Of a DNA stretch of 64,000 nt, positions 1-64,000 are shown one piece after another. Within the stretch, counting starts at the first letter, position 1; each line of letters opens with the position of its first letter. The stretch is from the NCBI GenBank assembly GCA_963727455.1, contig CAVSGG010000009.1:32001-96000 (forward strand). Reading direction: 5' to 3'. The DNA is from Candidatus Krumholzibacteriota bacterium (GTDB lineage: Bacteria > Krumholzibacteriota > Krumholzibacteriia > JAJRXK01). The position numbers were made by a program, and so were the translations under genes. Under the pieces are notes generated by a model. That model saw only the letters and a program-made list of their open reading frames with translations. It made no database searches and had not been told where the DNA came from.

Positions 1-164
1 AGACTCTCCAAGCCACTGACCACGCGCAAGACGCAGGTGCCGCAGGTGCCGGCACGGCAACCGAAAGGCAGGCCGCTGCCCGCCCGCTGCGCGGCGAGCT
101 GGACGGTGGATCCGGGTTCGACCTCCACCGAAATACCATCGTTGAGGAATGTGACTTGAGGCAT
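1..164 (-). CDS. 2Fe-2S ferredoxin (plant/adrenodoxin-type), 3' end runs off the window
   Basis: Manual translation from ATG at 164: MPQVTFLNDGISVEVEPGSTVQLAAQRAGSGLPFGCRAGTCGTCVLRVVSGLES, with a C-x4-C-x2-C motif; absent from the ORF track because it is truncated. Confidence 0.85.
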   Translation of the reverse strand, partial: MPQVTFLNDGISVEVEPGSTVQLAAQRAGSGLPFGCRAGTCGTCVLRVVSGLES

Positions 165-225
165 GGTCCGACTCCGTTCCGGCGGAGGAGCGAGTTTTCG
201 AGCGTTCCGCGCCAGTGAGCGGCCT

Positions 226-296
226 AGCCTAGTCGAAGCGGGCCAAAGCGGCAAGAATGACCCATTCTTGCCAGCCCTGCTATGCTCTGCTAGCTT
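226..296. promoter_or_regulatory. Back-to-back sigma70-like promoters for the ferredoxin (-) and mqnD (+)
   Basis: Minus strand TTGCCG(254-249)-17 bp-TAGGCT(231-226); plus strand TTGCCA(268-273)-17 bp-TAGCTT(291-296) with extended TG. Confidence 0.5.
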
Positions 297-373
297 GGCC
301 GGGCGCAATTCTTCCGGTTGCTCGCACAAGTTCTCCTTTTTGCACGAATCGTACCCAAGCGCGGCGGACCACC

Positions 374-1210
374 ATGCACTTGACCCTCGGACACAGCCCC
401 GATCCCGACGACGCCTTCATGTTCTGGGCGCTCGCTCACGACCAGATTCCCACCGGCGAATACACTTTCGAGCACATTCTACAGGACATTCAGACCCTCA
501 ACGAGCGTGCGATGCGGGGCGAGCTTCACATCACCGCCATCTCCATCCATGCCTATGCCTACGTTCTGGACAAATACGCGCTCCTGCCCGCCGGGAGCAG
601 CATGGGAGATGACTATGGCCCCATGGTGGTGACGCGAAAGGAAAGCGGCCTGACCCCATCCGACCTCAAGGGCACCAAGATCGCGATTCCGGGCACGATG
701 ACCACCGCGTATCTGGCGCTGCGCTTGATTCTCGAGTCAGACTTCGACTACGAAGTCGTTCCCTTCGACGAGATCATTCCCCGCGTCGCCGACGGCAGCT
801 TCGAGGCCGGCCTCATCATTCACGAGGGTCAACTGAGCTATCCGCGCCAGGGATTGAAATTACTCATCGATACCGGCAAGTGGTGGAAGCAGGAGACGGG
901 CCTTCCTCTGCCTCTGGGCGGCAATGCCATTCGCAAGGACCTGGGCCAAGAGAGAATGAGTGAGATCAATCGGGTTCTGTTGCGCAGCATCCGCCACGGA
1001 CTCGAGCACCGCAAGGAAGCCCTGGATTACGCCATGCAGTACGCCCGCGACATGGAACTGGAATCGGCCGACGAGTTCGTGGGGATGTATGTCAACGACT
1101 ATACCCTCGACTACGGTGACGAAGGCCGTGAAGCCGTGCGCCTCCTGCTCGACCGGGGAGCCGCGGCAGGTATTCTTCCCAAGGTGAATGAACTCCAATT
1201 CGTGAGCTGA
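374..1210 (+). CDS. mqnD: 1,4-dihydroxy-6-naphthoate synthase (futalosine menaquinone pathway)
   Basis: N-terminal LGHSPDPDDAFMF, DIQTLN, GLIIHEGQL and WWKQETGLPLPLGG motifs; start moved to ATG 374. Confidence 0.93.
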   Translation: MHLTLGHSPDPDDAFMFWALAHDQIPTGEYTFEHILQDIQTLNERAMRGELHITAISIHAYAYVLDKYALLPAGSSMGDDYGPMVVTRKESGLTPSDLKGTKIAIPGTMTTAYLALRLILESDFDYEVVPFDEIIPRVADGSFEAGLIIHEGQLSYPRQGLKLLIDTGKWWKQETGLPLPLGGNAIRKDLGQERMSEINRVLLRSIRHGLEHRKEALDYAMQYARDMELESADEFVGMYVNDYTLDYGDEGREAVRLLLDRGAAAGILPKVNELQFVS

Positions 1211-1216
1211 TCGGCG

Positions 1217-2185
1217 ATGTCGTTCCGATTCTTTTCACGCTCTGAACTGGGGCGCTGCGAATGCTGCCCGAGGAACTGCCGCGTCGACCGGACTCGCGGC
1301 GAAAGGGGCGTATGTGGGATTGGTGAGTGTGCGCAGGTCGCGCACCATGGCCTGCACTTCGGCGAAGAACCTCCAATTTCGGGGCAACGTGGCTCGGGTG
1401 CGATCTTCTTCAGCGGCTGTAATCTCCGTTGCGTTTTCTGCCAGAACCATCAAATCAGTCAGGGCGCACTCGCGAGAAGTTCCCGCCGCCACTGCGACGA
1501 GGAACTGGCCGATCTCATGCTCGAGCTGCAAGCCGCTGGAGCGCACAACATCAACCTCGTCTCGCCCTCTCACGTGATTTTCCAGATCGCGGATGCGATC
1601 GAAATGGCGCGCAATCAGGGATTGCGGATTCCCATCGTCTACAACAGCGGGGGCTACGATTCCGTGGCGGCTCTGCGGAGGATCGCGGGTCTCATCGAGA
1701 TCTACCTTCCGGATCTGAAGTACGCGAACTCGAGCCTGGCACGCACGCTCTCCAAGGCGCCGGACTACCCTCAGGTGGCCAGAGCCGCGATTAGCGAGAT
1801 GTTCGCGCAGGTGGGCGAGCTTCGTTGCGACGCTGATGGAATTGCACGTGGCGGCTTGCTGGTTCGCCATTTGGTGTTGCCGGGGCAGCTGGAAAACTCC
1901 AAAGCTTGCCTGCGATTCCTCGCCGAACTCTCCTGCGACATCCATCTGAGCATCATGTCGCAGTACACCCCGCGGGAGGGAACGAACACCATTTCGGGCC
2001 TGGAACGCGGAGTCAGCGAGGAAGAGTACGAGGAGATCTGTGAAACCGCGCTCGAGCTGGGTCTGACGAATGCCTTCGTTCAGGAACTCTCGTCGCAGGG
2101 GAACTACCTGCCCGATTTCGAGCGCAAAAGCCCCTTTGAGCCAAGGAGCGGCTCAGAAGTAGAAGTAAAGTCCACCCTGGGGTAG
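1217..2185 (+). CDS. Radical SAM protein, PflX-like (PFL-activating-enzyme related)
   Basis: N-terminal CECCPRNC..R...G.CG, HFGEEPPISG..GSG.IFFSGCNLRCVFCQN (CxxxCxxC), LLVRHLVLPG, MSQYTP. Confidence 0.88.
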   Translation: MSFRFFSRSELGRCECCPRNCRVDRTRGERGVCGIGECAQVAHHGLHFGEEPPISGQRGSGAIFFSGCNLRCVFCQNHQISQGALARSSRRHCDEELADLMLELQAAGAHNINLVSPSHVIFQIADAIEMARNQGLRIPIVYNSGGYDSVAALRRIAGLIEIYLPDLKYANSSLARTLSKAPDYPQVARAAISEMFAQVGELRCDADGIARGGLLVRHLVLPGQLENSKACLRFLAELSCDIHLSIMSQYTPREGTNTISGLERGVSEEEYEEICETALELGLTNAFVQELSSQGNYLPDFERKSPFEPRSGSEVEVKSTLG

Positions 2186-2662
2186 GGGCAGGATGTCGTC
2201 GTGACTGCGGCGATACACGAAACCCAGGTCGGCTTTCAAGGCCAGCCGCGGCATCAAGAGGTACTCGACGCCGACCCCGATGGAGGCGTTCCAGTGCTGG
2301 TCCCCCTCCGCTCCTCCCTCTCCGTCGTGAATGATGGCCAGGGCCGGTCCCGCGTAGAGCCGGACTCTCCCCTCCTGGCGCAGCACGAGGTGCAGCTCGG
2401 CGCCCAGATTCCAATCCGTGCTCTTGTCGTTGCGCCAGATGCCTCCGGTCACCGACATCATGGTCTGCGGAAGCAGGGGCCAGCGCACTGACAGCCCGCT
2501 GCCGGTGGCCCATCCGGCCTGCAGGCCAATGGCGGCGATGTAGGGATCGCCGGCCTGATTCCAATCGTAGTAGCTCTGTGCCCGCGCCGGTGTGACGACC
2601 AGCAGCAGGTAGAGGCTTGCCGCGAACAGCGCCTTGAAACCCATGCCAAGCCAATCCCTCAT
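2153..2662 (-). CDS. Small outer-membrane beta-barrel protein
   Basis: Signal peptide ending ARA-Q, alternating beta strands (IGVGVEY, LALKADLG), C-terminal aromatic LYFYF. Confidence 0.65.
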   Translation of the reverse strand: MRDWLGMGFKALFAASLYLLLVVTPARAQSYYDWNQAGDPYIAAIGLQAGWATGSGLSVRWPLLPQTMMSVTGGIWRNDKSTDWNLGAELHLVLRQEGRVRLYAGPALAIIHDGEGGAEGDQHWNASIGVGVEYLLMPRLALKADLGFVYRRSHDDILPLPQGGLYFYF

Positions 2663-2742
2663 GAAGCGACTCCCGAACTCAGCTGCCGGCCGAGGGTCCT
2701 CGATCCGGGAAGATCCTCGGTCCGTTGAGACCTAGGGGCAGG

Positions 2743-3714
2743 CTACCCGCGAGACCCGCGTTCATCAACGAGGAATAACGCTCGCGGAGCCGGCAGGTCC
2801 GCGATGAGAGCTTGCTCGGGAGCCGGGCCCGAGAGCGGGATTCGCCAGAGTTCACCGTCGTCGGTCGCGGCCCACACCACATCTTCGTGCACCAACAAAT
2901 CCTGAATCGCCCCGTGGAAGGGACCGGCCAGAGGCCGGCCCACTGCTGCATCGCCGGCGAAGTGCCACACACTCATCCGGGATCCGTCGGGCCCGCGCCA
3001 GGTCGCCGGCGGGCCGGGAGCCGCGGCGACCACGACGCCGTCCGCGGGCCCCATGCTTCGCGCCAATCGAGCCGCGAAGGCGGCGCGGGGGGGCAAGCCG
3101 AGGCGATGGGCCGCGCCGGAGAGCGGATCGAAAGCCCACAGGCCCAGGCCCGTGGCCAGGTAGAACCGGGGCGCGGCGAAGAGGAGATCCCGCGCATCGC
3201 GCGGCAGTTCGTCGGCGCCGTGGACTCGCCAGCGACCCTCGCGGTGGCAATAGACGCCCCCCACGCTGATGCTGGCCCACACGCTGTCGCCTTCGGCCCA
3301 GAGCCCAGTCACGCGCGGTTCATAGGGCGCTTCCAGGCCCTGCCAGCGCTCGCGTGCGGCGAGTCCGGACAGCGGGCTCAGTTCCAGCCAACCCTCGTCC
3401 TCTCGCCAGCGCCAGACCTGGGGAGGGCAAGTTCCGAGATAGAGAGTCCCGTCCTTGGCCATGCATGCACACTGAGGCTCGCTCTCGTCCAGCTCGAGCG
3501 AAGGACCTTCCCTGAAGGCGCGCGCGGCGGAGTCCCAGAGGAGAAGCCGCCCGTCGCCGCAGAGTGCGGCCAGACGCCCGGAGTTTCCGGCGAGAGCCAC
3601 GGCGGCGCTCGCCGGAGCGTCGACCGAAAGTTGCCGCTTCGAGCTGGGCAGCTCCGTCTCTATCGGAACTCTCCACAGTCCTCGTTCACTGGCCACCAAG
3701 AGAATCTGGCTCAT
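2743..3714 (-). CDS. Hypothetical beta-propeller (WD40/YVTN/BNR-like) protein
   Basis: Repeated blade-like segments (LLVASERGLWRV, LYLGT.PPQVWR, VWASISVGGVY, YLATGLGLW, VWAATDDGELWR); start uncertain. Confidence 0.6.
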   Translation of the reverse strand: MSQILLVASERGLWRVPIETELPSSKRQLSVDAPASAAVALAGNSGRLAALCGDGRLLLWDSAARAFREGPSLELDESEPQCACMAKDGTLYLGTCPPQVWRWREDEGWLELSPLSGLAARERWQGLEAPYEPRVTGLWAEGDSVWASISVGGVYCHREGRWRVHGADELPRDARDLLFAAPRFYLATGLGLWAFDPLSGAAHRLGLPPRAAFAARLARSMGPADGVVVAAAPGPPATWRGPDGSRMSVWHFAGDAAVGRPLAGPFHGAIQDLLVHEDVVWAATDDGELWRIPLSGPAPEQALIADLPAPRALFLVDERGSRG

Positions 3715-3895
3715 CTTGAAGACTTCGGGCTTGGAGTCGTGCAGGATCATCCTCGCGAAAGAGGTGTAGTCTAGCAGGAACACGCTAGCTTGAACAACGC
3801 ACGCCCTTGAAGTTGCGAACTCTCACTTCCCAGCTTCGAGCTCATTCCCTATGATCCTAGCCATTCGGGCCGAATGCACCGCGATTGGAGCGCAC

Positions 3896-4339
3896 TTGGG
3901 CAAGCAAAAACTTCTCACCATTGGATGGCGGGAGTACGTAGCCCTCCCCGAATGGAGCTTGTTCAAGATCAGAGCGAAAATCGATACCGGAGCGAGATCT
4001 TGCGCTCTCGACGTACACCACCTTGAATGCTTGGAAGGGGACCGAGTGCACTTCGAGATCGCGCTCTCGAGAAAAGACCGCACGCGCATACGGCGCGTCG
4101 AGGCGGCAATCAGCCGCAGAAGCATCGTGAAGTCCAGTCTGGGAGACACCCACGAGCGTATTTTCGTCAAGACTCCGCTGATTTTGGCCGGGATCCGACA
4201 GATCGTGGAAGTGGGACTCATTTCGCGGGAAGAAATGCGCTCGCGGATGCTTATTGGCAGAAATGTGCTAGAGGGCCGCTACCTGGTCGATCCGAGTGCT
4301 CGTTTTCTCTGGCCCCATGAAATGCGCCCCGACAGCTGA
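3896..4339 (+). CDS. RimK-associated retropepsin-like protease (RimB / 'ATP-dependent Zn protease' family)
   Basis: IGWREYV.LP, AKIDTGARSCALD and MLIGR motifs; TTG start after GGAG preferred (alternative ATG 3851). Confidence 0.88.
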   Translation: MGKQKLLTIGWREYVALPEWSLFKIRAKIDTGARSCALDVHHLECLEGDRVHFEIALSRKDRTRIRRVEAAISRRSIVKSSLGDTHERIFVKTPLILAGIRQIVEVGLISREEMRSRMLIGRNVLEGRYLVDPSARFLWPHEMRPDS

Positions 4340-4368
4340 GTAAATTTCCCCGAGTAGAAACGAAGAAG

Positions 4369-5559
4369 ATGAAGATTGCCATCCTGACTCGCAACGCGCG
4401 CGGTTACTCCGTACGAAGATTGCGCCATGCCGCGGACGAGCGAGGACACAAAGTCCGCGCCTACGACACCTTGAAGTTCGCGCTCCACGTCGAGTCCCGT
4501 GAACCCGACCTCCTGTACAATCAGCGCGCCATCGAAAACTGTGACGTGGTGATTCCGCGCATTGGATCATCGATCACCCCCTTCGGCACCGCCGTGGTGC
4601 GGCAGTTCGAGCAAATGGGAGTGAGTTGCCTGAACACCTCGACTTCCATCAGCGTTTCCCGTGACAAGTTGCGCAGCCTCCAGGTTTTGAGCCGCCACGA
4701 CATCGGCATGCCGGAATCCGCTTTCGTTCGGCGCAAAGAGGACGTGATACCGGCAATTCGTGGCGTGGGCGGAGCGCCCGTGATCATCAAGCTCCTCGAG
4801 GGTTCACAGGGAATCGGGGTGATCCTCGCCGACCAAGAGACGATCGCGGCCGCGATCATCGAGACTCTGCAAAGTGCGAGGCAGAGCGTGCTCATTCAGA
4901 AATTCGTTTCTGAAAGCAAGGGGAAGGACATCCGCGCGCTCGTGGTGGGAGGTCGAGTGGTGGCCGCCATGCGCCGAAGGGCTGCGGGTCACGAGTTTCG
5001 CAGCAACGTGCACCGAGGGGGACGAACCGAGCCGGTGGAACTGGACGAGGAATACCAACGCACCGCGGTGAAGGCGGCACAGATCATGGGTTTGCGCCTG
5101 GCTGGCGTGGATATCCTCGAAAGCGAGGAAGGTCCCCAGGTCATGGAGGTGAATTCCTCTCCGGGACTCGAAGGGATCGAGAAGGCCACCGGGGTGGACG
5201 TCGCGGGAGCGATCATCGAGCACCTCGAGGAACTCGTGCTCTTTCCGGAGATCGATCTGCGACAACGCCTCACCCTGAAGAGCGGATATGGAGTGGCGGA
5301 GTTCCAGGTGAACCGAGAATCGAGCCTGTGCAACACCCCCATCGCGGAGACGGGTCTGAGAGAGCGCGATGTGCTCGTGTTGAGCATCCAGAGGGCGGGC
5401 ATCAGCATTCCCGCCCCTCACGGTCGCCACGAGATCCTTCCCGGAGACACTCTGGTATGTTACGGCAAAATCCTCACTCTGAAGTCGCTGATCCCGGCCA
5501 AGAAGCCGCGGCGACGCAAGAAAAAACGCAATTCGAGTTCGGGCGGAGGACGCAAATGA
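4369..5559 (+). CDS. rimK: RimK-family alpha-L-glutamate ligase (ATP-grasp) with C-terminal RCK_C/TrkA-C domain
   Basis: VIPRIG, SRDKLRSLQVL, KLLEGSQGIGV, DIRALVVG, EFRSNVHRGG, EVNSSPGLEGIE; the extra ~100 aa (SSLCNTPIAETGLRERDVLVLSIQRAG..PAP.G...ILPGDTLVCYG) matches RCK_C. Confidence 0.92.
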   Translation: MKIAILTRNARGYSVRRLRHAADERGHKVRAYDTLKFALHVESREPDLLYNQRAIENCDVVIPRIGSSITPFGTAVVRQFEQMGVSCLNTSTSISVSRDKLRSLQVLSRHDIGMPESAFVRRKEDVIPAIRGVGGAPVIIKLLEGSQGIGVILADQETIAAAIIETLQSARQSVLIQKFVSESKGKDIRALVVGGRVVAAMRRRAAGHEFRSNVHRGGRTEPVELDEEYQRTAVKAAQIMGLRLAGVDILESEEGPQVMEVNSSPGLEGIEKATGVDVAGAIIEHLEELVLFPEIDLRQRLTLKSGYGVAEFQVNRESSLCNTPIAETGLRERDVLVLSIQRAGISIPAPHGRHEILPGDTLVCYGKILTLKSLIPAKKPRRRKKKRNSSSGGGRK

Positions 5560-6623
5560 AGAAGAGCACGTCCGCGTTCCGGCTGGGGGGCGTCCGGGTA
5601 CCGCGCGGCGAATCGCGTGACATTCGCATCGAGCTGAGCCAGAGCTACACCGGTGACGTAATCAGCCTGCCGGTGCACGTGCTTCGAGGAAAGACCAAGG
5701 GACCGACCCTCTTCGTGACTGCGGCGATCCATGGCGACGAGATCAACGGCACCGGCATCCTGCACGAGATTCTCTTCGACACCCCCCTGAAACTCGTGGC
5801 GGGAACTCTCATCCTGGTTCCGGTGGTCAACGTCTTCGGTTTCGAAACGCAGGATCGTTACATGCCCGACCGTCGCGATCTCAATCGCTTCTTTCCGGGG
5901 GACCCCACCGGCAGCCTGACGCGGCGCATCGCACACACTCTCTTCTCACAGATCGTGGGGCAGAGCGACTTCGGGATCGATCTGCATACCGCGGCCACCG
6001 GACGGACCAACTTTCCCAACGTGCGCGGCGACCTGAGAAACAAAGATGTACGTCGCCTGGCGCGTTCCTTCGGTTGCGAACTCATGGTTCACGGCCGCGG
6101 CCCCGAAGGTTCCTTGCGCCGGGAGGCAGTCAAAGCAGGTTGTCCGACCATTCTCCTCGAGGCCGGGGAGCCCTCCAAAATCGAACGGGGGGTGCAGGAA
6201 ACTGGAGTCCGGGGGATTCTGAACGTCCTTTCGGACCTGGGGATGATCGAGCGGCAAGCGGTTCAGCCCCTCTATCAGGTCAAGATCTATCGCTCCGTGT
6301 GGCTGCGGGCGGAAGCGGCGGGAATCCTGCGCTTCCACGTGAGCCCGGGCGAGCTGGTCGAGGCCGGCCAGGCCATCGCGACCAACGTGAGCGTGTTCGG
6401 AGAGACGCAAAACACTCTGCTTTCGCCGGTCGACGGTATCATCCTGGGGATGACCACCCTGCCCGCGGTGAAGCCGGGGGAGCCGGTATGTCACCTCGCG
6501 ATTCCCTCGCGTTCTTTGAAGGGAGTGCGTCGCGCACTGGAGCGTTCCCGGTCCCTCGAGTTCGAGACCGCCTCGCCGGGGAGCCTAACTTCACAGACGA
6601 TCTTCGAGCAGCGCGAGGACTGA
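5556..6623 (+). CDS. Succinylglutamate desuccinylase/aspartoacylase family (M14-like) protein
   Basis: AAIHGDEING, DLNRFFPG, IDLHT, LLEAG and a C-terminal biotinyl-like hairpin; ATGA overlap with the rimK stop. Confidence 0.9.
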   Translation: MKKSTSAFRLGGVRVPRGESRDIRIELSQSYTGDVISLPVHVLRGKTKGPTLFVTAAIHGDEINGTGILHEILFDTPLKLVAGTLILVPVVNVFGFETQDRYMPDRRDLNRFFPGDPTGSLTRRIAHTLFSQIVGQSDFGIDLHTAATGRTNFPNVRGDLRNKDVRRLARSFGCELMVHGRGPEGSLRREAVKAGCPTILLEAGEPSKIERGVQETGVRGILNVLSDLGMIERQAVQPLYQVKIYRSVWLRAEAAGILRFHVSPGELVEAGQAIATNVSVFGETQNTLLSPVDGIILGMTTLPAVKPGEPVCHLAIPSRSLKGVRRALERSRSLEFETASPGSLTSQTIFEQRED

Positions 6624-6627
6624 AACG

Positions 6628-7461
6628 ATGAGCACAACGCGCATCCGCAGTTGGACGCACCGGGCCGAGGATTCCCAGGGTCTGCCGGAAACCGGCTCGC
6701 CGAGCATTGCACTGCGATATCGTGGACGTCCCGGCGGCGACGGAAAGTGCGAGGATGCCGCGCTCGTCCTCGAACTCGGCCCCCACTCGCATCTGTTGGC
6801 GGTAGCGGACGGAATGGGTAGCGGGGCCCGAGCGGACGACGCCTCGGCCACGATCGTCGAGTGCCTGGCCAAACGCGCTGAAGCGCTCGCCGACGAGAGC
6901 ACTTCCCGATTGGAGATCCTCAATGCCATCGAGGAAGCCAACGAGCAAATCCGCGGCTGGGGCGTGGGCGCGGCCACGACGGTGGTCATCGCCCGGGTCG
7001 ATGGCGAGGGCTATCGCACCTACCACGTGGGAGACTCCGAGGCCTTGGTCGCCGGACAGCGCGGCAAGCTGAAGTGGCAAACCGTTTCGCACTCGCCGGT
7101 CGGCTATGCGCAGGCCTCCGGACTCCTCGACGCGCACGACGCCATGGTGCACGAGGAAAGGCATCTGGTGCACAGCATGCTCGGCATGGAAGGAATGCGG
7201 GTGGACGTGGGAGAACGTCGCCACTTCGCCATGCGTGACACCTTGGTGCTGGGCAGTGACGGCCTCTTCGACAACCTGGAGCTGGTGGAGATCGTGGAGA
7301 TCATCCGACGCGGTCCCCTGAAGAAAGCGGCCGACGCGCTTCTCGCCCGAAGTCTGGAGCGCATGAACCGCCCCGAGACGGAGGGCCCGGGCAAGCCCGA
7401 CGACATCGCCTTCATTCTCTACCGCCCCCCGTTCAAGCCCTCTGGGAGCCAGAAAAAATGA
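6628..7461 (+). CDS. PP2C/PPM-family protein phosphatase
   Basis: CEDA, VADGMG, HVGDS, GSDGLFDNL and DDIA metal-binding motifs. Confidence 0.88.
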   Translation: MSTTRIRSWTHRAEDSQGLPETGSPSIALRYRGRPGGDGKCEDAALVLELGPHSHLLAVADGMGSGARADDASATIVECLAKRAEALADESTSRLEILNAIEEANEQIRGWGVGAATTVVIARVDGEGYRTYHVGDSEALVAGQRGKLKWQTVSHSPVGYAQASGLLDAHDAMVHEERHLVHSMLGMEGMRVDVGERRHFAMRDTLVLGSDGLFDNLELVEIVEIIRRGPLKKAADALLARSLERMNRPETEGPGKPDDIAFILYRPPFKPSGSQKK

Positions 7462-8192
7462 GCAGAGCACGCATCCAGAGTTTCAACCTGAAACCAGGAC
7501 GTAAGATCGGACGCAGTTACGAAGTCGAACAGAGGCTCGGGGGAGGCAGCGAGGGAGAGGTCTACCGCATCCGCGAGCGTAGCACGGGAATCCTGCGCGC
7601 CGCCAAGTTGTTCTTCCCCCACCCCGATCCCAAGGGCACGATGCCCGCGCGCAGGGCCCAGAAGTTGGAAGCGCTGCGCGACTGCCCGATCGTGATGCAG
7701 TACTACCACACCGAACACGTGAAGATCGGACAGCTGTGGACCACGGTGATGATCAGCGCGTACTCGCCGGGGCAGCCGCTCCAGGAGTGGGTCGACAAGC
7801 ATCGTGGCAAGAGACTGCGCCCCTTCATCGCCTTGATCATCCTGCACCGTTTGGCTCTTGGCCTGGAGGATGTCCACGACCGCGGCGAGTACCACGCCGA
7901 CGTCCACACCGGAAACATCCTCATCAGTCAGGTCGGCGTGGATTTTCAGTTGAAGCTCATCGATTTCTACGACTGGGGCCGCCCCAGCCGCGCCAAGCAG
8001 CAGAACGACATCCTGCAGGCGGTACGCGTGCTCTACGACATGATCGGGGGGCCCAAGGCCTACCGGGAGAGCCCCAAGGACATCCGCGAGGTGTGCTGCG
8101 GGCTGCGCCACGATCTCATCTTGAGCCGCTATCCCACCATGGCGGCCCTGCGCTATCACCTGGAGAGCTTCGAGCCCACCATCCTGCCCTGA
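7458..8192 (+). CDS. Small soluble Ser/Thr protein kinase-like protein
   Basis: Gly loop LGGGSEGEVY, AAK lysine, catalytic loop HADVHTGNIL, KLIDFY; ATGA overlap with PP2C. Confidence 0.82.
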   Translation: MSRARIQSFNLKPGRKIGRSYEVEQRLGGGSEGEVYRIRERSTGILRAAKLFFPHPDPKGTMPARRAQKLEALRDCPIVMQYYHTEHVKIGQLWTTVMISAYSPGQPLQEWVDKHRGKRLRPFIALIILHRLALGLEDVHDRGEYHADVHTGNILISQVGVDFQLKLIDFYDWGRPSRAKQQNDILQAVRVLYDMIGGPKAYRESPKDIREVCCGLRHDLILSRYPTMAALRYHLESFEPTILP

Positions 8193-8292
8193 GAGCGAGC
8201 CCGGCGCTCTCCGACCAAGGGGAGAGAGCATCGCACTCAGCTCTGCGCCTACAGTGCCACCGAGACGCTCCAGCGGGCACCTGCGCCACACG

Positions 8293-8324
8293 AAAAAGAG
8301 GGGAAGGCCTGCGCCCTCCCCTCT
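8293..8324 (-). terminator. Intrinsic terminator downstream of the multiheme cytochrome
   Basis: AGAGGGGA(8297-8304)/TCCCCTCT(8317-8324) stem followed by TTTTT on the minus strand. Confidence 0.6.
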
Positions 8325-8362
8325 CCTTCATTGGAAGACCGAGGTCCCCGAGACTCGATACC

Positions 8363-9403
8363 TTACTGCAGTTCCGCGAGCCGGCTGTCCACGTAGTTCT
8401 GCGTGGCCGTGAGGACTGCGTTGGTGAAAGTGGTGTTGTGGACGCTCATGGTGGTGTCGTCCAGAAGCAGCAGGTAGTTCCACACTGCCCCACGCGCGTC
8501 CTCATCGACCCCCACGCCCGCCGGCACCACGGCCGAGTGACCGGAGTTCAGCCAGCCCAGAGTCTCCATGTCCGTGGCGAGAGCCTCCAGCTTGGCCGCG
8601 AAGGCGGTCTGAGCATTCTCGACCAGAGTCGTGATCGTCCCCTCGTCGCCACCGTGGCAGAGCACGCAACCCTGGGGATTGATGTACTCGGAACCGTGGA
8701 AGTTGTAAGTCATCCACCAGGAGTGGCCGCCGGCCATTCCGTCTACCGGAGGCGTCGCCATGTGGCAGGTCACGCAACCGTCGGGATTCCCGGTGTTGTG
8801 CGCGTGCAGGGCCGGGTAGGGCTGTCCGTTGAAGGAGTAGGCTCCCTTCCCCACCAGCACGTTGGCCTGCGGGCCGTGGTGCGGTCCCCAATAGGGTGAG
8901 GTGATCGGGTCGGGCGAATCGAAGGCCGGTTCGGGGGTGCGCGCTTGATGACACATCGCGCAGATGTTGCTGTTGCCCCGGTCGTAGGCCCCCGCGCCAC
9001 CCATCTCCAGATCGGTCGGACCGGAGGTGCGCAGAGCGAAGTCACCGTTGGTATGGGGAGCGTGACAGGCGAAGCAGCCGATGTTGGACGACTCCTCCAG
9101 ATCGACGGTGGCGCCGTTGTTGGCGACCCGGTACTGGAAGCCCTCGGTGGTATGGCAGCCCGAGCAGGGGGCGCTGCGGCGCACGTCGGTATCGCCGGTC
9201 GCGTGCTGGCTGGTCTCATACTCGTTTTGGATGGAAACGATGTAATTCTGCATCTGGTAGTCGTCCGTATGGCAGGCGGAGAGACAGGTCGCGGTTCCGG
9301 CGGGACCCGCGGGACCCTGTTCCCCCTGATCTCCCGTGCACCCGGCGAACGCGAGTAGTGTCATCGCCCCGATCAACAGCAAGACGGGGTTCAAGCGCTT
9401 CAT
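8363..9403 (-). CDS. Multiheme c-type cytochrome lipoprotein (5 CxxCH + 1 CxxxCH)
   Basis: Lipobox LLAFAG-C, collagen-like GDQGEQGPAGPAG linker, motifs CLSACH, CSGCH, CFACH, CAMCH, CVTCH, CVLCH. Confidence 0.88.
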   Translation of the reverse strand: MKRLNPVLLLIGAMTLLAFAGCTGDQGEQGPAGPAGTATCLSACHTDDYQMQNYIVSIQNEYETSQHATGDTDVRRSAPCSGCHTTEGFQYRVANNGATVDLEESSNIGCFACHAPHTNGDFALRTSGPTDLEMGGAGAYDRGNSNICAMCHQARTPEPAFDSPDPITSPYWGPHHGPQANVLVGKGAYSFNGQPYPALHAHNTGNPDGCVTCHMATPPVDGMAGGHSWWMTYNFHGSEYINPQGCVLCHGGDEGTITTLVENAQTAFAAKLEALATDMETLGWLNSGHSAVVPAGVGVDEDARGAVWNYLLLLDDTTMSVHNTTFTNAVLTATQNYVDSRLAELQ

Positions 9404-9615
9404 GGCATCATCCTCTCAAGTTCGATTCCCGAAGAAACACGGTGGAGGTGCCTCCTGCGGACCCGTCGACCACCGCACATGGCTTTGCCAGCCGTGCCAA
9501 ATTTGGGCGTCCACAAAAGAGGAGTCAAGGACTTCGTAAACCTGTATTTGCAAGGAGCTTTCAGAGCGGAGCAGATGGCGTGAGTTCGGCGGAGAAGACG
9601 CGCTCCGAGCGGGCT

Positions 9616-10146
9616 TCAGCCGAGTCGCTTCCAGTACACTTCCTTCGCGTCGTTGGCAGCATAGAAGTCCGGATAGCTCACCAAGTGCTCGAAGCCGCTG
9701 GAAAGGTAGAAGTGACGCGTGGGCTCATACTGCGGCTTCCCCGAGGTCTCGATGTAGATTTGCCGGCCATTTTTGCGCTTAATTTTCGCCTCAAGCTCCG
9801 CCAACAGCCAGTGGCCGATCCCCTCCGAACGGTGCTTCTGGTCCACCGCGATCCAGTAGAGGTCGTAGCTGCCCTCGGTGCAGGCGATCTCGCCGTAGCA
9901 GCAGTAGGCACAGGTCAGAGGCTCCTCCGGCGAGGAGCCCGCGGACTCGACGAAAAGAAACTCGTAGCCACTCGCCGCTCCCCGCACCCGCCTCTCCCGC
10001 ACCAGTTCCACCGCGATGGCGCACTCCTGTGGACTGAAGTAGCCGCTGGACCGCACGATTCTCGCGACGGTGTCCTCGTCCTGCGGCCAGAGCCTCTCGC
10101 GAAGGAAGAACCCGGCCGGAATTTTAGCCACGCCCTCTGCCTGCAT
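9616..10146 (-). CDS. GNAT-family N-acetyltransferase
   Basis: YDLYWIAV, acetyl-CoA loop RSEGIGHWLL, IETS...Y..TRHFY...GF. Confidence 0.88.
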   Translation of the reverse strand: MQAEGVAKIPAGFFLRERLWPQDEDTVARIVRSSGYFSPQECAIAVELVRERRVRGAASGYEFLFVESAGSSPEEPLTCAYCCYGEIACTEGSYDLYWIAVDQKHRSEGIGHWLLAELEAKIKRKNGRQIYIETSGKPQYEPTRHFYLSSGFEHLVSYPDFYAANDAKEVYWKRLG

Positions 10147-10150
10147 CGTG

Positions 10151-11917
10151 TCACTCTCCCCTGGCTTTGGTGGGGGAGTACGCCCCCCCCATTCCCTCCA
10201 CGAGCCCTTCGAAGAACGCGCGCGCGTTCGTGCCCAGATTGCGCGTCCGGTAGCCGCCCTCCTGCACCACCACGGTGCGCAGCCGCGCCGCGCCGATGCG
10301 CCGGCCGTTCGTGCGAAAGTCCGCCGGACTCAAAGACCAAGTCCCGGTGGGGTCGCCCTTGGCCGTGTCCAGTCCGAGAGCCACCACCAGGAATTGCGGT
10401 GCGAATTCCTCGATTTTGCTCAGAGCTTTGCTCAAAGTACTTCCGTGGCGCTTCCCGTCCACTCTCTCGGGCAGAGGGAAGTTCCAGTTGAAGCCTTCAC
10501 CCTGCTCCGCTCCGCTCTCCTCGGCGAAGCCGGAAAAGTAGGGATAGGCAAAGCTTGGATGGCCGTGGATGGAGACGGTCAAAACATCCGCCCGCTCGTA
10601 AAAGATCGTCTGTTGGCCGTTCCCGTGGTGGTAATCGATGTCGAGGATTGCCACCTTTCCGTGAGCGCTCAAAAAGTTCGCGGCGATCGCGTTGTTGTTG
10701 AAGTAGCAGAATCCGCCAAAGGCCGCGTGCTCCGCGTGGTGACCCGGCGGACGCACTAAAGCATAGGCGACGCGCTCGCCGTGGAGGACGGCCTCGGCCG
10801 CGGTCAAGGCGCAATCCACCGCCGCGAGCGCGGCGGTGAGTGCATTCGAGTTGAGCGGAGTGAAGGTGTCCATGCAATAGTATCCGGCCCGCACCGAGAG
10901 TTCCTTGGGAGCTCTCGCCTGATTGCGCAGGGGAAAAACGTAGGGATAGACCGACTTTCCCTCGGGCAAGCCCCGGCAGACTTTTTTGAAGAACTCGAAA
11001 TAGCTGCGGTCGTGTACCGCGAGGACGTGCGATTCCGCGAAGTGCCGCGCTTTCACTTCCCGAAACAGCGCGCTCTGATCGAGTTCCTTTCGGATCGCAC
11101 GAATACGCACCGGAGCCTCGACATAACCACGATCCTTGACGTGGTGAATTTCGTGACGTGCGTTGGCCACCAACACGATCGGGGCGAAGGCCTCTTTGAG
11201 TCGCGGATTCTCGCGCATTTTTGGCGCGCGGTAGCGCCTCGATCTCACTTGCACGGGATCGTCGACGAAAGAGGCGACGACCTCGTCGACGTAGCTCGAT
11301 TCGAAGGCCTGTCGATAACGTTTTTGAAGAATCGCTCTGACGATCTTGCGCGCCGCATCGCGGCGCAGGGCCTGGCCCGTCCCCAGATCGTCGTAGACGA
11401 GGTGGGGCATTCCCTTGCGGCCCCCATGCGGAGATAGTTCGTACTTGGTATTGACGATGGGCCGGGCCCCGTACCTCTCGTAGAAGCGCAGGCGCGCCAC
11501 GTTCTGCGAGTACTCCTCTTCGCTCGCACATTCATCGCGCTCGTCAGGAAGACACTCGAAGAACACGCCCAACACTCCCAGGGAACGCGCCTCCTCCCGA
11601 ACGCGTTCGTACAGGGCGCCTCCAATACCGGAGCCTCCCTTTTGCAAATCGGTCGCAATGTAGTCGAGGTAGAGGAAACGGTTGGCCCGGTCGTGAAGCA
11701 CCATCGCAAAGCCCCGCACCGCGCCGCGTGCGTTGTCCGCCACGAAGAGGAGGCTGCGGAATCGAAATTCGACGGGATCGTTCAGGCGCCGCGGCAGATC
11801 CGCGACTTCGCTCTCATCGAGACCGGGAAATCTCTCGCGCAGGATCTCCTGCACGCGCTGCATCTCTTGCCGGTCGAAAGGCAAGGAATCGTCGAAAATA
11901 CGCCGAATGCGGAACAT
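10151..11917 (-). CDS. GNAT-like domain fused to a histone-deacetylase / acetylpolyamine amidohydrolase domain
   Basis: N-terminal YLDYIAT...GSGIGGALY...RLRFYERYG; C-terminal RPPGHHA, GGFCYFNN, DIDYHHGNG, LGLDT, QEGGY. Confidence 0.9.
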   Translation of the reverse strand: MFRIRRIFDDSLPFDRQEMQRVQEILRERFPGLDESEVADLPRRLNDPVEFRFRSLLFVADNARGAVRGFAMVLHDRANRFLYLDYIATDLQKGGSGIGGALYERVREEARSLGVLGVFFECLPDERDECASEEEYSQNVARLRFYERYGARPIVNTKYELSPHGGRKGMPHLVYDDLGTGQALRRDAARKIVRAILQKRYRQAFESSYVDEVVASFVDDPVQVRSRRYRAPKMRENPRLKEAFAPIVLVANARHEIHHVKDRGYVEAPVRIRAIRKELDQSALFREVKARHFAESHVLAVHDRSYFEFFKKVCRGLPEGKSVYPYVFPLRNQARAPKELSVRAGYYCMDTFTPLNSNALTAALAAVDCALTAAEAVLHGERVAYALVRPPGHHAEHAAFGGFCYFNNNAIAANFLSAHGKVAILDIDYHHGNGQQTIFYERADVLTVSIHGHPSFAYPYFSGFAEESGAEQGEGFNWNFPLPERVDGKRHGSTLSKALSKIEEFAPQFLVVALGLDTAKGDPTGTWSLSPADFRTNGRRIGAARLRTVVVQEGGYRTRNLGTNARAFFEGLVEGMGGAYSPTKARGE

Positions 11918-11921
11918 GACC

Positions 11922-12944
11922 TCATGCCCGGTTCAGGAGCAACCCTTTCGGGTTTCTTCCCGCTCGTGCCGCGAGAAGAATTTGGGTGACGACCTCAGAA
12001 CGCGAGAGGCCGGCCTGCTCGGCCGCCGCCATGAAGCCGGCATCGGCGGAGAGACACGGATTCGGATTCACCTCGAGAATCCACTCCCGGCCGGCGTTGT
12101 CCACACGAAAATCGACGCGAGCATAACCACGCAAGCCGAAGAGCCTCCAGCACGCCCTGGCCGCCTCGGCGAGGCGATCCAACAGATCCTGGTCGCCGGC
12201 GCCCTCGACGAACTTGCGAACGGTATGTCCGTAGTCGAAGGAGCTCTCATCCCACTTCGCGGCGTAGCCCACGAGCTTCCGCTTGCCGGCCGGATAGTCG
12301 ACGAAGCACATCTCGGCGATGGGAAGTACGTCGGGCTGCCCGCTCTCCCCTTCCAGAAGTGCGAGATTGAACTCACGCCCCTCGATCCAGGCTTCAGCGA
12401 AGGCCTCACCGCCCAGATTCGAGCGACGCTGGACAATCTCCTCGCGGAGTTCCTGCGGCGAGGTCGCCAGGACGACCGAGGAATCATCGAGCCCCAGTGA
12501 GGCGTCCTCCCAGACCGACTTGACGATGTACTCCCCGGGCCAGAGCGCCGGCCCCTCGATCTCTCCGTCCTGGCTCATGAAGGCCGGAGTCGGCAGCCCG
12601 CTGGCCAAGAGGAGGCGCTTGGTCCACACCTTGTCGCTGCAGAGCACGATGGCCCCGGTGGGAGCACCGGTGTAACCGATCTCCAGCCGATCCAAGAGCG
12701 CCGGCACCAGATGGATCAGTCGTCCCTCGCCGTCGAGAGACTCCACCAGATTGAAGATGAGATCGCAGCCCTCATCCTTCAGCTTCTCTTCGAACTCGTG
12801 CAGAGGAAGGCTGGCGCCCAGACTGCTCACCCGGTGACCGAGCGCGCTCAGGGTCGCCGCGATCTCCTCGACCTGCACCATCCCGTCGCGTTCATCCGGA
12901 CGGCCGGTCAGGGCCCGCTCGTCGTGGGCCAGCACGATCTTCAT
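11922..12944 (-). CDS. D-Ala-D-Ala ligase-like ATP-grasp enzyme (second paralog)
   Basis: Starts MKIVLAHD at 12944 (ATGA overlap); DLIFNLVE, IVKSVWEDASLG, IEGREF, GYARVDFRVD, LEVNPNP. Confidence 0.87.
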   Translation of the reverse strand: MKIVLAHDERALTGRPDERDGMVQVEEIAATLSALGHRVSSLGASLPLHEFEEKLKDEGCDLIFNLVESLDGEGRLIHLVPALLDRLEIGYTGAPTGAIVLCSDKVWTKRLLLASGLPTPAFMSQDGEIEGPALWPGEYIVKSVWEDASLGLDDSSVVLATSPQELREEIVQRRSNLGGEAFAEAWIEGREFNLALLEGESGQPDVLPIAEMCFVDYPAGKRKLVGYAAKWDESSFDYGHTVRKFVEGAGDQDLLDRLAEAARACWRLFGLRGYARVDFRVDNAGREWILEVNPNPCLSADAGFMAAAEQAGLSRSEVVTQILLAARAGRNPKGLLLNRA

Positions 12945-13951
12945 GACGCCATGCTCGCCTGCAACGCTGGACTTCCCTCCGCGATGCGCTTGGTGGCCGA
13001 GGCAAGGATCGCCGCGATCAGATCCCGGTAGGACATGCCCACCGCGGTGCAGGTCATCGGCAGATCCGAGTGAGAGGGGTGCATTCCGGGAAGCGGATTG
13101 ACCTCCAACACGTAGAGTTGTCCGTTCCCGTCCTCGCGTAGATCCACGCGTCCCGCATCCCGGCAACCCAGGGTGCGCCAGGTGGCGAGCGCCAGCTCGG
13201 CGCAACGGGCAGCGGCTGAGGGGTCGGTGAGGAAGTAGTGCACCAGGCTCTCGCATTCCTCCTTGTTCCGATAGGTATAGGCGTGGGCATCGGCCTTCTC
13301 GTCGTAGCCCAGTTCGAGCGTCCCGATCACCGTGGCCTCCTCGCCGGTACCGACGATGCTCGTGGTGAACTCCCTGCCTTTGAGGTAGGGCTCGACGAGC
13401 GCGGGTTGCCGGTACTCCTTCAGGATGGAGAGGCACCTCCGGCGTAACTCTTCGGGCTCCTCGATCTTGGAATTGGAGTCGATTCCCTTGGCGGTTCCCT
13501 CGGCCACTGGCTTCGCGAACACCGGAAAAGGAAAAGTCACCCGCGCCAGGTCCCGGGCGGACTCCACGACCACGAAGTCCGTGGTCGAGATGCCCGCGCT
13601 GCGCAGCACGTGCTTCGTCATCCCCTTGTGCAGAGTCAGGGCACACACCAGAGGATCGGAAAAGGTGTAGGCGATTCCGTAGGCCTCCAGCAGCGCGGGG
13701 ACCTGGGATTCCCGGCCCACGCCCCAGAGTCCCTCGCTGATGTTGAAGACCAGATCCCAACGGTCCTTTGCCGCGAGTCGCCGGGTCAGGGCCTGGACAT
13801 GTCCGATACGATCCACTTCGTGACCGAGCGCCACGAGCTCCTGCTCGATGGAAACGATGGTCCCCTCGCGATCGAACTCGGCGGTTTCGCTCTCGCTGTA
13901 GCCCATCGCCAGATACTCGTCACGCAGGTCGAAGGTCATGCCGATCTTCAT
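12941..13951 (-). CDS. D-Ala-D-Ala ligase-like ATP-grasp enzyme (first paralog)
   Basis: Starts MKIGMTFDL at 13951 (ATGA overlap with kamA); DLVFNISEG, AKPVAEGTAKGI, GREFT, GRVDLR, LEVNPLPG. Confidence 0.87.
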   Translation of the reverse strand: MKIGMTFDLRDEYLAMGYSESETAEFDREGTIVSIEQELVALGHEVDRIGHVQALTRRLAAKDRWDLVFNISEGLWGVGRESQVPALLEAYGIAYTFSDPLVCALTLHKGMTKHVLRSAGISTTDFVVVESARDLARVTFPFPVFAKPVAEGTAKGIDSNSKIEEPEELRRRCLSILKEYRQPALVEPYLKGREFTTSIVGTGEEATVIGTLELGYDEKADAHAYTYRNKEECESLVHYFLTDPSAAARCAELALATWRTLGCRDAGRVDLREDGNGQLYVLEVNPLPGMHPSHSDLPMTCTAVGMSYRDLIAAILASATKRIAEGSPALQASMAS

Positions 13952-15297
13952 GAGGCCTTCTCCTTCTTCCCGCGCCCTCCACGGGCCGAGCTCGTCACGG
14001 GATCGGGGTAACGGTAGATGTTCCCCTCGAAGTTCCTGAGCAGAACGTCGTTGCCATCCCGGCCCACCACGGATTGCGGGAGCAGGGGAATCTTCCCCCC
14101 ACCACCGGGCGCGTCGACCACGTAGGTGGGGACCGCATAGCCGGTGGTGTGCCCACGCAGACCTTCGAGGATCTCCAGACCCTTCTCGATCGGCGTACGG
14201 AGATGACTCGATCCGGAGATGGGATCGCACTGGTAGATGTAGTACGGCCGTACCCGCGCGCGCAGCTCGGCGTGCTTCAGGGCCTTCATGGTCTCCACGT
14301 CGTCGTTCACACCCCGCGTGAGCACGGTCTGACTGCCCACCGGAATGCCCGCGTCCGCCAGCCGCTCGCAGGCCTGAATGACCTCTGGGGTGAACTCGAC
14401 CGGGTGCATGGTGTGAACGCTCAGCCAGAACGGGTGGTAGCGTTTCAGCATGGCCACCAGTTCCGGAGTGATCCGCTGCGGAAGGACCAAGGGAATCTTG
14501 GTGCCGATGCGCAGGAACTCCACGTGCTTGATTGCCCGCAACCGCGAGAGAAGCCACTCCAGCCTCTCGTCGGTCATGGTCAGCGGGTCGCCACCGGAGA
14601 TCAGGACGTCCCTGATTTCTGGGTGCTCGGCGATGTAGTTGATCGCGACCTCGTACTGCGCATACGAGGCGTGAAACTCGGTAGAGTGTCCCACCATGCG
14701 CGCCCGCGTGCAGTAGCGGCAGTAGGTCGCGCAGAAGTTGGTCACCAGGAACAGGACGCGATCGGGGTAGCGGTGGATCAAACCCGGAACCACGGCATCC
14801 GTCTCCTCACCCAGGGGGTCGTCCGCTTCTCCCGGGGTACGCAGGAGCTCTCCCCGCACCGGAATCATCGTCTTCCGGATGGGGTCCTTGGCGTTCTGGG
14901 TGTCCATGAGGGAGGCGTAGTAGGGGGTGATGCCCAGAGGCAACCGCCCGCCGATCCGCTCGATGGTGGCGCGCTCACTGCGACTGAGGGTAAAGATGCG
15001 TTCCAACTGGGCGAGGTTGCGGATCCTCGAGTGCAGTTGCCAACGCCAGCTGTTCCACTCCTCCAGACTGGCCTCGGGGAAGAACAGACGGCGGAACTCG
15101 TCGCTCCGCTCGCTGACAGAGAACACCGCACCACTCTCGGACACGAGGGTATCCGATGCGGCGGATTCGCTGAGTTGTGGTTGAGGAAGGTGACGGGACG
15201 CCGGCTGAGCCTCAGCGGCTTGCCGATTCCGGTGAGCCAGGGGGGGTAAGCCAGGCGCCGGAGGTTCCGAGTCGAGACTCGGACTGAACTTGTTCAT
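13948..15297 (-). CDS. kamA: KamA-family radical SAM/PLP enzyme (lysine 2,3-aminomutase type)
   Basis: HRYPDRVL, CATYCRYC, VLISGGDPL, RPYYIYQCD, VDAPGGGGK (PLP lysine); true start may lie downstream of 15297. Confidence 0.88.
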   Translation of the reverse strand: MNKFSPSLDSEPPAPGLPPLAHRNRQAAEAQPASRHLPQPQLSESAASDTLVSESGAVFSVSERSDEFRRLFFPEASLEEWNSWRWQLHSRIRNLAQLERIFTLSRSERATIERIGGRLPLGITPYYASLMDTQNAKDPIRKTMIPVRGELLRTPGEADDPLGEETDAVVPGLIHRYPDRVLFLVTNFCATYCRYCTRARMVGHSTEFHASYAQYEVAINYIAEHPEIRDVLISGGDPLTMTDERLEWLLSRLRAIKHVEFLRIGTKIPLVLPQRITPELVAMLKRYHPFWLSVHTMHPVEFTPEVIQACERLADAGIPVGSQTVLTRGVNDDVETMKALKHAELRARVRPYYIYQCDPISGSSHLRTPIEKGLEILEGLRGHTTGYAVPTYVVDAPGGGGKIPLLPQSVVGRDGNDVLLRNFEGNIYRYPDPVTSSARGGRGKKEKAS

Positions 15298-15488
15298 TTA
15301 CTTCCTTTGCCCACCAGGTGGGCGGCTGGAGCATGAGCCCGTTACACAAATCGCCCCCCCTTGGACACGACGGGAGAGCGAGGATCACGAGACTGGTTCC
15401 AACGGTGCCATAAAGAGGTCTATTTTTCGCTGACGTCAAGGGCCACTGTGGGTTTTGGAACAACTTTTTTTCAGGCGCAGGCCGTGCC

Positions 15489-15854
15489 TCAGTCGAGGCT
15501 GTCCGCCTTGGCCGCCGCAGCCTGAGCTCCCAGGCGACGGATCTGCACCACCACCGAGTCCAGCTCGGTGTCGGTGATCCCGGAAATGCCCTGCATGCGG
15601 CCCTTGCCGTAACGGGCGATGCGGCGGATCCGCTCGTCGCTGTTGTAGCGTTGGAAGACGGGATCGCGCAGGTCGATGTCCTCCTTGGCCATCTTGCTCG
15701 CGGTGGTGGAGGAGCCATCGATCTCGTGGCAGCGAGCGCAGCGGTAGGCGTAGACGCCGGCAGGACTCGGATCCTCCGGCTTGTGGGAGCAGGCCGCCAG
15801 GGCCATCAAGAGAAACAGACCGGCGAGGAAAACTCTCGGGCGAGGCGCGCTCAT
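15489..15854 (-). CDS. Monoheme cytochrome c lipoprotein
   Basis: Lipobox LAA-C, CARCH, distal G.GRM methionine ligand; start ATG 15854. Confidence 0.8.
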   Translation of the reverse strand: MSAPRPRVFLAGLFLLMALAACSHKPEDPSPAGVYAYRCARCHEIDGSSTTASKMAKEDIDLRDPVFQRYNSDERIRRIARYGKGRMQGISGITDTELDSVVVQIRRLGAQAAAAKADSLD

Positions 15855-15858
15855 GGAC

Positions 15859-17298
15859 TCACCCCGCCGTGATGCGCCTGAGTTGCAGCAGGTTCGTGGA
15901 TCCCGGGATCTGCATGGTCCCACCCAGGACGACCACGGCCTCGCCCTCCTCCACCAAGCCATCATCCAGCAGGAGGCGATCCCCTTCCTGCAGCAGCGAG
16001 TCGGTGTTGTGGGCGAAGGAGGACTCATAGGGTGCCACACCGTGCAGCAGAGCCATCTGCCGGCAGACCCGCGGGTCGGGACAGAAGGCGATGATCGGTA
16101 CCTTGGGCCGCAGCTTACTCAGGACGCGCGCGGTCCGGCCGCTCAGGGTGTAAGCCACGATCAGGCGCACTTGGGTTTCCTCGGCCAGATGCCGGGCCGC
16201 CCACGCCATGGCGCGTACGGCCGGACTGAAGCGGGTCGGGTGCTGGGGGTTCTTCTCGGTGTCGGCGTAGAACTCGGAACGCTCGGCCTCGATGGCGATG
16301 CGGTTCATCATCTCGATGGCCTCGACGGGATACTCGCCTGTCGCGGTCTCCGCCGACAGCATCACCGCGTCGCTACCGTCGAAGATCGCGTTGGCCACGT
16401 CGCTGGCCTCAGCGCGGGTCGGACGGAAGTTGTGTACCATGCTCTCCAGCATCTGGGTCGCGGTGATGACAGTGACGCCGCGCAGATTGGCGGCGCGAAT
16501 CAGTTCCTTCTGCAGCCTGGGAACCCTTTCGGGGGCAAGCTCCACCCCCAGGTCTCCGCGTGCCACCATGATGGCGTCACTCACCTCTAGGATCTCCTCG
16601 ATCTGCTCCACCGCCTGCGGCTTTTCGATCTTGGCGATGATTCCCGGCCCGCCCCCCATGGACTCGATCTCACCCCGAAGCTGGCGGATGTCCTCGGCCT
16701 GTCGCACGAAAGAGAGCGCCACGTAGTCGACGCCGGCTTTCATCCCGCACACGAGATCCTCGCGATCGTGCGCGCCCATGGCGGGGGCATTCAAGGCGCG
16801 GCCGGGAACGTTGATTCCCTTGTGTGGCAGCAAGCGTCCCCCGTGCACGACGCGCACCAGGAGTTCGCTGGCAGACTGCTTCTCCTGAACTCTCAGTTCG
16901 ATGAGTCCGTCGTCCAGGAGGATGGTGTCGCCCAGCTCGAGGTCCTCGGCCAGGCCCCCGTAGGTGCAGGAAATCCGCGCGGCGTCGCCCACGATTTTTT
17001 CCGTCGTGATCACCAACTCGGCGCCGTTTTCGAGCCTCACCCCCGAGGAATTGGCCAGTTCGCCCACGCGCAATTTCGGGCCCTGGAGGTCCAGCATGAC
17101 CGCCAGCTGGCGCCCCCGCTCCTCTCCCACCGATCGTACCGTTTCCACCGCGCGCTTCAAGAACTCGTGGTCACCATGGCTGGCATTGATGCGCGCCACG
17201 TCGAGACCGGCATCGACCAGACGTCCGACGACGGAGGCCTCGATGCTGGAGGGCCCGAGGGTGGCGACGATGCGGGTGGATCGACGTGGCAGTTGCAT
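15859..17298 (-). CDS. pyk: Pyruvate kinase
   Basis: TRIVATLGP, DLQGPKLR, AKIEKP, IMVARGDLGVE, TATQMLESM, RPTRAEASDVANA, AVMLSAETA. Confidence 0.96.
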   Translation of the reverse strand: MQLPRRSTRIVATLGPSSIEASVVGRLVDAGLDVARINASHGDHEFLKRAVETVRSVGEERGRQLAVMLDLQGPKLRVGELANSSGVRLENGAELVITTEKIVGDAARISCTYGGLAEDLELGDTILLDDGLIELRVQEKQSASELLVRVVHGGRLLPHKGINVPGRALNAPAMGAHDREDLVCGMKAGVDYVALSFVRQAEDIRQLRGEIESMGGGPGIIAKIEKPQAVEQIEEILEVSDAIMVARGDLGVELAPERVPRLQKELIRAANLRGVTVITATQMLESMVHNFRPTRAEASDVANAIFDGSDAVMLSAETATGEYPVEAIEMMNRIAIEAERSEFYADTEKNPQHPTRFSPAVRAMAWAARHLAEETQVRLIVAYTLSGRTARVLSKLRPKVPIIAFCPDPRVCRQMALLHGVAPYESSFAHNTDSLLQEGDRLLLDDGLVEEGEAVVVLGGTMQIPGSTNLLQLRRITAG

Positions 17299-17368
17299 GA
17301 GGTCCTCTGAGCGAGTAGCAGCAAGACGAGGAATTCGCAGAATAGCAAGCCGGGGACAAAAGGGCCAG

Positions 17369-19201
17369 TCAGCGGGGCTCTTCCCTTGCCGCTTCTTCGG
17401 GCTGCTCTGTCATCTTGAGAAAGGGCTTGGTGCGCACCGCCAAGGCCAACAGCAGATCGCGCTTGGAAATGCTGCCCAGAAGACTTTGCCCCGTCTCGTC
17501 ATCCACCACCGGCAGGCGCTCCCCATCGTGCTCGGAGAAGACTCGCAATGCGTCGCTGAGCGAGGCCCCGGCGCGAATGAGAGGAAACTCGCGATGCAAA
17601 ATGTCACGCGCGATGACCACGTCAGCCAGGCCACGCAGGGTGAGATATTGCTTGATGTCGTGCAGGGGAATGACCCCCTGGAAGATTCCCGCATCATCCA
17701 CGACGTACAGGTATTTGTTGTTGTTGGTGAGGAAGCTCTGCGCGATCTCCCGAAAGCGTGCGGTCTCGTGGACGGCCAGAGGGTCGTCTCTCATGAGGTC
17801 GCGGACCTGCAATTTCGAGAGCTGCTTGGCGTAGAGCGCGGCGCCCTTGCGCTCCAGGGCCTCGCTGTAAATGGGCACCGGCTCGATGCTGCGCGACACG
17901 TAGTAGGAGATCACACAGGCGAGCATGAGGGGCAACATGAGCTGATAATCGAGAGTCAGCTCGAAGATCATGATGATGGCCATGATGGGTGCGTGGGTGG
18001 TGCCGGCGAGGAACGCGCCCATTCCCAAAAGCGCGAAGCCGCTGGGGCTCAGCAGAGGATTGGGCCAGAACTGACCCAGAGTGTGTCCGAAGAGATAGCC
18101 CAGACACGCCCCGACGAAGAGAGTCGGCGTGAAGACACCGCCCACCGCCCCCGATCCAAAGGTCGCCGCGGTGGCGGCCACTTTGAAGGCGAGAATGAGA
18201 ATGAGGGTGCGCCACATCCATTGGCCGCCGAGAATGGCGCTCACCGTGCTGTAGCCATTCCCGCAAACCTGCGGATAGAACACCGCGAGGCCTCCGACCA
18301 CGGCTCCTCCCAGACCCAGCTTCAAGAAGAGCGGGATTCGCATGCGGCTGAAGAGCCGCTCACTGCTGCGCAAGGTGCGCAGAAACCAGGGCGCCGCGAA
18401 ACCAGCCACGACCCCCAAGGCCATGGTGGGCAGGATCTCCCACACCGAATTCAGGACGAAAGGGGGAATATCGTAGAGGGGAGCCGCGCCCATCAGCTTG
18501 CGAACGGTGAGCGTGGCCACCACCGAAGAGAAGACCAGTGGCCCGAAACTCTCCATTGCCACCGATCCCAGGACGATCTCCGCGATGAAAAGAGCACCCG
18601 CGATCGGTGCGTTGTAGGCGGAAGCAATTCCAGCCGCCCCGCCACAGGCGCTGATGAGCCGCCGCCGAGGCGTGGACCAGTGGCGAAAACGTCCCACCAG
18701 TGAGGCGATCATGGCCGAGAGCTGGACCATTGGCCCCTCTCGCCCGATCGATCCCCCGCCGGCGATCGAGAACAGCGCCGAGGCCGATTTCACGAGGCTC
18801 GACCTCACCGCCACCAGACCGTTGCCCACCACGATGGCTTCCATGTAATCGGTGGAATGCCGGCTGCGCGCGATACGACTGCCCCAGTAGAGAATGGCGC
18901 CCGCCATCAGACCGCCCACGGTGGGGGTCAAAGCGCGCTGCCAAAGGGGAAGATGAATGAAGCTCTCGACCACACCGCCTGATTGGCCGGTCAAAAACAA
19001 GTGCACCGCGTAGCTCAGGCGGCGGAAGATCACCGAGGCCACCGCGCCCAGATAGCCCCACCACACCGGCCCAGAAGAGGGTCTCGTGCAGCTCGCTGGG
19101 GCGGATGGTCTCCGCCATCCAAAGCCTCAGCTTGAGCAATCCCAAGAGGCGAGGAGGGCTCCCCCCTCCGGGGATTCGTTGCGGTCCTTCATCTCCGCCA
19201 T
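17369..19201 (-). CDS. ClcB-like chloride channel/transporter with C-terminal CBS pair (5' end frameshifted)
   Basis: GGSIGREGP, AYNAPIAG and GGVFTPTLFVG motifs plus CBS domains; the N-terminus (LKLRLWMAETIRPSELHETLFWAGVVG) is in another frame, with shifts in G/C runs near 19057 and probably 19165; start approximate. Confidence 0.8.
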
Positions 19202-19313
19202 CTTGTACAACCACGGGAAGGGAACGAGACTCTCCGGCCTGGTCCGGAGAGTGACAAGAGCTCTCCGCCCGTGGCAATCATTTTTTGACGATTGTGGCCC
19301 TGGTGCGATCGGC

Positions 19314-20173
19314 TCAGCCGAAACGGCCCGTGATGTAGTCCTCCGTGCGCTTGATCGAGGGCTTGGTGAACATCTTTTGAGTTTCGTCCATCTCGATGAG
19401 CCTGCCCTCGTAGAGGAAAGCGGTCGTATCGGACACGCGCGAGGCCTGCTGCATGTTGTGCGTGACGATGATGATGGTGTAGCGCTGCTGCAATTCGAGG
19501 ATCAGCTCCTCCACCCGGGCGGTGGATCGCGGATCCAATGCCGAGCAGGGTTCGTCCATCAGAATGACCTCGGGATTCACCGCGATGCAACGCGCGATAC
19601 AAAGACGCTGCTGCTGTCCCCCGAAAGACTGATGGCCGGCGAGTGAAGGCGGTCCTTGACCTCGTCCCATAGCGCTGACATCCGCAGCGCGGACTCCGTT
19701 CGCTCTTGCAGCACGGAACGATCGCGCATTCCGTTCAGCCTCAGACCCACGGTGACGTTGTCCGCGATCGACATGGTGGGAAAGGGATTGGATTTCTGGA
19801 ACACCATTCCCACACGCCTGCGCACCATCACTGCCTCTACTTCGGGCGCATAGATGTTCTCTCCGAACAGGAGAATCTCGCCGCTCACCCGCGCGTGAGG
19901 AACCAGTTCGTGCATGCGATTGAGAGCGCGCAGAAAAGTGGACTTCCCGCATCCGCTGGGACCGATGATGGCCGTGACCGAGCGCTCGGGAATGTCCAGG
20001 GAGATATCCTTCACGGCCTGATTCGAGCCGAAATAGACCGAGAGATTGCGCACCTTGACCGCAGAAGCATGGGGCGCTTCCTTCGGACGATGGCTCCGGC
20101 CGCCCCTCAGGACGGAATGCAGCGGCAGGGGCTCCGCCGTCACTTTCTTTGCTGTGTTGTCCGTAGATTCCAT
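19314..20173 (-). CDS. pstB: Phosphate ABC transporter ATP-binding protein (one frameshift at ~19620)
   Basis: [21 protein letters not shown]; the signature LSG|[10 protein letters not shown] is split at a C-run; [21 protein letters not shown]. Confidence 0.88.
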
Positions 20174-20179
20174 GCTCAC

Positions 20180-21040
20180 TCAGAGGGTTTTTTGACGCAG
20201 ACGATCGCGCGTCAGGACGCGAACGCCAATGTTGATCAAGAACACGAAAAGAAGCAGGACCAACGCGCCTGCCCAAGCCTGACGATGCCAATCATCGTAG
20301 GGCGAGATGGCATACGAAAAGATCTGCAGGGGCATGGCCGCGATGGGATCGGTCAACCGGTGCGTCCAGAATTGATTTCCGAAAGCAGTGAACAGGAGTG
20401 GTGCGGTCTCTCCCGCGATCCGCGCCAGCGCCAAAAGAGCTCCGGTCACGATTCCCTTGAGCGCGGTGCGCGCCACGATTCGGACCGTGACACGCCAGGG
20501 TGCGATCCCCAGGGCGAGCGCCGCTTCTCTGTAGCCGTTCGGTACCAGCTGCAGCACTTCCTCGGTGGTTCGCATGATCAAGGGGATCATCATCAAGCCC
20601 AGCACGATCCCGCCGGCCAGGGCGGAAAAACCCTTCATCGGCACCACCACGATGGCCCACACCACCATTCCCCACACGATGGAGGGTACGCCGTTGATGA
20701 CGTCAGCCGCAAAACGAATCCACCAATTCGCGCTGGAAGTGCCGTATTCGGACAGATAGATGCCGCCGAGGACCCCGACCGGAATCCCCAGGAGCGAGGC
20801 CAGACCGATGAGGATTCCGGTGCCGACGATGGCATTCGCCATGCCGCCGCCGGCCTCTCCAACCGGCTTGGGTAACTGCGTGAAAAAGTCCCAATTGATG
20901 GCGCCCAGTCCCTGACTGAGAAGATGGTAGAAGACCAGCATCAAGGGCGTGATGACCAGAAGGGCGCACAGGAACGCAGTGCCCCGCATGAGGGCATTCA
21001 TGAAGTTGCGCCGCCGGTGGTGCACCTTGTCCCACATCAT
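20180..21040 (-). CDS. pstA: Phosphate ABC transporter permease
   Basis: [23 protein letters not shown]...[27 protein letters not shown]. Confidence 0.93.
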
Positions 21041-22016
21041 TGTCTGTGCCTCACTCCGGGTCCGCCCAGGGCTTTGAGCAGAATCTGCGCGAGGATGTTG
21101 GTCAGGACCGTCACGCCCAAGAGCACCAGCCCCAGCTCGAAGAGAGATCCCAAGTAGAGTTCCGTCGTGGCCTCGGTGAATTCGTTCGCGATGACGCTGG
21201 CCAGAGTGTAGCCGGGAGCCAGAAGCGAGGCCGTGATCTCGGGCCGGTTGCCGATGACCATCGTCACCGCCATGGTCTCCCCCAGCGCGCGCCCCAGTCC
21301 CAGAATCACCGCGCCGAAGAGCCCTTTCTTGGCGAAGCTCAGCACTGCGATCCGCGTGACCTCCCAGTGCGTCGCGCCCAGGGCGTAGGCCGCTTCACGT
21401 TGCAGACCGGGAACCGAACGCAGGATTTCCCGGGAGACCGAGGTGATGATGGGGATGATCATGATGGCGACGATGATCCCCCCGGCCAGCATGCTGACCC
21501 CGTAGATCGGCCCCTTGAAGAGCGGCAGAAAACCGAGGGTACTCATGCAGCAATGGAAACACGTGGATCCGCAGCCAGGGCACCATGACGAAGATGCCCC
21601 ACAAGCCGAGAATGACGCTGGGGATGGCGGCGAGCAGTTCGATGCAGCATCGTCAGAGGCTGGCGCAACCACTGCGGCGCCATCTCGGTGAGAAAGACCG
21701 CGGTCGCAATGCTGAGCGGAACCGCGATGAGCAGCGCGATGGCCGAGGAGACGATGGTCCCGAAGATGAAGGGCAGGGCCCCGAAGTTTTCGGCCACCGG
21801 ATCCCAGGTCGGTGAGACCAGAAAGCGCCAGCCGAATTTGCGCAGCGCCAGATGTGAACCCTTGGCCAGTTCGAATCCGATCAAGCCGATCAGGACGAAC
21901 ACCGCGAGGGCCATCAGCAGAGTGAGCCACTTGAAGGCGCGGTCGCCGAAATGGCGACCGCCCTTCAAGGCTCTCGCGGGCAGACGCGCGTGCGTGGGTG
22001 TGGTCGTATCGCTCAA
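21037..22016 (-). CDS. pstC: Phosphate ABC transporter permease (two frameshifts, ~21645 and ~21540)
   Basis: [33 protein letters not shown] and [23 protein letters not shown] spread over three frames; TTG start overlaps the pstS stop. Confidence 0.8.
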
Positions 22017-23032
22017 AACTGGATGGTCTCGATCCGCTTCAGAACCCGCTCTTGCAGGTTCTCCGGCAGGGGGGCGTAATCCAGCGACTGGCCATGGACT
22101 CACCCTCGGTCTACCGCCCACTTCAGGAACTCGACCAGCTTCTTGCCCTTGGCCGGGTCCTTCTGCTTTTGGTAGACCAAGAGCCAGGTGCAGCCGGCGA
22201 TGGGATAGGCCTGGTCGCCGGGCGAGTTGACCATCGAGAAACGGAAATCCTCGGGGATCTCGGCGGTGGCGAAGGCCTGCGTGACGGACTCCAGGGTGGG
22301 CGTAATGAAGTTCCCCGCGGCGTTCTTCAGGTCGGCGAACGGCGAGCTTGTTTTGCGTGGCGTAGGCCAACTCCACGTAGCCGATGGCGCCGGGCAGCTG
22401 CTTGACCTGCCCGGCGACGCCCTCGTTGCCCTTGCCGCCCAAACCGGTCGGCCAGTTCACCGAAGTGTTCTTGCCCACCTTCTGAGCCCATTCCTCGCTC
22501 ACGCTGGACAGGTAATCGGTGAAGATGTAGCTGGTGCCGCTGCCGTCCGTGCGGTGCACCACGATGAGGTCCATGCTTGGGCAAGCTCCACCCCGGGATT
22601 TTGCGCCGCGATCCTCGGGTCGTTCCACTTGGTGATCTTGCCCAGGAAGATGTCCGACCACGGTGTGCCCATCGAGCTTGAGTCGGGGATTGCCCGGCAG
22701 GTTGTAGGTGCAGCCACGACCGCGCCGGCCACGGTGGGGATGTGCAGCAGCTTGCCCGGTGCCTTGGCCAGATTTTCGTCGCTCATCGGGCCATCCGAGG
22801 CGCCAAAATCCACGGTCTGGGCCAGAATCTGCTTCTGCCCGCCGCCGGAACCGATGGACTGATAGTTGAAGCGGACCGAGGGATCCACCTTGGCGTACTC
22901 GTGGAACCACTTGGAATAGAGCGGGTAGGGAAAGGTCGCCCCTGCGCCGTTGATGAGCATTTGCGCATTCGCGCCGTCTTGCGTGAACACCAGGCAGATG
23001 GCGCACAGCGCCAAGAGCAAGGCCTTTTTCAT
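22013..23032 (-). CDS. pstS: Phosphate ABC transporter substrate-binding protein (multiple frameshifts)
   Basis: [59 protein letters not shown]; at least four frame changes between ~22715 and ~22090. Confidence 0.78.
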
Positions 23033-23127
23033 CGGATTTTCTCCCTTAACTTGCCGGCTTGAGGGCCCGACGGCCCCATCTCGTGCTCAACGAACAAGCT
23101 TCATATAAGCAGGAAAGGAAGTGCTTA

Positions 23128-23156
23128 GTGTGAGAGAAGTGTGAGGATTCGATGAA
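23128..23156 (-). promoter_or_regulatory. Candidate Pho box upstream of pstS
   Basis: Minus strand TTCATCG-n4-CTCACAC-n4-CTCACAC, direct repeats with an 11-bp period ~100 bp upstream of pstS. Confidence 0.4.
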
Positions 23157-23251
23157 GGCGCAGTGCGCCGTCGAGGAGCGGTGGGGCACCGCCCCCAGGA
23201 CCCAAAGCGAACGGCGCGATTGGAGCGCTTTTGCGCCCCTTCGACGGCGAA

Positions 23252-24775
23252 TCAGGATCGTGAAGGCAGCAGCGATCCCATCTCGACTTCGGGGTAGAGT
23301 TCGCCGAAAGACTTGATCTCCCTGCTGCCGATCCGCTTGTAGACGCGGTTGCGGCCCAGCTGCTCCAGATCGTCGACGCCGGCGGCCGCCACCAGATCCA
23401 AGAACTCGCTCACCACTGCATGGTGGTAGTTTTTCACCCGGACCCACTTGTCCTGCACCACCAACCCGCGCCGCAGGTGTGGATCGTTGGTGGCCACGCC
23501 GCTGGGACAGCGGTTCGTGTGACACTTGAGAGCCTGGATGCAGCCGAGCGCCAGCATCATTCCGCGGGCGGCATTGCAGACGTCCGCTCCCAGACACATC
23601 GCGCGGAAGAGGTCGAAGGCGGTGAGGATCTTGGTCGCCACGATGACCCTGATGTCCTGCTTCAGATCGTAGCCGCGCAAGAGATCGCACACGCAAATGA
23701 GGCCTTCCTCCAGCGGCATGCCCACGTAGTTGGAGAAGTCGATGGGAGCGGCGCCGGTGCCACCCTCCGCCCCGTCCACGGTGACGAAGTCGGGCTTGAT
23801 ACCGCTGGCCACCATCTCCTGGCAGATCTCCCTGAATTCGTCGCGGTTGCCCACGCAGAGCTTGAAGCCCACCGGCTTGCCTTGTGCCGCCTCTCGTAGC
23901 TGGCCGACGAACTCGAGCAGCCCGCGCGCATCGCGAAACGCCGTGTGGCCCGGCGGGCTGATGACGATGGTGTGTGGCTGCACGCCGCGGATCTCGGCAA
24001 TCTCATGGTTGTTCTTGGCCGCCGGAAGCACCCCGCCGTGTCCCGGCTTCGCTCCCTGGGAGAGCTTGATCTCGATCATCTTCACTTCGGGGCGCGCGGC
24101 CTGCTCGCGAAAACGATCCAGAGAGAAGCTGCCGTCCGGATTGCGGCAGCCGAAATAGCCGGTGCCGATTTCATACACCAGGTCGCCACCCTGCAGGTGG
24201 TAGGGAGAGATTCCTCCCTCTCCGGTATCGTGAAAGAACTGCCCCTCACGCGCCGCCAGATTGAGCGCGGTGACGGCATTCGAACTCAGAGCGCCGAAGC
24301 TCATGGCGGAGATGTTGAAGACGCTGGCCGAATAGGGTTGTCGACACTGGGGCCCGCCGATTTTGACCCGGGGTGCTTCGCTCATGCGGGCGCTGGGATA
24401 GATCGAGTGGTGCATCCACTCGTAACCCGAACGGTAGACGTCGAGTTCGGTGCCGAAGGGATGATTTTGCTGGACGCGCTTGGCCCGCTCGTAGACATAG
24501 GCCCGGTGGTTACGGTCGATGGGCTTGCCGTCGGTCCCGTCTTCCACGAAGTACTGATGCAGCTCGGGGCCGATGGACTCGAGCAGATAGCGGAAATGCC
24601 CGATGAAGGGGAAATTGCGCAGGATGGTGTGCTTTTTCTGGAAGACGTCGTACAGACCGATCAAGATGGCGGGGCCGAGGAGAATGAGACTGTAGAGGAC
24701 CGGCGGCCAGAAGAGTGAGAGCGCCGCCACTGCGGCCAGCACCGCCAGGCTTCCGAGCAAGAACGGGATCTTCAT
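23252..24775 (-). CDS. FMN-binding glutamate synthase family protein (YerD-like, N-terminal TM helices)
   Basis: NISAMSFGALS, HDTGEGG, IEIKLSQGAKPGHGGVLP, PVGFKLC, VDGAEGGTGAAP, GCIQALKCHTNRCPSGVAT. Confidence 0.9.
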   Translation of the reverse strand: MKIPFLLGSLAVLAAVAALSLFWPPVLYSLILLGPAILIGLYDVFQKKHTILRNFPFIGHFRYLLESIGPELHQYFVEDGTDGKPIDRNHRAYVYERAKRVQQNHPFGTELDVYRSGYEWMHHSIYPSARMSEAPRVKIGGPQCRQPYSASVFNISAMSFGALSSNAVTALNLAAREGQFFHDTGEGGISPYHLQGGDLVYEIGTGYFGCRNPDGSFSLDRFREQAARPEVKMIEIKLSQGAKPGHGGVLPAAKNNHEIAEIRGVQPHTIVISPPGHTAFRDARGLLEFVGQLREAAQGKPVGFKLCVGNRDEFREICQEMVASGIKPDFVTVDGAEGGTGAAPIDFSNYVGMPLEEGLICVCDLLRGYDLKQDIRVIVATKILTAFDLFRAMCLGADVCNAARGMMLALGCIQALKCHTNRCPSGVATNDPHLRRGLVVQDKWVRVKNYHHAVVSEFLDLVAAAGVDDLEQLGRNRVYKRIGSREIKSFGELYPEVEMGSLLPSRS

Positions 24776-24837
24776 GGGACCAACTCCTCGCTTCTCTCGT
24801 CGATTCGGTTCGCGGATCAGGATAGGGGAACTTAGAG

Positions 24838-25644
24838 ATGAAATCATCTCATGAGACGCCCAGGCTGAGCGTCGAGGGACTGCTTCTCGACCTGGACGGC
24901 GTGTGCTGGGTCGCTGACGCGCCGATCCTGGGCGCGGCTGGCGCGATCGAAGCACTGAAGGTGGCCGAGCTGCCGCTGCGTTTCGTCACCAACACGACCC
25001 GGCGCTCACGGCGCGCGCTGGCCGAGAAGGCAGCTCGACTCGACCTCCCGATCGCCGAAGAGGAGATCATGACCGCGCCGCAGGCCGCCCTGGCCTGGCT
25101 GCGTGCGCGTGGACTGCCCCGCTGCCGGCTGCTGGTGGATGCCTGCCTCCTCGACGAATTGTCCGATCTGCCGAGCGACGAGGCGCACCCCGAGATCATT
25201 CTGATGGGCGACCGTGAGGAGGAATGGAGCGAGGCGCTGCTGCAATCGATTTTCGAGCAGCTGATGGGGGGCGCGGAGCTGGTGGCGCTGCACAAGGGTC
25301 GCTACTGGCAGACCGCGGACCGCCTGCGCTTGGATTTGGGCGTGTACGTGGCGGGGCTGGAATACGCCAGCGGCAAAAGAGCGCAAGTGATGGGCAAGCC
25401 CTCGTGCGAATTCTTCGCGCAGGCTGCGTCGGACCTCGGACTTGCTGTTAGTTCGCTCGCGCGCATCGCCATGGTGGGCGACGACGTGCTCAGCGACGTG
25501 GGCGGCGCGCAGAATTGTGGGCTGCAAGGAGTCCTGGTGCGCACCGGAAAGTACCGCGCGGATGCGGTCGCCCGCAGCGGAGTCCATCCCAACTTCACGG
25601 TGGACTCGATCGCGGAGCTGCCGGGATTGCTCGGGATCGATTGA
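24838..25644 (+). CDS. HAD-IIA hydrolase, LHPP/HDHD2 (phosphohistidine/pyrophosphate phosphatase)-like
   Basis: DLDGV, VTNTT, ALHKGRYW, GKPS..FF, MVGDDVLSDVGGA, LVRTGKYR. Confidence 0.88.
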   Translation: MKSSHETPRLSVEGLLLDLDGVCWVADAPILGAAGAIEALKVAELPLRFVTNTTRRSRRALAEKAARLDLPIAEEEIMTAPQAALAWLRARGLPRCRLLVDACLLDELSDLPSDEAHPEIILMGDREEEWSEALLQSIFEQLMGGAELVALHKGRYWQTADRLRLDLGVYVAGLEYASGKRAQVMGKPSCEFFAQAASDLGLAVSSLARIAMVGDDVLSDVGGAQNCGLQGVLVRTGKYRADAVARSGVHPNFTVDSIAELPGLLGID

Positions 25645-25722
25645 GCGCTCGGTGGCGCCATTTCGGCGCCGAGAACGCACCCTCGCCACCGAGCCAGCTC
25701 ACGAGGGCCTCGGGCTGGTAGA

Positions 25723-27684
25723 CTACTTCACCAGCACCGCGGCCCGCGTTTGACTCCCGCCGGCCGTCGAGAGCAGCACCCGGTACACACCGCTCGCGAG
25801 CCTCGCGCCGCTGTCATCCCTTCCATCCCAGCGCAGTTCGTGCGGGCCTGAAGTGAGCTGGCCCTCGAAGAGGCGGCGCAGCATCCGCCCGCGCACGTCG
25901 TAGATCTCCACCTTTACCTGCCCCGCTTGCGCCAGTTCGAAGGACACCGTGGTGTGCGGATTGAAGGGATTCGGATGCAGCGGATGCAGCCGGGTGACCC
26001 GCTTCGCCGGTGCCGAGGTCACAACGCAGCTGCCGCGTGGAATTCCATGGCCCGTCTCGTCGAAGGCGCGCACCGATGTCAACGAGTACACCTCCTCGCC
26101 ACTGCTCACGAAGAATCCAGGGTCGATGTGCACCGTCCCCGCTTGGGCGTCCGCCCACACGATGTGCAGGAGCCCCGGCTCCTTCAGCGACCAGCTCAGG
26201 TTTCCGTGATCCGCGCTCACGAAGGCCACATCCTGGTGGGTGGGATCGAAGCTGAGCTCTAGCTCCGCCCCGGCCGCGCCCTCGAGCACGATCGAGTCGT
26301 AACCGTCCGCGGGATCCGGATAGGCGCAGGCCTCGGTTCCGGTCGCGCCCGCAGTGAGGCCCGCGATCATGCGATTGAAGAGCACCCCGTCGCCGGCATC
26401 GGCTTCGCCATTTTCGTTGAGATCGGCGCGGCAGTGGGTCATGTCGTCGGCCTGAAGGCTGCCACTGGCCAAGGCCAGGGCCGCATCGCGATCGGTCTCA
26501 TCGACGAGATCGTCGTCGTAGACGTCCCCCTTCTCACAGCCAATGCGAATCCAGGCGGGGCCTTCCCTGGGGAGCAGGCTGCCGTTCCAGGTCCAAGTAC
26601 CTCCCTTCCATTTCGCTGCGAAATCAGTCGCGGGAGAGAAAGCGGCTGGGGAATTCCCCAGACGATAGTCCACCTCGAAGATACGAGTATCGTTGTGGAT
26701 TCCCTGCCCTCCCCCGGCAAGCACTTCGAGGTGCCCCGGGGCATCCTGCACCACGCTCAGCTCCATGCCATTGGCCTCAGCTTGCGGGCTGAGACGAACG
26801 GATTCCACCGTTGCCAGATTGCTGTCCCAGTCGAGGTAGGCGCGCACCGAATCGTAAGCGGTGCAGTACTGTATTGCCTGGGGAATACGTGCACAGTATT
26901 CCTCGTCGAAGTCGTTCAGCCGATCGCGCGGGATCCCGAAGGTTTTGCGATCCGCACCGCAGCTTTCGCTCCACATGTGCAGAGATAAGGGAACGGTCAA
27001 CAGCTCTCCGGGATCAGCGCCGTGATCGGTCGAAAGCAGTGCGTACTTTTGCGTGATCATGAGAATGACACAGTCGAAATCGTCCGTTCGTTGTGCACGT
27101 CGACGATCGTAGGGCAGGTTCCAGGCGGCAGGAAGCATCGGGGCATCGCCGCAGCTCTGGGTCTGCACGTAGTCGCCGTCGTAGGGAAGCAGAATCAGGT
27201 CGCTATAGAATTCCTGATCTATCGAATACACTGCAAAGAACACGGTCAACAGGAGCACGGGCCCGTCGCTGTGGATGCAGCCGTCCGTGCGCACGAGATC
27301 GAAATACCCCTCCTCGGTCCGCCCACCGACCTCCTCGATTCCGGGTGCAGTCTGGATCTCATTGGGAAAGGGCCCATCTAGAGAGAGGGGCGGGTAGCTT
27401 CCGGTATTCAAGTCCTCGACGCGAAAGCGCGCACGGTGCAGACCGTTCGGTCCCGGCCTTGCCACCACGTAAAATGCGATTGTATCGAAGTAACGGAGTA
27501 TCCCGGTAGCTAATGGAGGCTCGAAAAGCCCCTGGGGGCTGGTGAAGATGCCGATTTCGCCCGGGCGCAGGGGTACGGCGGTATCTGCGTGTGCCGGGCC
27601 GATGAGTGCGAGAGGGGCCAGCAGTCCTAGAAAGAAGAATCCGCAGGCGAGAGCCATGGGGGAAAGGCGGGTTCGCATTGGCAT
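25723..27684 (-). CDS. Secreted modular protein with cohesin-like and dockerin-like segments and a C-terminal FlgD-Ig/T9SS-like sorting domain
   Basis: Signal peptide (AHA-D), paired GDVYDDDLVDETD / ADLNENGEADAGD EF-hand-like repeats, C-terminal HPNPFNPHTTVSF...WDGRDDSG..LASGVY. Confidence 0.8.
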   Translation of the reverse strand: MPMRTRLSPMALACGFFFLGLLAPLALIGPAHADTAVPLRPGEIGIFTSPQGLFEPPLATGILRYFDTIAFYVVARPGPNGLHRARFRVEDLNTGSYPPLSLDGPFPNEIQTAPGIEEVGGRTEEGYFDLVRTDGCIHSDGPVLLLTVFFAVYSIDQEFYSDLILLPYDGDYVQTQSCGDAPMLPAAWNLPYDRRRAQRTDDFDCVILMITQKYALLSTDHGADPGELLTVPLSLHMWSESCGADRKTFGIPRDRLNDFDEEYCARIPQAIQYCTAYDSVRAYLDWDSNLATVESVRLSPQAEANGMELSVVQDAPGHLEVLAGGGQGIHNDTRIFEVDYRLGNSPAAFSPATDFAAKWKGGTWTWNGSLLPREGPAWIRIGCEKGDVYDDDLVDETDRDAALALASGSLQADDMTHCRADLNENGEADAGDGVLFNRMIAGLTAGATGTEACAYPDPADGYDSIVLEGAAGAELELSFDPTHQDVAFVSADHGNLSWSLKEPGLLHIVWADAQAGTVHIDPGFFVSSGEEVYSLTSVRAFDETGHGIPRGSCVVTSAPAKRVTRLHPLHPNPFNPHTTVSFELAQAGQVKVEIYDVRGRMLRRLFEGQLTSGPHELRWDGRDDSGARLASGVYRVLLSTAGGSQTRAAVLVK

Positions 27685-27783
27685 GTACTCCTCGATTCGG
27701 GAGCCTTTTCGATCCTACTCCTTCCATCACACTGCCCGCAAGTTCGATCCGCGAAATCCCTGCACATCAGATCATGGCAAGTG

Positions 27784-27814
27784 AAAAGGGAACTCAAAAC
27801 CTGAGTTCCCCTTT
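27784..27814 (-). terminator. Intrinsic terminator after nrdJ
   Basis: GGGAACTCA(27788-27796)/TGAGTTCCC(27802-27810) perfect stem, TTTT on the minus strand. Confidence 0.75.
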
Positions 27815-27905
27815 CCCATCCGACCGATTGGTTGGATTGATGATCTGCTTTCAGCCTTCCACGGTCTGTGTTTCAGCCCCGGTCAGCGTCTCAGCGGCAT
27901 AGGCC

Positions 27906-30809
27906 TCAGCTACAACCGCTCGTCGATCCGCAGTTGATGCAGCGATAGCAGCTGCCATTGCGCACCATCACCGAGCCACACTCCGCGCACGGCGGTGCAT
28001 CGCTCTGCAACTCGAAGACGACTTTCTCGTTGGCCAGCACGGTGGCGGCGCGAATCCTCTTTTTCTCGCTGCCGTTGCCGTTGCCATGAGTCTTGGCGCT
28101 TTCGCTGGCGCTGTTCGTCTCGCCCGCGCCACCCAGCTCGGCCGCATTGCCCAATGCGCCCGCAGCGCCCAACGCGCTCGCGCCTCCCAAATCGCCGGCA
28201 TCGCCCAGCTCGTTCGCGTTCAGCTCGGACATCGCCAGCGGTTCGCTCGGATCGATCCCGGGAAGTTGAACGACGGGGGTCTGAACCTTCCCCCCCTCGA
28301 ACTTCAGCGCCAGCCAGCGGAAGATGTAATCCATCAAACTCTTGGCGTGGGGAACTTCCGGGTTGTTGGTGAAGCCGCTGGGCTCGAAACGGCTGTGACT
28401 GAACTTGTTCACCATCACGTGCAGCGGCACTCCGTACTGCAACATGATGCTCACCGCGGTAGCGAAGGCGTCCATGAGACCCGAGATGACCGAGCCCTCC
28501 TTCGCCATGCGCACGAAGAGCTCACCCGGCCGGCCGTCTTCGAAGAGACCGACGGTGATGTAACCCTCGTGCCCGCCGATGGAGAACTTGTGGGTCAGGG
28601 CCGGACGTTCGTCGGGCAGGTGGCGGCGCAGCGGCGCGTACTCGGGCTTCGCCTCCTGCTTCGTCACCACCGTCGCCTTCTTCTGCCCCGTGTTGAGCGG
28701 CTGCAGACGCTTGGAGCCGTCGCGATACACCGCAATGGCCTTGAGTCCCATGTGCCAGGCCTCGATGTAACAATTCGTGATGTCCTCCACCGTGCAGTTC
28801 TCGGGCAGGTTCACCGTCTTGGAGATCGCGCCCGAGAGGAAGGGCTGCACCGCGCCCATCATGCGTACGTGTCCCATGTGGTGAATGGATCGCTGGCCGT
28901 TGACCGCCTTGAAGGCGCAGTCGAAGACCGCGAGGTGCTCGTCCTTCAATCCGGGTGCGCCCTCGATCGTCTCGTGCTCGTCGATGTAGGCCACGATCGC
29001 CTTGCTCTCGTTCTTGGAGTAGCCCAGACGCGCCAGAGCCTCCGGGACGGTGCGGTTGACGATCTTGAGCATGCCGCCGCCCACCAGCTTCTTGTATTTC
29101 ACCAGCGCGATGTCGGGTTCGACGCCCGTGGTGTCGCAGTCCATCATGAACGCGATGGTTCCCGTCGGAGCCAGCACCGTGACCTGAGCATTCCGAAAGC
29201 CCTCACGTTCACCCAGCTCGTAGGCCTCACGCCAAGAATCGCGCGCCGCCTGCATCATCTCTGCGGGCACTGCGCTCTCGTCGATCTTTCCACCGCGGCG
29301 CGGTGCTTCTCGATCACCTCGAGCATGGGTTCGCGGTTCTCCGCATAGCCCGGGAAGGGTCCCAGGCTGCCGGAGATCGCCGCGCTCTGCCGGTAAGCGC
29401 GACCGGTGAGAAGGGCGGTGATCGAAGCGGCGTAGTTGCGGCCCTCGTCGCTGTCGTAGGGAACTCCCCGGCTCATGAGCAGCGCACCCAGGTTCGCGTA
29501 TCCCAGACCGAGGGTACGGTACTCATGGCTCCGCTCCGCGATGAGCGGCTTGGGATAGCTTGCGTTGTCGACGATGATCTCCTGGGCCAGGATCGTGAGA
29601 TCGACCGCGTGCTCAAAGGCCTCGACGTCGAATTCGCCGCGCTCGTCGCGGTATTTCAGAAGATTCAACGAAGCGAGATTGCAGGCGGTATCGTCGAGGA
29701 ACATGTATTCGCTGCAGGGATTGCTGGCGTGGATGCGATCGCTGTTCTTGCAGGTGTGCCAATCGTTGATCGTCGTGTCGAATTGCATCCCCGGATCACC
29801 GCAGACGTGCGCGCTCTCGGAAATCATGCGCATGAGATCGCGCGCGCGATAGGTGTCCATCGACCCGTCCGTCCCGCACGGCGTGCGTCGTCCACTCGCC
29901 GTCCTCGACCACGGCCTTCATGAATTCGTCGCTGACCCGGACCGAGTTGTTGCCGTTCTGGAAGTACACCGAGTTGTAGGCGGTTCCCGAGAAGGAACCG
30001 TCGTAGCCGGCGTCGATCAGCGCCCAGGCCTTGCGCTCTTCCTCCACCTTGCAGTTGATGAAATCGACGATGTCGGGATGGTCGGCGTTCAGGATGACCA
30101 TCTTCGCGCTGCGCCGGGTCTTGCCGCCGCTCTTGATGACGCCCGCGAAGGCATCGTAGCCCTTCATGAAACTCACCGGCCCGGAGGCCACTCCTCCGGT
30201 GGAAAGGCCTTCGCGAGAGGAACGCAGAGGAGAGAGGTTGCTGCCGGTCCCCGAGCCCCACTTGAAGAGCATGCCCTCGGTCTTGGCCAGCTCCATGATC
30301 GAGTCCATGCTGTCGTCGACCGAGTTGATGAAGCAGGCCGAACACTGCGGCTTGGTCTCCACCCCCATGTTGAACCAGACCGGACTGTTGAAGCTCATCA
30401 TCTGGTAGACCAGCATGTGGGTGAGGTCGTCGCGGAAGGCATCACGATCGTCGTCGCTCGCGAAGTACCCCCCTTCGCTACCCCAGCGCACGAGGGTGTC
30501 CACCACGCGCATGATGATCTGCCGCACGCTGCTCTCGCGGCCGGGCTCTCCTACCGTACCCCGGAAATACTTGGAGACCACGACGTTGGTGGCCAGCTGC
30601 GTCCACGCGGCCGGCACTTCCACATCCTTCTGCTCGAAGAGCACTTCGCCCTTGTCGTCGGTGATCGTCGCGGTTCGCAGTTCCCAATCCAGTGTGTCGA
30701 AGGGATGCACCCCCGGCTGCGTGAAGCGGCGCTCCACGCGGATCCCCTTGCGTACTGCTCGTCCCTTTTTGCTCCGCCCGACTGCGAGCTTGGTTTCCTG
30801 CGACGCCAT
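27906..30809 (-). CDS. nrdJ: Class II (adenosylcobalamin-dependent) ribonucleotide reductase with C-terminal TSCPD domain and Zn ribbon; two frameshifts (~29862, ~29288)
   Basis: FNSPVWFN, QCSACFI, GPVSFM, NPCSEY, ACNLAS, APTGTIA, AISKTVN, YRDGSK, terminal CAECG..CYRCINCGSTSGCS across three ORF pieces. Confidence 0.9.
28125..28215 (-). repeat. Degenerate 18-bp in-frame tandem repeat in the nrdJ linker
   Basis: LGDAGD LGGASA LGAAGA LGNAAE LGGAGE. Confidence 0.55.
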
Positions 30810-30945
30810 AAGCTCATCCTCTCCTCGTCCATGAGTTGACTTATTCTTTTTTTGCGACGGAATCCCTGGTGGGTTCCGGCGGCGTTCCGGACTGGGGCAA
30901 AGGTCTAAGACCCTGGGAATTCTAAAGATGCGATGACGGGCGCCA

Positions 30946-30993
30946 ACACAAGATCTAGTGCCCTGAGGCGCAACGTACCACAAGACCTTGGGT
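30946..30993. promoter_or_regulatory. Tandem NrdR boxes
   Basis: ACACAAGATCTAGTGC (30946-30961) and CCACAAGACCTTGGGT (30978-30993) match acaCwAtATaTwGtgt, 32 bp apart, upstream of nrdJ. Confidence 0.8.
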
Positions 30994-31032
30994 CGTCAAC
31001 GGCAAATCTACGATCGAGGAAATTGGGCTGAT

Positions 31033-31476
31033 TTAGGCCCGTTTTGGCATCTGCACGAGCTCGGTAAGGACCTCCAGGACCACCCCGCGAACATCTTCAC
31101 GCGTTAAGTTGAAGATTTTCATGCGTTCTTCACGGCCGCCCTCGGCGCCGGCCGGGTCGAGCACGGGATGATGCTCCAGGCGGAGCTCCGGGTAGCGCCG
31201 GTGCAGCTGGCCGAAGGCGCGGTCACTGAGGGTGACGATGCGATCGAAAGTGTTGAGATCGAATTCGGCTACCGTCTTGCTGCGCTGGCCGCTGATGTCG
31301 ATGCCCACTTCCGCCATGGAGGCCACGGTGTCGGAAAAGAGCCCGGCCGCCATCAGGCCTGCGCTCTCCACTTCCAATCCGGGGAAGGCCAGCTCGCGCG
31401 CGAAGCCCTCGGCCATCTGACTGCGGCAAGCGTTCGCATAGCAGACGAAGAGAAGGCGTTTGCGAGGTGGATTCAT
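31033..31476 (-). CDS. Low-molecular-weight PTPase / thioredoxin-type arsenate reductase family
   Basis: LFVCYANACRSQMAEG P-loop (CX5R), ESAG, GIDIS.QRSK, DP. Confidence 0.85.
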   Translation of the reverse strand: MNPPRKRLLFVCYANACRSQMAEGFARELAFPGLEVESAGLMAAGLFSDTVASMAEVGIDISGQRSKTVAEFDLNTFDRIVTLSDRAFGQLHRRYPELRLEHHPVLDPAGAEGGREERMKIFNLTREDVRGVVLEVLTELVQMPKRA

Positions 31477-31540
31477 GGATCCTTGAAACTCCGCGAGTCC
31501 GCGGGTCAGAATTCAGGAGTGAGCCCCATGAAGCCGGAGC

Positions 31541-34192
31541 TCAGAACTCGGGGCCGAGCTGCACGAAGATAGTGCCAACGCGCCTTTCAGCCACCGCCCA
31601 GCACACACGAAACGGTCCCAAGGGAGTCTTCCACGCGAGATGGGTCCCCACTCCCGCCAGAGGAGAGGCGTGGCTCAGGCTCAGCTCGTCCCGCCAGCCG
31701 ACGGCAGCGGCAACCCCGCAGCGCAGAGTCGCGGCCAGCTGCCAATCCAGACCCCCGCGCAACCAAAGTAGACGAGAGGCGAGAATCTCCTCGCGCCTGA
31801 GGCCAAGCCAGCCGAAGGGTCCGCCGGCCCGTCCTTGCAAGCCGACAGCACGGCGGGGCGAGCCCTGCACGAATCCCAGCGCAGCCGTGGGGCGCATTCG
31901 TACCGGGCCCTTGGCCTCGGCGACCGCGCCCCCTTCCAGCCGCCAAAATCCCAGATCCCCCCATTCAGGAACTGCGCGCTGGTAGCACAGGCGAAAACCG
32001 GGTCCGCGCGAGTGAATCAGGCCAGCGTCGCCACCGCTCTGCAGCTCAGCCGTGAATCCAGTCAGAGTTTGCGGTCCCTGGGCTTCATTGAGAGCGAGCC
32101 GGCTCTCCCGATAGCTCAGAAGCCGGCGCGTCTGGAGTCCGACACGAAGTCCGATTCCAGGATGGCGCATGTGGAAGCCCAGCTGCAGGCCCAGCCCCTG
32201 CTCTTGAATCACCAATCGGTCCACGCGCGTCCCGCGCTGGTAGAGCCAGGGCCGGTCGCGCGCCCAGTCCAGGCTGGTCGTCAGGGAGAATTGTCCGCCG
32301 GGAGGGATACCCTGCTGCAGACGGAACGAGCCCGCCGCCTTGCGTTCGCTGTAGCGATAGCTGAGAGCGGCCTCACCCCCGCCCAGCGGCAGACGCGCCT
32401 GGTGGAGTCGGGCCAGGATGGCGGCGTCATCGTCGGTGATCACGTGGCCCGCGAGTTCCAGACGAGGCCTGTGGCGCAACTCGAGATGGGGCCGCAGCTG
32501 CACCGCGGTGGGCGAGCTGTCAGGCGCGGCGGCAGACGCGGCGGCAGACGTGGTGCCCGGCGCAGCGCCCGGCGCGGCGGCAGGCGCGACGGCAGACGTG
32601 GTGCCAGGCGCAGCGGCAGTCGCGGCGGACGCGTGGCCCCCAACGCGCTCGACATCGATCCAGGCGCTCTGGACCGCGGGACTGTGTTCGAGGGAGTTGA
32701 AGCGCCGGTAGACTTCGCGCAGCGGCAATTCATCGCCCACTTCGATCCCCAGCCGGCGACGCAGTTCCGCCACGCCGATGCCATCACCATCTGCGAGCTC
32801 CAGATCGTCCACTCGAATCCGCGGCCCCGTTTCGGCAATGCTTGGGCGCGATTCAACTCGCTGCGCGGGACCGACTTGCTGCTCGTCGTCAACTCGCTGC
32901 GCGGCGCTGACTCGCTGCGCGGGACCGACTTGCTGCTCGTCGTCAACTCGCTGCGCGGCGCTGGTAGGGGAAGACTGGGAGTTGGCAGAATGCCGCGCCG
33001 GATTCCGCAGGCTGCGCAGGGTATCCCGGCGCTGCGCGGCGAAGTCGTACCCGGTGCGGACGATTTCCTCGATTCGTCCAAAGTTCAAGCTCCTGTAGTT
33101 CTGCAACGGAATGTGCAGAACGACTTCCCCCGGCGCCGGCTCCACCAGATTACTCGGGTACTCCTGCAGCTCCATCGTGCGAATCCACATCTGGTACAGA
33201 TCTCCCGGACTCTTTCGATCTGGCAGCTGAGTGTTGCTGACGTCGATCACGAGGGAGTGGCGAAAGCCCAGGGCGCGCGCGAGTTCCACCGGATTGTTGA
33301 TCCTGAACCCGCCATCGACGAGCTCGCGGCCCTTCATGTGGATCGGTGGCAAGAGCAAGGGAATCGTCCCGCTGGCCTGCACCGCGCGCGCCAGTGAACC
33401 GCTGCGCAGAACCACGATCTGTGCGCTATTCAAGTCCACCGCCACCGCACGGAAGGGAATGGGAAGCCGATCGAAATCGTTATCGGCATAGAGAAGAGCA
33501 TCCGCGCTGAGCGATCCAATGAGTTGGGTGATCTTCCGCCCTCCCGATAGATTCCGCGGGGGAAGCGGCGGGAGGCGATCGAGCAAGAGGCTGAGCTGCG
33601 CCTCGGGCAGCTCGCGCCATCCTCCTTGAAGCTGTGCGGGAGCGAGCCGAGCATCGCTGAACAGCGAAAACCAGTCCTGCGATCGCACCATTTCATCGAG
33701 CTGGTCCGCCGTGTAGCCACAGGCGTAGAGCGCCCCCAGTACCGCCCCCATGCTACAGCCAACGATGAGCCCGGGGCGCAGGCCTTCCTCCTCCAGCACC
33801 TGCAGGACCCCGATCTCGGCGAAGCCGCGTGCTCCTCCTCCACCCAGAACGAGCGCGAAGGAGGTCGTGTCCGCCCTCGTCCAGTCGTGGATGGCCGCGA
33901 TCTCCGCGTGGACGGAAGCCGGCCCCGGAGCGCACAGGAGTACGGGGGGGCTTGAATCTTCGGAGGTACTGGAGGCGGAGGGGGAACTGGAGGCGGAGGG
34001 GGTGCTGGAGGCGGAGGGGGTACTGGAGCTCTGGGCGGCCGCCGGCGCGGCATGAGCCGAGGGAGAGATCGCCGCGCTGAACAAGACCGAAAGACAGATC
34101 GTCACGCTGAACAAGACCGACCCCAAGATCCGGCCGCGCGAACGGCTCCCCGCTCGGCCGGCACTCCTGAGATCACAAACCAGTTCGGGCAT
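31541..34192 (-). CDS. Patatin-like phospholipase with POTRA and Omp85-like barrel (PlpD / type Vd-like)
   Basis: LVLGGGGARG, GCSMG, VDGG, POTRA-like RRRLGIEVGDEL, C-terminal TPLGPFR...FVQLGPEF. Confidence 0.82.
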   Translation of the reverse strand: MPELVCDLRSAGRAGSRSRGRILGSVLFSVTICLSVLFSAAISPSAHAAPAAAQSSSTPSASSTPSASSSPSASSTSEDSSPPVLLCAPGPASVHAEIAAIHDWTRADTTSFALVLGGGGARGFAEIGVLQVLEEEGLRPGLIVGCSMGAVLGALYACGYTADQLDEMVRSQDWFSLFSDARLAPAQLQGGWRELPEAQLSLLLDRLPPLPPRNLSGGRKITQLIGSLSADALLYADNDFDRLPIPFRAVAVDLNSAQIVVLRSGSLARAVQASGTIPLLLPPIHMKGRELVDGGFRINNPVELARALGFRHSLVIDVSNTQLPDRKSPGDLYQMWIRTMELQEYPSNLVEPAPGEVVLHIPLQNYRSLNFGRIEEIVRTGYDFAAQRRDTLRSLRNPARHSANSQSSPTSAAQRVDDEQQVGPAQRVSAAQRVDDEQQVGPAQRVESRPSIAETGPRIRVDDLELADGDGIGVAELRRRLGIEVGDELPLREVYRRFNSLEHSPAVQSAWIDVERVGGHASAATAAAPGTTSAVAPAAAPGAAPGTTSAAASAAAPDSSPTAVQLRPHLELRHRPRLELAGHVITDDDAAILARLHQARLPLGGGEAALSYRYSERKAAGSFRLQQGIPPGGQFSLTTSLDWARDRPWLYQRGTRVDRLVIQEQGLGLQLGFHMRHPGIGLRVGLQTRRLLSYRESRLALNEAQGPQTLTGFTAELQSGGDAGLIHSRGPGFRLCYQRAVPEWGDLGFWRLEGGAVAEAKGPVRMRPTAALGFVQGSPRRAVGLQGRAGGPFGWLGLRREEILASRLLWLRGGLDWQLAATLRCGVAAAVGWRDELSLSHASPLAGVGTHLAWKTPLGPFRVCWAVAERRVGTIFVQLGPEF
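32856..32963. repeat. Perfect 54-bp in-frame tandem duplication inside the patatin gene
   Basis: ACTCGCTGCGCGGGACCGACTTGCTGCTCGTCGTCAACTCGCTGCGCGGCGCTG at 32856 and 32910 (SAAQRVDDEQQVGPAQRV x2). Confidence 0.9.
33967..34028. repeat. 18-bp tandem repeat (SSTPSA-like x3.5) in the patatin N-terminal linker
   Basis: nnCTGGAGGCGGAGGGGG units at 33967, 33985 and 34003, partial at 34021. Confidence 0.85.
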
Positions 34193-34200
34193 TCGGTGCC

Positions 34201-35039
34201 TTAGGCCGGTCCTTGTCGGAGCAAGCGCTCGAGACGCCGGCGGATTTGCTCGGCGTCACTCGCCTCGGGCCGCATGGTGAGGTAATCTTCCAGGTCGGCA
34301 ATGGCGGCCATGCGCAGACCGCTCAGGCCGTACAGGATGCCCGATCCCGCCGCTCCTCGGCCGACTCGGGATGGAGCAGGACGATGCGCTCCACCACCGA
34401 GAGGGTGCGCGAGACATCGCGGCGGCGCGCGTAGAGCAGCTTCAAGTTGGAGAGCAGACGAATCATGACGCGGCGCGAACTCATGCGTCGCAGATGTTGT
34501 TCCTCCAGGATCACATCCTTGGAGCGCGCCCGCTGCCTGAGTCTTCCCTGCAACTCTTGCCGCAGGAGCACGCGACCTTTGTGAAATGGATCCAGATACA
34601 AACTGCCGCCATCCGGATCGTCGTGCGCCAGGAGAAAATGACCGGGAAAGTCGACTCCTGAAAGGATGACTCCCGTCGCGCGCCGCAGAACTTCCATGGT
34701 CAAGATGCCCAGGCTGATGGGAATGCCCTTCCGGCGGGAGAGCACCTTGTTCAGCATGGAGTTGTCCGGGTCGTCGTAGTGAGCCGCGTTGCCCGAAAAT
34801 CCCATCTCCACGAAAAGGAGTTGCTTGAGCGCATAGGCGATGTTGTGGAAACCCGAGCCGGCGTCGACGTGACAAGCGAGTTTGTCGGCGATGCGCTCGA
34901 CCTGATCGACGCACTCCTCGACAGAGAACTCCGGATACTCCTCTTGCGCGATCAGAAGAGAAGCTACGAGGAGATCGATTTCCGCTTCGTCACTCTTCAC
35001 CAGAGCGGTGAAGCGCTCCCGCGCGTGACTCTTGTACAT
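34201..35039 (-). CDS. SirB1/YchA family (transglutaminase-like core plus TPR); frameshift at ~34341
   Basis: GFSGNAAHYDDPDNSMLNKVLSRRKGIPISL, FPGHFL, LDPFHKG; C-terminal RDR|GILY...AIADLEDYL split at a GGG run. Confidence 0.85.
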
Positions 35040-35130
35040 GACGACCTCATGGCTCGGGGTCCTCAATCAATCATATACTGCCCACGCCCCCCTGACGACC
35101 CCGACTTGGGCCGAAAGGCGGAAGGCGTGC

Positions 35131-35159
35131 TTGCCGCCGCCGCAAACCCCCTCTAGGAT
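35131..35159 (+). promoter_or_regulatory. sigma70-like promoter, probably leaderless transcript
   Basis: TTGCCG-17 bp-TAGGAT ending 7 nt before ATG 35167; no Shine-Dalgarno sequence. Confidence 0.55.
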
Positions 35160-35166
35160 TGCGACT

Positions 35167-36993
35167 ATGGGAATTCGCTACGTAGATGGGAAGCGTTTTC
35201 GACGCGCGGTGATCGCGGGCGCCGAATGGGTGCGCCACATGCGCGAGCACCTCAACAAGATCAACGTCTTCCCCGTTCCCGACGGCGACACGGGCACGAA
35301 CATGGCCCTCAGCCTGTCCGCTTCGGCGGAAGCGGCCCAAAAGAGCGAGGACGACGATATCGCGCAGGCTTCGCAGGACATCGCCGAAGCCAGCATTCTC
35401 GGCGCGAAGGGCAACAGCGGCCTGATCATGGCCCACTGGTTCCTGGGATTTTCCAAAGCCCTCGGCAAGAAGGCACGGATCGGAGCCGAGGATCTGGCGC
35501 AAGCCTTGGGACGCGCCACCCTTCAGGTGTACGAAGCCATCGACAAGCCCAAGGAGGGAACGATCCTCACCGTGATGCGCGAGGGCAGCGACGCGGCGGC
35601 GCGCGCGGCCGAGAAGGGGCAGGACGTGGGCGGGATCATGGACGAATTCCTCGATGCCGCCCGTGCCGCTTTGAAACGAACCCCCGAAATGCTCGCCATC
35701 CTGAAGGAATCGAAAGTGGTGGATGCCGGCGGCCAGGGCTTCGTGCACTTCGTCGAAGGGGTCAAGCGCACTCTGGAAGGTGCGCCGCCACCGGTCGCGC
35801 GCGAGGAAGATCTGCACGCCGACACGGCGCACCTCGCGATCAGCGAGGGGGATTTGGACGGGCGCTACTGCACCGAGGTCGTGGTGCGGGGACGAAACTT
35901 CGATCCGAACTTGCTGAAGGCGCGCTTCCGCCATCTCGGATCGTCGATGCTCCTGGCGACGACCGGCGAAGTGTTCAAACTCCACATTCACACCGATCAT
36001 CCCGACGAGGTCTTCCACCTGGCACAGCGTTGGGGCAGCATCGAGGAACGCAAGGTCGACGACATGCTGCGCCAGAACGAGGAGCGGCAAACCCGCAAGC
36101 AGGAGCCACTGGTCCCCCTCGCTCAGCAACCCGCGAGCGTGGCCATCCTCTGCGATTCCACTTGTGATCTGGATGCCGAAACGCGGCGTATGCACGGAAT
36201 CGAGATGGCGCCGCTCTCGATTCTCTTCGGCGATGATGTCTACCGGGATCAGGTCGATCTGAGCACGGAACAGTTCTACCAGCAGTTGCAATCAAATCCA
36301 CACCATCCCACCACCAGTCAACCGCCACCGCGCGAGTTCGTGGACGCTCTAGAACGCGTCCGCAATGACCGTGAAGTCATCATCATCACCCTGGCCAAGA
36401 AGCTCTCGGGAACCTATCGCTCCGCGCTGAGTGCGGCCAAACTGGTGGATCATCCGCGGGTGGAGGTCTTCGACTCCAATTCCGCCAGCGTCACCCTTGG
36501 CATGCAGGTGATTTGCGCGGCGCGCCTCGCGCAGAAGGGGGCGAGCGTCGACGAGATTCTGGGCTGGCTGAAGCGATGGCGCGATCGCGGCGGGATTCTC
36601 TTTACCGTAGCCACCCTCGACTACCTCAAGCGGGGCGGCCGGATCGGCACCGCCGCGCATTTGATCGGCAGCCTCTTGCGCATGCGGCCCGTGCTCACCT
36701 TCGTCAACGGAGAGGTAAAGCCTCTCACCAAAGCGCGCGGCGACGACGAGGCCTTCGAGAAAGTACTGAGTTCGTTCAATGAAATCGTTCCCGCCGGCAA
36801 GAAGGTGCGGCTGGGAATCCTGGATTCGACGGGAAGTTCCCGGCTGGAGCAGGCAGAAGATCGAGTTCGCGGGCGCAACGAAGTCATCGAGATCTTCCGC
36901 GGAAACATTACCGGCGTCGTCGGTACGCACGTGGGGCCGGGCGCCTGGGGACTGTTCTATCAAATCGTGGAGGAGGATGATCCATTGCTTTAG
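35167..36993 (+). CDS. DAK2 (FakA-like) domain fused to a DegV (FakB-like) fatty-acid-binding domain
   Basis: INVFPVPDGDTGTNM, AKGNSG, EGTILTV, VVDAGGQG, HIHTD, then DSTCDL, PTTSQP, LSGTY, LDYLKRGGRIG, THVGPG. Confidence 0.92.
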   Translation: MGIRYVDGKRFRRAVIAGAEWVRHMREHLNKINVFPVPDGDTGTNMALSLSASAEAAQKSEDDDIAQASQDIAEASILGAKGNSGLIMAHWFLGFSKALGKKARIGAEDLAQALGRATLQVYEAIDKPKEGTILTVMREGSDAAARAAEKGQDVGGIMDEFLDAARAALKRTPEMLAILKESKVVDAGGQGFVHFVEGVKRTLEGAPPPVAREEDLHADTAHLAISEGDLDGRYCTEVVVRGRNFDPNLLKARFRHLGSSMLLATTGEVFKLHIHTDHPDEVFHLAQRWGSIEERKVDDMLRQNEERQTRKQEPLVPLAQQPASVAILCDSTCDLDAETRRMHGIEMAPLSILFGDDVYRDQVDLSTEQFYQQLQSNPHHPTTSQPPPREFVDALERVRNDREVIIITLAKKLSGTYRSALSAAKLVDHPRVEVFDSNSASVTLGMQVICAARLAQKGASVDEILGWLKRWRDRGGILFTVATLDYLKRGGRIGTAAHLIGSLLRMRPVLTFVNGEVKPLTKARGDDEAFEKVLSSFNEIVPAGKKVRLGILDSTGSSRLEQAEDRVRGRNEVIEIFRGNITGVVGTHVGPGAWGLFYQIVEEDDPLL

Positions 36994-37096
36994 ACTCGCC
37001 GAGACTGACCGGGCTCCCAGCTAGAGCTTGCGGTATCTCGCCGCGCCCGTGGCGTGGAGAATTCGCAAGGCACTCTGACGCAGGGAGTCTCTCGGG

Positions 37097-37573
37097 ATGA
37101 AACGAAGTCGTGCACCGGTCCCTCTTTGTCTCCGCATTATCCGCATTATCCGCATTCTCTGTATTCTCTGTATTCTCTGTATTCTCTCTCCCCTTCCCAC
37201 TTTCAGTACACCCACTGCCGGGGCCGGCCAAGATCTGCATGACATCGTCCTCGAGCGCGGCCAGGCACTCCATGCCATCGTCCTCGAGCCCGAGCTCGTC
37301 ATAGAAAGCGATGAGGACGAAAGTGAATTCCTGATCGGCCGCGTGAGCAGCGTGGTCGTGGACTCTCACGGGACGATCTACGTCGGAGACAGCCAACTGG
37401 TCTCGGTTCTGAAGTTCTCTGATTCAGGGGAGTATCTGGGAAAATTCGGCTCGGAGGGGCCGGGCCCCGGGGAAATCATGAAGCATTTCACGATGGGGAT
37501 CGATGACGATGATCGCCTGGCCTTCGCCGGGGTGGGCGGGAGGATCACCCGCTACCGCATGCGCCTCGAGTAG
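37097..37573 (+). pseudogene. Truncated 6-bladed beta-propeller/NHL-repeat secreted protein
   Basis: Signal-like N-terminus, VDSHGTIYVGD...VLKFSDSGEYLGKFGSEGPGPGE blade motif, then stops after ~2 blades beside the HNH element. Confidence 0.55.
37131..37184. repeat. 9-bp minisatellite (6 units) in the signal-peptide coding region
   Basis: TCCGCATTA x2, TCCGCATTC, TCTGTATTC x3. Confidence 0.9.
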
Positions 37574-37685
37574 AGAGCCAGGGAACACTGGCGCAGAACT
37601 GCAACAAGTTGTTTGTCTGGACGACCGCAAGGCAACCCTTCTCCTGTCCTACGGTGCAAGTTCTGCCCGCGCGGGCGGCCCGTTT

Positions 37686-37700
37686 TCTACCCGGGTACAC
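37686..37700. repeat. Palindromic motif TCTACCCGGGTACAC, copy downstream of the HNH gene
   Basis: Identical 15-mer to the copies at 39402 and 39526. Confidence 0.8.
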
Positions 37701-37723
37701 AGTGCGCGTCATCTTCCTCGGGA

Positions 37724-37808
37724 CCTCTCCCCTCTCGTGACTCTTCCCCTCCCGTGACCCTTCCCCACTCGTGTTTCCTCCTCTCTCGAGTCATCTCCCC
37801 TTTCGTGT
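37724..37808. repeat. Degenerate ~17-bp tandem repeat (5 units) overlapping the HNH stop codon
   Basis: CTCTCCCCTCTCGTGA / CTCTTCCCCTCCCGTGA / CCCTTCCCCACTCGTGT / TTCCTCCTCTCTCGAGT / CATCTCCCCTTTCGTGT. Confidence 0.65.
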
Positions 37809-39182
37809 CACCGGCTGGAGAAGCTCCCGCTGCTTCGCATCGCTCAGCGCATGCAGGGCACGATGACACGCGGCACACAGGGTGATCAGATTTGCGAGCT
37901 CGTGCTTTCCCCCGTCTTTTCTGGCAACGATGTGATGGACTGCCAGGAACTGCCGGTGTCCGCATCCCGGCATCCGGCAGCGATGTCGGTCGCGTTCCAG
38001 CGCCTTCCTTCGCAGGCGCGGGGGGAGACTCGAACGCGTACGCTGACCGGAGCGCTTCAGCTTCGCGTCGCAGAGCGCAGCTTCCAGTGTTCCACGGTCG
38101 ATGGACTGATCACCTCGGCTGGTTGCGACCGTCGCTGACGCGCAGCGCGGGCAATGCTGGATGTGGACCTGATACGGCGACGCCGCCACGCGGCTCGTAG
38201 TCGTGGTCGCGATCGCATGGCGCCCTTGCGGCCGCCCACGCCGGTCGTTCGTCCTCTCCGCCGTCTCCGAATCCTCCAGCAGACACTCGAGAGCCGCGAG
38301 CAGCAATTCGCCTTTCGCCTCGCGGTGACCACGCCGGCGCAGCTGCGCCAACAGCGCCTCGTAGCGAGCAAGCTGCTCGGCCGTGAGAGTGATGCTGAGA
38401 CTGAGGGGAATCTCCGCGGAGCGCTCTCGCGCAGCCTGTACTTCCTGCGCTGACTGTTCCTCCTGCGCTGACTGTTCCTCCTGCGCGGAATTTCCCATCT
38501 GCTTGGACTTGCCCAGCTTGGCGGATTGTCCCTCTTGGCCCGGCCGCGTCTTCGAGGCTGCCTCGTCCTTGTCCTTGTCCTTGTCCTTCTCCTTGTCCTT
38601 GGCCTTCTCCACCAGACCGGCCGAAGACCCCAGGGCCAACTGACCAACCGGAATCGTGCGTGCGGCGCGAATCCGCCGCCTGGTGCGGTCGATCTCGCGT
38701 TCCAGCTCGCGCCGACTCGAAGTCTGCGCCCTCTGCAGCCACTCTTTCTGAGTCTTCGTGGTGGCGACGCTCGCCACCGCTCGCGCCTTGGTCCAACCCA
38801 AATCGCCTGAGGCCACTGCTTTGCGCACGGCCGGCAGATTCTTCAGGCGCTCTGCCAACTTCAGAAATTGATACGAGCGGGCCCGTGAAAATCCGAGCGC
38901 CTCTGACGCATACAGGTGAATGCTGCCGTAGCCGAGCTTGGCATAGAGTCGACGCCGGTGGAGTTCAGCAAACCAGAGCACCACGCAGCGTTCGGCGGAA
39001 CGCCAATTCTGCACTGCGCTCTTGAGTTCGCGATCGACCTGCGCCGCGCTGAGACCGGGACGGAAGGCGTGCGGATTGGAATCGGCACCCTCGCCCCGGA
39101 CAGTCCCACAGGACCGCCTCGCCCTGGAAGCCTCCCCGCGGGCGCGCGGGCTGGCGCTGGATCGGGACAAATTGGCTGACAT
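37791..39182 (-). CDS. HNH endonuclease with DUF222-like helical N-terminus (putative selfish/mobile element)
   Basis: RRLYAKLGYGSIHLYASEALG...LP.V..AVASGDLGWTKA N-terminus, CPRC, then ALERDRHRCRMPGC...AVHHIV..DGG...ANLITLCAACHRALH. Confidence 0.85.
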   Translation of the reverse strand: MSANLSRSSASPRARGEASRARRSCGTVRGEGADSNPHAFRPGLSAAQVDRELKSAVQNWRSAERCVVLWFAELHRRRLYAKLGYGSIHLYASEALGFSRARSYQFLKLAERLKNLPAVRKAVASGDLGWTKARAVASVATTKTQKEWLQRAQTSSRRELEREIDRTRRRIRAARTIPVGQLALGSSAGLVEKAKDKEKDKDKDKDEAASKTRPGQEGQSAKLGKSKQMGNSAQEEQSAQEEQSAQEVQAARERSAEIPLSLSITLTAEQLARYEALLAQLRRRGHREAKGELLLAALECLLEDSETAERTNDRRGRPQGRHAIATTTTSRVAASPYQVHIQHCPRCASATVATSRGDQSIDRGTLEAALCDAKLKRSGQRTRSSLPPRLRRKALERDRHRCRMPGCGHRQFLAVHHIVARKDGGKHELANLITLCAACHRALHALSDAKQRELLQPVTRKGR

Positions 39183-39401
39183 GATGACCTCCTCCTACCG
39201 CGCGATTGGCGGTGGGACCGGGACCTGATCAATGGGAGGCTAATACAAACATAGTAGTGGTCTTATTGGGGGCACGCAAGAGGGTCATTCCATATTTATG
39301 AGCTGTTTTGCCGGATTACTGTGCTTTTGCACCAATTCGGTAAAATTCGTATGCGCTTAATTTTCGTATCTCTTGTGCGGACCATCGCCACGCGCTGAGA
39401 G

Positions 39402-39540
39402 TCTACCCGGGTACACGGCGGCGAGCCCCACAAGGCCGCGCGTGGCCAGAAAATTCTCCCCGGGTACAACTGTTGAATGCCGTCCCGCGGCCAGCGCCGG
39501 CCAGCGCAGCGTGCCGCGGGAAAAGTCTACCCGGGTACAC
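39402..39540. repeat. Three copies of the TCTACCCGGGTACAC palindrome upstream of the HNH gene
   Basis: 39402-39416 exact, 39455-39469 TCTCCCCGGGTACAA, 39526-39540 exact; all in the same orientation as the copy at 37686. Confidence 0.8.
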
Positions 39541-39834
39541 AACACGCGCCGCCGCAGAGCGCGGCCGCGGACCGAAACCACGGCCGCCCGCGAAGCGAAG
39601 CTACAAGCAGGAGCGAAGCCACGAGCGGGCGCGGAGCCAAGAGGCAGCGGTTCCAGATCATAGCCGTGGCAGAGACTGTCCGAAACGAACCAGCCTTCAG
39701 GCTCAAGCTCGCAGCTGCGAAGTGGAGCTGGCCGGCGAATCGGGACTCGTGCATTATCCGAATGGGAACGTCGCTCCGCAGGCGCGAGCAAAGCGGCCCT
39801 GGCGGTTCCATAACGCTGTACGAGAGGACTTGGC

Positions 39835-41147
39835 ATGAGCAAATCCGAGAGCGGCGGTCTCGGCTTTTTTGAACTCGCCTCGATTGGCGTGGGCGGCATG
39901 GTTGGCGGCGGGATCTTTGCCGTCCTCGGTCTGTCCGTCAAGTTGACCGGAGGCGGAGCGCCCCTGGCCTTTGCCATCGCGGGAATCGTGGCGCTTCTCA
40001 CTTCCTACTCCTACGCGCGACTTTCCGTCCACCTTCCCAGTCAGGGTGGAACGGTGACCTTCTTGGATCACGCCTTCGGTTCGGGGCTTTTGACCGGCGG
40101 CGCCAACATCCTGCTCTGGATGAGCTACATCGTCATGCTCTCCCTGTACGCCTACGCCTTCGGCAGCTATGGAGCATCTTTTTTCCGGAAGCGACGCGCG
40201 CTCTCTGGAAGCACGTCCTGATCACCTCCAGCGTGCTCGGGATCACCGGACTGAATCTCCTGAAGGCCAAACTGATCGGCGAGGCCGAAGACTGGATCGT
40301 CCTGTTCAAACTCCTGATCCTCGCCCTCTTCATCGCAGTAGGGATTTGGGGTGTCGATGGCGCGCGACTGGCACCCTCCGCGTGGGCCTCCCCCATGAGC
40401 CTCGTGGCGGGTGGAATGATCATCTTCCTCGCCTACGAGGGCTTCGAACTGATCGCCAACGCTGCTGAAGATGTGCGGGATGCGCGCAAGACCCTACCGC
40501 GCGCGTTCTACGCCAGCGTCGGCTTCGTGATCGTGCTCTACGTGCTCGTGGCCATCGTCACGGTCGGCTCGCTCCCGGTGGCCAAGATCGTGGGCGCCGA
40601 GGATTACGCTCTCGCCGAGGCGGCGCGACCCTCTCTGGGGCAGGCCGGGTTCCTCCTGATCGCCATCGCCGCCATGCTCTCCACTGCCTCGGCCATCAAT
40701 GCCACGGTCTACGGGGCCGCCCGGCTGAGCTACGTCATCGCGAAGGACGGCGAACTACCGAAGGCTCTGGAGAAGAAGGCGTGGGGCAGGCCGCTCGAGG
40801 GCCTCCTCATCACCTCCGGCCTCACGGTTTTGGTCGCCAACCTGGCGGACCTGTCGAGCATGTCGACCATCGGCAGCGCCGGCTTCCTCCTGATCTTCGC
40901 GGCGGTCAATCTGGCGAACGTGAAATTGGCCTCCACGACCCAGAGTCGCCGGGCAATTTCTCTGACGGGGGCCGTATTCTGTTTGGCCGCGCTGGGCTGT
41001 TTGATCTGGCACACCGCGAGCAGCGCTCCCCAGGAGCTATGGTTTCTGGTGCTGATGGTCAGCGTGGCGTTCTTCGTCGAGGTCGCCTTCCGCGTCGTTT
41101 CCGGGCGCAGAATGCATCTGCGCAAGAAGAAGCACGACGCGGCTTGA
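39835..41147 (+). CDS. APC-family amino acid permease (frameshift at ~40184)
   Basis: IGVGGMVGGGIFAVLG, SYARLS...QGG, FLAYEGFELIANAAE, STASAINA; the join occurs at a TTTTTTCC run. Confidence 0.87.
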
Positions 41148-41161
41148 GCTTTTCCTTGCGG

Positions 41162-41243
41162 CTCTACCTTGCTCGGCTCGAGGCTCCCTTCGCGCCTCTA
41201 CCTTGCTCGGCTCAAGGCTCCCTTCGCGCCTCTCGCTTGCTCG
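41162..41243. repeat. 34-bp tandem repeat (2 copies plus a partial) just after the permease stop
   Basis: CTCTACCTTGCTCGGCTC(G/A)AGGCTCCCTTCGCGC at 41162 and 41196. Confidence 0.85.
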
Positions 41244-41282
41244 AATTTCGATCCGATCCGTATTCTGCATTGGGAGTCGCTC

Positions 41283-41624
41283 GTGGCATTCATCCAGATC
41301 AGACGGAACTTGCTCGCACTGTCCCTCGTCTTGGCCGCCTGCGCCAGCCAACAGCAAAGCTTCAGCTTGCAACAACTCGAGGGTAGCTGGTGGTCGGACC
41401 CGGATTCTCCCACCGCCGCCTTCGCCATCCACGACGGACAAATTTGGCTCGATTCGAACAGTCAGTTCCACGCACTGAAGCTCGAGCGAGGCTCCGTGCT
41501 CGTGTATGACCCCGGGTTCGGGGAAATCCGACGCACCATCGTCGAGTGCTCGCGCCGGCGGCTCGTACTCGAAGACGAGCGAGGCGCCAAGACTACTTAC
41601 ATTCGGCGCGCGTCGATACCCTAG
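41283..41624 (+). CDS. Hypothetical lipoprotein
   Basis: GTG start after GGGAG, lipobox LAA-C, LEGSWW lipocalin-like strand. Confidence 0.55.
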   Translation: MAFIQIRRNLLALSLVLAACASQQQSFSLQQLEGSWWSDPDSPTAAFAIHDGQIWLDSNSQFHALKLERGSVLVYDPGFGEIRRTIVECSRRRLVLEDERGAKTTYIRRASIP

Positions 41625-41787
41625 CCCAATGCGAGCCGGAGGCCATGGCACAGCGGAGCTCGGGGCTCTGAGAGGCTGCAAGCCGCCTCGGGGCCCTGGC
41701 GCGCGCGAGCCCCTTCGACTCGCCCCATTCCCCTCACGGCGCTATTCTCTCTGAGTCGTCTCGCCGAATCGATTCATGGAGGGAAGC

Positions 41788-42042
41788 ATGATTGCCACCG
41801 ACGCACTCCAGACCATTCCGAGCGTGGGACCCAGTATCGCGGCCGAGCTGCGTTCTCTCGGCTATGAGCAGGTGGAAGACCTGCGCGATGAGAGCCCCGA
41901 GGAGATGTTCGCCACGCTCTGCGAGCTGCGCGGGGAGAAGATCGATCGCTGCGTGCTCTACACCTTTCGCTGCGCGGTCTACTTCGCGAGCAACAGCCGA
42001 CACGAACCGCAATTACTCAAATGGTGGAACTGGAAGGACTGA
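41788..42042 (+). CDS. Helix-hairpin-helix protein, Cdd1/'pathogenicity locus' family
   Basis: LQTIPSVGPSIA..L..LG....DL...PEEMF..LC.....DRCVLYTFRCAVYFA...LLKWWNWKD. Confidence 0.85.
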   Translation: MIATDALQTIPSVGPSIAAELRSLGYEQVEDLRDESPEEMFATLCELRGEKIDRCVLYTFRCAVYFASNSRHEPQLLKWWNWKD

Positions 42043-42120
42043 GCTCGTGGCTCGCGAGAGCACTCAGCCGTCAGGAACTCGATGAGCTCAAGCCCACCGC
42101 AATCTGCAGAAAGGAAGGCC

Positions 42121-42840
42121 ATGCAGCGGATGAGCCTCGCCGTCCTACTCCTCATCAGCATGATGCTCGGCGCGCAAGCGACGATTTACGCGGCCGAGCC
42201 CAGCTCAGCGCAAAGCTCCCCGACAAACGGGAACTGGCAGAGTGAGTTTCAGCTCGACCAGCGCGCCTTCGTCACCCGGGGCGCCAACCGCTACTTCGCC
42301 CTGATCCCCCATTTCTGCCTCGTGCTCGAAGCTCCCGGCGCCAAACTGACGATCACGGTGCTCGACGATACGCTCTCGATCGACGGCGTGATGACCCGGG
42401 TTGTCGAAGAACGCGAATGGGAAGAGGGCGAGCTCAGCGAGGTGTCGCGAAACTACTATGCGATGGACCGCGCGACCCGAGACATCTTCTACTTCGGCGA
42501 GGACGTGATCATTTATGAGGACGGCAAGCCACAGCCGGGCAAGGATTCCTGGCACGCCGGTGAGAAGGATGCGCGCGCGGGCCTCATGATGCCTGGAACT
42601 CCGAAGCTGGGCTTGAAGTACTATCAGGAACTCGCCCCAAGAGTCGCGCTCGATCGCGCGGAGGTCACTTCACTCGACGACACCCTGAAAACCCCGGCCG
42701 GAAGCTACCAGAACTGTCTACGCATCCGTGAGGGCTCAGGCCTGAACCCCGAGGAACACGAATTCAAGACCTACGCTCCGGATATTGGACTGGTGCAGGA
42801 CGAGAACCTGCTCCTCACCCGCTACGGATTCAGTAAATGA
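42121..42840 (+). CDS. Conserved hypothetical secreted protein
   Basis: Signal peptide; GVMTRVVEERE..EGEL.EVSRNYYA.D..G..YFGE..SW.AG...A.AGLMMP..YYQE.AP..YAP.IGLV pattern; AAGGAAGG RBS. Confidence 0.75.
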   Translation: MQRMSLAVLLLISMMLGAQATIYAAEPSSAQSSPTNGNWQSEFQLDQRAFVTRGANRYFALIPHFCLVLEAPGAKLTITVLDDTLSIDGVMTRVVEEREWEEGELSEVSRNYYAMDRATRDIFYFGEDVIIYEDGKPQPGKDSWHAGEKDARAGLMMPGTPKLGLKYYQELAPRVALDRAEVTSLDDTLKTPAGSYQNCLRIREGSGLNPEEHEFKTYAPDIGLVQDENLLLTRYGFSK

Positions 42841-42859
42841 TGAAGAAACGGTGATACCG

Positions 42860-43576
42860 ATGAAGAGGCAGCACAAGCTTTCCCGGAAGATCCAGGCGAG
42901 AAACTGTGCCATTTGTGGCAACTCCTTCCCTCCGCACATGCTCGTCCCGGGAGAATTGATCCGACCGGAGATCGCGCAGGAAATTCAAAAGATCAACCCC
43001 GAGTGGTCCAACGAAAGCTCCATCTGCCGCGAGGACCTGAGCAAAGTTCGCGGGAACTATGTTCATTCCCTGCTGGAATCGGAGAAAGGGGAACTCTCCG
43101 GCCTGGAACACGAAGTGTTGCGAAGCCTAAGGGAGCATGAGCTCTTGTCTTCGAACGTCGATGCGGAATTCGAGCAAGAGTGGTCCTACGGTGAACGACT
43201 CGCCGACAAGATCGCGAGCTTTGGCGGGAGTTGGGCGTTCTTGATCTGTTTCGGCGTCTTCCTTGTGCTTTGGATCGGCATGAATTCCCTGGTCTTGCTT
43301 TGGCGTCCGCCCGACCCCTATCCCTACATATTTTTGAACCTCGTACTTTCCTGCCTCGCCGCGGTACAGGCTCCGATCATCATGATGAGCCAGAATCGCC
43401 AAGAAGCTAAGGACCGGGTGCGGTCGCAACATGACTATCAGGTGAATCTGAAAGCCGAACTCGAGATTCGGCATCTCCATGAAAAAGTCGATCACCTCAT
43501 CTCCCATCAGTGGCAACGACTGGTGGAGATCCAAGAACTCCAACTCGAGCTTCTCACGGATCTCGAGAACAAGTGA
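42860..43576 (+). CDS. DUF1003 membrane protein
   Basis: GERLADKIASFGGSWAF, DPYPYIFLNLVLSCLAAVQAPIIMMSQNRQ, NLKAELEIRHLHEKVD. Confidence 0.92.
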   Translation: MKRQHKLSRKIQARNCAICGNSFPPHMLVPGELIRPEIAQEIQKINPEWSNESSICREDLSKVRGNYVHSLLESEKGELSGLEHEVLRSLREHELLSSNVDAEFEQEWSYGERLADKIASFGGSWAFLICFGVFLVLWIGMNSLVLLWRPPDPYPYIFLNLVLSCLAAVQAPIIMMSQNRQEAKDRVRSQHDYQVNLKAELEIRHLHEKVDHLISHQWQRLVEIQELQLELLTDLENK

Positions 43577-43646
43577 TTCCCCAGGATGTGCCTCGGCTTC
43601 CCGATCCCCCGCCTGGGACCGCGGCAAACTCATGAAAGGATGAGCC

Positions 43647-43952
43647 ATGCGCATGCTTCTCCATGTCCGCATTCCCAACGAGTCTTTCAACGATGCGGTC
43701 AGAGATGGTACTGTCGGTCAAAAGATCCAGAAAGTTCTCGAAGAGATCAAACCGGAGGCCGTGTACTTCACGGAGTACGAGGGCTATCGGGGTGCACTGC
43801 TGATCATCGATGTGAGTGACCCGGCCCAGGTCCCTCACTACGCGGAACCGTTCTACCTTTTGTTCGACGCCGAATGCGAATTCAGAGTGGTGATGACGCC
43901 AGAGGACCTCGGCCGCGCCGGTCTGGAGTCGATGGGAGAAAAGTGGCGCTAG
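43647..43952 (+). CDS. Small conserved hypothetical protein (dimeric alpha/beta barrel-like)
   Basis: IKPEAVYFTE..G.RG....D....VP..AEPF...F.A.CEF..VMTPEDL pattern; AAAGGA RBS. Confidence 0.75.
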   Translation: MRMLLHVRIPNESFNDAVRDGTVGQKIQKVLEEIKPEAVYFTEYEGYRGALLIIDVSDPAQVPHYAEPFYLLFDAECEFRVVMTPEDLGRAGLESMGEKWR

Positions 43953-43974
43953 GCACAAGCCACGGCGAAGGACG

Positions 43975-44844
43975 ATGACTTCAGATTTGACACTCGCAAC
44001 TGCCTACTGGGATGACCCAGCATCTCGCGCGGCCTTCAAGCGTTTCATGCTCGAGATCTTCGGTTTGGATTTCTCCGAGTGGGAGTCCGCTGGCTACTGG
44101 GACGCGAGCTACCGGCCCTTCTCCTACTTTCGCAAGGGTGAGGTCGTGGCCAACGTCTGCGTGTACCTCCTCGATGCGATCATCGACGGCAGGGAAACGC
44201 GTCTCGCCCAGATCTCAGCGGTCGGCACCCTCCCCCACTGGCGCGCCCAGGGATTGAACCGCCGTCTGCTGGAGGCAGGACTGGAGTGGGCGCGCGGCAA
44301 ACACGAGGGAGTCTTCCTCTTCGGCACCGAGGGGGCCATTCCTTTCTACGAGCGCTGCGGATTCAGGGCCCATCCGGAGTTCATCGAGCAGATGCCTTCC
44401 CCGGGGACCGCGCGTCGCCCCGGATTGCGCAAACTCGACTGCACGCGCTTGGAGGATCGCGAGACGATCTACGAGTGTGCCCGGCGGCGCGCGCCGATCT
44501 CGCGCCGCTTCGCCGTTCTGAATGCGAAGCTGCTCATGTTCCATGCCCTGCACGCTCTGCGAGATCACGTCTACGAAATTCCCGAGCTGGAGTGCGTCGT
44601 GTTCTACAAGCGGGAGAAGAGGTGTCTCCAAGTTCTGGACCTCGTGGCAGCGCGAGTTTTGACCCTGGACCAGCTCTACCCCTACCTCGCTGCGGAAGAC
44701 GACCAGCTGGTCGAATTCCACTTCAGCAGCGACAGGATGGGAGTGGAAGGAACGCGCCTGGTGCCATGGCCTCAGGACAACTGCTTCGTCAAGGGGAGCT
44801 TCCCTTTGGAGAGGCCCGTCTTTCCCTTTACCGCCAAGGCCTGA
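43975..44844 (+). CDS. GNAT-family acetyltransferase
   Basis: QISAVGTLPHWRAQGLNRRLL, FLFG..A.PFYERCGF, VFPFTAKA. Confidence 0.88.
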   Translation: MTSDLTLATAYWDDPASRAAFKRFMLEIFGLDFSEWESAGYWDASYRPFSYFRKGEVVANVCVYLLDAIIDGRETRLAQISAVGTLPHWRAQGLNRRLLEAGLEWARGKHEGVFLFGTEGAIPFYERCGFRAHPEFIEQMPSPGTARRPGLRKLDCTRLEDRETIYECARRRAPISRRFAVLNAKLLMFHALHALRDHVYEIPELECVVFYKREKRCLQVLDLVAARVLTLDQLYPYLAAEDDQLVEFHFSSDRMGVEGTRLVPWPQDNCFVKGSFPLERPVFPFTAKA

Positions 44845-44910
44845 ACGAACCGCCTTTCCCTTTACCGCCAAGGCCTGAACGAACCGCCTTTTCCCTCGCT
44901 GCCAAAGCCC
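44820..44910. repeat. 34-bp tandem duplication spanning the GNAT stop codon, plus a degenerate third copy
   Basis: CTTTCCCTTTACCGCCAAGGCCTGAACGAACCGC at 44820 and 44854. Confidence 0.9.
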
Positions 44911-44997
44911 GCGAAACCGAAATGCGGTGAAAACTGTTCCCATCGCGGCGCGATGGTGTAGCTTCGATCTCACCGAACCCAAGCCAGGAGGCGCAGG

Positions 44998-45459
44998 ATG
45001 GACATGCCGCAGCTCAGCCCCGGTCACAAACGCTTTCAAGAACTCGCCGGAAAGTGGGAAGGGAAGGAAACGATGTACCCTTCGCACTGGGATCCCAACG
45101 GCGGCACGTGCAAGGGCCGCAACATGAACACGGTGGCGTTAGGCGGTTTCGCGCTGGTCAGTGACTACGAGCAGCAGCGTGACGGCGTCGTCACCTTTCG
45201 CGGCCATGGTGTCTACACCTACGACCCGCAGACGGGGCTCTACTCGCTCTACTGGGTCGACTCCATCGGCTCTCACCCCGAACTGTTCACCGGAAACTTC
45301 GAGGGGAAGGTGCTGACCCTCGGGCACGATCGTCAGCCCATGCAGGTTCGACTCGTCTACGATCTCTCCAAGCCCAATCTCATGGCCTCGAGCATGGAGA
45401 TGTCTCAGGACGGCGAGAAGTGGCAGAAGCTCTTCGACGCGGAGTACGCGAAGGCCTGA
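44998..45459 (+). CDS. DUF1579-family beta-barrel protein
   Basis: H..F..LAGKWEG.E, LGGF, F.GHG.YTYD....Y...WVDS.G; AGGAGG RBS. Confidence 0.8.
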   Translation: MDMPQLSPGHKRFQELAGKWEGKETMYPSHWDPNGGTCKGRNMNTVALGGFALVSDYEQQRDGVVTFRGHGVYTYDPQTGLYSLYWVDSIGSHPELFTGNFEGKVLTLGHDRQPMQVRLVYDLSKPNLMASSMEMSQDGEKWQKLFDAEYAKA

Positions 45460-45477
45460 GTGCGCGGCCGATCGCTC

Positions 45478-46782
45478 CTAGCGCCAGTTCAGGAGCAGCG
45501 TCTTCTGGATCTGGTCGCGCCAGTCGGGATCGACACCGGCCTCATCCGCGTAGTTGCGCCAGCGCGAGAAAACCGCCACGACCTCGTCCAGAATCGTCTC
45601 GGCGCGCCCGCGTTTCATGGAGGCGGTCCTGGCGCATTCCTTGAAATCCTCGCGGCTGAATTCCTCGCGCTTACCGTTCAGGCTCATCTGGTGGCGGGCG
45701 GTCCAGCGGCCCGAGGGATTGAAGCTGTAGGTCATGTCGAAGGCCGGAGAGAGCGACCACTGCCCGGAGCGATCCATGAGGAATGCGATGTTCTTGACGT
45801 GGTCGTCCTGATTGCGTCCCACGATGTTGAAGGCCATGCGGCGGAACTGCTCTTCGATGCTGCTCATGGATAGCTCGAGCTGCCGCATCACCATCAGAGC
45901 TTGTTCGTAGGAATACGCTCCCGCCAGGTGGTAGTCGAAGTGCGCCATGGCCCCGAGGGATTGCATGTGCAGCTTCTCCCCTCCCCGCAGGCGATCGAAA
46001 CGCCGCATCATGAAGTGCCGCCGGCCGTTTTCCTCGAAAAGCCGGCAGTCGTTGATGGCGATGCCGCAGTCACGGGCCATCTGTGAATAGGCATATTCGA
46101 TCGCGCCGTATCCTTGTGGATCCTCCAGCTCCCGGTCCTTGTTTCCCTTCACTCCATCGAATTTCAGTATCCAGTATTCGAACTCGTCCTCGGCCGGTAC
46201 CTGCCCCGAGCGAACCTCGTTGGTACGGGGATTCCACGCGATCACTGCCTTGGCGCGCGCCCCCCCGGCGGAGGTGCCCACCCTCAAGATGTCCCCCAAC
46301 GCCCGTCCCTTGCTCTCTTCGGCGAAGGAAACGCTGAGTTCGCTGCGGTGGCTCAGGATCTCCGATGCCAACTCGACCAACTTGTCGATCTCGATCTGCT
46401 TGGCGCTCTTGGCCCGAGGTCCCAGAGATGGATGGAATTCCAGCGCTCCCATGCCGCGGCTTCCCGTGTAGCAGAGGCGCTCGATGGCATTGAAGGAGTC
46501 GGGGGTGCGTCCCTGACTGGCCAACCAGGCGTCGATGAGTGCATTCCCGAATCGGTCGGGAAGCGAGTCGGCCAAGAGTCCCGGCAGCCCGTGGAAGGAG
46601 ACCCGCGACAACTCCGGGAAGGAGTACACGCGTCGGGAGAGGGGCATGGTCAGCGGAGCGACTTCGATCCCGCTCTGCGCGAAACGCGGTTCGTATTCGA
46701 AACTCGCAACCTCGCTGTCTTCGCTCAAGGAGACGGCGCCGATGGTGGAGCCCCAGAGTTTGACCTCGGCCACGCGATTCAT
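45478..46782 (-). CDS. hipA: HipA-family toxin kinase (type II TA)
   Basis: HipA N-domain (GLPGLLADSLPDRFGN), GTSAGGARAK, WILKFD, RNQDDHVKNIAF, SPAFDM. Confidence 0.93.
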   Translation of the reverse strand: MNRVAEVKLWGSTIGAVSLSEDSEVASFEYEPRFAQSGIEVAPLTMPLSRRVYSFPELSRVSFHGLPGLLADSLPDRFGNALIDAWLASQGRTPDSFNAIERLCYTGSRGMGALEFHPSLGPRAKSAKQIEIDKLVELASEILSHRSELSVSFAEESKGRALGDILRVGTSAGGARAKAVIAWNPRTNEVRSGQVPAEDEFEYWILKFDGVKGNKDRELEDPQGYGAIEYAYSQMARDCGIAINDCRLFEENGRRHFMMRRFDRLRGGEKLHMQSLGAMAHFDYHLAGAYSYEQALMVMRQLELSMSSIEEQFRRMAFNIVGRNQDDHVKNIAFLMDRSGQWSLSPAFDMTYSFNPSGRWTARHQMSLNGKREEFSREDFKECARTASMKRGRAETILDEVVAVFSRWRNYADEAGVDPDWRDQIQKTLLLNWR

Positions 46783-47153
46783 TGCTCGTCCTCCCAGGTC
46801 CAGCTGGAGGACTTTTTCTTGGATTTCTTGGGAGAGTCTTTGCTGGATTTCTCGCGACTGGACGCGCGCTGCCGCCGTTTCCCCTGTCGCCGCAGAAGCT
46901 CCATCGGACGCGGAACGAGTTCGGGCAGAACCAGATCGAGGCGGGGAAGCAACTCGAGTACGCGCAGCATCCGCACCAGGCTGGAAAGCTGGCCCGACTC
47001 TCCGTTCTCGATGCGCTCCACCGTTCTCTTGCCCAGACCGGCCCGCTCGGCGAGTGCCGCTTGGGTCAGCCCCAAGTCGATTCTGCGCCGCGCGAGCCGC
47101 TGTCCCAGCTCTTCCAGAATGGCTGCGTCCGGTGCTTCATCGTAAAAACTCAT
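46779..47153 (-). CDS. hipB: Xre/HipB-like HTH antitoxin
   Basis: RRIDLGLTQAALAERAGLGKRTVERIENG, C-terminal WTWED; ATGA overlap with hipA. Confidence 0.85.
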   Translation of the reverse strand: MSFYDEAPDAAILEELGQRLARRRIDLGLTQAALAERAGLGKRTVERIENGESGQLSSLVRMLRVLELLPRLDLVLPELVPRPMELLRRQGKRRQRASSREKSSKDSPKKSKKKSSSWTWEDEQ

Positions 47154-47154
47154 A

Positions 47155-47258
47155 GTCGTTACCTTTGACGACTTATTATATAAAATACGTTCTACTCGTC
47201 AAGTTTTACGAATTCAAGCTATGGAGAATTGCCTCATTAAGTCGTCATTTCCGACGAT
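47155..47258 (-). promoter_or_regulatory. hipBA promoter with three TCGT-N8-ACGA operators
   Basis: Minus strand TTGACG(47202-47197)-16 bp-TATAAT(47180-47175); palindromes at 47155-47172, 47195-47212 and 47241-47258. Confidence 0.78.
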
Positions 47259-47356
47259 TTACATGGAAAAGTATGGGATCCGGCCACAGCTTCCTCCCGC
47301 CGAGCTCCCCCGAGCTTGCGCAGGCAGGCCCGAACGGTCCCTTTCTCCACACCTCG

Positions 47357-48754
47357 CTACCCTTCCTCGCGGGGAGCTTCCTGCCCCTCCTCCTGCGACT
47401 CGCTTCGTTCCAGAGCGCTCCCCTCGAAGACCGGGCGCCGCACCAGTCCGCCGTGGGGATGAATTCCCAGCGCGCGCAGCGCCCGCACACGAATCGAAGG
47501 TAGGCGCGGCGCGGGTGCGCGCGGCATGAAGCGTCCGGCGGTGAGCGCGGCCAAAAGTCGCGCTGCCGCGCTGATGGCAAACAGGCCGCGATAGTCGCCT
47601 CCGATCAAAGGAAGGAGCCATGCGGCGAGCACCCCGGCCCCGAGCTGCGCCCAACCCACGAGCAGACTGTGGGCGGCGAAGAGCGTGGGCCGCGTGCCGC
47701 GGGTACTGGATTCCAAAAGCAGAGTGAAGTAGCCCAGCTCGAAGGCCGACCAGCAGATGCCCGAAAACAGCTGGGCGAGCAGGATCACCATGAAGGTTCT
47801 GGCGAAGACCCACGGCAGCGGCACGATCGCGACCACGAAAAGGGCCAGGATCCAGATTCCCCGCGCGCCGTAGCGATCGATGGCGTCGCCCCAAGCGGAA
47901 GTCATCAGCGACTTGATGATGATCATCGCCACCGTCGCGATCATGTACTCCAGATAGCTGAAGCGTAAGCTCTCCAGCATGAATGCCCCGTAGTAGGGGG
48001 CGCTGGTATACACCGCGAAGTGGAAGAGAGCGACGAGTCCCAGCAGCCAGAAAGCGCGGGTGCCACGACCGCTGCGCAGGAATCTCCGCGCTTGCTCCGC
48101 TCGCGCCAGTCCAGCGAAACCCGGTTCGGAAGAGAGTGCGAGCAGGATGGCCGAGGCGATGCGAAAGAGCGCAGCGAGCAGGAACGCGAGCTCGAATCCC
48201 AAACCGCCGATCGCCGGCGAGCTGGCGCCCGCGGCGGCCGGTTCCAACCACTGCAGGATGAGTCCCCCGCACACCAGTCCCGCGCAGGTGCCGGCATACA
48301 CTCCTCGATTGCGCCGCCCGAAGTACCGTCCGCGAACTGCGGCCGGGACCAAATCACCGATCCAGGACGACCAGGCCGTGCCGGCCCCCTGCCCCATGAT
48401 CTGATACAGGCACACCATCAAGATCAAGCGCGCCGGTGTCGAGGCTCCGAAGTGTTCGACCACGCTCAGGGCCACCAACACCAGAGCTTGGGCCAGGGCG
48501 CTGAACATCACGAGCGGCTTGCGGCGAATGCGCCGGCCCAACAACGCGACGACGGTCCAGGGGCCGGCTCCGGCGAGAGCCAAGGGAAGGGTGATGGTCA
48601 GGGCGAGCTCGAGGGCGCTCGCGTGCAGTCGAACTGCATCGGCGATGAAGTAGGTTTCTCCCAGGCCCACCATCACCGCCCACGCTGTCCCCTCCCACAC
48701 GGACAGGCGCATCGTGCGTTCGACTTGTTCTTTCGTGAGAGTCATCGAGCTCAC
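47357..48754 (-). CDS. MFS transporter
   Basis: About 12 hydrophobic segments, AWSSWIGDLVP..RGRYFGRR, WG..IDRYG. Confidence 0.82.
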   Translation of the reverse strand: MSSMTLTKEQVERTMRLSVWEGTAWAVMVGLGETYFIADAVRLHASALELALTITLPLALAGAGPWTVVALLGRRIRRKPLVMFSALAQALVLVALSVVEHFGASTPARLILMVCLYQIMGQGAGTAWSSWIGDLVPAAVRGRYFGRRNRGVYAGTCAGLVCGGLILQWLEPAAAGASSPAIGGLGFELAFLLAALFRIASAILLALSSEPGFAGLARAEQARRFLRSGRGTRAFWLLGLVALFHFAVYTSAPYYGAFMLESLRFSYLEYMIATVAMIIIKSLMTSAWGDAIDRYGARGIWILALFVVAIVPLPWVFARTFMVILLAQLFSGICWSAFELGYFTLLLESSTRGTRPTLFAAHSLLVGWAQLGAGVLAAWLLPLIGGDYRGLFAISAAARLLAALTAGRFMPRAPAPRLPSIRVRALRALGIHPHGGLVRRPVFEGSALERSESQEEGQEAPREEG

Positions 48755-49633
48755 CTATCCCAAAGCTCCACCCCTATCACCGAAACCAGGATGAGCAAAG
48801 CGCCCATCTGTCCGATGAAGGGAAGCACTTCGCCCAGCATCAGGTAGGCGAAGAGGGTGGCGAACACCGGCTCCATGGAGAAGATGAGCGCGGTCCGTTG
48901 AGGAGTGGTCCGTCCCTGGTAGTTGGTCTGCAGCCAGGTGGTGCCTCCGGTGGCGAAGGTGGCAGTGAACAAGAGAGCCACCCAGGCCATTTTACTGAAG
49001 TGCACCGGACCGGGATGCGAGAGTGGTAGGAAGACGCCGGCGAGGGCAGCGATTCCCACGATCTGCACGAAGGCCAGCGCCGTCGAGTTGGGTTGCCGTC
49101 GTAAGTAAATTTGCAGCACGTGGATGTAGACGGCGTAAATCGCCGCGCAGGCCAGAACGAAGAGGTCCCCGCGCGTGATTCCACCGGCCCGCGGATTGGT
49201 GAGCAGAAAGAGACCCAGGGTGGCAGTGAGCGCGGCCAGAATTTCGATGCGTTTGGGACGGCCGCGCCCGGAAGACGGGAGAAAGAAGGGGGACCAGGAT
49301 GACGCTCAAACCGGTGATGAAGGCCGCTCGGCCCGCGCCGACGGTGGTCAGTCCCAGGGTCTGGGTGATGTAGCCGCCTCCAGCCAAGGCCCCCAAGATC
49401 AAGCCGGGCACTGCGGCGGCACGGAGGCCGCTCCTCGCCTTGGCATTGAAGAGGACCAGCGGCAAGAACACGAGGAGGGCCAGAGAGAAACGAAACCCGA
49501 CGAAAACCAGCGGCTCCAGGGTGCTCACTGCGGAACGAATGAGAGGGAAGGTGAGCCCCCAGAAGAGGGTCACGAGCAGCATGGCCAGATCGGCGCGGTG
49601 CTTGGAGTCAGAGAAGAGCGAGCGCAGGGCCAC
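48751..49633 (-). CDS. EamA/DMT-family transporter (frameshift at ~49260)
   Basis: LFWGLTF, RFSLA, QTLGL.T..GRAAFIT in one frame; GDLF.L..A, IFSMEPVFA..F.Y..LGE in another. Confidence 0.82.
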
Positions 49634-49637
49634 TCCT

Positions 49638-50147
49638 TCAGCGCGCCTCTTCGTGTGGCGCGATCGTTACCAGCGGAGCGTCGGGCAAGACCAGCTCCTC
49701 GGCTTCGGCGTGAATGGTCTCCACCGTTCCCGCGACCGTCGCGGGCAGCTCCACTTCCATCTTCATCGCCTCCACGCGCACCACCGCCTGTCCGACTTCG
49801 ACTTCCTGACCCTCCTCCACCAGCAAGGCCAGGACTTTGCCGGGCATGGGCGCGCGTACCACCGGGCTACCCACCGTGGCGTCGAGCTCGTCTTCGTCCT
49901 CTTCATCCAGAAGCTTGAAGCTCGAGACTCTGGCCCCCACCTGAACCCAGAGCTGGTGCCCGTTGCGCGCGTAACGCGCCCGCACCAGCTCGTCTCCCAC
50001 CCGCAAAAGGATTGCATTCTCGTCCAGCGCCGCGATCTCACACAGTAGGCTCTCGCCCTCTTCGAGCTCCAGGCGCAGGGACTGGCCTTCTGGTTGAAGG
50101 CGCACCGAGTGCCTCCTGCCCTTCTCTTGCAGATGCAGGTCCATCAC
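49638..50147 (-). CDS. Biotin carboxyl carrier subunit (split C-terminus of acyl-CoA carboxylase alpha)
   Basis: VRAPMPGKV...V..G..V..G....EAMKME. Confidence 0.9.
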   Translation of the reverse strand: MMDLHLQEKGRRHSVRLQPEGQSLRLELEEGESLLCEIAALDENAILLRVGDELVRARYARNGHQLWVQVGARVSSFKLLDEEDEDELDATVGSPVVRAPMPGKVLALLVEEGQEVEVGQAVVRVEAMKMEVELPATVAGTVETIHAEAEELVLPDAPLVTIAPHEEAR

Positions 50148-51673
50148 TCTCCCCCTCCCAATCGCAGAGCGGAGAGCTGGGACCAGGGACCGGGAATCTC
50201 CTGTCCCACCGCGGCTTGAACACCCGGCAGCGCAGCGCCGGGAGCTCGGCTCAAAATGGCGGCGGCAACGGCCAGCGATGCAAAATCCTCGCCCGGTGCG
50301 CAGCCGCTTTCCGACTTCCAGTTCTTGAAGTGCTGCGGCAAGAAGCCGGTGTGGGTGTGGCCCTGAGCGAACTGCGGATGCGCGAGGATCGCGTGCAGGT
50401 AGGAGAGGTTGCTCCCTACTCCCAAGAGGACGGTCTCGCGCAGGGCTTGCAGCATGCGGCGCCTGGCGCCGTCACGATCTTCCGCCCAGGTGGACAGTTT
50501 CGCGATGAGAGGATCGTAGTAGAGGGAAACCTCGGCTCCGGTGGTGATTCCCGTGTCCACCCGGACTCCCGGTCCGGCGGGAGCCTCGAAGAGCAGCACT
50601 CTGCCGGTTCGCGGCATGAAGCCCTCTGAGGGATCCTCGGCGTAGAGGCGCGCCTCGATGCTGTGCCCGCGCGAGCTGATCTCATCCTGTTCCAGTGTGA
50701 TCGCTTCACCCTGGGCAACGCGGATCTGCTGCGCCACGAGGTCGACTCCGGTCACCCATTCGGTGATGGGATGCTCCACCTGCAGGCGGGTATTCATTTC
50801 CAAAAAGAAGAACTCGCCGCTCTCGTCCAGCAGCATTTCCACCGTGCCCGCGCCGGTGTAGGACACGGCGCGCGCCGCTTTGACCGCGGTCTCGTGCATG
50901 CGAGCGCGCAGAGTATCGTCCAGCAATGGCGCCGGCGACTCCTCGATGATCTTCTGGTGACGGCGCTGAATGGAACACTCGCGTTCCATCAAATGCAGCA
51001 CCTTCCCGTGCGTATCGCCCAACACCTGCACCTCGACGTGGCGCGGGCGGGTGAGCAGTCGCTCCAGATAGACTTCCTCGTTGCCGAAGGCGGAGAGCGC
51101 TTCGCGGCGCGCCGCGGCCACCGCATCCTTCAGGTCCTCGGGCGCCTGAACCGCGCGCATTCCCTTGCCACCACCACCGGCCGAGGCCTTCACGAGCAGA
51201 GGGAAGCCCACGCTCTGGGCGGTTTTCATCATCGCCGAGGCGGATGCTCCGGATTCGAGCAGGGCGCCGGGAACCACGGGAACATTCGCCTGTTCCATGC
51301 GCGCCCGCGCGCGCGTCTTCAGCCCCATCTCCTCGATGACGCGAGGCGTGGGCCCGATGAAGATCAGGCCGGCGTCGGCGCAGGCTGCTGCGAATTCCGC
51401 GTTCTCCGCCAAGAATCCGTAGCCCGGGTGGACGGCATCGCAGCCGGTGCGGCGCGCCGCGTCCAGAATTTTCTCCACCACGAGGTAGCTCTTGCTCGCT
51501 TCGGCCTCGCCGATGTCCACCACTTCGTTCGCCAACTGTGCGTGCAGCGAGAAGCGATCCGCCTCGCTGGCCACCGCCACGCACGAAATGCCGAGTTCGT
51601 GGCAGGCCCGCATCACCCGCACCGCGATTTCGCCGCGGTTGGCCACCAGAATGCGCCGGATGGGCTGACTCAT
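50144..51673 (-). CDS. Biotin carboxylase (methylcrotonyl/geranyl-CoA carboxylase alpha type)
   Basis: LVANRGEIA, HPGYGFLAEN, KASAGGGGKGMR, ERECSIQRRHQK, EMNTRLQVEHP; start ATG 51673. Confidence 0.92.
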   Translation of the reverse strand: MSQPIRRILVANRGEIAVRVMRACHELGISCVAVASEADRFSLHAQLANEVVDIGEAEASKSYLVVEKILDAARRTGCDAVHPGYGFLAENAEFAAACADAGLIFIGPTPRVIEEMGLKTRARARMEQANVPVVPGALLESGASASAMMKTAQSVGFPLLVKASAGGGGKGMRAVQAPEDLKDAVAAARREALSAFGNEEVYLERLLTRPRHVEVQVLGDTHGKVLHLMERECSIQRRHQKIIEESPAPLLDDTLRARMHETAVKAARAVSYTGAGTVEMLLDESGEFFFLEMNTRLQVEHPITEWVTGVDLVAQQIRVAQGEAITLEQDEISSRGHSIEARLYAEDPSEGFMPRTGRVLLFEAPAGPGVRVDTGITTGAEVSLYYDPLIAKLSTWAEDRDGARRRMLQALRETVLLGVGSNLSYLHAILAHPQFAQGHTHTGFLPQHFKNWKSESGCAPGEDFASLAVAAAILSRAPGAALPGVQAAVGQEIPGPWSQLSALRLGGGE

Positions 51674-52467
51674 CCTTCCTCCTCGAACGCGTCCACCCAC
51701 TTGGTGGGACGTTTCTCGAAGTACGCGGCAAAGCCTTCCTTGGCTTCCGCGGTTGCACGTTGGCTGGCAATGTACTCGGGGGTGCGCTTGCACGCCTCGG
51801 CCAGCGGCAAACTCCCGATTTCGTCCAGGAGTCGCTTGCACGCGGCCTGGGCCAAGGGACCACCCAGACTCAATTCCTTCAACATGACATCGACTTCGGC
51901 GTCCAGCTCTTCCGGTGCCGCCACCTCGTCCACCAGTCCCAAACGCTGCGCCTTCTCCGTGGTGAAGATCTGCGTGCTCAAGAAGAGCGTACGGCAGGCC
52001 CCGGGTCCCAGGCGCCGCAGCACGAAAGGAGCGATCACCGCCGGCAGGATCCCCAGACGCGCTTCGGTCAGCCCAAACTTGGTTCCTTCCGCCGCCACCA
52101 CCAGATCCGCGGCCGCGACAAGCCCCAATCCACCGCCGATCGCGGCGCCCTGCACTCTGGCCACCACCGGCTTGCTGCAAGCGGAGATGCTCTCGTAGAG
52201 GCCGCTCAAGAGGCGCGCGTCGGCCAGGTTGTCCTGGTGGTCGTACTCGGCCAGACGGCGCATGTAATTGATGTCCGCCCCGGCGCAGAAGCTCTTGCCC
52301 TCCCCGCTCAGAAGGACGAAGCGCACCGCCGTATCGTCCGCCGCGGCGCGCACGGCTGCGGTGAGTTCCTGGATGAGTTCCTCGTCCAGGGCGTTGCGAA
52401 TCTCGGGCCGGTTCAGTCGCAACTCGCGAGTACTGCCCTTGTCGAGTCGGATCAGCTTGTCACTCAT
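51670..52467 (-). CDS. Enoyl-CoA hydratase family, methylglutaconyl-CoA hydratase-like
   Basis: LNRPEIRNA, FCAGADINYM, AIGGGLGL, TEARLGILPAVIAP, EG.AAY.EKR. Confidence 0.88.
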   Translation of the reverse strand: MSDKLIRLDKGSTRELRLNRPEIRNALDEELIQELTAAVRAAADDTAVRFVLLSGEGKSFCAGADINYMRRLAEYDHQDNLADARLLSGLYESISACSKPVVARVQGAAIGGGLGLVAAADLVVAAEGTKFGLTEARLGILPAVIAPFVLRRLGPGACRTLFLSTQIFTTEKAQRLGLVDEVAAPEELDAEVDVMLKELSLGGPLAQAACKRLLDEIGSLPLAEACKRTPEYIASQRATAEAKEGFAAYFEKRPTKWVDAFEEEG

Positions 52468-52476
52468 GCTACCTCT

Positions 52477-54270
52477 CTATCGGCTCGTGTCCGCCGCTTT
52501 CACCAGTGCCTCGTCCACTTCGAACTCCATGGCCAAGAGCGCATGCGAGTAGGTCTTGCCCTGCGCGTCGATGTGCAAGGAGAAGGTTCCCCCGCCACCC
52601 AGAGATTCGTGGAGCAGGAAATTCAAGGCATGCAGGTTGGGAACCTCGTAGCGCTCCACCTTGCCGTGACAGATTCCCGTGAACCTCTTCTTCACCGTCT
52701 CGGCGCTGAGCGTCTCTTTCAGCCAGGGATAGATGCTCGGGTGGCGCGCGATGACTCCGATGTTGCTCGTGTCGCCCTTGTCGCCGCTGCGTCCGTGGGC
52801 CAGTCGGTTCAGAGGCACTTTCACGAGCTTCCCACTCGGCTTTGGCGCTTCGGCCTTCGGGTCCTCCACTTTCGCCTCACAGCGCCCGTCCCCTTTACCC
52901 ACGCCGAAGGGCACTTCGAGAGACTCGGTTCCTTCGGGTCCGGAGACTTCCACCACCGCCTTACAGAGGCTGCGTTGGATCAGGCAGGGCCAGTAACCCA
53001 CGACCTCCTGCACTCGCGGCCTTCCGCCGGTCACTGCGACACCGGGGGGGCCGGAGAGAATCAGGGCCGCGAGCATCTTGGAAAATGCGGTGACCTTCTC
53101 GTGGCTCTCGTCGCGCACCCCCAGGCGCAGATAGATCTCGCTGGCATCGTGCGTGGGGGACATGGGACCCCAGGTGGAATCGGCGCCCACGAACTCGGCC
53201 AGGTGCTCCTGGTACGCAGGCAGTCGATTCCAGAGAATGTCCGCGAAGGTCTCCCCCTTGGATCGCGCCTCGGGGCCACAGATGATGACCGCTCCGCTGG
53301 CCTTGTATCCCTCATGGAGGCTGGCGGAGATCTTGAGAGTATCGGTGGGGGGCGCGCCCTTGATCCCCCATACCCGCACGCGATCCTTGCCCGCCTGCTC
53401 CAGTCGAATCGAGCTGAATGCGGCCACCACGTCCGGCGTGATGTAGGAATTCGGATCGCCCATTTCGTAGACGAGCTGTTCCTTGACCGTCTCCACGCTC
53501 ACCAGGCCACCGGTGCCTTCGTGTTTGGTCACGATGAACGAGCCATCGGGATTCATTTCGACGATGGGGTATCCGATCTCGTGGTAGCTCGGCACCCTGC
53601 GCCAGTCGGTGAAATTGCCGCCCGTGCTCTGGGCGCCGCATTCCAGAATGTGCCCGGCCACGATTCCGGCCGCGAGCTGGTCGTAGTCGTCCCACTTCCA
53701 ACCGAAGCGGTGGATCATCGGCGCCAAGGAGATGCCGGTATCGGTGACGCGGCCGGTGACGATGACCTGGGCATCGAGCTTCAAGGCCTCCACCACCGGA
53801 GCGGCCCCGAAGTAGACGTTCGCGCTGGTGAACTTCCCCACGGCCTGCGAGAAGGCCCGCCCGTCGTCCATGTTGGAGAGGGGCTCGCCCTGCTGGTGCC
53901 AAGCCGACATCTGGGCCAGCACTTCGTCGCCCGCCACGAGCCCGACCTTGAGCGTGCTGTTGCCCTCCTGGGCGATACGCAGCAGTTCATCGCGGCAGGA
54001 GAAGGGATTCACTCCGCCCGCATTGGTGATGATCCTGGTCCCCTTCTGGTCCAAGAGAGGCAGGATTTCACGTACCTGATCCACGAAGTCGCGCGCATAG
54101 CCCAGCTCCAAGTTGCGGCTGCGCTGCTTCTGGAGGATGGACATCGTAATCTCGGCCAGATAGTCGATGGTGATGACGTCCAGCGGCCCGCCTTCGAGCT
54201 GTCGTTTCAACACACTGAGATCGTCACCCCAGTAGCCGCCGGCGTTGGCAATACGTATGGCTTGCGTCAC
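52477..54270 (-). CDS. atuA: Acyclic terpene utilization AtuA-family protein
   Basis: IANAGGYWGD, DYLAEIT, NAGGVNP, GHILECGAQSTGGN, EQLVYE, GRSGDKGD..NIGV, DAQGK; GTG start 54270. Confidence 0.88.
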   Translation of the reverse strand: MTQAIRIANAGGYWGDDLSVLKRQLEGGPLDVITIDYLAEITMSILQKQRSRNLELGYARDFVDQVREILPLLDQKGTRIITNAGGVNPFSCRDELLRIAQEGNSTLKVGLVAGDEVLAQMSAWHQQGEPLSNMDDGRAFSQAVGKFTSANVYFGAAPVVEALKLDAQVIVTGRVTDTGISLAPMIHRFGWKWDDYDQLAAGIVAGHILECGAQSTGGNFTDWRRVPSYHEIGYPIVEMNPDGSFIVTKHEGTGGLVSVETVKEQLVYEMGDPNSYITPDVVAAFSSIRLEQAGKDRVRVWGIKGAPPTDTLKISASLHEGYKASGAVIICGPEARSKGETFADILWNRLPAYQEHLAEFVGADSTWGPMSPTHDASEIYLRLGVRDESHEKVTAFSKMLAALILSGPPGVAVTGGRPRVQEVVGYWPCLIQRSLCKAVVEVSGPEGTESLEVPFGVGKGDGRCEAKVEDPKAEAPKPSGKLVKVPLNRLAHGRSGDKGDTSNIGVIARHPSIYPWLKETLSAETVKKRFTGICHGKVERYEVPNLHALNFLLHESLGGGGTFSLHIDAQGKTYSHALLAMEFEVDEALVKAADTSR

Positions 54271-54462
54271 CTTGAAGTTCCTTTGCGCGAATTGAGGCTC
54301 AGAATGGGCACTCGTGCCCTTCCCGGCACCGGACGAAGCGGCGGGGACGGAAATGGGAGTATAGGGGCCACCTCGAAACTCGTCCACCAGACCCCTGGCC
54401 CAATCGCAACTTGGCTGCTAGGCTGGACTCGTATACACCGACGCAATGAGACGGGAGGAACC

Positions 54463-55878
54463 ATGGACCTGAAGAAGCTGCAGAACCGCGTGGATCAAAC
54501 TTGGGAAGAGGAAATTCTGCCTACCATCGCCGAGTATATCGCCATTCCCAACAAATCTCCGATGTTCGACCCGGAATGGGAGGACCACGGCCACATGGAG
54601 AAGGCGGTGCAGCTTCTGAGCTCTTGGGCCAAGGAGCGCAAGCTCGAGGGGATGAAACTCGAGGTGGTCCGCCTGAAGGGGCGCACCCCCCTCATCTTCG
54701 CGGAGATTCCCGGCGACGGTGATGAAACGGTTTTGCTCTACGGGCACCTCGACAAGCAGCCGGAGATGGTCGGCTGGGACGAGGGCAAGGGACCATGGAC
54801 CCCGGTGATGCAGGACGGAAAGCTCTACGGCCGCGGTGGAGCGGACGACGGCTACGCCATCTTCGCGGCCCTGACCGCCATCGAGAAGGTGCAAGAACAG
54901 GGGCTGAAGCACGCTCGCTGCGTGGTGGTGATCGAGGCCTGCGAGGAGAGTGGCAGCCCCGATCTGCCCGCCTACATCGAACACCTCTCCGACCGCATCG
55001 GCACCCCGAGCCTCGTGGTCTGTCTCGACTCGGGCTGTGGCAACTACGAACAGCTCTGGAGCACCACCAGCTTGCGCGGCAACGTCACCGGCAAGCTGAC
55101 GATCAAGCTACTCACCGAAGGAGTGCATTCGGGAGATGGCAGTGGGGTCGTCGCCGAGAGTTTTCGGGTGGCGAGGGCTCTGCTGAGCCGCATCGAGGAC
55201 CAGGAGACCGGCGAGATCTTGCTTCCCGAACTCAACATCGACATCCCAAAAGAGAGAATCGAACAGGCCAAGGTCGTCGCGGACATCTTGGGCGACAATG
55301 TCTACGAGCAGTTCCCCTTGAATCCGGGAACAAAGCCGACTACCAGCGACAAGACCGAATTGGTCCTGCGGCGCACCTGGCGTCCGACTCTCTGCGTTAC
55401 CGGAGCCGATGGATTCCCCAGCGTACGCAACGCGGGCAACGTGTTGCGCCCGGAGACGATCTTCAAGCTGTCCTTCCGCTTGCCGCCTACCGCCGACCCC
55501 AAGCTGGCGGCGAATCGTCTGAAAGAGGTCTTCGAAACCAACCCGCCGTATGATGCGCGGATCGAATTTGAATTCGATTCGCCCGCGGCGGGCTGGGACG
55601 CCCCCCCTCTCGCAAGGTGGCTGGAGGAGTCTCTGGAAGACGCGTCGAAGGCCTTCTTCGGCAAACCCGCGTGTTACATGGGCGAGGGCGGGAGCATTCC
55701 CTTCATGTCCATGCTGGGCAAACGCTATCCCAAAGCTCAGTTTCTGATCACCGGGGTTTTGGGACCCTCATCCAACGCGCACGGCCCGAACGAGTTTCTG
55801 CACGTGGCGACCGCGAAAAGAGTGACGGCTTGCGTAGCGAAACTTCTTTCCGATCACCACGACGCGTTCGCGAAGTAG
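54463..55878 (+). CDS. M20/M25/M40 metallopeptidase (dipeptidase-like)
   Basis: YGHLDKQP, YGRGGADDGY, EACEESGS, CLDSG, GGSIPF, NAHGPNE; ATG after GGGAGG. Confidence 0.92.
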   Translation: MDLKKLQNRVDQTWEEEILPTIAEYIAIPNKSPMFDPEWEDHGHMEKAVQLLSSWAKERKLEGMKLEVVRLKGRTPLIFAEIPGDGDETVLLYGHLDKQPEMVGWDEGKGPWTPVMQDGKLYGRGGADDGYAIFAALTAIEKVQEQGLKHARCVVVIEACEESGSPDLPAYIEHLSDRIGTPSLVVCLDSGCGNYEQLWSTTSLRGNVTGKLTIKLLTEGVHSGDGSGVVAESFRVARALLSRIEDQETGEILLPELNIDIPKERIEQAKVVADILGDNVYEQFPLNPGTKPTTSDKTELVLRRTWRPTLCVTGADGFPSVRNAGNVLRPETIFKLSFRLPPTADPKLAANRLKEVFETNPPYDARIEFEFDSPAAGWDAPPLARWLEESLEDASKAFFGKPACYMGEGGSIPFMSMLGKRYPKAQFLITGVLGPSSNAHGPNEFLHVATAKRVTACVAKLLSDHHDAFAK

Positions 55879-55970
55879 CCGGTTTTCAGTTCCGGCCGGG
55901 CAACTAGCCGGTACTCGGGACCGGCGCGGCAACTAGCCGGTATTCAAGCCCAGCGCGCGAACTAGCCGCG
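55873..55970. repeat. 29-bp-period mini-array between convergent stop codons
   Basis: AA(G/C)TAGCCG core at 55873, 55902, 55931 and 55960, with variable intervening sequence. Confidence 0.75.
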
Positions 55971-57308
55971 ATGCCCGGGAACGCTTCCACGCGAGAGGTC
56001 TTCGCGACCGTTCTCGGTGCAGAGGATGTCGTCCTCGATGCGCGCCCCTCCGCAGAGCAACAGCTCGTCGATCAGCTTCCAGTTGAACGCGGAGGAGTGC
56101 TCGCCCTGGCGGAACGGCTCCAGCAACATCGCGATGAAATAAATTCCCGGCTCGATGGTGAGAACCTGGCCCGCCGCCATCGCGCGTGTGGTCCGCAGGT
56201 AAGCGTGGCGCGCCGGAGGACTCAGAGTGCCCCCTTGGGGAGACTCCTGCCGCCCTCCCACATCGTGCACCTGAAGCCCGAGATGGTGTCCCAGTCCGTG
56301 GGGGAAAAAGGGATCGGTGAGACCCTTTTCGAAGGCCTCGTCCGGCTTCACTTTGAGGATCGAGAGTTCGCAGAGAATCTTGGCCACGCCACGGTGTGCG
56401 GTTTCGTGGAGCTCCAGATAGGAGCGCCCCGGTCCCACTCCCTGCACCAGCTCTCGCTGCAAGAGATCGAGATGGTTGACGAGTTCCCGAAACTCCCGGT
56501 GCGCCGCGGCTTGCGGGTAAGTACGGGTGATGTCACTCGCGTACCCGTAGACGGAAGCCCCCGCATCTACCAGCAGGTTCAAGGTCGCTGACGGCGCTTG
56601 AATCTGTTTGCTCTGATAGTGAAGCACCGCCGAGTGCTCGTTCCAGGCGATGATGTTGGTGTAGGGAACTTCGTTCTCCAGATGTTCGGTCGCGGCGAGA
56701 TAGCCCGCGTGCATGGTACGCTCGGAACGACCTTGCTCCGCATCGCTACGAACCACCGCGTGTCCGCGAGCGGCCCTTCGCACCGCGCCGCGGATACACT
56801 CCACTTCATACGCGGTTTTCAACCCTCGATCCCAATCCAGCCGCGCCATCAGCTCCTCAGGTTCGACCTTCTCCTTTTCGATGCCGAGTGCGCGCGCCGT
56901 TCCGCGATCCGGGCCGACGTAGGCCATCCCCGAAAGATCTCCGGCCGCGTTGACCGCCGCTTTGGCATCGGCCACCGTCTCCACGCAGAGGCTCGTCATG
57001 TAGGGATGCTCCGGGTCGGGCGGTGTTTCGTACCAGTAGTCTCTCGGAACCACCTTCACCAGGGTGGGCAACTCGCCGGGACGAAAAATGAGCAGATGAT
57101 CCGGCCCGTTCAGCGGGGCCCAGCGCGCGAAGTGGAAACTGGGCTTGAAGGGGACGGGTTGATCGTCCGCGTGGTAGAGAAGATCTCCGCCTGCCGCGAA
57201 TACGATCCCGCGAAATTCTGTGCCCTCGCTTGCCAGCTCCTTCAGAATCGCCGAGTTGCGCTTTGATAGCTCTTCCACGTGCTCTCGGTAACTCGCTTTC
57301 AGATCCAT
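55962..57308 (-). CDS. pepQ: Xaa-Pro dipeptidase (prolidase)
   Basis: DDQ..PFK, PYTNIIA.NEH.AVLHY, VDAGA...YASDITRT, FPHGLGHHLGLQVHDVGG, TIEPG.YF, RIEDD. Confidence 0.93.
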   Translation of the reverse strand: MDLKASYREHVEELSKRNSAILKELASEGTEFRGIVFAAGGDLLYHADDQPVPFKPSFHFARWAPLNGPDHLLIFRPGELPTLVKVVPRDYWYETPPDPEHPYMTSLCVETVADAKAAVNAAGDLSGMAYVGPDRGTARALGIEKEKVEPEELMARLDWDRGLKTAYEVECIRGAVRRAARGHAVVRSDAEQGRSERTMHAGYLAATEHLENEVPYTNIIAWNEHSAVLHYQSKQIQAPSATLNLLVDAGASVYGYASDITRTYPQAAAHREFRELVNHLDLLQRELVQGVGPGRSYLELHETAHRGVAKILCELSILKVKPDEAFEKGLTDPFFPHGLGHHLGLQVHDVGGRQESPQGGTLSPPARHAYLRTTRAMAAGQVLTIEPGIYFIAMLLEPFRQGEHSSAFNWKLIDELLLCGGARIEDDILCTENGREDLSRGSVPGHRG

Positions 57309-57400
57309 GCATCTCCTCCAATGCTGCAAGGCAGCGATGCTCACGGTCACGGGCCCGCGGGGCAGTGTTTGTCGAGGGGCGCGCTAGAGTCGCGTGAGGG

Positions 57401-59008
57401 CTAGAAACGAAATACGCCGTAATCCGTTTTCTGCAAGGGCGCGTTGAATGACATCTCCAGGGATAGACCCAGAAGGTCACGCGTTTGCAGAGGGTCGATG
57501 ATTCCGTCGTCCCAAAGCCGCGCCGTCGAGTAATAGGGGGAGCTCTCCTGCGCATACTTGTCGAGAATGGGCTGCTTGAAAGCGTCTACCTCTTCCTGGG
57601 ACATGGACTCACCCTTGCGCGCGAGCTGCTCCTGTTTGACCGTGGCCAATACCCCCGCCGCCTGCTCACCACCCATGACACTGATACGGCTGCCGGGCCA
57701 CATGAAGAGGAGGCGCGGCTGGTACGCTCGCCCGCACATGCCGTAGTTTCCCGCCCCGTGACTGCCGCCGATGATGATGGTGAATTTGGGTACGGCGGCA
57801 TTGGCCACCGCGTTGACCATCTTGGCTCCGTCTTTGGCGATTCCGCCCTGCTCGTACTTCTTGCCGACCATGTAGCCGGTGATGTTCTGCAGAAAGAGGA
57901 GCGGGATTCCACGTGCGCAGCACAGTTGCACGAAGTGAGTGACCTTCAGCGCGCTCTCGCTGAAAAGAACTCCGTTGTTGGCGACGATCCCGAGTTCGTA
58001 ACCGTGCAAGCGGGCGAAACCGGTGACCACCGTCGTGCCGTAACGTTCCTTGAATTCGTGGAAACGCGAACCGTCGACCAGGCGCGCGATGACTTCGCGC
58101 ACTTCGAAGGGACGGCGCGGGTCCTCGGGCAGGATCCCCAATAGCTCTTCGGGGTCGAAATGCGGATCCTCGGGAGCTTGCCGCGGAACTGCCGCCTTCT
58201 TCACGGTGGCCAGGTTCTCCACCATGTTGCGAACGATACTCAGCGCGTGCGCATCATCGTTGGCGAGAGTGTCCGCTACCCCACTGATGCGCGTGTGTAC
58301 GTCTCCCCCACCGAGTTCCTCAGCGCTGACCTCCTCTCCGGTCGCGGCTTTGACCAGGGGGGGACCACCCAGGAAAATGGTGCCCTGCTCCTTCACGATC
58401 ACGACTTCGTCGCTCATGGCGGGGACGTAGGCTCCGCCGGCGGTGCACGAACCCAGGACGGCGGAAATCTGGGGAATGCCCCGGGCACTCATCTGCGCCT
58501 GATTGTAGAAAATGCGACCGAAGTGTTCACGATCGGGAAAAACCTCGGCCTGCAGCGGCAAAAAAGCGCCGCCGCTGTCCACCAGATAGACGCAGGGAAG
58601 GTGATTCTCCAGCGCAATCTCCTGGGCGCGCAGGTGTTTCTTGACGGTGAGCGGGTGATAGGTTCCCCCCTTCACCGTGGCATCGTTGGCGACGATCATC
58701 ACCTGACGTCCATGCAGGTTGCCGATGCCGGTCACGATCCCCGCGGCAGGGACCGGCGAGCGATACACTTGGTGCGCGGCCAGGGGCGACAATTCCAAGA
58801 AGGGGCTACCCTGATCCAGAAGAGCGTCGATCCGGTCGCGTACCAGCAGCTTTCCGCGGCTCTGATGGAGTTCTCGCGCCTTTTGGCTTCCGCCGAGCCG
58901 GACCTGGGCCAGAGCTTCCTTCAGCTCCTTGGCGCGGGCGCGGTTGACCTCTTGATTGCGCTTGAAGTCCGGCGAGTTGGGAAGAACGGCACTCGAGAGC
59001 CTGCGCAC
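57401..59008 (-). CDS. liuB: 3-methylcrotonyl-CoA carboxylase beta (carboxyltransferase) subunit
   Basis: [68 protein letters not shown]; GTG start after GGAGG. Confidence 0.9.
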
Positions 59009-59247
59009 GGCGAGCCTCCGGCTGAGGGGGTGAAAGTGGGTCCGCCATCGGCTCGCTTCGCCTTGCCGCCAGCGACCGCAAAGAAGCAGTGTAGAAGCCC
59101 TGCGGGCGCGCGTAAAGAGCCGCGAGGGACAGCCAGGAGGCTTCGTGATAGGCTGACGGTGTGCCCTGTGCGGCGAAAGGTACGAAACCGACATTGCGCT
59201 GGCGCGTATGGGTTCAGGAGCGCGCCGTTTTGCCTTGGGGAGGATCC

Positions 59248-61245
59248 GTGATCGACCGCGAAGAGGAAATGCCCTTCACCGGCGAGTACCTCGACTTTGC
59301 TCATGCGAGCACGGACGATCTGCAGACGCGCATTTTCGAGCTGCTCACCCTCGTGGAAACCAGCCGAGAGCTGCTGCGTGCCCACGACGCGGACGACGTG
59401 GCGCGCCGGGTTCTGCTGTCGGTGATCGGAGTGCTGGGCGCCTCCTCCGCCAGTGTCCTCCGCCGAGATCCCATCGGTGAGCGCATGGAACTCTTGGTGC
59501 ACGCGGGACTGGACATCGAGGAAAGGCTCGAATTCCATCTTCAAAGCGCGATGGTGGAGGCTTTCGAACAAAAGAGCGATGGACGACCCTTCCGCGTCGA
59601 CCGGGACCTCGTCCAGGGGCCGGCTCGCGATTTCCTGCACTCCTACGACACGGTGTTGGAAACTCTCGACGCGGCGGTGGTGTGCCCTCTCATCGGGCGT
59701 CAGGGGCTTTTCGGTTTCCTCCTCTTGGGACGCCGCCTCTTGAGCGAGGGATACTCCTCCAACGATCTGGAGGTCTTCGCGAGCTTGGCCGAGCTCTACA
59801 CCCTGGCGCTGGAACGCGGCGCCGGACCCGCCCCTATCCTGGGACGCGCGCCCGCGGAAGTACCGCGCGAAGTCTCTCTGGCGCTGCGCGAACTGCGCGA
59901 ATTGTATCCTCCGCTGCGAGGAATCCTCGGCGAGAGCGAGGCCATCCTCCAGCTCTTCCGTGACATGGTGCAACTCGCGCCGAGCCGCGCCACCGTTCTC
60001 ATTCAGGGAGAGAGCGGCACGGGAAAGGAGGTGGTGGCGCGCGCCATCCACGAACTCTCGGCCCGGCAGGGAGGCCCACTGGAGATCGTCGACTGTTCGT
60101 CGATCCCGCGCGAGCTCATCGAGAGCGAGCTCTTCGGGCACGTACGCGGCGCCTTCACCGGCGCGGTGCGCGATCGGCGCGGCGCCTTCGAGTTGGCGCA
60201 CCGCGGAACCCTGTTCCTGGACGAAATCGGAGACATGAGCCTTGCTTCGCAGACGCGTCTCTTGCGCGCGCTGCAGGAGGGGCGCTTCCGTCCGGTGGGC
60301 GGGGAGAAGACGAGATCGGTGGACGTTCGGGTGATCGCGGCCACCAACGTCGATCTGAGAGAAGCCGTCGCGCGCGGGGAATTCCGCAAGGACCTCTTCT
60401 ATCGGATTCAGGTCTATCCCCTCAGGCTGCCCCCCCTGCGCGAGCGGGTGGGTGACATCGCCATCTTGAGCCGCGCCTTCCTCAAGCGCTTCTACGCGGA
60501 CTTCGGGTTGAGGGAACCCGTGGTCGATCCGGAAGTCATCACAGCCTTGCAGGCCCATCTCTTTCCGGGAAACGTACGCGAACTCCAGAACATGGTCGAA
60601 GCTCTGGCCATCAGAAGCCGTGACGAGCGCCACGTGCGACTCGAACATCTGCGGCGCGTATTCGCGAGTCAGCAATTGACCCAGCGCCCTCTCGCGGATG
60701 CGCGCCCCGAGGAGAAATCGGCGGGCTCCTTAGCGAAAGAAGCCGCCGAAAGTGAAAGGGCCGGGCGGAAATTCCCCGTGGGTGACGCGGCGGGCGAGGC
60801 CGTGGCGCGCGCGCAGGAACTCACTCCCCTCAGTGACGACGCCGGTGAGGCCGTGGCGCGGCAGATCCTCGACGCCTGGCGCCAGACCGGCTTCAATCTG
60901 CTGGAAGCCAGTCGCCGTTTGAAATCGCTCCGGGCGCAGGGGGAGAACGTGTCCATCGTGGATCGAGTCCAAATGAACCACTACCTCGACGGGGAAACTC
61001 TCAAGGCCTTCGCGGCCAGTGGATCCACTGCGGATGTCGTCGCGATGCTGAGCTCGGGCTCCGAGCCACGTCACCGCGTCGCCCGCCGCACTTCCCGCCT
61101 GTTGCAACAGGCCCTGCAAGCTCTACGGGAAGATTCGTTGCACGAAACTTTCCAGCGCCTGCCGGCTCAGTACGAACCCGTTTTGCGCAAGCTGCAGAGC
61201 AAGGGCGCCGCCTGGATGCAGAAGCATCTGCAGACGGACTCCTGA
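59248..61245 (+). CDS. sigma54-dependent transcriptional activator (GAF + AAA+ domain)
   Basis: [57 protein letters not shown]; GAF-like N-terminus. Confidence 0.92.
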
Positions 61246-61307
61246 ACTGTGGCTCCCGAAGTGGAGCTCCTGGACTGTCGCTACCGAGCTGTAGCTCCTG
61301 CACTTTG
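61239..61307. repeat. Degenerate 28-bp tandem repeat starting at the activator stop codon
   Basis: CTCCTGnACT units at 61239, 61267 and 61295. Confidence 0.6.
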
Positions 61308-61310
61308 AGG

Positions 61311-61355
61311 CAAAGAAAAGCGGGGCGCCCTCCCTGAAAGGGACGCCCCGCTTTT
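61311..61355. terminator. Bidirectional intrinsic terminator
   Basis: AAAAGCGGGGCG(61316-61327)...CGCCCCGCTTTT(61344-61355); the minus strand is followed by TTTTCTTTG. Confidence 0.85.
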
Positions 61356-61701
61356 CGGGACTGGCGACGGGACCAATTCGGTCGGGCACGATACTCCCTC
61401 GCCAAGAGCACCGGCCACTTCGTCGTCAGCTCGGGGTTCGCCGATGCCGGGCGGCATCTTGCGGGAGTTCTCGCCAACTCCCTGGAACCCATTCTCAGCA
61501 ACGGAACCTTCGATTCGCTCCAGCGCGATCCCCCATGGGGAACGCCGGTCGAGTGGGGTCGTGGGGTGACCGGCGTCGCGCTGCCTTGTCGAGCTCCCTT
61601 TGGGGCTCCGTCTCCTCTCCTTCCACACTTCTCACGCCCTTCTCCCGCGGGCTTGCCGCGGAGTCCAGGGTCGTGAGTCAGAGGTGTCCGTGTGGCATCG
61701 C
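61312..61701 (-). ncRNA. Candidate sigma54-dependent structured non-coding RNA (~385 nt), no family recognised
   Basis: Bounded by a -24/-12 box and a U-tailed terminator; dense nested inverted repeats; no credible ORF ends before the terminator. Confidence 0.5.
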
Positions 61702-61710
61702 CCTCTCCCT

Positions 61711-61728
61711 AAGCAGGGCCGATGCCAA
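61711..61728 (-). promoter_or_regulatory. sigma54 (-24/-12) promoter
   Basis: Minus strand TTGGCATCGGCCCTGCTT, exact GG-N10-GC spacing. Confidence 0.65.
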
Positions 61729-61752
61729 CTTTTCTCCTCTTTGGACAACAAA

Positions 61753-61867
61753 GATCAAGCCATTGAAATACAATGACTTAGTGGTATAGCTCCTTCGGAA
61801 CCCCTCTGAATGTTGTTGTGAATTCCCAGCCGGTTCTCTGCAGTTTTTGTTGTTGCATGTTGTGACA
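61753..61867. promoter_or_regulatory. IHF-like site and candidate enhancer (UAS) for the sigma54 promoter
   Basis: GATCAAGCCATTG (61753-61765) resembles WATCAAnnnnTTR in an AT-rich tract; TGTTGCA-n3-TGTGACA (TGT-N11-ACA, 61851-61867) lies ~150 bp upstream of the predicted start. Confidence 0.45.
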
Positions 61868-61970
61868 CATCAAAATTGAACAACATAAATGATGTCAAAG
61901 CTGCTAGCCGACTGCAAGAGACGTATTTGCGGGCTTTCTTGGGGCTTGGGGTACTGCTACTCTGGGAAGC

Positions 61971-63350
61971 ATGAGCAAGGCCTCCACACTCTGGCACGGC
62001 ATCGATACCCTGGTCTGCATGGACGCCCCGCGGCGGGTACTGCACGGCGCCTGGATCCGCAGCGAGGGTCCGCGCGTGCTGGAGCTGGGCGAAGGGAAGC
62101 CAGAGCCACGAGAGGGCGAAAGCGCGGTGGATTTGGGCGGGGGAATCGTGATCCCGGGCCTGGTGAACGTCCACCACCACCTCTGCCAGAACCTGACGCG
62201 CGCCTACGGACCCGCGGCCGACGCCGAGCTCTTCCAGTGGCTCACCACGCTCTATCCGATTTGGGCCGGCTTCACGCCGGAAAATCTGGATCTCGCGGCC
62301 CGTGTGGGATTCGCCGAGCTGTTGCTTTCGGGCTGCACCACCACGAGCGACCACCACTACCTCTTCCCGCGCGCGGGCGCATCCGAACTCTTGGATGCCT
62401 CCTTTCACGCCGCGCAGAGGCTGCGCATCCGCTTTCATGGCACTCGCGGATCGATGAGCGTGGACGAATCGCAGGGCGGTCTACCTCCGCGTTCGTGCAC
62501 CCAGGATGAGAGCATGATCCTGCTCGACAGCGAGCGCGTCATCAAACGCTGGCACGACAGGGCGCGCTACTCGATGCACCAGGTCGGGCTGGCCCCCTGT
62601 GCCCCCTTCTCGGTGAGTCAGGATCTCATGCGCGAAACCGCGCGTCTGGCGCGCGCGGAGGGAGTCCGCCTGCACACCCATCTCGCGGAAACCCGAGACG
62701 AAACGGCGTACTGTTTGGAACACTTCTCCTGTCGTCCGCTGGACTTCCTCGAGGAAGTGGAATGGGTCGGCGACGACGTTTGGCTGGCACACGGTATCTG
62801 GTTCGAGGAGAGCGAAATCGACCGCCTGGGAAAGGCGGCAGTGGGGATCGCCCACTGCCCCACCTCCAACATGCGCCTGGGTTCGGGAGTCTGTCCGGTT
62901 CCCGAATTGCGCGCGGCCGGAGTCGCGGTCGGTTTGGGAGTGGATGGGAGCGCGAGCAACGACACGGCGCACATGCTCAACGAGGCGCGGATGGCCCTGT
63001 ACCTGCGCCGACTGGAAAGTGGTGCGGCAGCCATGACCGCAATGGAGGCGCTCGAGCTGGCCACGCTGGGCGGTGCTCAGTGCCTGGGACGAGAGGAGCT
63101 GGGCTGGCTCGGAAAGGACTCCGCCTGCGATTTCGCGCACTATGATCTCGACGGGGAGATCGCGGCCAGCGGCGCCCACGATCCCCTGGCCGCGCTTCTC
63201 TTTTGCGGTCCCCTGCGCGCCAAGTCCGTCGTGGTCAATGGAGATCAGGTGGTGAGGGAGGGCCGCGTCCTCAGCGAGGATCTGGAGACGCTACTGCCAG
63301 CGCATCGCGAGGCGGCGCGGCAGCTGGTGCAGGCCGCGCGCAGCTCCTGA
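61971..63350 (+). CDS. 8-oxoguanine deaminase / amidohydrolase family
   Basis: PGLVNVHHHLCQNLTRA, ELLLSGCTTTSDHHY, APCAPFSVS, LHTHLAET, AHCPTSNMRLGSG, GLGVDGSASND. Confidence 0.9.
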   Translation: MSKASTLWHGIDTLVCMDAPRRVLHGAWIRSEGPRVLELGEGKPEPREGESAVDLGGGIVIPGLVNVHHHLCQNLTRAYGPAADAELFQWLTTLYPIWAGFTPENLDLAARVGFAELLLSGCTTTSDHHYLFPRAGASELLDASFHAAQRLRIRFHGTRGSMSVDESQGGLPPRSCTQDESMILLDSERVIKRWHDRARYSMHQVGLAPCAPFSVSQDLMRETARLARAEGVRLHTHLAETRDETAYCLEHFSCRPLDFLEEVEWVGDDVWLAHGIWFEESEIDRLGKAAVGIAHCPTSNMRLGSGVCPVPELRAAGVAVGLGVDGSASNDTAHMLNEARMALYLRRLESGAAAMTAMEALELATLGGAQCLGREELGWLGKDSACDFAHYDLDGEIAASGAHDPLAALLFCGPLRAKSVVVNGDQVVREGRVLSEDLETLLPAHREAARQLVQAARSS

Positions 63351-63370
63351 AGCGGCTCGTCTCGAGCGAG

Positions 63371-64000
63371 CTACCGCAAGAGCGGATGCGCGAGCAGGCT
63401 CGCGACCGCCGACTGAATCGTGAAACTCTGATCGACGAGACGGCGACCGCTCTCCCCGCGGCGCTCGGCTTCTTGCGGATCATCCAGAGCTTCCCGCATG
63501 GCCACGCACAGTCCTTCGACATCATCCACCTCGGTGAGCCAGCCGGTCTGTCCCGCCTGCACCACCTCGACGATCCCACCGGTGCGGGTGGCCACGACCG
63601 GCCGGGCGAGAGCCAGCGCTTCGAGCACCGTGTTGGGCAACGCTTCCCAACGCGAGGCCTGCACTACGAGGTCGGCGCGCTGCATGAGGGCGGGTACGTC
63701 GTCCCTGCGTCCCAGGAGACGGCAGGGGAGTTCGAGGTCCGCCGCGAGCGCCCGCAATGAGGCCTCGCAGGGACCGACACCCGCCAGCCAGACTTCGAGC
63801 GCACCCCTTTCGAGGCGCGCCGCGGCCCGTAGCACGAGTTCCTGCCCCTTGTTGTGGTCGAGCCGTCCCACGCTGAGAATGACCTTGGCCGCGCTCGCGG
63901 GCACCGCGAGATCGTCGGCGGCGCGACGTCGAAATTCCTCGGCATCGATCCCGTTGGGAACCACTCGCATCCTCGCCCTCCTCACACGCAGATAGCGGCG
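63371..64000 (-). CDS. GT4 family glycosyltransferase, 5' end outside the window
   Basis: VVPNGID, VGRLDHNKG, LLGRRDDV, SRWEALPNTVLEALA..PVVAT.TGG..E. Confidence 0.88.
   Translation of the reverse strand, partial: RRYLRVRRARMRVVPNGIDAEEFRRRAADDLAVPASAAKVILSVGRLDHNKGQELVLRAAARLERGALEVWLAGVGPCEASLRALAADLELPCRLLGRRDDVPALMQRADLVVQASRWEALPNTVLEALALARPVVATRTGGIVEVVQAGQTGWLTEVDDVEGLCVAMREALDDPQEAERRGESGRRLVDQSFTIQSAVASLLAHPLLR

Follow-up and report, generated by a model that had tools for sequence, protein, structure and literature searches.

A recurrent gene cassette with a KamA-family aminomutase, two diverged Ddl-type ligases and acetyltransferases: a candidate operon for an acetylated beta-lysine-derived amide

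Introduction

Which product could be made by a KamA-family aminomutase, two ligases related to D-alanine–D-alanine ligase (Ddl), an acetyltransferase fused to a deacetylase and a further small acetyltransferase, when all five are encoded one behind the other? This question is raised by five genes at positions 9616-15297 of a DNA stretch of 64,000 nucleotides (the window) from a Candidatus Krumholzibacteriota bacterium. Among the nearest known systems, the AblAB pathway uses a lysine 2,3-aminomutase and a beta-lysine N-epsilon-acetyltransferase for the synthesis of the compatible solute N-epsilon-acetyl-beta-lysine, as described in two papers (PMC3543383, PMC9337991). A first-pass annotation of the window had suggested that beta-lysine is ligated here into a peptide, polyamide or protein tag with reversible acetylation, and it named no characterised product for the arrangement. 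This agrees with a search of open-access papers, in which no description of a cassette of KamA, ATP-grasp and GNAT proteins was found.

Locus organization and recurrence

All five genes are co-oriented on the minus strand in the order KamA, Lig1, Lig2, GNAT-HDAC and small GNAT. The tight spacing that had been noted before could be verified and comprises two junctions of each type, i.e. ATGA overlaps at KamA/Lig1 and Lig1/Lig2, and 4-bp gaps at Lig2/GNAT-HDAC and GNAT-HDAC/GNAT. The comparison of two diverged copies (dS 0.46-0.76) gave dN/dS values of 0.08-0.18 for all five genes, which indicates purifying selection.

A gene-neighbourhood survey, which had been proposed together with the initial reading, comprised 126 Lig1 loci from many phyla, 83 of them with full flanks, and the per-gene counts refer to the evaluable loci. 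The expected co-occurrence was found. KamA is encoded near Lig1 in 91 of 108, Lig2 in 101 of 112, the small GNAT in 83 of 94 and GNAT-HDAC in 36 of 94 evaluable loci. Among the loci with full flanks, 30 of 83 contain all five genes and 33 of 83 the four-gene version KamA-Lig1-Lig2-GNAT, while the remainder is split into Lig1-Lig2-GNAT (10), KamA-Lig1-Lig2 (4), KamA-Lig1 (3), Lig1 alone (2) and KamA-Lig1-GNAT (1). Hence, the conserved core is KamA-Lig1-Lig2-GNAT and the GNAT-deacetylase is an accessory; its presence in little more than a third of the loci makes reversible acetylation an optional rather than the defining step. Since the arrangement recurs in more than 100 loci and selection preserves each of the five proteins, it is not a product of chance, and as far as sequences can tell the five genes belong together in function.

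The connection is also visible in gene fusions. Among the longer homologues listed, Lig1+Lig2 fusions account for 49 of 120, KamA+Lig1 fusions for 11 of 120 and Lig1+Lig2+GNAT fusions for 2 of 120, and two Atlas clusters of fusions between Lig2-like proteins and GNAT have 68 and 107 members. Moreover, the family is large: among the 600 pattern matches listed, which come from species-representative genomes, at least 584 encode a relative. Other neighbours are not common to more than 13 of the 126 Lig1 loci, so that a conserved target protein, carrier or transporter does not belong to the cassette. Cultured carriers of the five-gene set are Engelhardtia mirabilis Pla133 (locus L027) and Rhodovulum marinum DSM 18063 (locus L237). 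Judged by their record titles, carriers originate from both saline and non-saline sources, so that their distribution does not clearly favour an osmolyte. The sequencing runs listed as containing this DNA are metagenomes of soil and sediment, with no RNA run among them.

KamA and the fate of beta-lysine

The first gene (13948..15297, minus strand) encodes a radical-SAM/PLP aminomutase of the KamA family (449 aa; Pfam LAM_C and Radical_SAM), a predicted lysine 2,3-aminomutase. It clearly passes the cut-off of the KamA subfamily model TIGR00238 (353 vs 199 bits) and could be aligned to PDB 2A5H with an E value of 1.1e-131. In this alignment the cysteines C189/C193/C196 of the radical-SAM motif CxxxCxxC correspond to C125/C129/C132 of 2A5H and are kept in 100 of 100 cassette KamAs, the PLP lysine K402 (K337 of 2A5H) is kept in 101 of 101, and R198 (R134 of 2A5H) in the 100-101 cassette KamAs that were counted per position. 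The aspartates D293 and D330 of 2A5H, which we take to be the residues binding the epsilon-ammonium group of lysine, correspond to D358 (motif YQCD) and D395 (motif VVDAPGGGGK), each of which is retained in 101 of 101 sequences, in agreement with the first-pass annotation. Ruzicka and Frey (2007) reportedly found that glutamate 2,3-aminomutase has other residues at the positions of both lysine-binding aspartates. The claimed lack of the C-terminal Zn-binding cysteine cluster could likewise be reproduced. The structural Zn site of the clostridial enzyme presumably consists of C268 and a C-terminal Cys cluster; at the C268 position the cassette enzyme has Asp, 0 of 101 orthologues have Cys, and its C-terminal tail is free of any cysteine.

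Among the curated equivalog models, KamA scores best with AblA (TIGR03820, 479 vs a cut-off of 525.4 bits), followed by the glutamate (428 vs 650) and arginine (399 vs 600) enzymes, and it also stays below the EpmB cut-off (244 vs 369.3). Because the score is below the curated AblA cut-off, we infer the substrate from the residues only, and these form a lysine-type active site that is predicted to convert L-lysine into beta-lysine. The scores below every equivalog cut-off, AblA included, and the missing clostridial-type Zn site would also fit the same enzyme logic with another amino acid, i.e. a KamA acting on ornithine, arginine, glutamate or a further substrate and a product that is not based on beta-lysine. 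We regard this as improbable, given the invariance of both aspartates for the lysine epsilon-ammonium group and the top score of AblA among the equivalogs.

The genome's only two KamA genes belong to its two cassette copies. It had been stated that the window is devoid of efp, epmA and lysine-fermentation genes, and indeed none was found near the operon; efp is located on another contig and encodes an EF-P with a Lys-type loop (PGKG). In the genome-wide search the best EpmA match reached 245.4 bits vs a cut-off of 286.9 and lies in a 535-aa open frame, whereas BKACE and AblB gave no match at all. The profile PF09043 (lysine 5,6-aminomutase) matched neither this genome nor the control genomes. 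These absences are provisional in view of the completeness (88.85%) and contamination (6.68%) of the assembly. With this provision, the genome appears to be free of canonical beta-lysine sinks (AblB, EpmA, Kce).

Two diverged Ddl-type ligases

Lig1 (336 aa, 12941..13951, minus strand) and Lig2 (340 aa, 11922..12944, minus strand) are ATP-grasp ligases of the Ddl fold and share 28-30% identity; Lig1 is the predicted first ligase, acting on beta-lysine, and Lig2 the predicted second one. Both match Dala_Dala_lig_C (PF07478) with 97.7 and 58.6 bits, respectively, but stay far below the Ddl cut-offs, with 161.7 and 101.6 bits vs 243 in NF002378 and with 129 and 87 bits vs 245.65 in TIGR01205. A separate, true Ddl is encoded on contig C7; it exceeds its cut-off with 260.8 bits and contains the motif GGxSxE in the form GGSSAERE, which is missing from both cassette ligases. 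The earlier description as proteins with a Ddl-type C-terminal match that lack GGxSxE is thus correct, with the nuance that a Glu is aligned to DdlB E15 in 33 of 42 Lig1 orthologues, a region in which the N-terminal alignment is uncertain.

The three-domain ATP-grasp fold and the residues for ATP, Mg and the transition state are shared with Ddl and VanA-type ligases. The AF2 model of Lig1 (pLDDT 89.6) has DdlB (8evy) as best PDB match with a TMq of 0.78. The residues K97, K144, E180, K215, R255, D257 and N272 (E. coli DdlB numbering), presumably ATP-grasp catalytic (ATP/Mg) residues, are kept in 42 of 42 Lig1 and 33 of 33 Lig2 orthologues, and E270, which we count to the same set, in 42 of 42 and 30 of 33, with Asp in the remaining three. 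In contrast, changes were found at positions which we assume to bind D-Ala in DdlB, namely E15 of GGxSxE, H63, S150, Y216 and S281/L282. Lig1 shows H63E, Y216E and L282D, each in 42 of 42 orthologues, and also S150T, whereas Lig2 shows H63E, Y216W and L282G in 33 of 33, S281A in 31 of 33, the additional exchange G276C in 32 of 33, and S150A/G. Hence, specificity positions are altered and each change is fixed within its own orthologue group, although the meaning of the changed positions depends on earlier work on DdlB structure and function and on an alignment that is uncertain at the N-terminus. Altogether, the data support the view that Lig1 and Lig2 are diverged Ddl-type ligases and not the housekeeping Ddl. 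The substrate pocket of Lig1 appears acidified and would suit a substrate with extra ammonium groups. A predicted Lig1-Lig2 complex scored 0.27 vs the mark of 0.32, which speaks neither for nor against a heterodimer.

The GNAT-deacetylase fusion and the small GNAT

The fourth gene (10151..11917, minus strand) encodes the accessory protein of 588 aa, in which a GNAT is fused to an HDAC-family deacetylase. The Hist_deacetyl domain (PF00850, 249.6 bits vs a cut-off of 27.9) covers residues 266-571, and a weak GNAT match is found N-terminal to it. The best PDB matches of the deacetylase domain are acetylpolyamine amidohydrolases (APAHs), i.e. 9gkz (1.1e-67), 6phr, 3q9b and 3men; they extend over the C-terminal 320 aa with E values of 1e-67 to 2e-59, and HDAC6 and others are among the weaker matches. 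H393-H394, D426/D428/H430, D517 and E553-G554-G555-Y556 are invariant in 16 GNAT-HDAC orthologues and presumably represent the His-His dyad, the metal ligands of the Asp/His/Asp type and, in GGY, the catalytic Tyr. The putative deacetylase is therefore closest to APAHs, which are small-molecule enzymes, and it keeps the HDAC metal and catalytic motifs, but it differs from APAHs by the fusion to an N-terminal GNAT and by its place in a beta-lysine ligase operon. The N-terminal 245 aa were modelled as a GNAT fold (pLDDT 86.5). Its structural matches are generic (GCN5, AAC(6'), 2r7h and SpeG, TMq around 0.5) and give no indication of a substrate, and within the operon this domain shows no close paralogy to the small GNAT.

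From the perspective of the fusion protein, 48 of 80 GNAT-HDAC loci sit with cassette genes, whereas 13 of 61 evaluable loci are without a cassette gene within 4 kb, which suggests that the enzyme may also serve other substrates; the neighbours of these 13 stand-alone loci are heterogeneous, without a common context. These separate occurrences, together with the known participation of APAH-type enzymes in acetylpolyamine breakdown, could be interpreted as signs of a catabolic or salvage module for an acetylated beta-lysine or polyamine compound from external sources. We consider such a function highly unlikely, because ATP-grasp ligases and KamA work in the biosynthetic direction, a transporter or downstream degradation gene is not conserved nearby, and BKACE was not detected.

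The last gene (9616..10146, minus strand) encodes the small GNAT of 176 aa (Acetyltransf_7, 36.6 bits), a member of the cassette core. Its close relative DDE_3044 from Desulfovibrio has a deposited crystal structure (PDB 2r7h, E 1.4e-34), and a literature search with this locus tag turned up unrelated passages only. The AblB model TIGR03827 matched neither of the two operon GNATs (E <= 0.01), nor any other protein of the genome. These results bear on the possibility that the cassette is an ordinary AblAB system producing N-epsilon-acetyl-beta-lysine, while the ligases do an unrelated job, for example on a cell-wall dipeptide. As in AblA/AblB (kamA-yodP of Bacillus), a KamA-family enzyme with lysine-type residues and a GNAT are encoded in one operon, which follows the AblAB logic set out in PMC3543383 and PMC9337991. 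However, the cassette contains two obligatory ATP-grasp ligases and often adds the APAH-type deacetylase fusion, its KamA is below the AblA cut-off and its GNAT is not of the AblB family. The ligases are even the most tightly linked components, as shown by the frequency of Lig2 and by the KamA+Lig1 and Lig1+Lig2 fusions, some loci keep KamA and the ligases without the GNAT, and the replaced Ddl specificity residues together with a true Ddl elsewhere speak against a cell-wall function. The probability that the ligases are mere bystanders of osmolyte synthesis is accordingly very low in our view.

Proposed pathway and significance

We favour the reading that the five genes form a self-contained biosynthetic operon for a small acetylated beta-lysine-derived amide, which we consider probable, if not with great certainty. 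In a first step, KamA would turn L-lysine into beta-lysine, as suggested by its active-site residues. Lig1 most likely activates a carboxylate as acyl phosphate and forms a first amide bond in which beta-lysine takes part; candidates for the second reactant are a further beta-lysine, a different basic amino acid and a diamine. Lig2, which carries smaller or hydrophobic residues (Trp, Gly, Ala) at the substrate-contact positions, most likely extends the larger Lig1 product by another amide bond. The small GNAT would then N-acetylate a free amine and reduce the net positive charge. Where the GNAT-APAH fusion is present, as it is here, an acetyl group on an aminoalkyl arm could be removed and/or re-positioned, so that the compound might be turned over or alternate between a cationic and a neutral state. 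We infer the order of these steps from the gene order and the fusions alone. A cytoplasmic solute or polyamine-like compound is the probable product, which may serve against osmotic, pH or another stress or as a nitrogen store. A related logic is known from NAGGN synthesis, in which Ngg is a bifunctional GNAT and ATP-grasp enzyme making N-acetylglutaminylglutamine amide. Both cases would combine an ATP-grasp ligase and a GNAT for an N-acetylated dipeptide solute, and ligase+GNAT fusions exist in the cassette as well, but the ATP-grasp subfamily and the substrates are different and NAGGN is made without aminomutase or deacetylase.

The original proposal also included a protein tag. In this reading, the ligases would put beta-lysine or a short beta-lysyl chain on a protein, and acetylation by the GNAT and its removal by the deacetylase would adjust the charge of this modification. 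The target could be EF-P, which would then be beta-lysylated without EpmA, or a ribosomal protein that receives a tail in the manner of RimK. RimK is an example of an ATP-grasp enzyme that modifies proteins, the HDAC family includes protein deacetylases (HDAC6 is one of the weaker matches), and the genome combines an EF-P of the PGKG type with the lack of an EpmA over the cut-off. Furthermore, in EF-P modification by EpmB/EpmA a KamA-family enzyme feeds beta-lysine to a ligase, too. However, EpmA is a LysRS paralogue and not an ATP-grasp enzyme, the cassette KamA is under the EpmB cut-off, both ligases are of the compact Ddl and not of the RimK/LysX type, the deacetylase resembles small-molecule APAHs, and the cassette is not accompanied by a conserved gene for a target or carrier, with efp on another contig. 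Protein modification has thus a small chance of being correct. From the initial proposal, the functional unit, the non-Ddl specificity of the ligases and the lysine-type KamA are retained, whereas the protein tag is weakened and the reversal of acetylation became optional.

The gene set is present in at least several hundred species-level genomes from more than 10 phyla, in which the ligases are annotated throughout as 'D-alanine--D-alanine ligase' and their partners appear under generic names. The cassette's product is probably a metabolite that current maps of bacterial stress physiology and nitrogen metabolism do not contain. With its identification, a large block of mis-annotations would be corrected, the Ddl family would gain two new substrate specificities and the GNAT-APAH fusion a first role, and a further compatible solute or polyamine analogue might become known. 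With cultured carriers of all five genes and the deposited 2r7h structure, the question of the product is directly testable.

The 5' leader

A more far-reaching interpretation, which we put forward only tentatively and judge to have less than an even chance, includes regulation. The cassette might produce a new class of beta-lysine oligoamide, a polyamine-like cation or solute of the cytoplasm that can be acetylated and is widespread in anaerobic and sediment bacteria. Its level would be controlled by metabolite-sensing leader RNAs that differ between lineages and, in about four of ten carriers, by a dedicated GNAT-APAH acetylation switch. Upstream of KamA (15298..15439, minus strand), a promoter-like -35 box TTGACG (15439-15434) is followed by a 5' leader of approximately 110 nt, recognized by its sequence conservation. 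It contains a GC-rich hairpin with a subsequent U-rich run (15380-15344), which resembles a terminator, and a second hairpin with a CGCCCA loop (15329-15314) directly before the Shine-Dalgarno site. The fold energy is ordinary (z -0.5 vs shuffles). Across three diverged copies the leader is 95% identical, and between the C9 and C8 copies 101 of 111 positions agree, whereas synonymous sites differ there by 34-48%.

Comparable leaders were not seen at the Smithella and Syntrophales loci. Rfam returned for positions 8000-18000 of the window at E <= 1 only an insignificant match to ilvB-OMG, and for ten related loci no match at gathering score. A covariance model of the Woeseiaceae-type leader gave no match at E <= 1 in the window, in the second copy or in locus L001, which leaves a common origin of the two leader types unsupported. 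A 20-nt word of the leader was found in 11 stretches of metagenomes; two of these are leaders near-identical to the known copies, which gives no further diversity for a covariation test, and nine are chance matches.

Operon structure and second copy

The cassette is real and strongly conserved, and it is probably a variant of a beta-lysine-based solute pathway, built from known enzyme families. Its five genes are all on the minus strand and encode KamA (13948-15297; 449 aa), two diverged Ddl-type ATP-grasp ligases, Lig1 (12941-13951; 336 aa) and Lig2 (11922-12944; 340 aa), a GNAT-HDAC fusion (10151-11917; 588 aa) and a small GNAT (9616-10146; 176 aa), each recognised by Pfam and NCBIfam domains. 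The KamA/Lig1 and Lig1/Lig2 junctions are ATGA overlaps, and gaps of 4 bp separate Lig2 from the GNAT-HDAC and the latter from the small GNAT. Hence, the five co-oriented, tightly joined genes and their domains, as reported by the first-pass annotation, could be confirmed.

A 190-nt spacer lies between KamA and a cytochrome c gene upstream, genes for a pyruvate kinase and a CLC channel are found farther upstream, and a multihaem cytochrome is encoded downstream of the cassette; none of these neighbours recurs at other cassette loci. The region is most closely related to that of a Krumholzibacteriota MAG (L001), in which the gene order is identical and the five proteins are 65-88% identical. 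On the strand opposite to the cassette (5328-8192, plus), an AstE/AspA-family gene (succinylglutamate desuccinylase/aspartoacylase-like) is followed by genes for a PP2C phosphatase and a small protein-kinase-domain protein, and this group is not conserved beside the cassette.

The whole window (1-64000) is collinear with another contig of the same assembly (G000 C8:292628-362882) at approximately 82-86% nucleotide identity, including a full second cassette. The bin thus appears to combine two related populations (its contamination is given as 6.68%), or else to contain a very large duplication. Protein identity between the copy on the window's contig (C9) and that on C8 is 84-93% for the five genes. 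The second copy permitted a selection test on all five genes, which gave dN/dS values of 0.08-0.18 for each of them at a dS of 0.46-0.76.

Conservation and gene fusions

Lig1 was used as query in two scans of species-representative genomes, which resulted in 46 and 80 loci, 126 in total; in the second scan, a relative was encoded in at least 584 pattern matches (584 of the 600 listed). According to the record titles, the carriers belong to Krumholzibacteriota, Gammaproteobacteria (Woeseiaceae, Lysobacterales), Alphaproteobacteria, Planctomycetota, Myxococcota, Desulfobacterota (Smithella, Syntrophales, Desulfobacterales, Desulfovibrionales), Spirochaetota, Bacteroidota, Ignavibacteriales, Acidobacteriota, Fibrobacter, Lentisphaerae and others. 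With presence set by identity thresholds, KamA was found at 91 of 108 evaluable loci, Lig2 at 101 of 112, the small GNAT at 83 of 94 and the GNAT-HDAC at 36 of 94. Both flanks were long enough at 83 loci, where KamA-Lig1-Lig2-GNAT (33 loci) and the complete set of five genes (30 loci) stood beside Lig1-Lig2-GNAT (10), KamA-Lig1-Lig2 (4), KamA-Lig1 (3), Lig1 alone (2) and KamA-Lig1-GNAT (1). The gene set thus co-occurs in other genomes, at four-gene and at five-gene loci. With an identity of approximately 33% to the ligases of the window, those of Dehalococcoidia fall below the survey thresholds; the cassette is therefore undercounted and the survey counts are conservative. At six Dehalococcoidia loci (L192, L216, L230, L234, L241 and L224) the order is KamA-Lig1-Lig2-GNAT-(GNAT-HDAC).

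At most 13 of the 126 loci share any further gene family, and neither a target protein nor a carrier or transporter is conserved among them. The most frequent extra family is a CxxCxxCC gene (PF03692) between KamA and Lig1 in planctomycetes (13/126 loci), the product of which may serve the aminomutase as a helper for Fe-S or Zn. It encodes a putative metal-chelating protein of approximately 170-185 aa (L027:6490-6999, L030:6446-7000, L044:6480-7000 and 10 further loci).

Gene fusions parallel the gene order and support the succession KamA-Lig1-Lig2-GNAT. Among the 120 longer homologues listed, 49 are Lig1+Lig2 fusions, 11 KamA+Lig1 fusions and two Lig1+Lig2+GNAT fusions; 57 are members of a double ATP-grasp family that is more remote (35-39% identity), and one is of another kind. 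Furthermore, the protein atlas contains ligase+GNAT fusion clusters with 68 and 107 members. The double ATP-grasp proteins (P0173-P0239, e.g. P0190) show this 35-39% identity to Lig1 in both halves, come by their source names from Myxococcota and others, and represent a separate, likewise unnamed two-ligase family.

The ligases Lig1 and Lig2

PDB searches with Lig1 and Lig2 returned only Ddl and Van enzymes (E 4.5e-26 and 5e-16), and the AF2 model of Lig1 (pLDDT 89.6) superposes on DdlB with a TMq of 0.78. We aligned E. coli DdlB and the genome's own Ddl with 42 Lig1 and 33 Lig2 sequences. In DdlB numbering, K97, K144, E180, K215, R255, D257 and N272 are kept in every Lig1 (42/42) and Lig2 (33/33), and E270 is kept in the 42 Lig1 and in 30 Lig2, the remaining three Lig2 having Asp. 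The substrate contacts of Ddl, assigned according to DdlB work, are replaced in both ligases, and each replacement is fixed inside its orthologue group: H63E, S150T, Y216E and L282D in Lig1 (each 42/42), and H63E, Y216W and L282G (33/33), G276C (32/33) and S281A (31/33) in Lig2. These changes point to an acidified pocket in Lig1 and a roomier, less polar pocket in Lig2. A true Ddl with the motif GGSSAERE is encoded on contig C7 of the assembly and scores above the cut-off (260.8 bits). The earlier view of the cassette ligases as something other than D-Ala-D-Ala ligases is supported.

Every named protein among the best 120 Lig1 homologues of near-equal length is called D-alanine-D-alanine ligase, an annotation that is unsupported. 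A third Ddl-like gene is located outside the window and apart from both cassettes (G000:C9:474476-475357; L056); it reaches 105.9 bits on the Ddl model and is 29% identical to Lig2.

KamA

KamA aligns with lysine 2,3-aminomutase of Clostridium subterminale (2A5H) at E 1.1e-131. The radical-SAM cysteines and the residues equivalent to R134, D293, D330 and K337 of 2A5H are kept in the 100-101 cassette KamAs that could be counted per position; we presume the roles known for these residues from the 2A5H literature, with K337 as the PLP lysine. Hence, the lysine-type aspartates pointed out in the first-pass annotation are conserved among the cassette KamAs. The C-terminal Zn-binding cysteine cluster is missing, as that annotation stated: the tail of the protein contains no Cys, and the Zn-site position is Cys in none of the cassette KamAs aligned. 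Only the KamA subfamily model is passed; the scores on the equivalog models for AblA, Glu, Arg and EpmB are below the respective cut-offs, with AblA scoring highest of these. Residues and scores together suggest that KamA works like a lysine 2,3-aminomutase, probably with lysine as its substrate, yet is not a curated AblA.

GNAT-HDAC fusion and small GNAT

The C-terminal domain of the GNAT-HDAC is closest to solved acetylpolyamine amidohydrolases (APAHs; 9gkz 1.1e-67, 6phr 2.8e-67, 3q9b 6.9e-61, 3men 2.1e-59), and 16 orthologues show no variation in the metal and catalytic motifs of HDACs. The N-terminal 245 residues adopt a GNAT fold in the model (pLDDT 86.5) with generic structural matches only, and this domain and the small GNAT are not close paralogues. 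In a reverse survey, 48 of 80 GNAT-HDAC loci were beside cassette genes and 13 stood alone, each with two flanks of 4 kb or more; a further 19 were not evaluable. The GNAT-HDAC is therefore predominantly, though not exclusively, a cassette accessory. A PDB match of the small GNAT is 2r7h (DDE_3044 of a Desulfovibrio; E 1.4e-34), and the AblB model gave no match.

Proposed pathway

In this assembly (88.85% complete, 6.68% contamination), EpmA was not found at the cut-off and BKACE and AblB gave no match; thus, the ligases are the sole recognised beta-lysine sink here. EF-P is encoded on another contig than the cassette and has a PGKG loop. Members of the KamA family are encoded in the assembly only by the cassette and by its second copy on C8.

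A small-molecule pathway fits the cassette best, because the ligases are of the Ddl type, the deacetylase is of the APAH type, the fusions follow the pathway order, and a target protein, carrier or transporter is not conserved. KamA would act first, followed by Lig1, Lig2 and the GNAT, with N-acetylation as the probable last core step. As acceptor or donor, the ligases may use another molecule of beta-lysine, a basic amino acid or a diamine. The first-pass annotation had proposed ligation of beta-lysine into a peptide, polyamide or protein tag tuned by reversible acetylation. This is supported in part, by the non-Ddl ligases and the lysine-type KamA; the protein tag finds no conserved target protein, and reversible acetylation is not a fixed part (GNAT-HDAC at 36/94 loci). 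The record titles of the carriers name saline as well as non-saline sources, so an osmolyte role of the product is possible and not indicated, and a physiological role of any kind is something that we infer. No description of the cassette was found in the open full-text literature, which within this scope agrees with the earlier statement that a characterised product is not known for the arrangement. The sections concerned of PMC3543383 and PMC9337991 deal with the classical ablA/ablB.

Conserved 5' leaders

In the stretch of approximately 110 nt ahead of KamA, both copies in the assembly and L001 share 95% identity. Between the C9 and C8 copies, 101 of 111 positions are identical, with synonymous sites differing at 34-48%. 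The conservation of this operon 5' leader region (15298-15439, minus) is thus far above the synonymous-site level in three copies. It contains a -35-like TTGACG, a combination of GC-rich hairpin and U-run flagged as terminator-like, in which AUUUGUGU follows the hairpin, and a hairpin with a CGCCCA loop directly ahead of the ribosome-binding site. Its fold energy is not unusual, and a comparison with Rfam gave no match.

Another leader of similar build, approximately 97 nt long, precedes the cassette in Woeseiaceae-type Gammaproteobacteria (L138-L179; L004-L021, L066-L069). Besides a sigma-70-type promoter, it has a first hairpin that covaries, a GC hairpin with U-run that is invariant and, as in the window, a hairpin with a CGCCCA loop; its invariant core reads ACGACCCGAAGGGCCGGGCCGGUUUU...GCAGGUCGCCCAACUGC. 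The covariance model of this leader does not match the leader of the window, so homology of both is unsupported. For both leaders, a function as attenuator or riboswitch is a candidate that we infer only, and the Woeseiaceae-type leader is a candidate new cis-regulatory RNA. A pattern scan for it returned 42 genome stretches, in 39 of which a cassette gene follows (KamA, in one case Lig1); of the other three, one is without match and two end too early on the downstream side. In an alignment of 43 distinct sequences, which was fitted to the model and hence leans towards it, both partners vary in five of the six pairs that form the first hairpin, and the covariation score of 0.141 compares with 0.085 in shuffles (0/500 reach 0.141) and at most 0.080 with partners slid.

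Follow-up and report, generated by a model that had tools for sequence, protein, structure and literature searches.

A putative sigma54-dependent structured RNA gene convergent with an enhancer-binding protein gene in Krumholzibacteriota

Organization of the locus

The stretch of DNA analyzed here (the window, 64,000 nt, G000:C9:32001-96000) belongs to a 3.46-Mb Krumholzibacteriota assembly, G000, that is 88.85% complete and has a contamination estimate of 6.68%. A 725-bp gap in the window separates a 694-codon frame (59161-61245, plus strand) from an amidohydrolase gene (61971-63350, plus strand), and we interpret the minus strand of this gap between 61312 and 61701 as a stand-alone RNA gene. 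The initial annotation had placed a palindrome, an IHF-like site, a -24/-12 box and a terminator on this strand in that order, with a structured RNA enclosed by the last two. All of these elements are present, each no more than 3 nt from its annotated position. The features of the locus are as follows.

59161..61245, plus strand: sigma54 enhancer-binding protein with a weak GAF domain, an AAA+ domain carrying GAFTGA, and a probable HTH with a helical extension (Pfam, translation, structure model)
61745..61886, minus strand: putative upstream activating region, a cluster of ACAACA/TGTTGT/CACAAC half-sites (repeats upstream of all ten copies)
~61756-61768, minus strand: AT-rich IHF-like stretch (sequence)
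61711..61728, minus strand: sigma54-type -24/-12 box TTGGCAT-N5-CTGCTT, TTGGCATCGGCCCTGCTT (sequence; conserved in 10/10 copies)
61312..61701, minus strand: proposed RNA gene, ~390 nt (sequence, fold, ten aligned homologues, covariation, no codon periodicity, no Rfam match)
61584..61701, minus strand: variable 5' domain with nested hairpins CCACAC/GUGUGG, CUCACG/CGUGAG and CCGCGG/CCGCGG (minimum free energy fold)
61521..61583, minus strand: three-way junction 1, one hairpin loop of which (61551-61567) is ACCCCACGACCCCACUC (consensus helices 1 and 2)
61434..61490, minus strand: three-way junction 2 (consensus helices 4-6)
61463-61482, minus strand: hairpin A of junction 2, with hexaloop GGCGAG at 61470-61475 (fold and alignment)
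61443-61458, minus strand: second hairpin of junction 2, GAUGCC-GCCC-GGCAUC (sequence)
61361..61429, minus strand: multi-stem domain 3, closed by CUGACGAC/GUCGCCAG (consensus helices 7-10)
~61389-61413, minus strand: hairpin B of domain 3, with loop GGCGAG at 61398-61403 (fold and alignment)
61312..61351, minus strand: intrinsic terminator, a G+C-rich hairpin (61320-61351) followed by UUUUCUUU (61312-61319) (sequence and fold)

Transcription of the RNA would begin near 61701, approximately 12 nt downstream of the GC of the -12 element, and would end within the U-tract of the terminator. The hairpin at the distal end is G+C-rich and directly followed by that U-tract, which is the arrangement of an intrinsic terminator and bears out the annotation of one on this strand. 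The hairpin comprises 13 pairs (helix 11), 5 of them with a compensatory change, and is kept in all ten known copies of the RNA, with a weak U-tract in two (G008 and G009). A T-run also follows the hairpin on the plus strand, and the same element may end the transcript of the activator gene as well. In a three-way alignment of homologous loci, sharp conservation extends from about the -24/-12 box to just past the terminator, and a patchier, weaker match continues for approximately 150 bp further upstream of the box.

Distribution of the RNA

Copies of the RNA were sought in a 151-genome sample of the phylum by DNA search and with a covariance model (R1) of the 3' 191 positions. R1 was built on this 3' domain only, because a 275-nt alignment misaligned the two most distant sequences. 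Ten copies were recovered, all within the family of the source assembly (f1): two in that assembly and one apiece in 8 of the 9 other members. No copy was found in the remaining member of f1, G003, which is 93% complete, and the 141 genomes of other families yielded no real copy. A weak R1 match outside f1, in G131, proved to be an ordinary terminator downstream of a peptidase gene. A pattern scan of species-representative genomes returned 10 loci, four of which are the RNA, all in Krumholzibacteriota bins. The other six, from Verrucomicrobiae, Lentisphaeria, Victivallales, Bradyrhizobium, a Myxococcales bin and Neolewinella, are chance matches inside coding DNA. The same pattern occurs at 18 loci in JGI metagenomes, 3 of which are real according to the covariance model. 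The RNA is narrow in range and rare in the genomes and metagenomes scanned.

The second copy in the source assembly lies on another contig. Positions 12-229,000 of contig C9 are collinear with 260,690-498,684 of contig C8 at ~82-88% identity, and this region amounts to ~7% of the assembly. Since that share matches the contamination estimate of 6.68%, the C8 copy is most likely an orthologue from a co-binned congener rather than a paralogue.

A sigma54-type promoter with an upstream repeat cluster

The -24/-12 box described in the initial annotation is present at 61711-61728, and the spacing between the GG and the GC of TTGGCATCGGCCCTGCTT is that required of a -24/-12 promoter. Its conservation, which that annotation had left to be checked in relatives, is complete. 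A box of the form TGGCA[CT]-N5-NTGC occurs in 10/10 copies, 182-245 nt upstream of the conserved 3' domain. The gene for the corresponding sigma factor, rpoN, is present in the assembly (Sigma54_DBD at C8:25937-26407, 217.8 bits). Across the whole 3.46 Mb, 51 boxes match TGGCAYN5NTGC, counting both strands.

The RNA promoter differs from the other boxes in what lies upstream of it. Five ACAACA/TGTTGT-type half-sites precede the RNA, compared with none in 4658 of 5000 random 190-nt windows, and positions 61745-61885 of the window are the sole place in the source assembly with at least 4 half-sites within 130 nt. Only the two RNA promoters, among the 51 boxes, have more than one half-site upstream, and half-sites of the same type are repeated upstream of 10/10 copies. 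Because no other promoter in the genome has this repeat cluster, the activator and the RNA look like a dedicated two-gene module. The co-conservation of the repeats with the activator suggests that the repeats are its binding sites. A TGT-N11-ACA palindrome had been reported at 61851-61867 and is indeed there; the conserved unit, however, is the cluster of half-sites, of which the palindrome appears to be one instance. The IHF-like site likewise exists as an AT-rich stretch, at ~61756-61768 rather than at 61753-61765, and may bind IHF.

Fold and covariation

The initial annotation had proposed comparing the folding energy with dinucleotide shuffles, testing covariation across homologous loci, searching Rfam with Infernal, and asking whether conservation follows codon periodicity or compensatory pairing. 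Each of these checks was run. The 391 nt between promoter and terminator on the minus strand have a predicted folding energy of -195.5 kcal/mol (z = -5.55 against dinucleotide shuffles), compared with z = -2.64 for the plus strand of the same interval, and the frequent G-U pairs fit the minus strand only. RNAalifold applied to the ten-sequence alignment predicts 59 consensus pairs, 26 of which have a compensatory change. In this consensus 90.6% of cells are paired, compared with 82.9% in shuffled alignments, which yield 13.0±2.2 compensatory pairs (0/500 reach the observed 26), a control that overstates the significance since the ten sequences are related. For the same reason, controls in which the pairing partners were slid by 1-3 columns are the fairer comparison, and these give 5-14 compensatory pairs against the 26 observed.

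Covarying pairs are found in both junctions, which have the structure that the initial annotation assigned to 61521-61583 and 61434-61490. Helices 1 and 2 of junction 1 have 3 pairs each with compensatory change, and helices 4-6 of junction 2 have 5, 1 and 3. The 5' domain is conserved among the closest relatives only; since its family-wide alignment is poor, no consensus structure is called from the ten copies in the 5' third of the RNA. The covariation, together with the sharp borders of conservation, argues against a chance accumulation of GC-rich hairpins.

Searches with the Rfam 15 covariance models at gathering thresholds gave no matches in the window and none in nine homologous loci. 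With E-values in place of thresholds, chance microRNA models match the terminator hairpin, and the other matches are far under their gathering scores. The locus has no counterpart among the known families of that library. The promoter boxes in all ten copies, the covariation and the lack of an Rfam match thus support the central claim of the initial annotation, that of an undescribed structured RNA with a sigma54 promoter, and we regard the family as real on this evidence.

The convergent activator

The gene facing the RNA encodes a protein whose true start is likely the Met at residue 37. Pfam identifies Sigma54_activat (1.5e-67) followed by AAA_lid_14, GAF_2 is under its cut-off, and the GAFTGA motif is visible in the translation. 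Among the best 25 of 26 matches to NCBIfam equivalogs, including NifA, NorR and NtrC, all are under the respective cut-offs. The C-terminal region, where HTH_8 was not found by Pfam, was modeled with AlphaFold as the last 200 residues, and the model is confident for residues 65-200. Foldseek returned no match to this model at E <= 0.001, and VIA-align gave a best Z of 5.1. The DNA-binding domain of NtrC1 aligns with it at Z 4.0 (rmsd 2.2 over 46 residues), and an extra helical extension follows the NtrC1-like part. The model weakly suggests a resemblance of the C-terminus to an HTH. As a DNA-binding region lacking a clear structural match, this part of the activator is of interest in its own right.

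An orthologue of the activator is positioned tail-to-tail with the RNA in 10/10 copies. Further, the distribution of the activator's C-terminal domain over the 9 other f1 genomes coincides with that of the RNA: both were found in the same 8, and neither in G003. The proposal that the RNA is driven by its neighbor is supported by this convergent arrangement and co-occurrence, and the activator probably drives the RNA promoter and perhaps nothing else.

Conserved loop motifs

The most repeated conserved motif of the RNA, overlooked in the initial annotation, is GGCGAG, which occurs in 2-5 copies per RNA. The motif is found in hairpin loops at three conserved hairpins (A, B and the terminator), usually as a hexaloop closed by U-A or U-G. 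In the ten-copy alignment, the loop core of hairpin A (UGGCGA) is invariant, as is the GGCGAG of hairpin B at its position. The terminator loop is GGCGAG in 7/10 copies, the copy in the window not being one of these. Stems around the GGCGAG loops covary while the loops themselves are fixed, and the ten RNAs together contain 14 GGCGAG motifs with at least 3 contiguous flanking pairs, compared with 0.2 in shuffles. The RNAs of G008 and G009 have additional GGCGAG motifs in their 5' region that by eye resemble hairpin loops.

The second motif is C-rich. CCCCAY or CCUCAY is present in the loop of covarying helix 2, in junction 1, in 10/10 copies, and the corresponding hairpin loop in the window carries CCCCAC twice.

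A related module in family f3

Weak matches to the C-terminal domain of the activator led to loci in a second family, f3, where, once more, a related activator gene and an RNA converge. The f3 module has a sigma54 box, a terminator and a repeat cluster of other sequence (TGATTCATCA type), and encloses a different RNA of ~255 nt. DNA search recovered this RNA from 4 of 7 f3 genomes, and inspection by eye added one more. It is not detected by R1 and has no Rfam match. Five sequences yield 61 consensus pairs, 14 with compensatory change. In the f3 RNA, CCCCAC again occupies a hairpin loop, and GCGAG occurs three times. Since both motifs thus recur beside orthologous activators, the pairing of activator and RNA would be older than the split between f1 and f3, with the two loop motifs being what was retained.

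Proposed function and comparison with known systems

Taking these observations jointly, we think it probable that the locus encodes an RNA of ~390 nt that is transcribed by sigma54 under the control of the convergent enhancer-binding protein and acts in trans through its loop motifs. The GAF domain would sense a signal and cause the activator to fire. The activator would then bind the ACAACA/TGTTGT cluster ~80-170 bp upstream and activate the promoter, so that sigma54-RNA polymerase would transcribe the RNA from the box at 61711-61728 until the intrinsic terminator ends the transcript. The product would act through its 2-5 GGCGAG loops and its CCCCAC loop.

Several regulatory RNAs with comparable genetics are known from other bacteria. 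CrcZ is ~400 nt in length, is encoded adjacent to cbrB, carries A-rich single-stranded motifs and is represented by a model in the Rfam library. In one account of the CrcZ/CrcY system, CbrB activates these RNAs and they sequester Crc/Hfq (PMC8871633). The locus described here resembles the CrcZ/CrcY-CbrB system of Pseudomonas in its sigma54 promoter and enhancer-binding protein, and the sequestration of protein by repeated motifs in CrcZ/CrcY would have its parallel in the repeated loops. However, its RNA has no Rfam cmscan match, its repeated motif is GGCGAG in hairpin loops, its activator has a GAF sensor rather than a receiver domain, and the two genes are convergent. The RNA contains no A-rich repeats of the kind that a CrcZ-type Hfq/Crc decoy would present, and the Pfam family of Hfq was not found in the source assembly, which is 88.85% complete.

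GlmY, a sigma54-dependent small RNA located beside the operon of its activator GlrR in enterobacteria, is a decoy for RapZ; this short RNA contains a single decoy site and is homologous to a partner RNA, GlmZ. The RNA described here differs from GlmY in having no Rfam match, and the GlrR model scores 218.9 on the activator, compared with a cut-off of 763 bits. In Vibrio, the sigma54-dependent regulatory RNA Qrr1 adjoins the gene of its own activator, the response regulator LuxO, and Qrr RNAs are ~100 nt long and pair with their targets in an Hfq-dependent manner. The LuxO model also fails on the activator (261.2 compared with an 800-bit cut-off). The sponges CsrB, RsmY and RsmZ, which bind CsrA/RsmA, provide a likeness of another kind in that each presents a single short motif over and over in its hairpin loops. 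Those loops carry GGA, and the RNAs are not known to be sigma54-dependent. A sponge of the CsrB/Rsm type would combine GGA loops with CsrA/RsmA in the genome, whereas the loops here are GGCGAG and a search for the Pfam CsrA family found no member in the assembly, which is incomplete.

The most likely mechanism, tentatively, is a decoy with several sites for an RNA-binding protein, which it would titrate in the manner of CrcZ or GlmY. In favor of this are a loop motif that is both repeated and invariant, the length of the transcript, and the two precedents just named. That neither the CsrA nor the Hfq family is found in this 88.85%-complete assembly counts against it. A genome scan of the source assembly for other UUGGCGAGA-type hairpins, with which such a decoy would compete, found none. 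The scan identified 19 GGCGAG-hexaloop hairpins with at least 6 flanking pairs and the same form only in the two RNA copies, and its crude coding mask was uninformative in this GC-rich genome.

Alternative explanations

A second possibility, which we consider rather unlikely though well short of negligible, is a base-pairing small RNA in which the CCCCAC loop is the seed for G-rich sites (GUGGGG) in or near ribosome-binding sites and the remainder is scaffold. C-rich loops serve as seeds in other small RNAs, every copy has CCCCAY/CCUCAY in the loop of helix 2, whose pairs covary, and the f3 RNA, though different in other respects, has a CCCCAC loop as well. However, the length and elaborate fold of the RNA are unusual for a pairing small RNA, and GGCGAG rather than the C-rich loop is its most repeated invariant motif. 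The lack of an Hfq family match in the source assembly is weak evidence against pairing, since many bacteria pair RNAs without Hfq. The remaining probability belongs to a decoy that also pairs, or to something else.

The convergence of the two genes in 10/10 copies, separated by a terminator hairpin with T-runs on both strands (a few tens of base pairs in the copies examined), raises the question of whether the RNA acts in cis on the activator gene, tuning its expression by transcription collision or by antisense read-through beyond the shared terminator, with a product that has no function in trans. This is improbable, as interference needs neither ~390 nt of covarying structure nor invariant loop motifs, and the RNA does not overlap the activator coding sequence.

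Even less probable is a gene for a small protein, or a field of GC-rich hairpins that arose by chance and has no function, given the evidence on conservation. High G+C content does produce long open frames on both strands and makes hairpins cheap. In close copies, however, substitutions are distributed over the three positions modulo 3 as 20/21/20 and 24/28/23, with no codon periodicity, and indels of 1-2 nt that break the frame separate close relatives; compensatory pairing is seen instead. The 6-codon frame MPHGHL noted by the initial annotation is present at 61677-61697 and is kept in the nearest relatives only. On this evidence the RNA interval encodes no protein.

We give very little credence to the reading of the locus as a divergent form of an RNA already described, housekeeping or other, be it RNase P RNA, tmRNA, 6S, the leader of a riboswitch or the guide RNA of a mobile element. 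In its favor, the RNA is about as long as RNase P RNA, and the source assembly has no RF00010 match. However, RF00010 is present elsewhere at 273-302 bits in 9/9 other genomes of the family, 8 of which have the RNA too, tmRNA and 6S are located elsewhere in the source assembly, a leader or riboswitch is excluded because no same-strand gene follows the RNA, and the flanking genes scanned have no transposase, reverse transcriptase or Cas domains. The RNA was considered as the only RNase P candidate of its genome and rejected in view of the canonical RNase P RNA elsewhere in relatives, and the initial annotation had similarly noted an absence of RNase P and tmRNA landmarks.

Implications

Krumholzibacteriota are known only from metagenome bins, and in the titles and abstract openings of a sample of the literature that names the phylum, no regulatory RNA appears as a subject. 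A far-reaching possibility, which we offer as speculation, is a global post-transcriptional switch, specific to this lineage and built around the activator and the RNA, that titrates an undescribed RNA-binding protein through the GGCGAG loops. If so, the switch would be old enough to have given rise to two unalignable types of RNA, those of f1 and f3, and its loop motifs and the unusual C-terminal domain of the activator would have been kept across the split between the families. A bolder variant stems from the resemblance of the YUUGGCGAG loops to the -24 element (TTGGCA): the RNA could interact with sigma54 itself, much as 6S RNA does with the sigma70 holoenzyme.

The locus provides a well-supported RNA family whose promoter class is defined, whose fold can be tested, which has two conserved motifs in its loops and which appears to have an activator of its own. 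Proteobacteria are known to encode sigma54-dependent regulatory RNAs paired with an activator; such a pairing would exist also in this distant phylum, where the RNA is much larger and more ornate.

A second RNA type in the sister family

Genomes of f3, a sister family of f1 (the family of the present assembly), encode a second type of RNA of ~255 nt, which is predicted to be sigma54-dependent and cannot be aligned with the f1 RNA. It was located in five excised loci:

L072:1205-1459, plus strand, ~255-nt RNA
L071:1181-1452, plus strand, ~255-nt RNA
L073:1946-2204, minus strand, ~255-nt RNA
L077:1492-1757, plus strand, ~255-nt RNA
L079:1320-1600, minus strand, ~255-nt RNA

An orthologous activator gene is convergent with this RNA, and repeats of the TGATTCATCA type lie upstream. 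The RNA has CCCCAC in a hairpin loop and three GCGAG motifs, and 14 of its 61 consensus pairs show compensatory change. A comparison of this RNA with Rfam returned no match. Downstream of a paralogous activator in another Krumholzibacteriota genome (L075, G005:C26:19891-23256), no RNA of this sort was found; a frame there, at ~230-770 of L075, consists of many tandem ~33-nt repeats encoding PKQIASLA-like peptides.

The activator and adjacent genes

The following features are in the window:

57401-59194, minus strand, carboxyltransferase gene, divergent from the activator
60691-61242, plus strand, activator C-terminal region (residues 511-694)
61971-63350, plus strand, gene scoring as 8-oxoguanine deaminase (NCBIfam), divergent from the RNA

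The longest activator frame begins at a GTG overlapped by the carboxyltransferase gene (first stretch of the frame, 59161-59268, plus strand); the methionine at residue 37 (59269) better fits the lengths of the orthologues. The C-terminal region, in which Pfam HTH_8 was sought without a match, is kept across f1 and f3 and is confidently modeled as an all-helical domain. Compared with known structures, this model had no clear match; it weakly resembles the DNA-binding domain of NtrC1, and an ~80-residue extension comes after the NtrC1-like part. The deaminase-scoring gene (620 bits, NCBIfam cut-off 532 bits) probably lies outside the activator-RNA module, since its position beside the RNA is conserved only within the genus.

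Composition of the genomic bin

Canonical RNase P RNA (RF00010) is present in all nine other family genomes (273 to 302 bits). It was not found in the whole assembly containing the window, likely due to the 88.85% completeness of the latter, and searches of the same assembly for the Pfam CsrA and Hfq families detected neither. Two of its contigs are collinear over ~230 kb (C9:12-229000 and C8:260690-498684) at ~82% to 88% identity, in agreement with the estimated contamination of 6.68%; the window itself corresponds to C9:32001-96000. The bin is probably a mixture of two congeneric populations, and apparent duplicates in the window may therefore be orthologues from a second organism.
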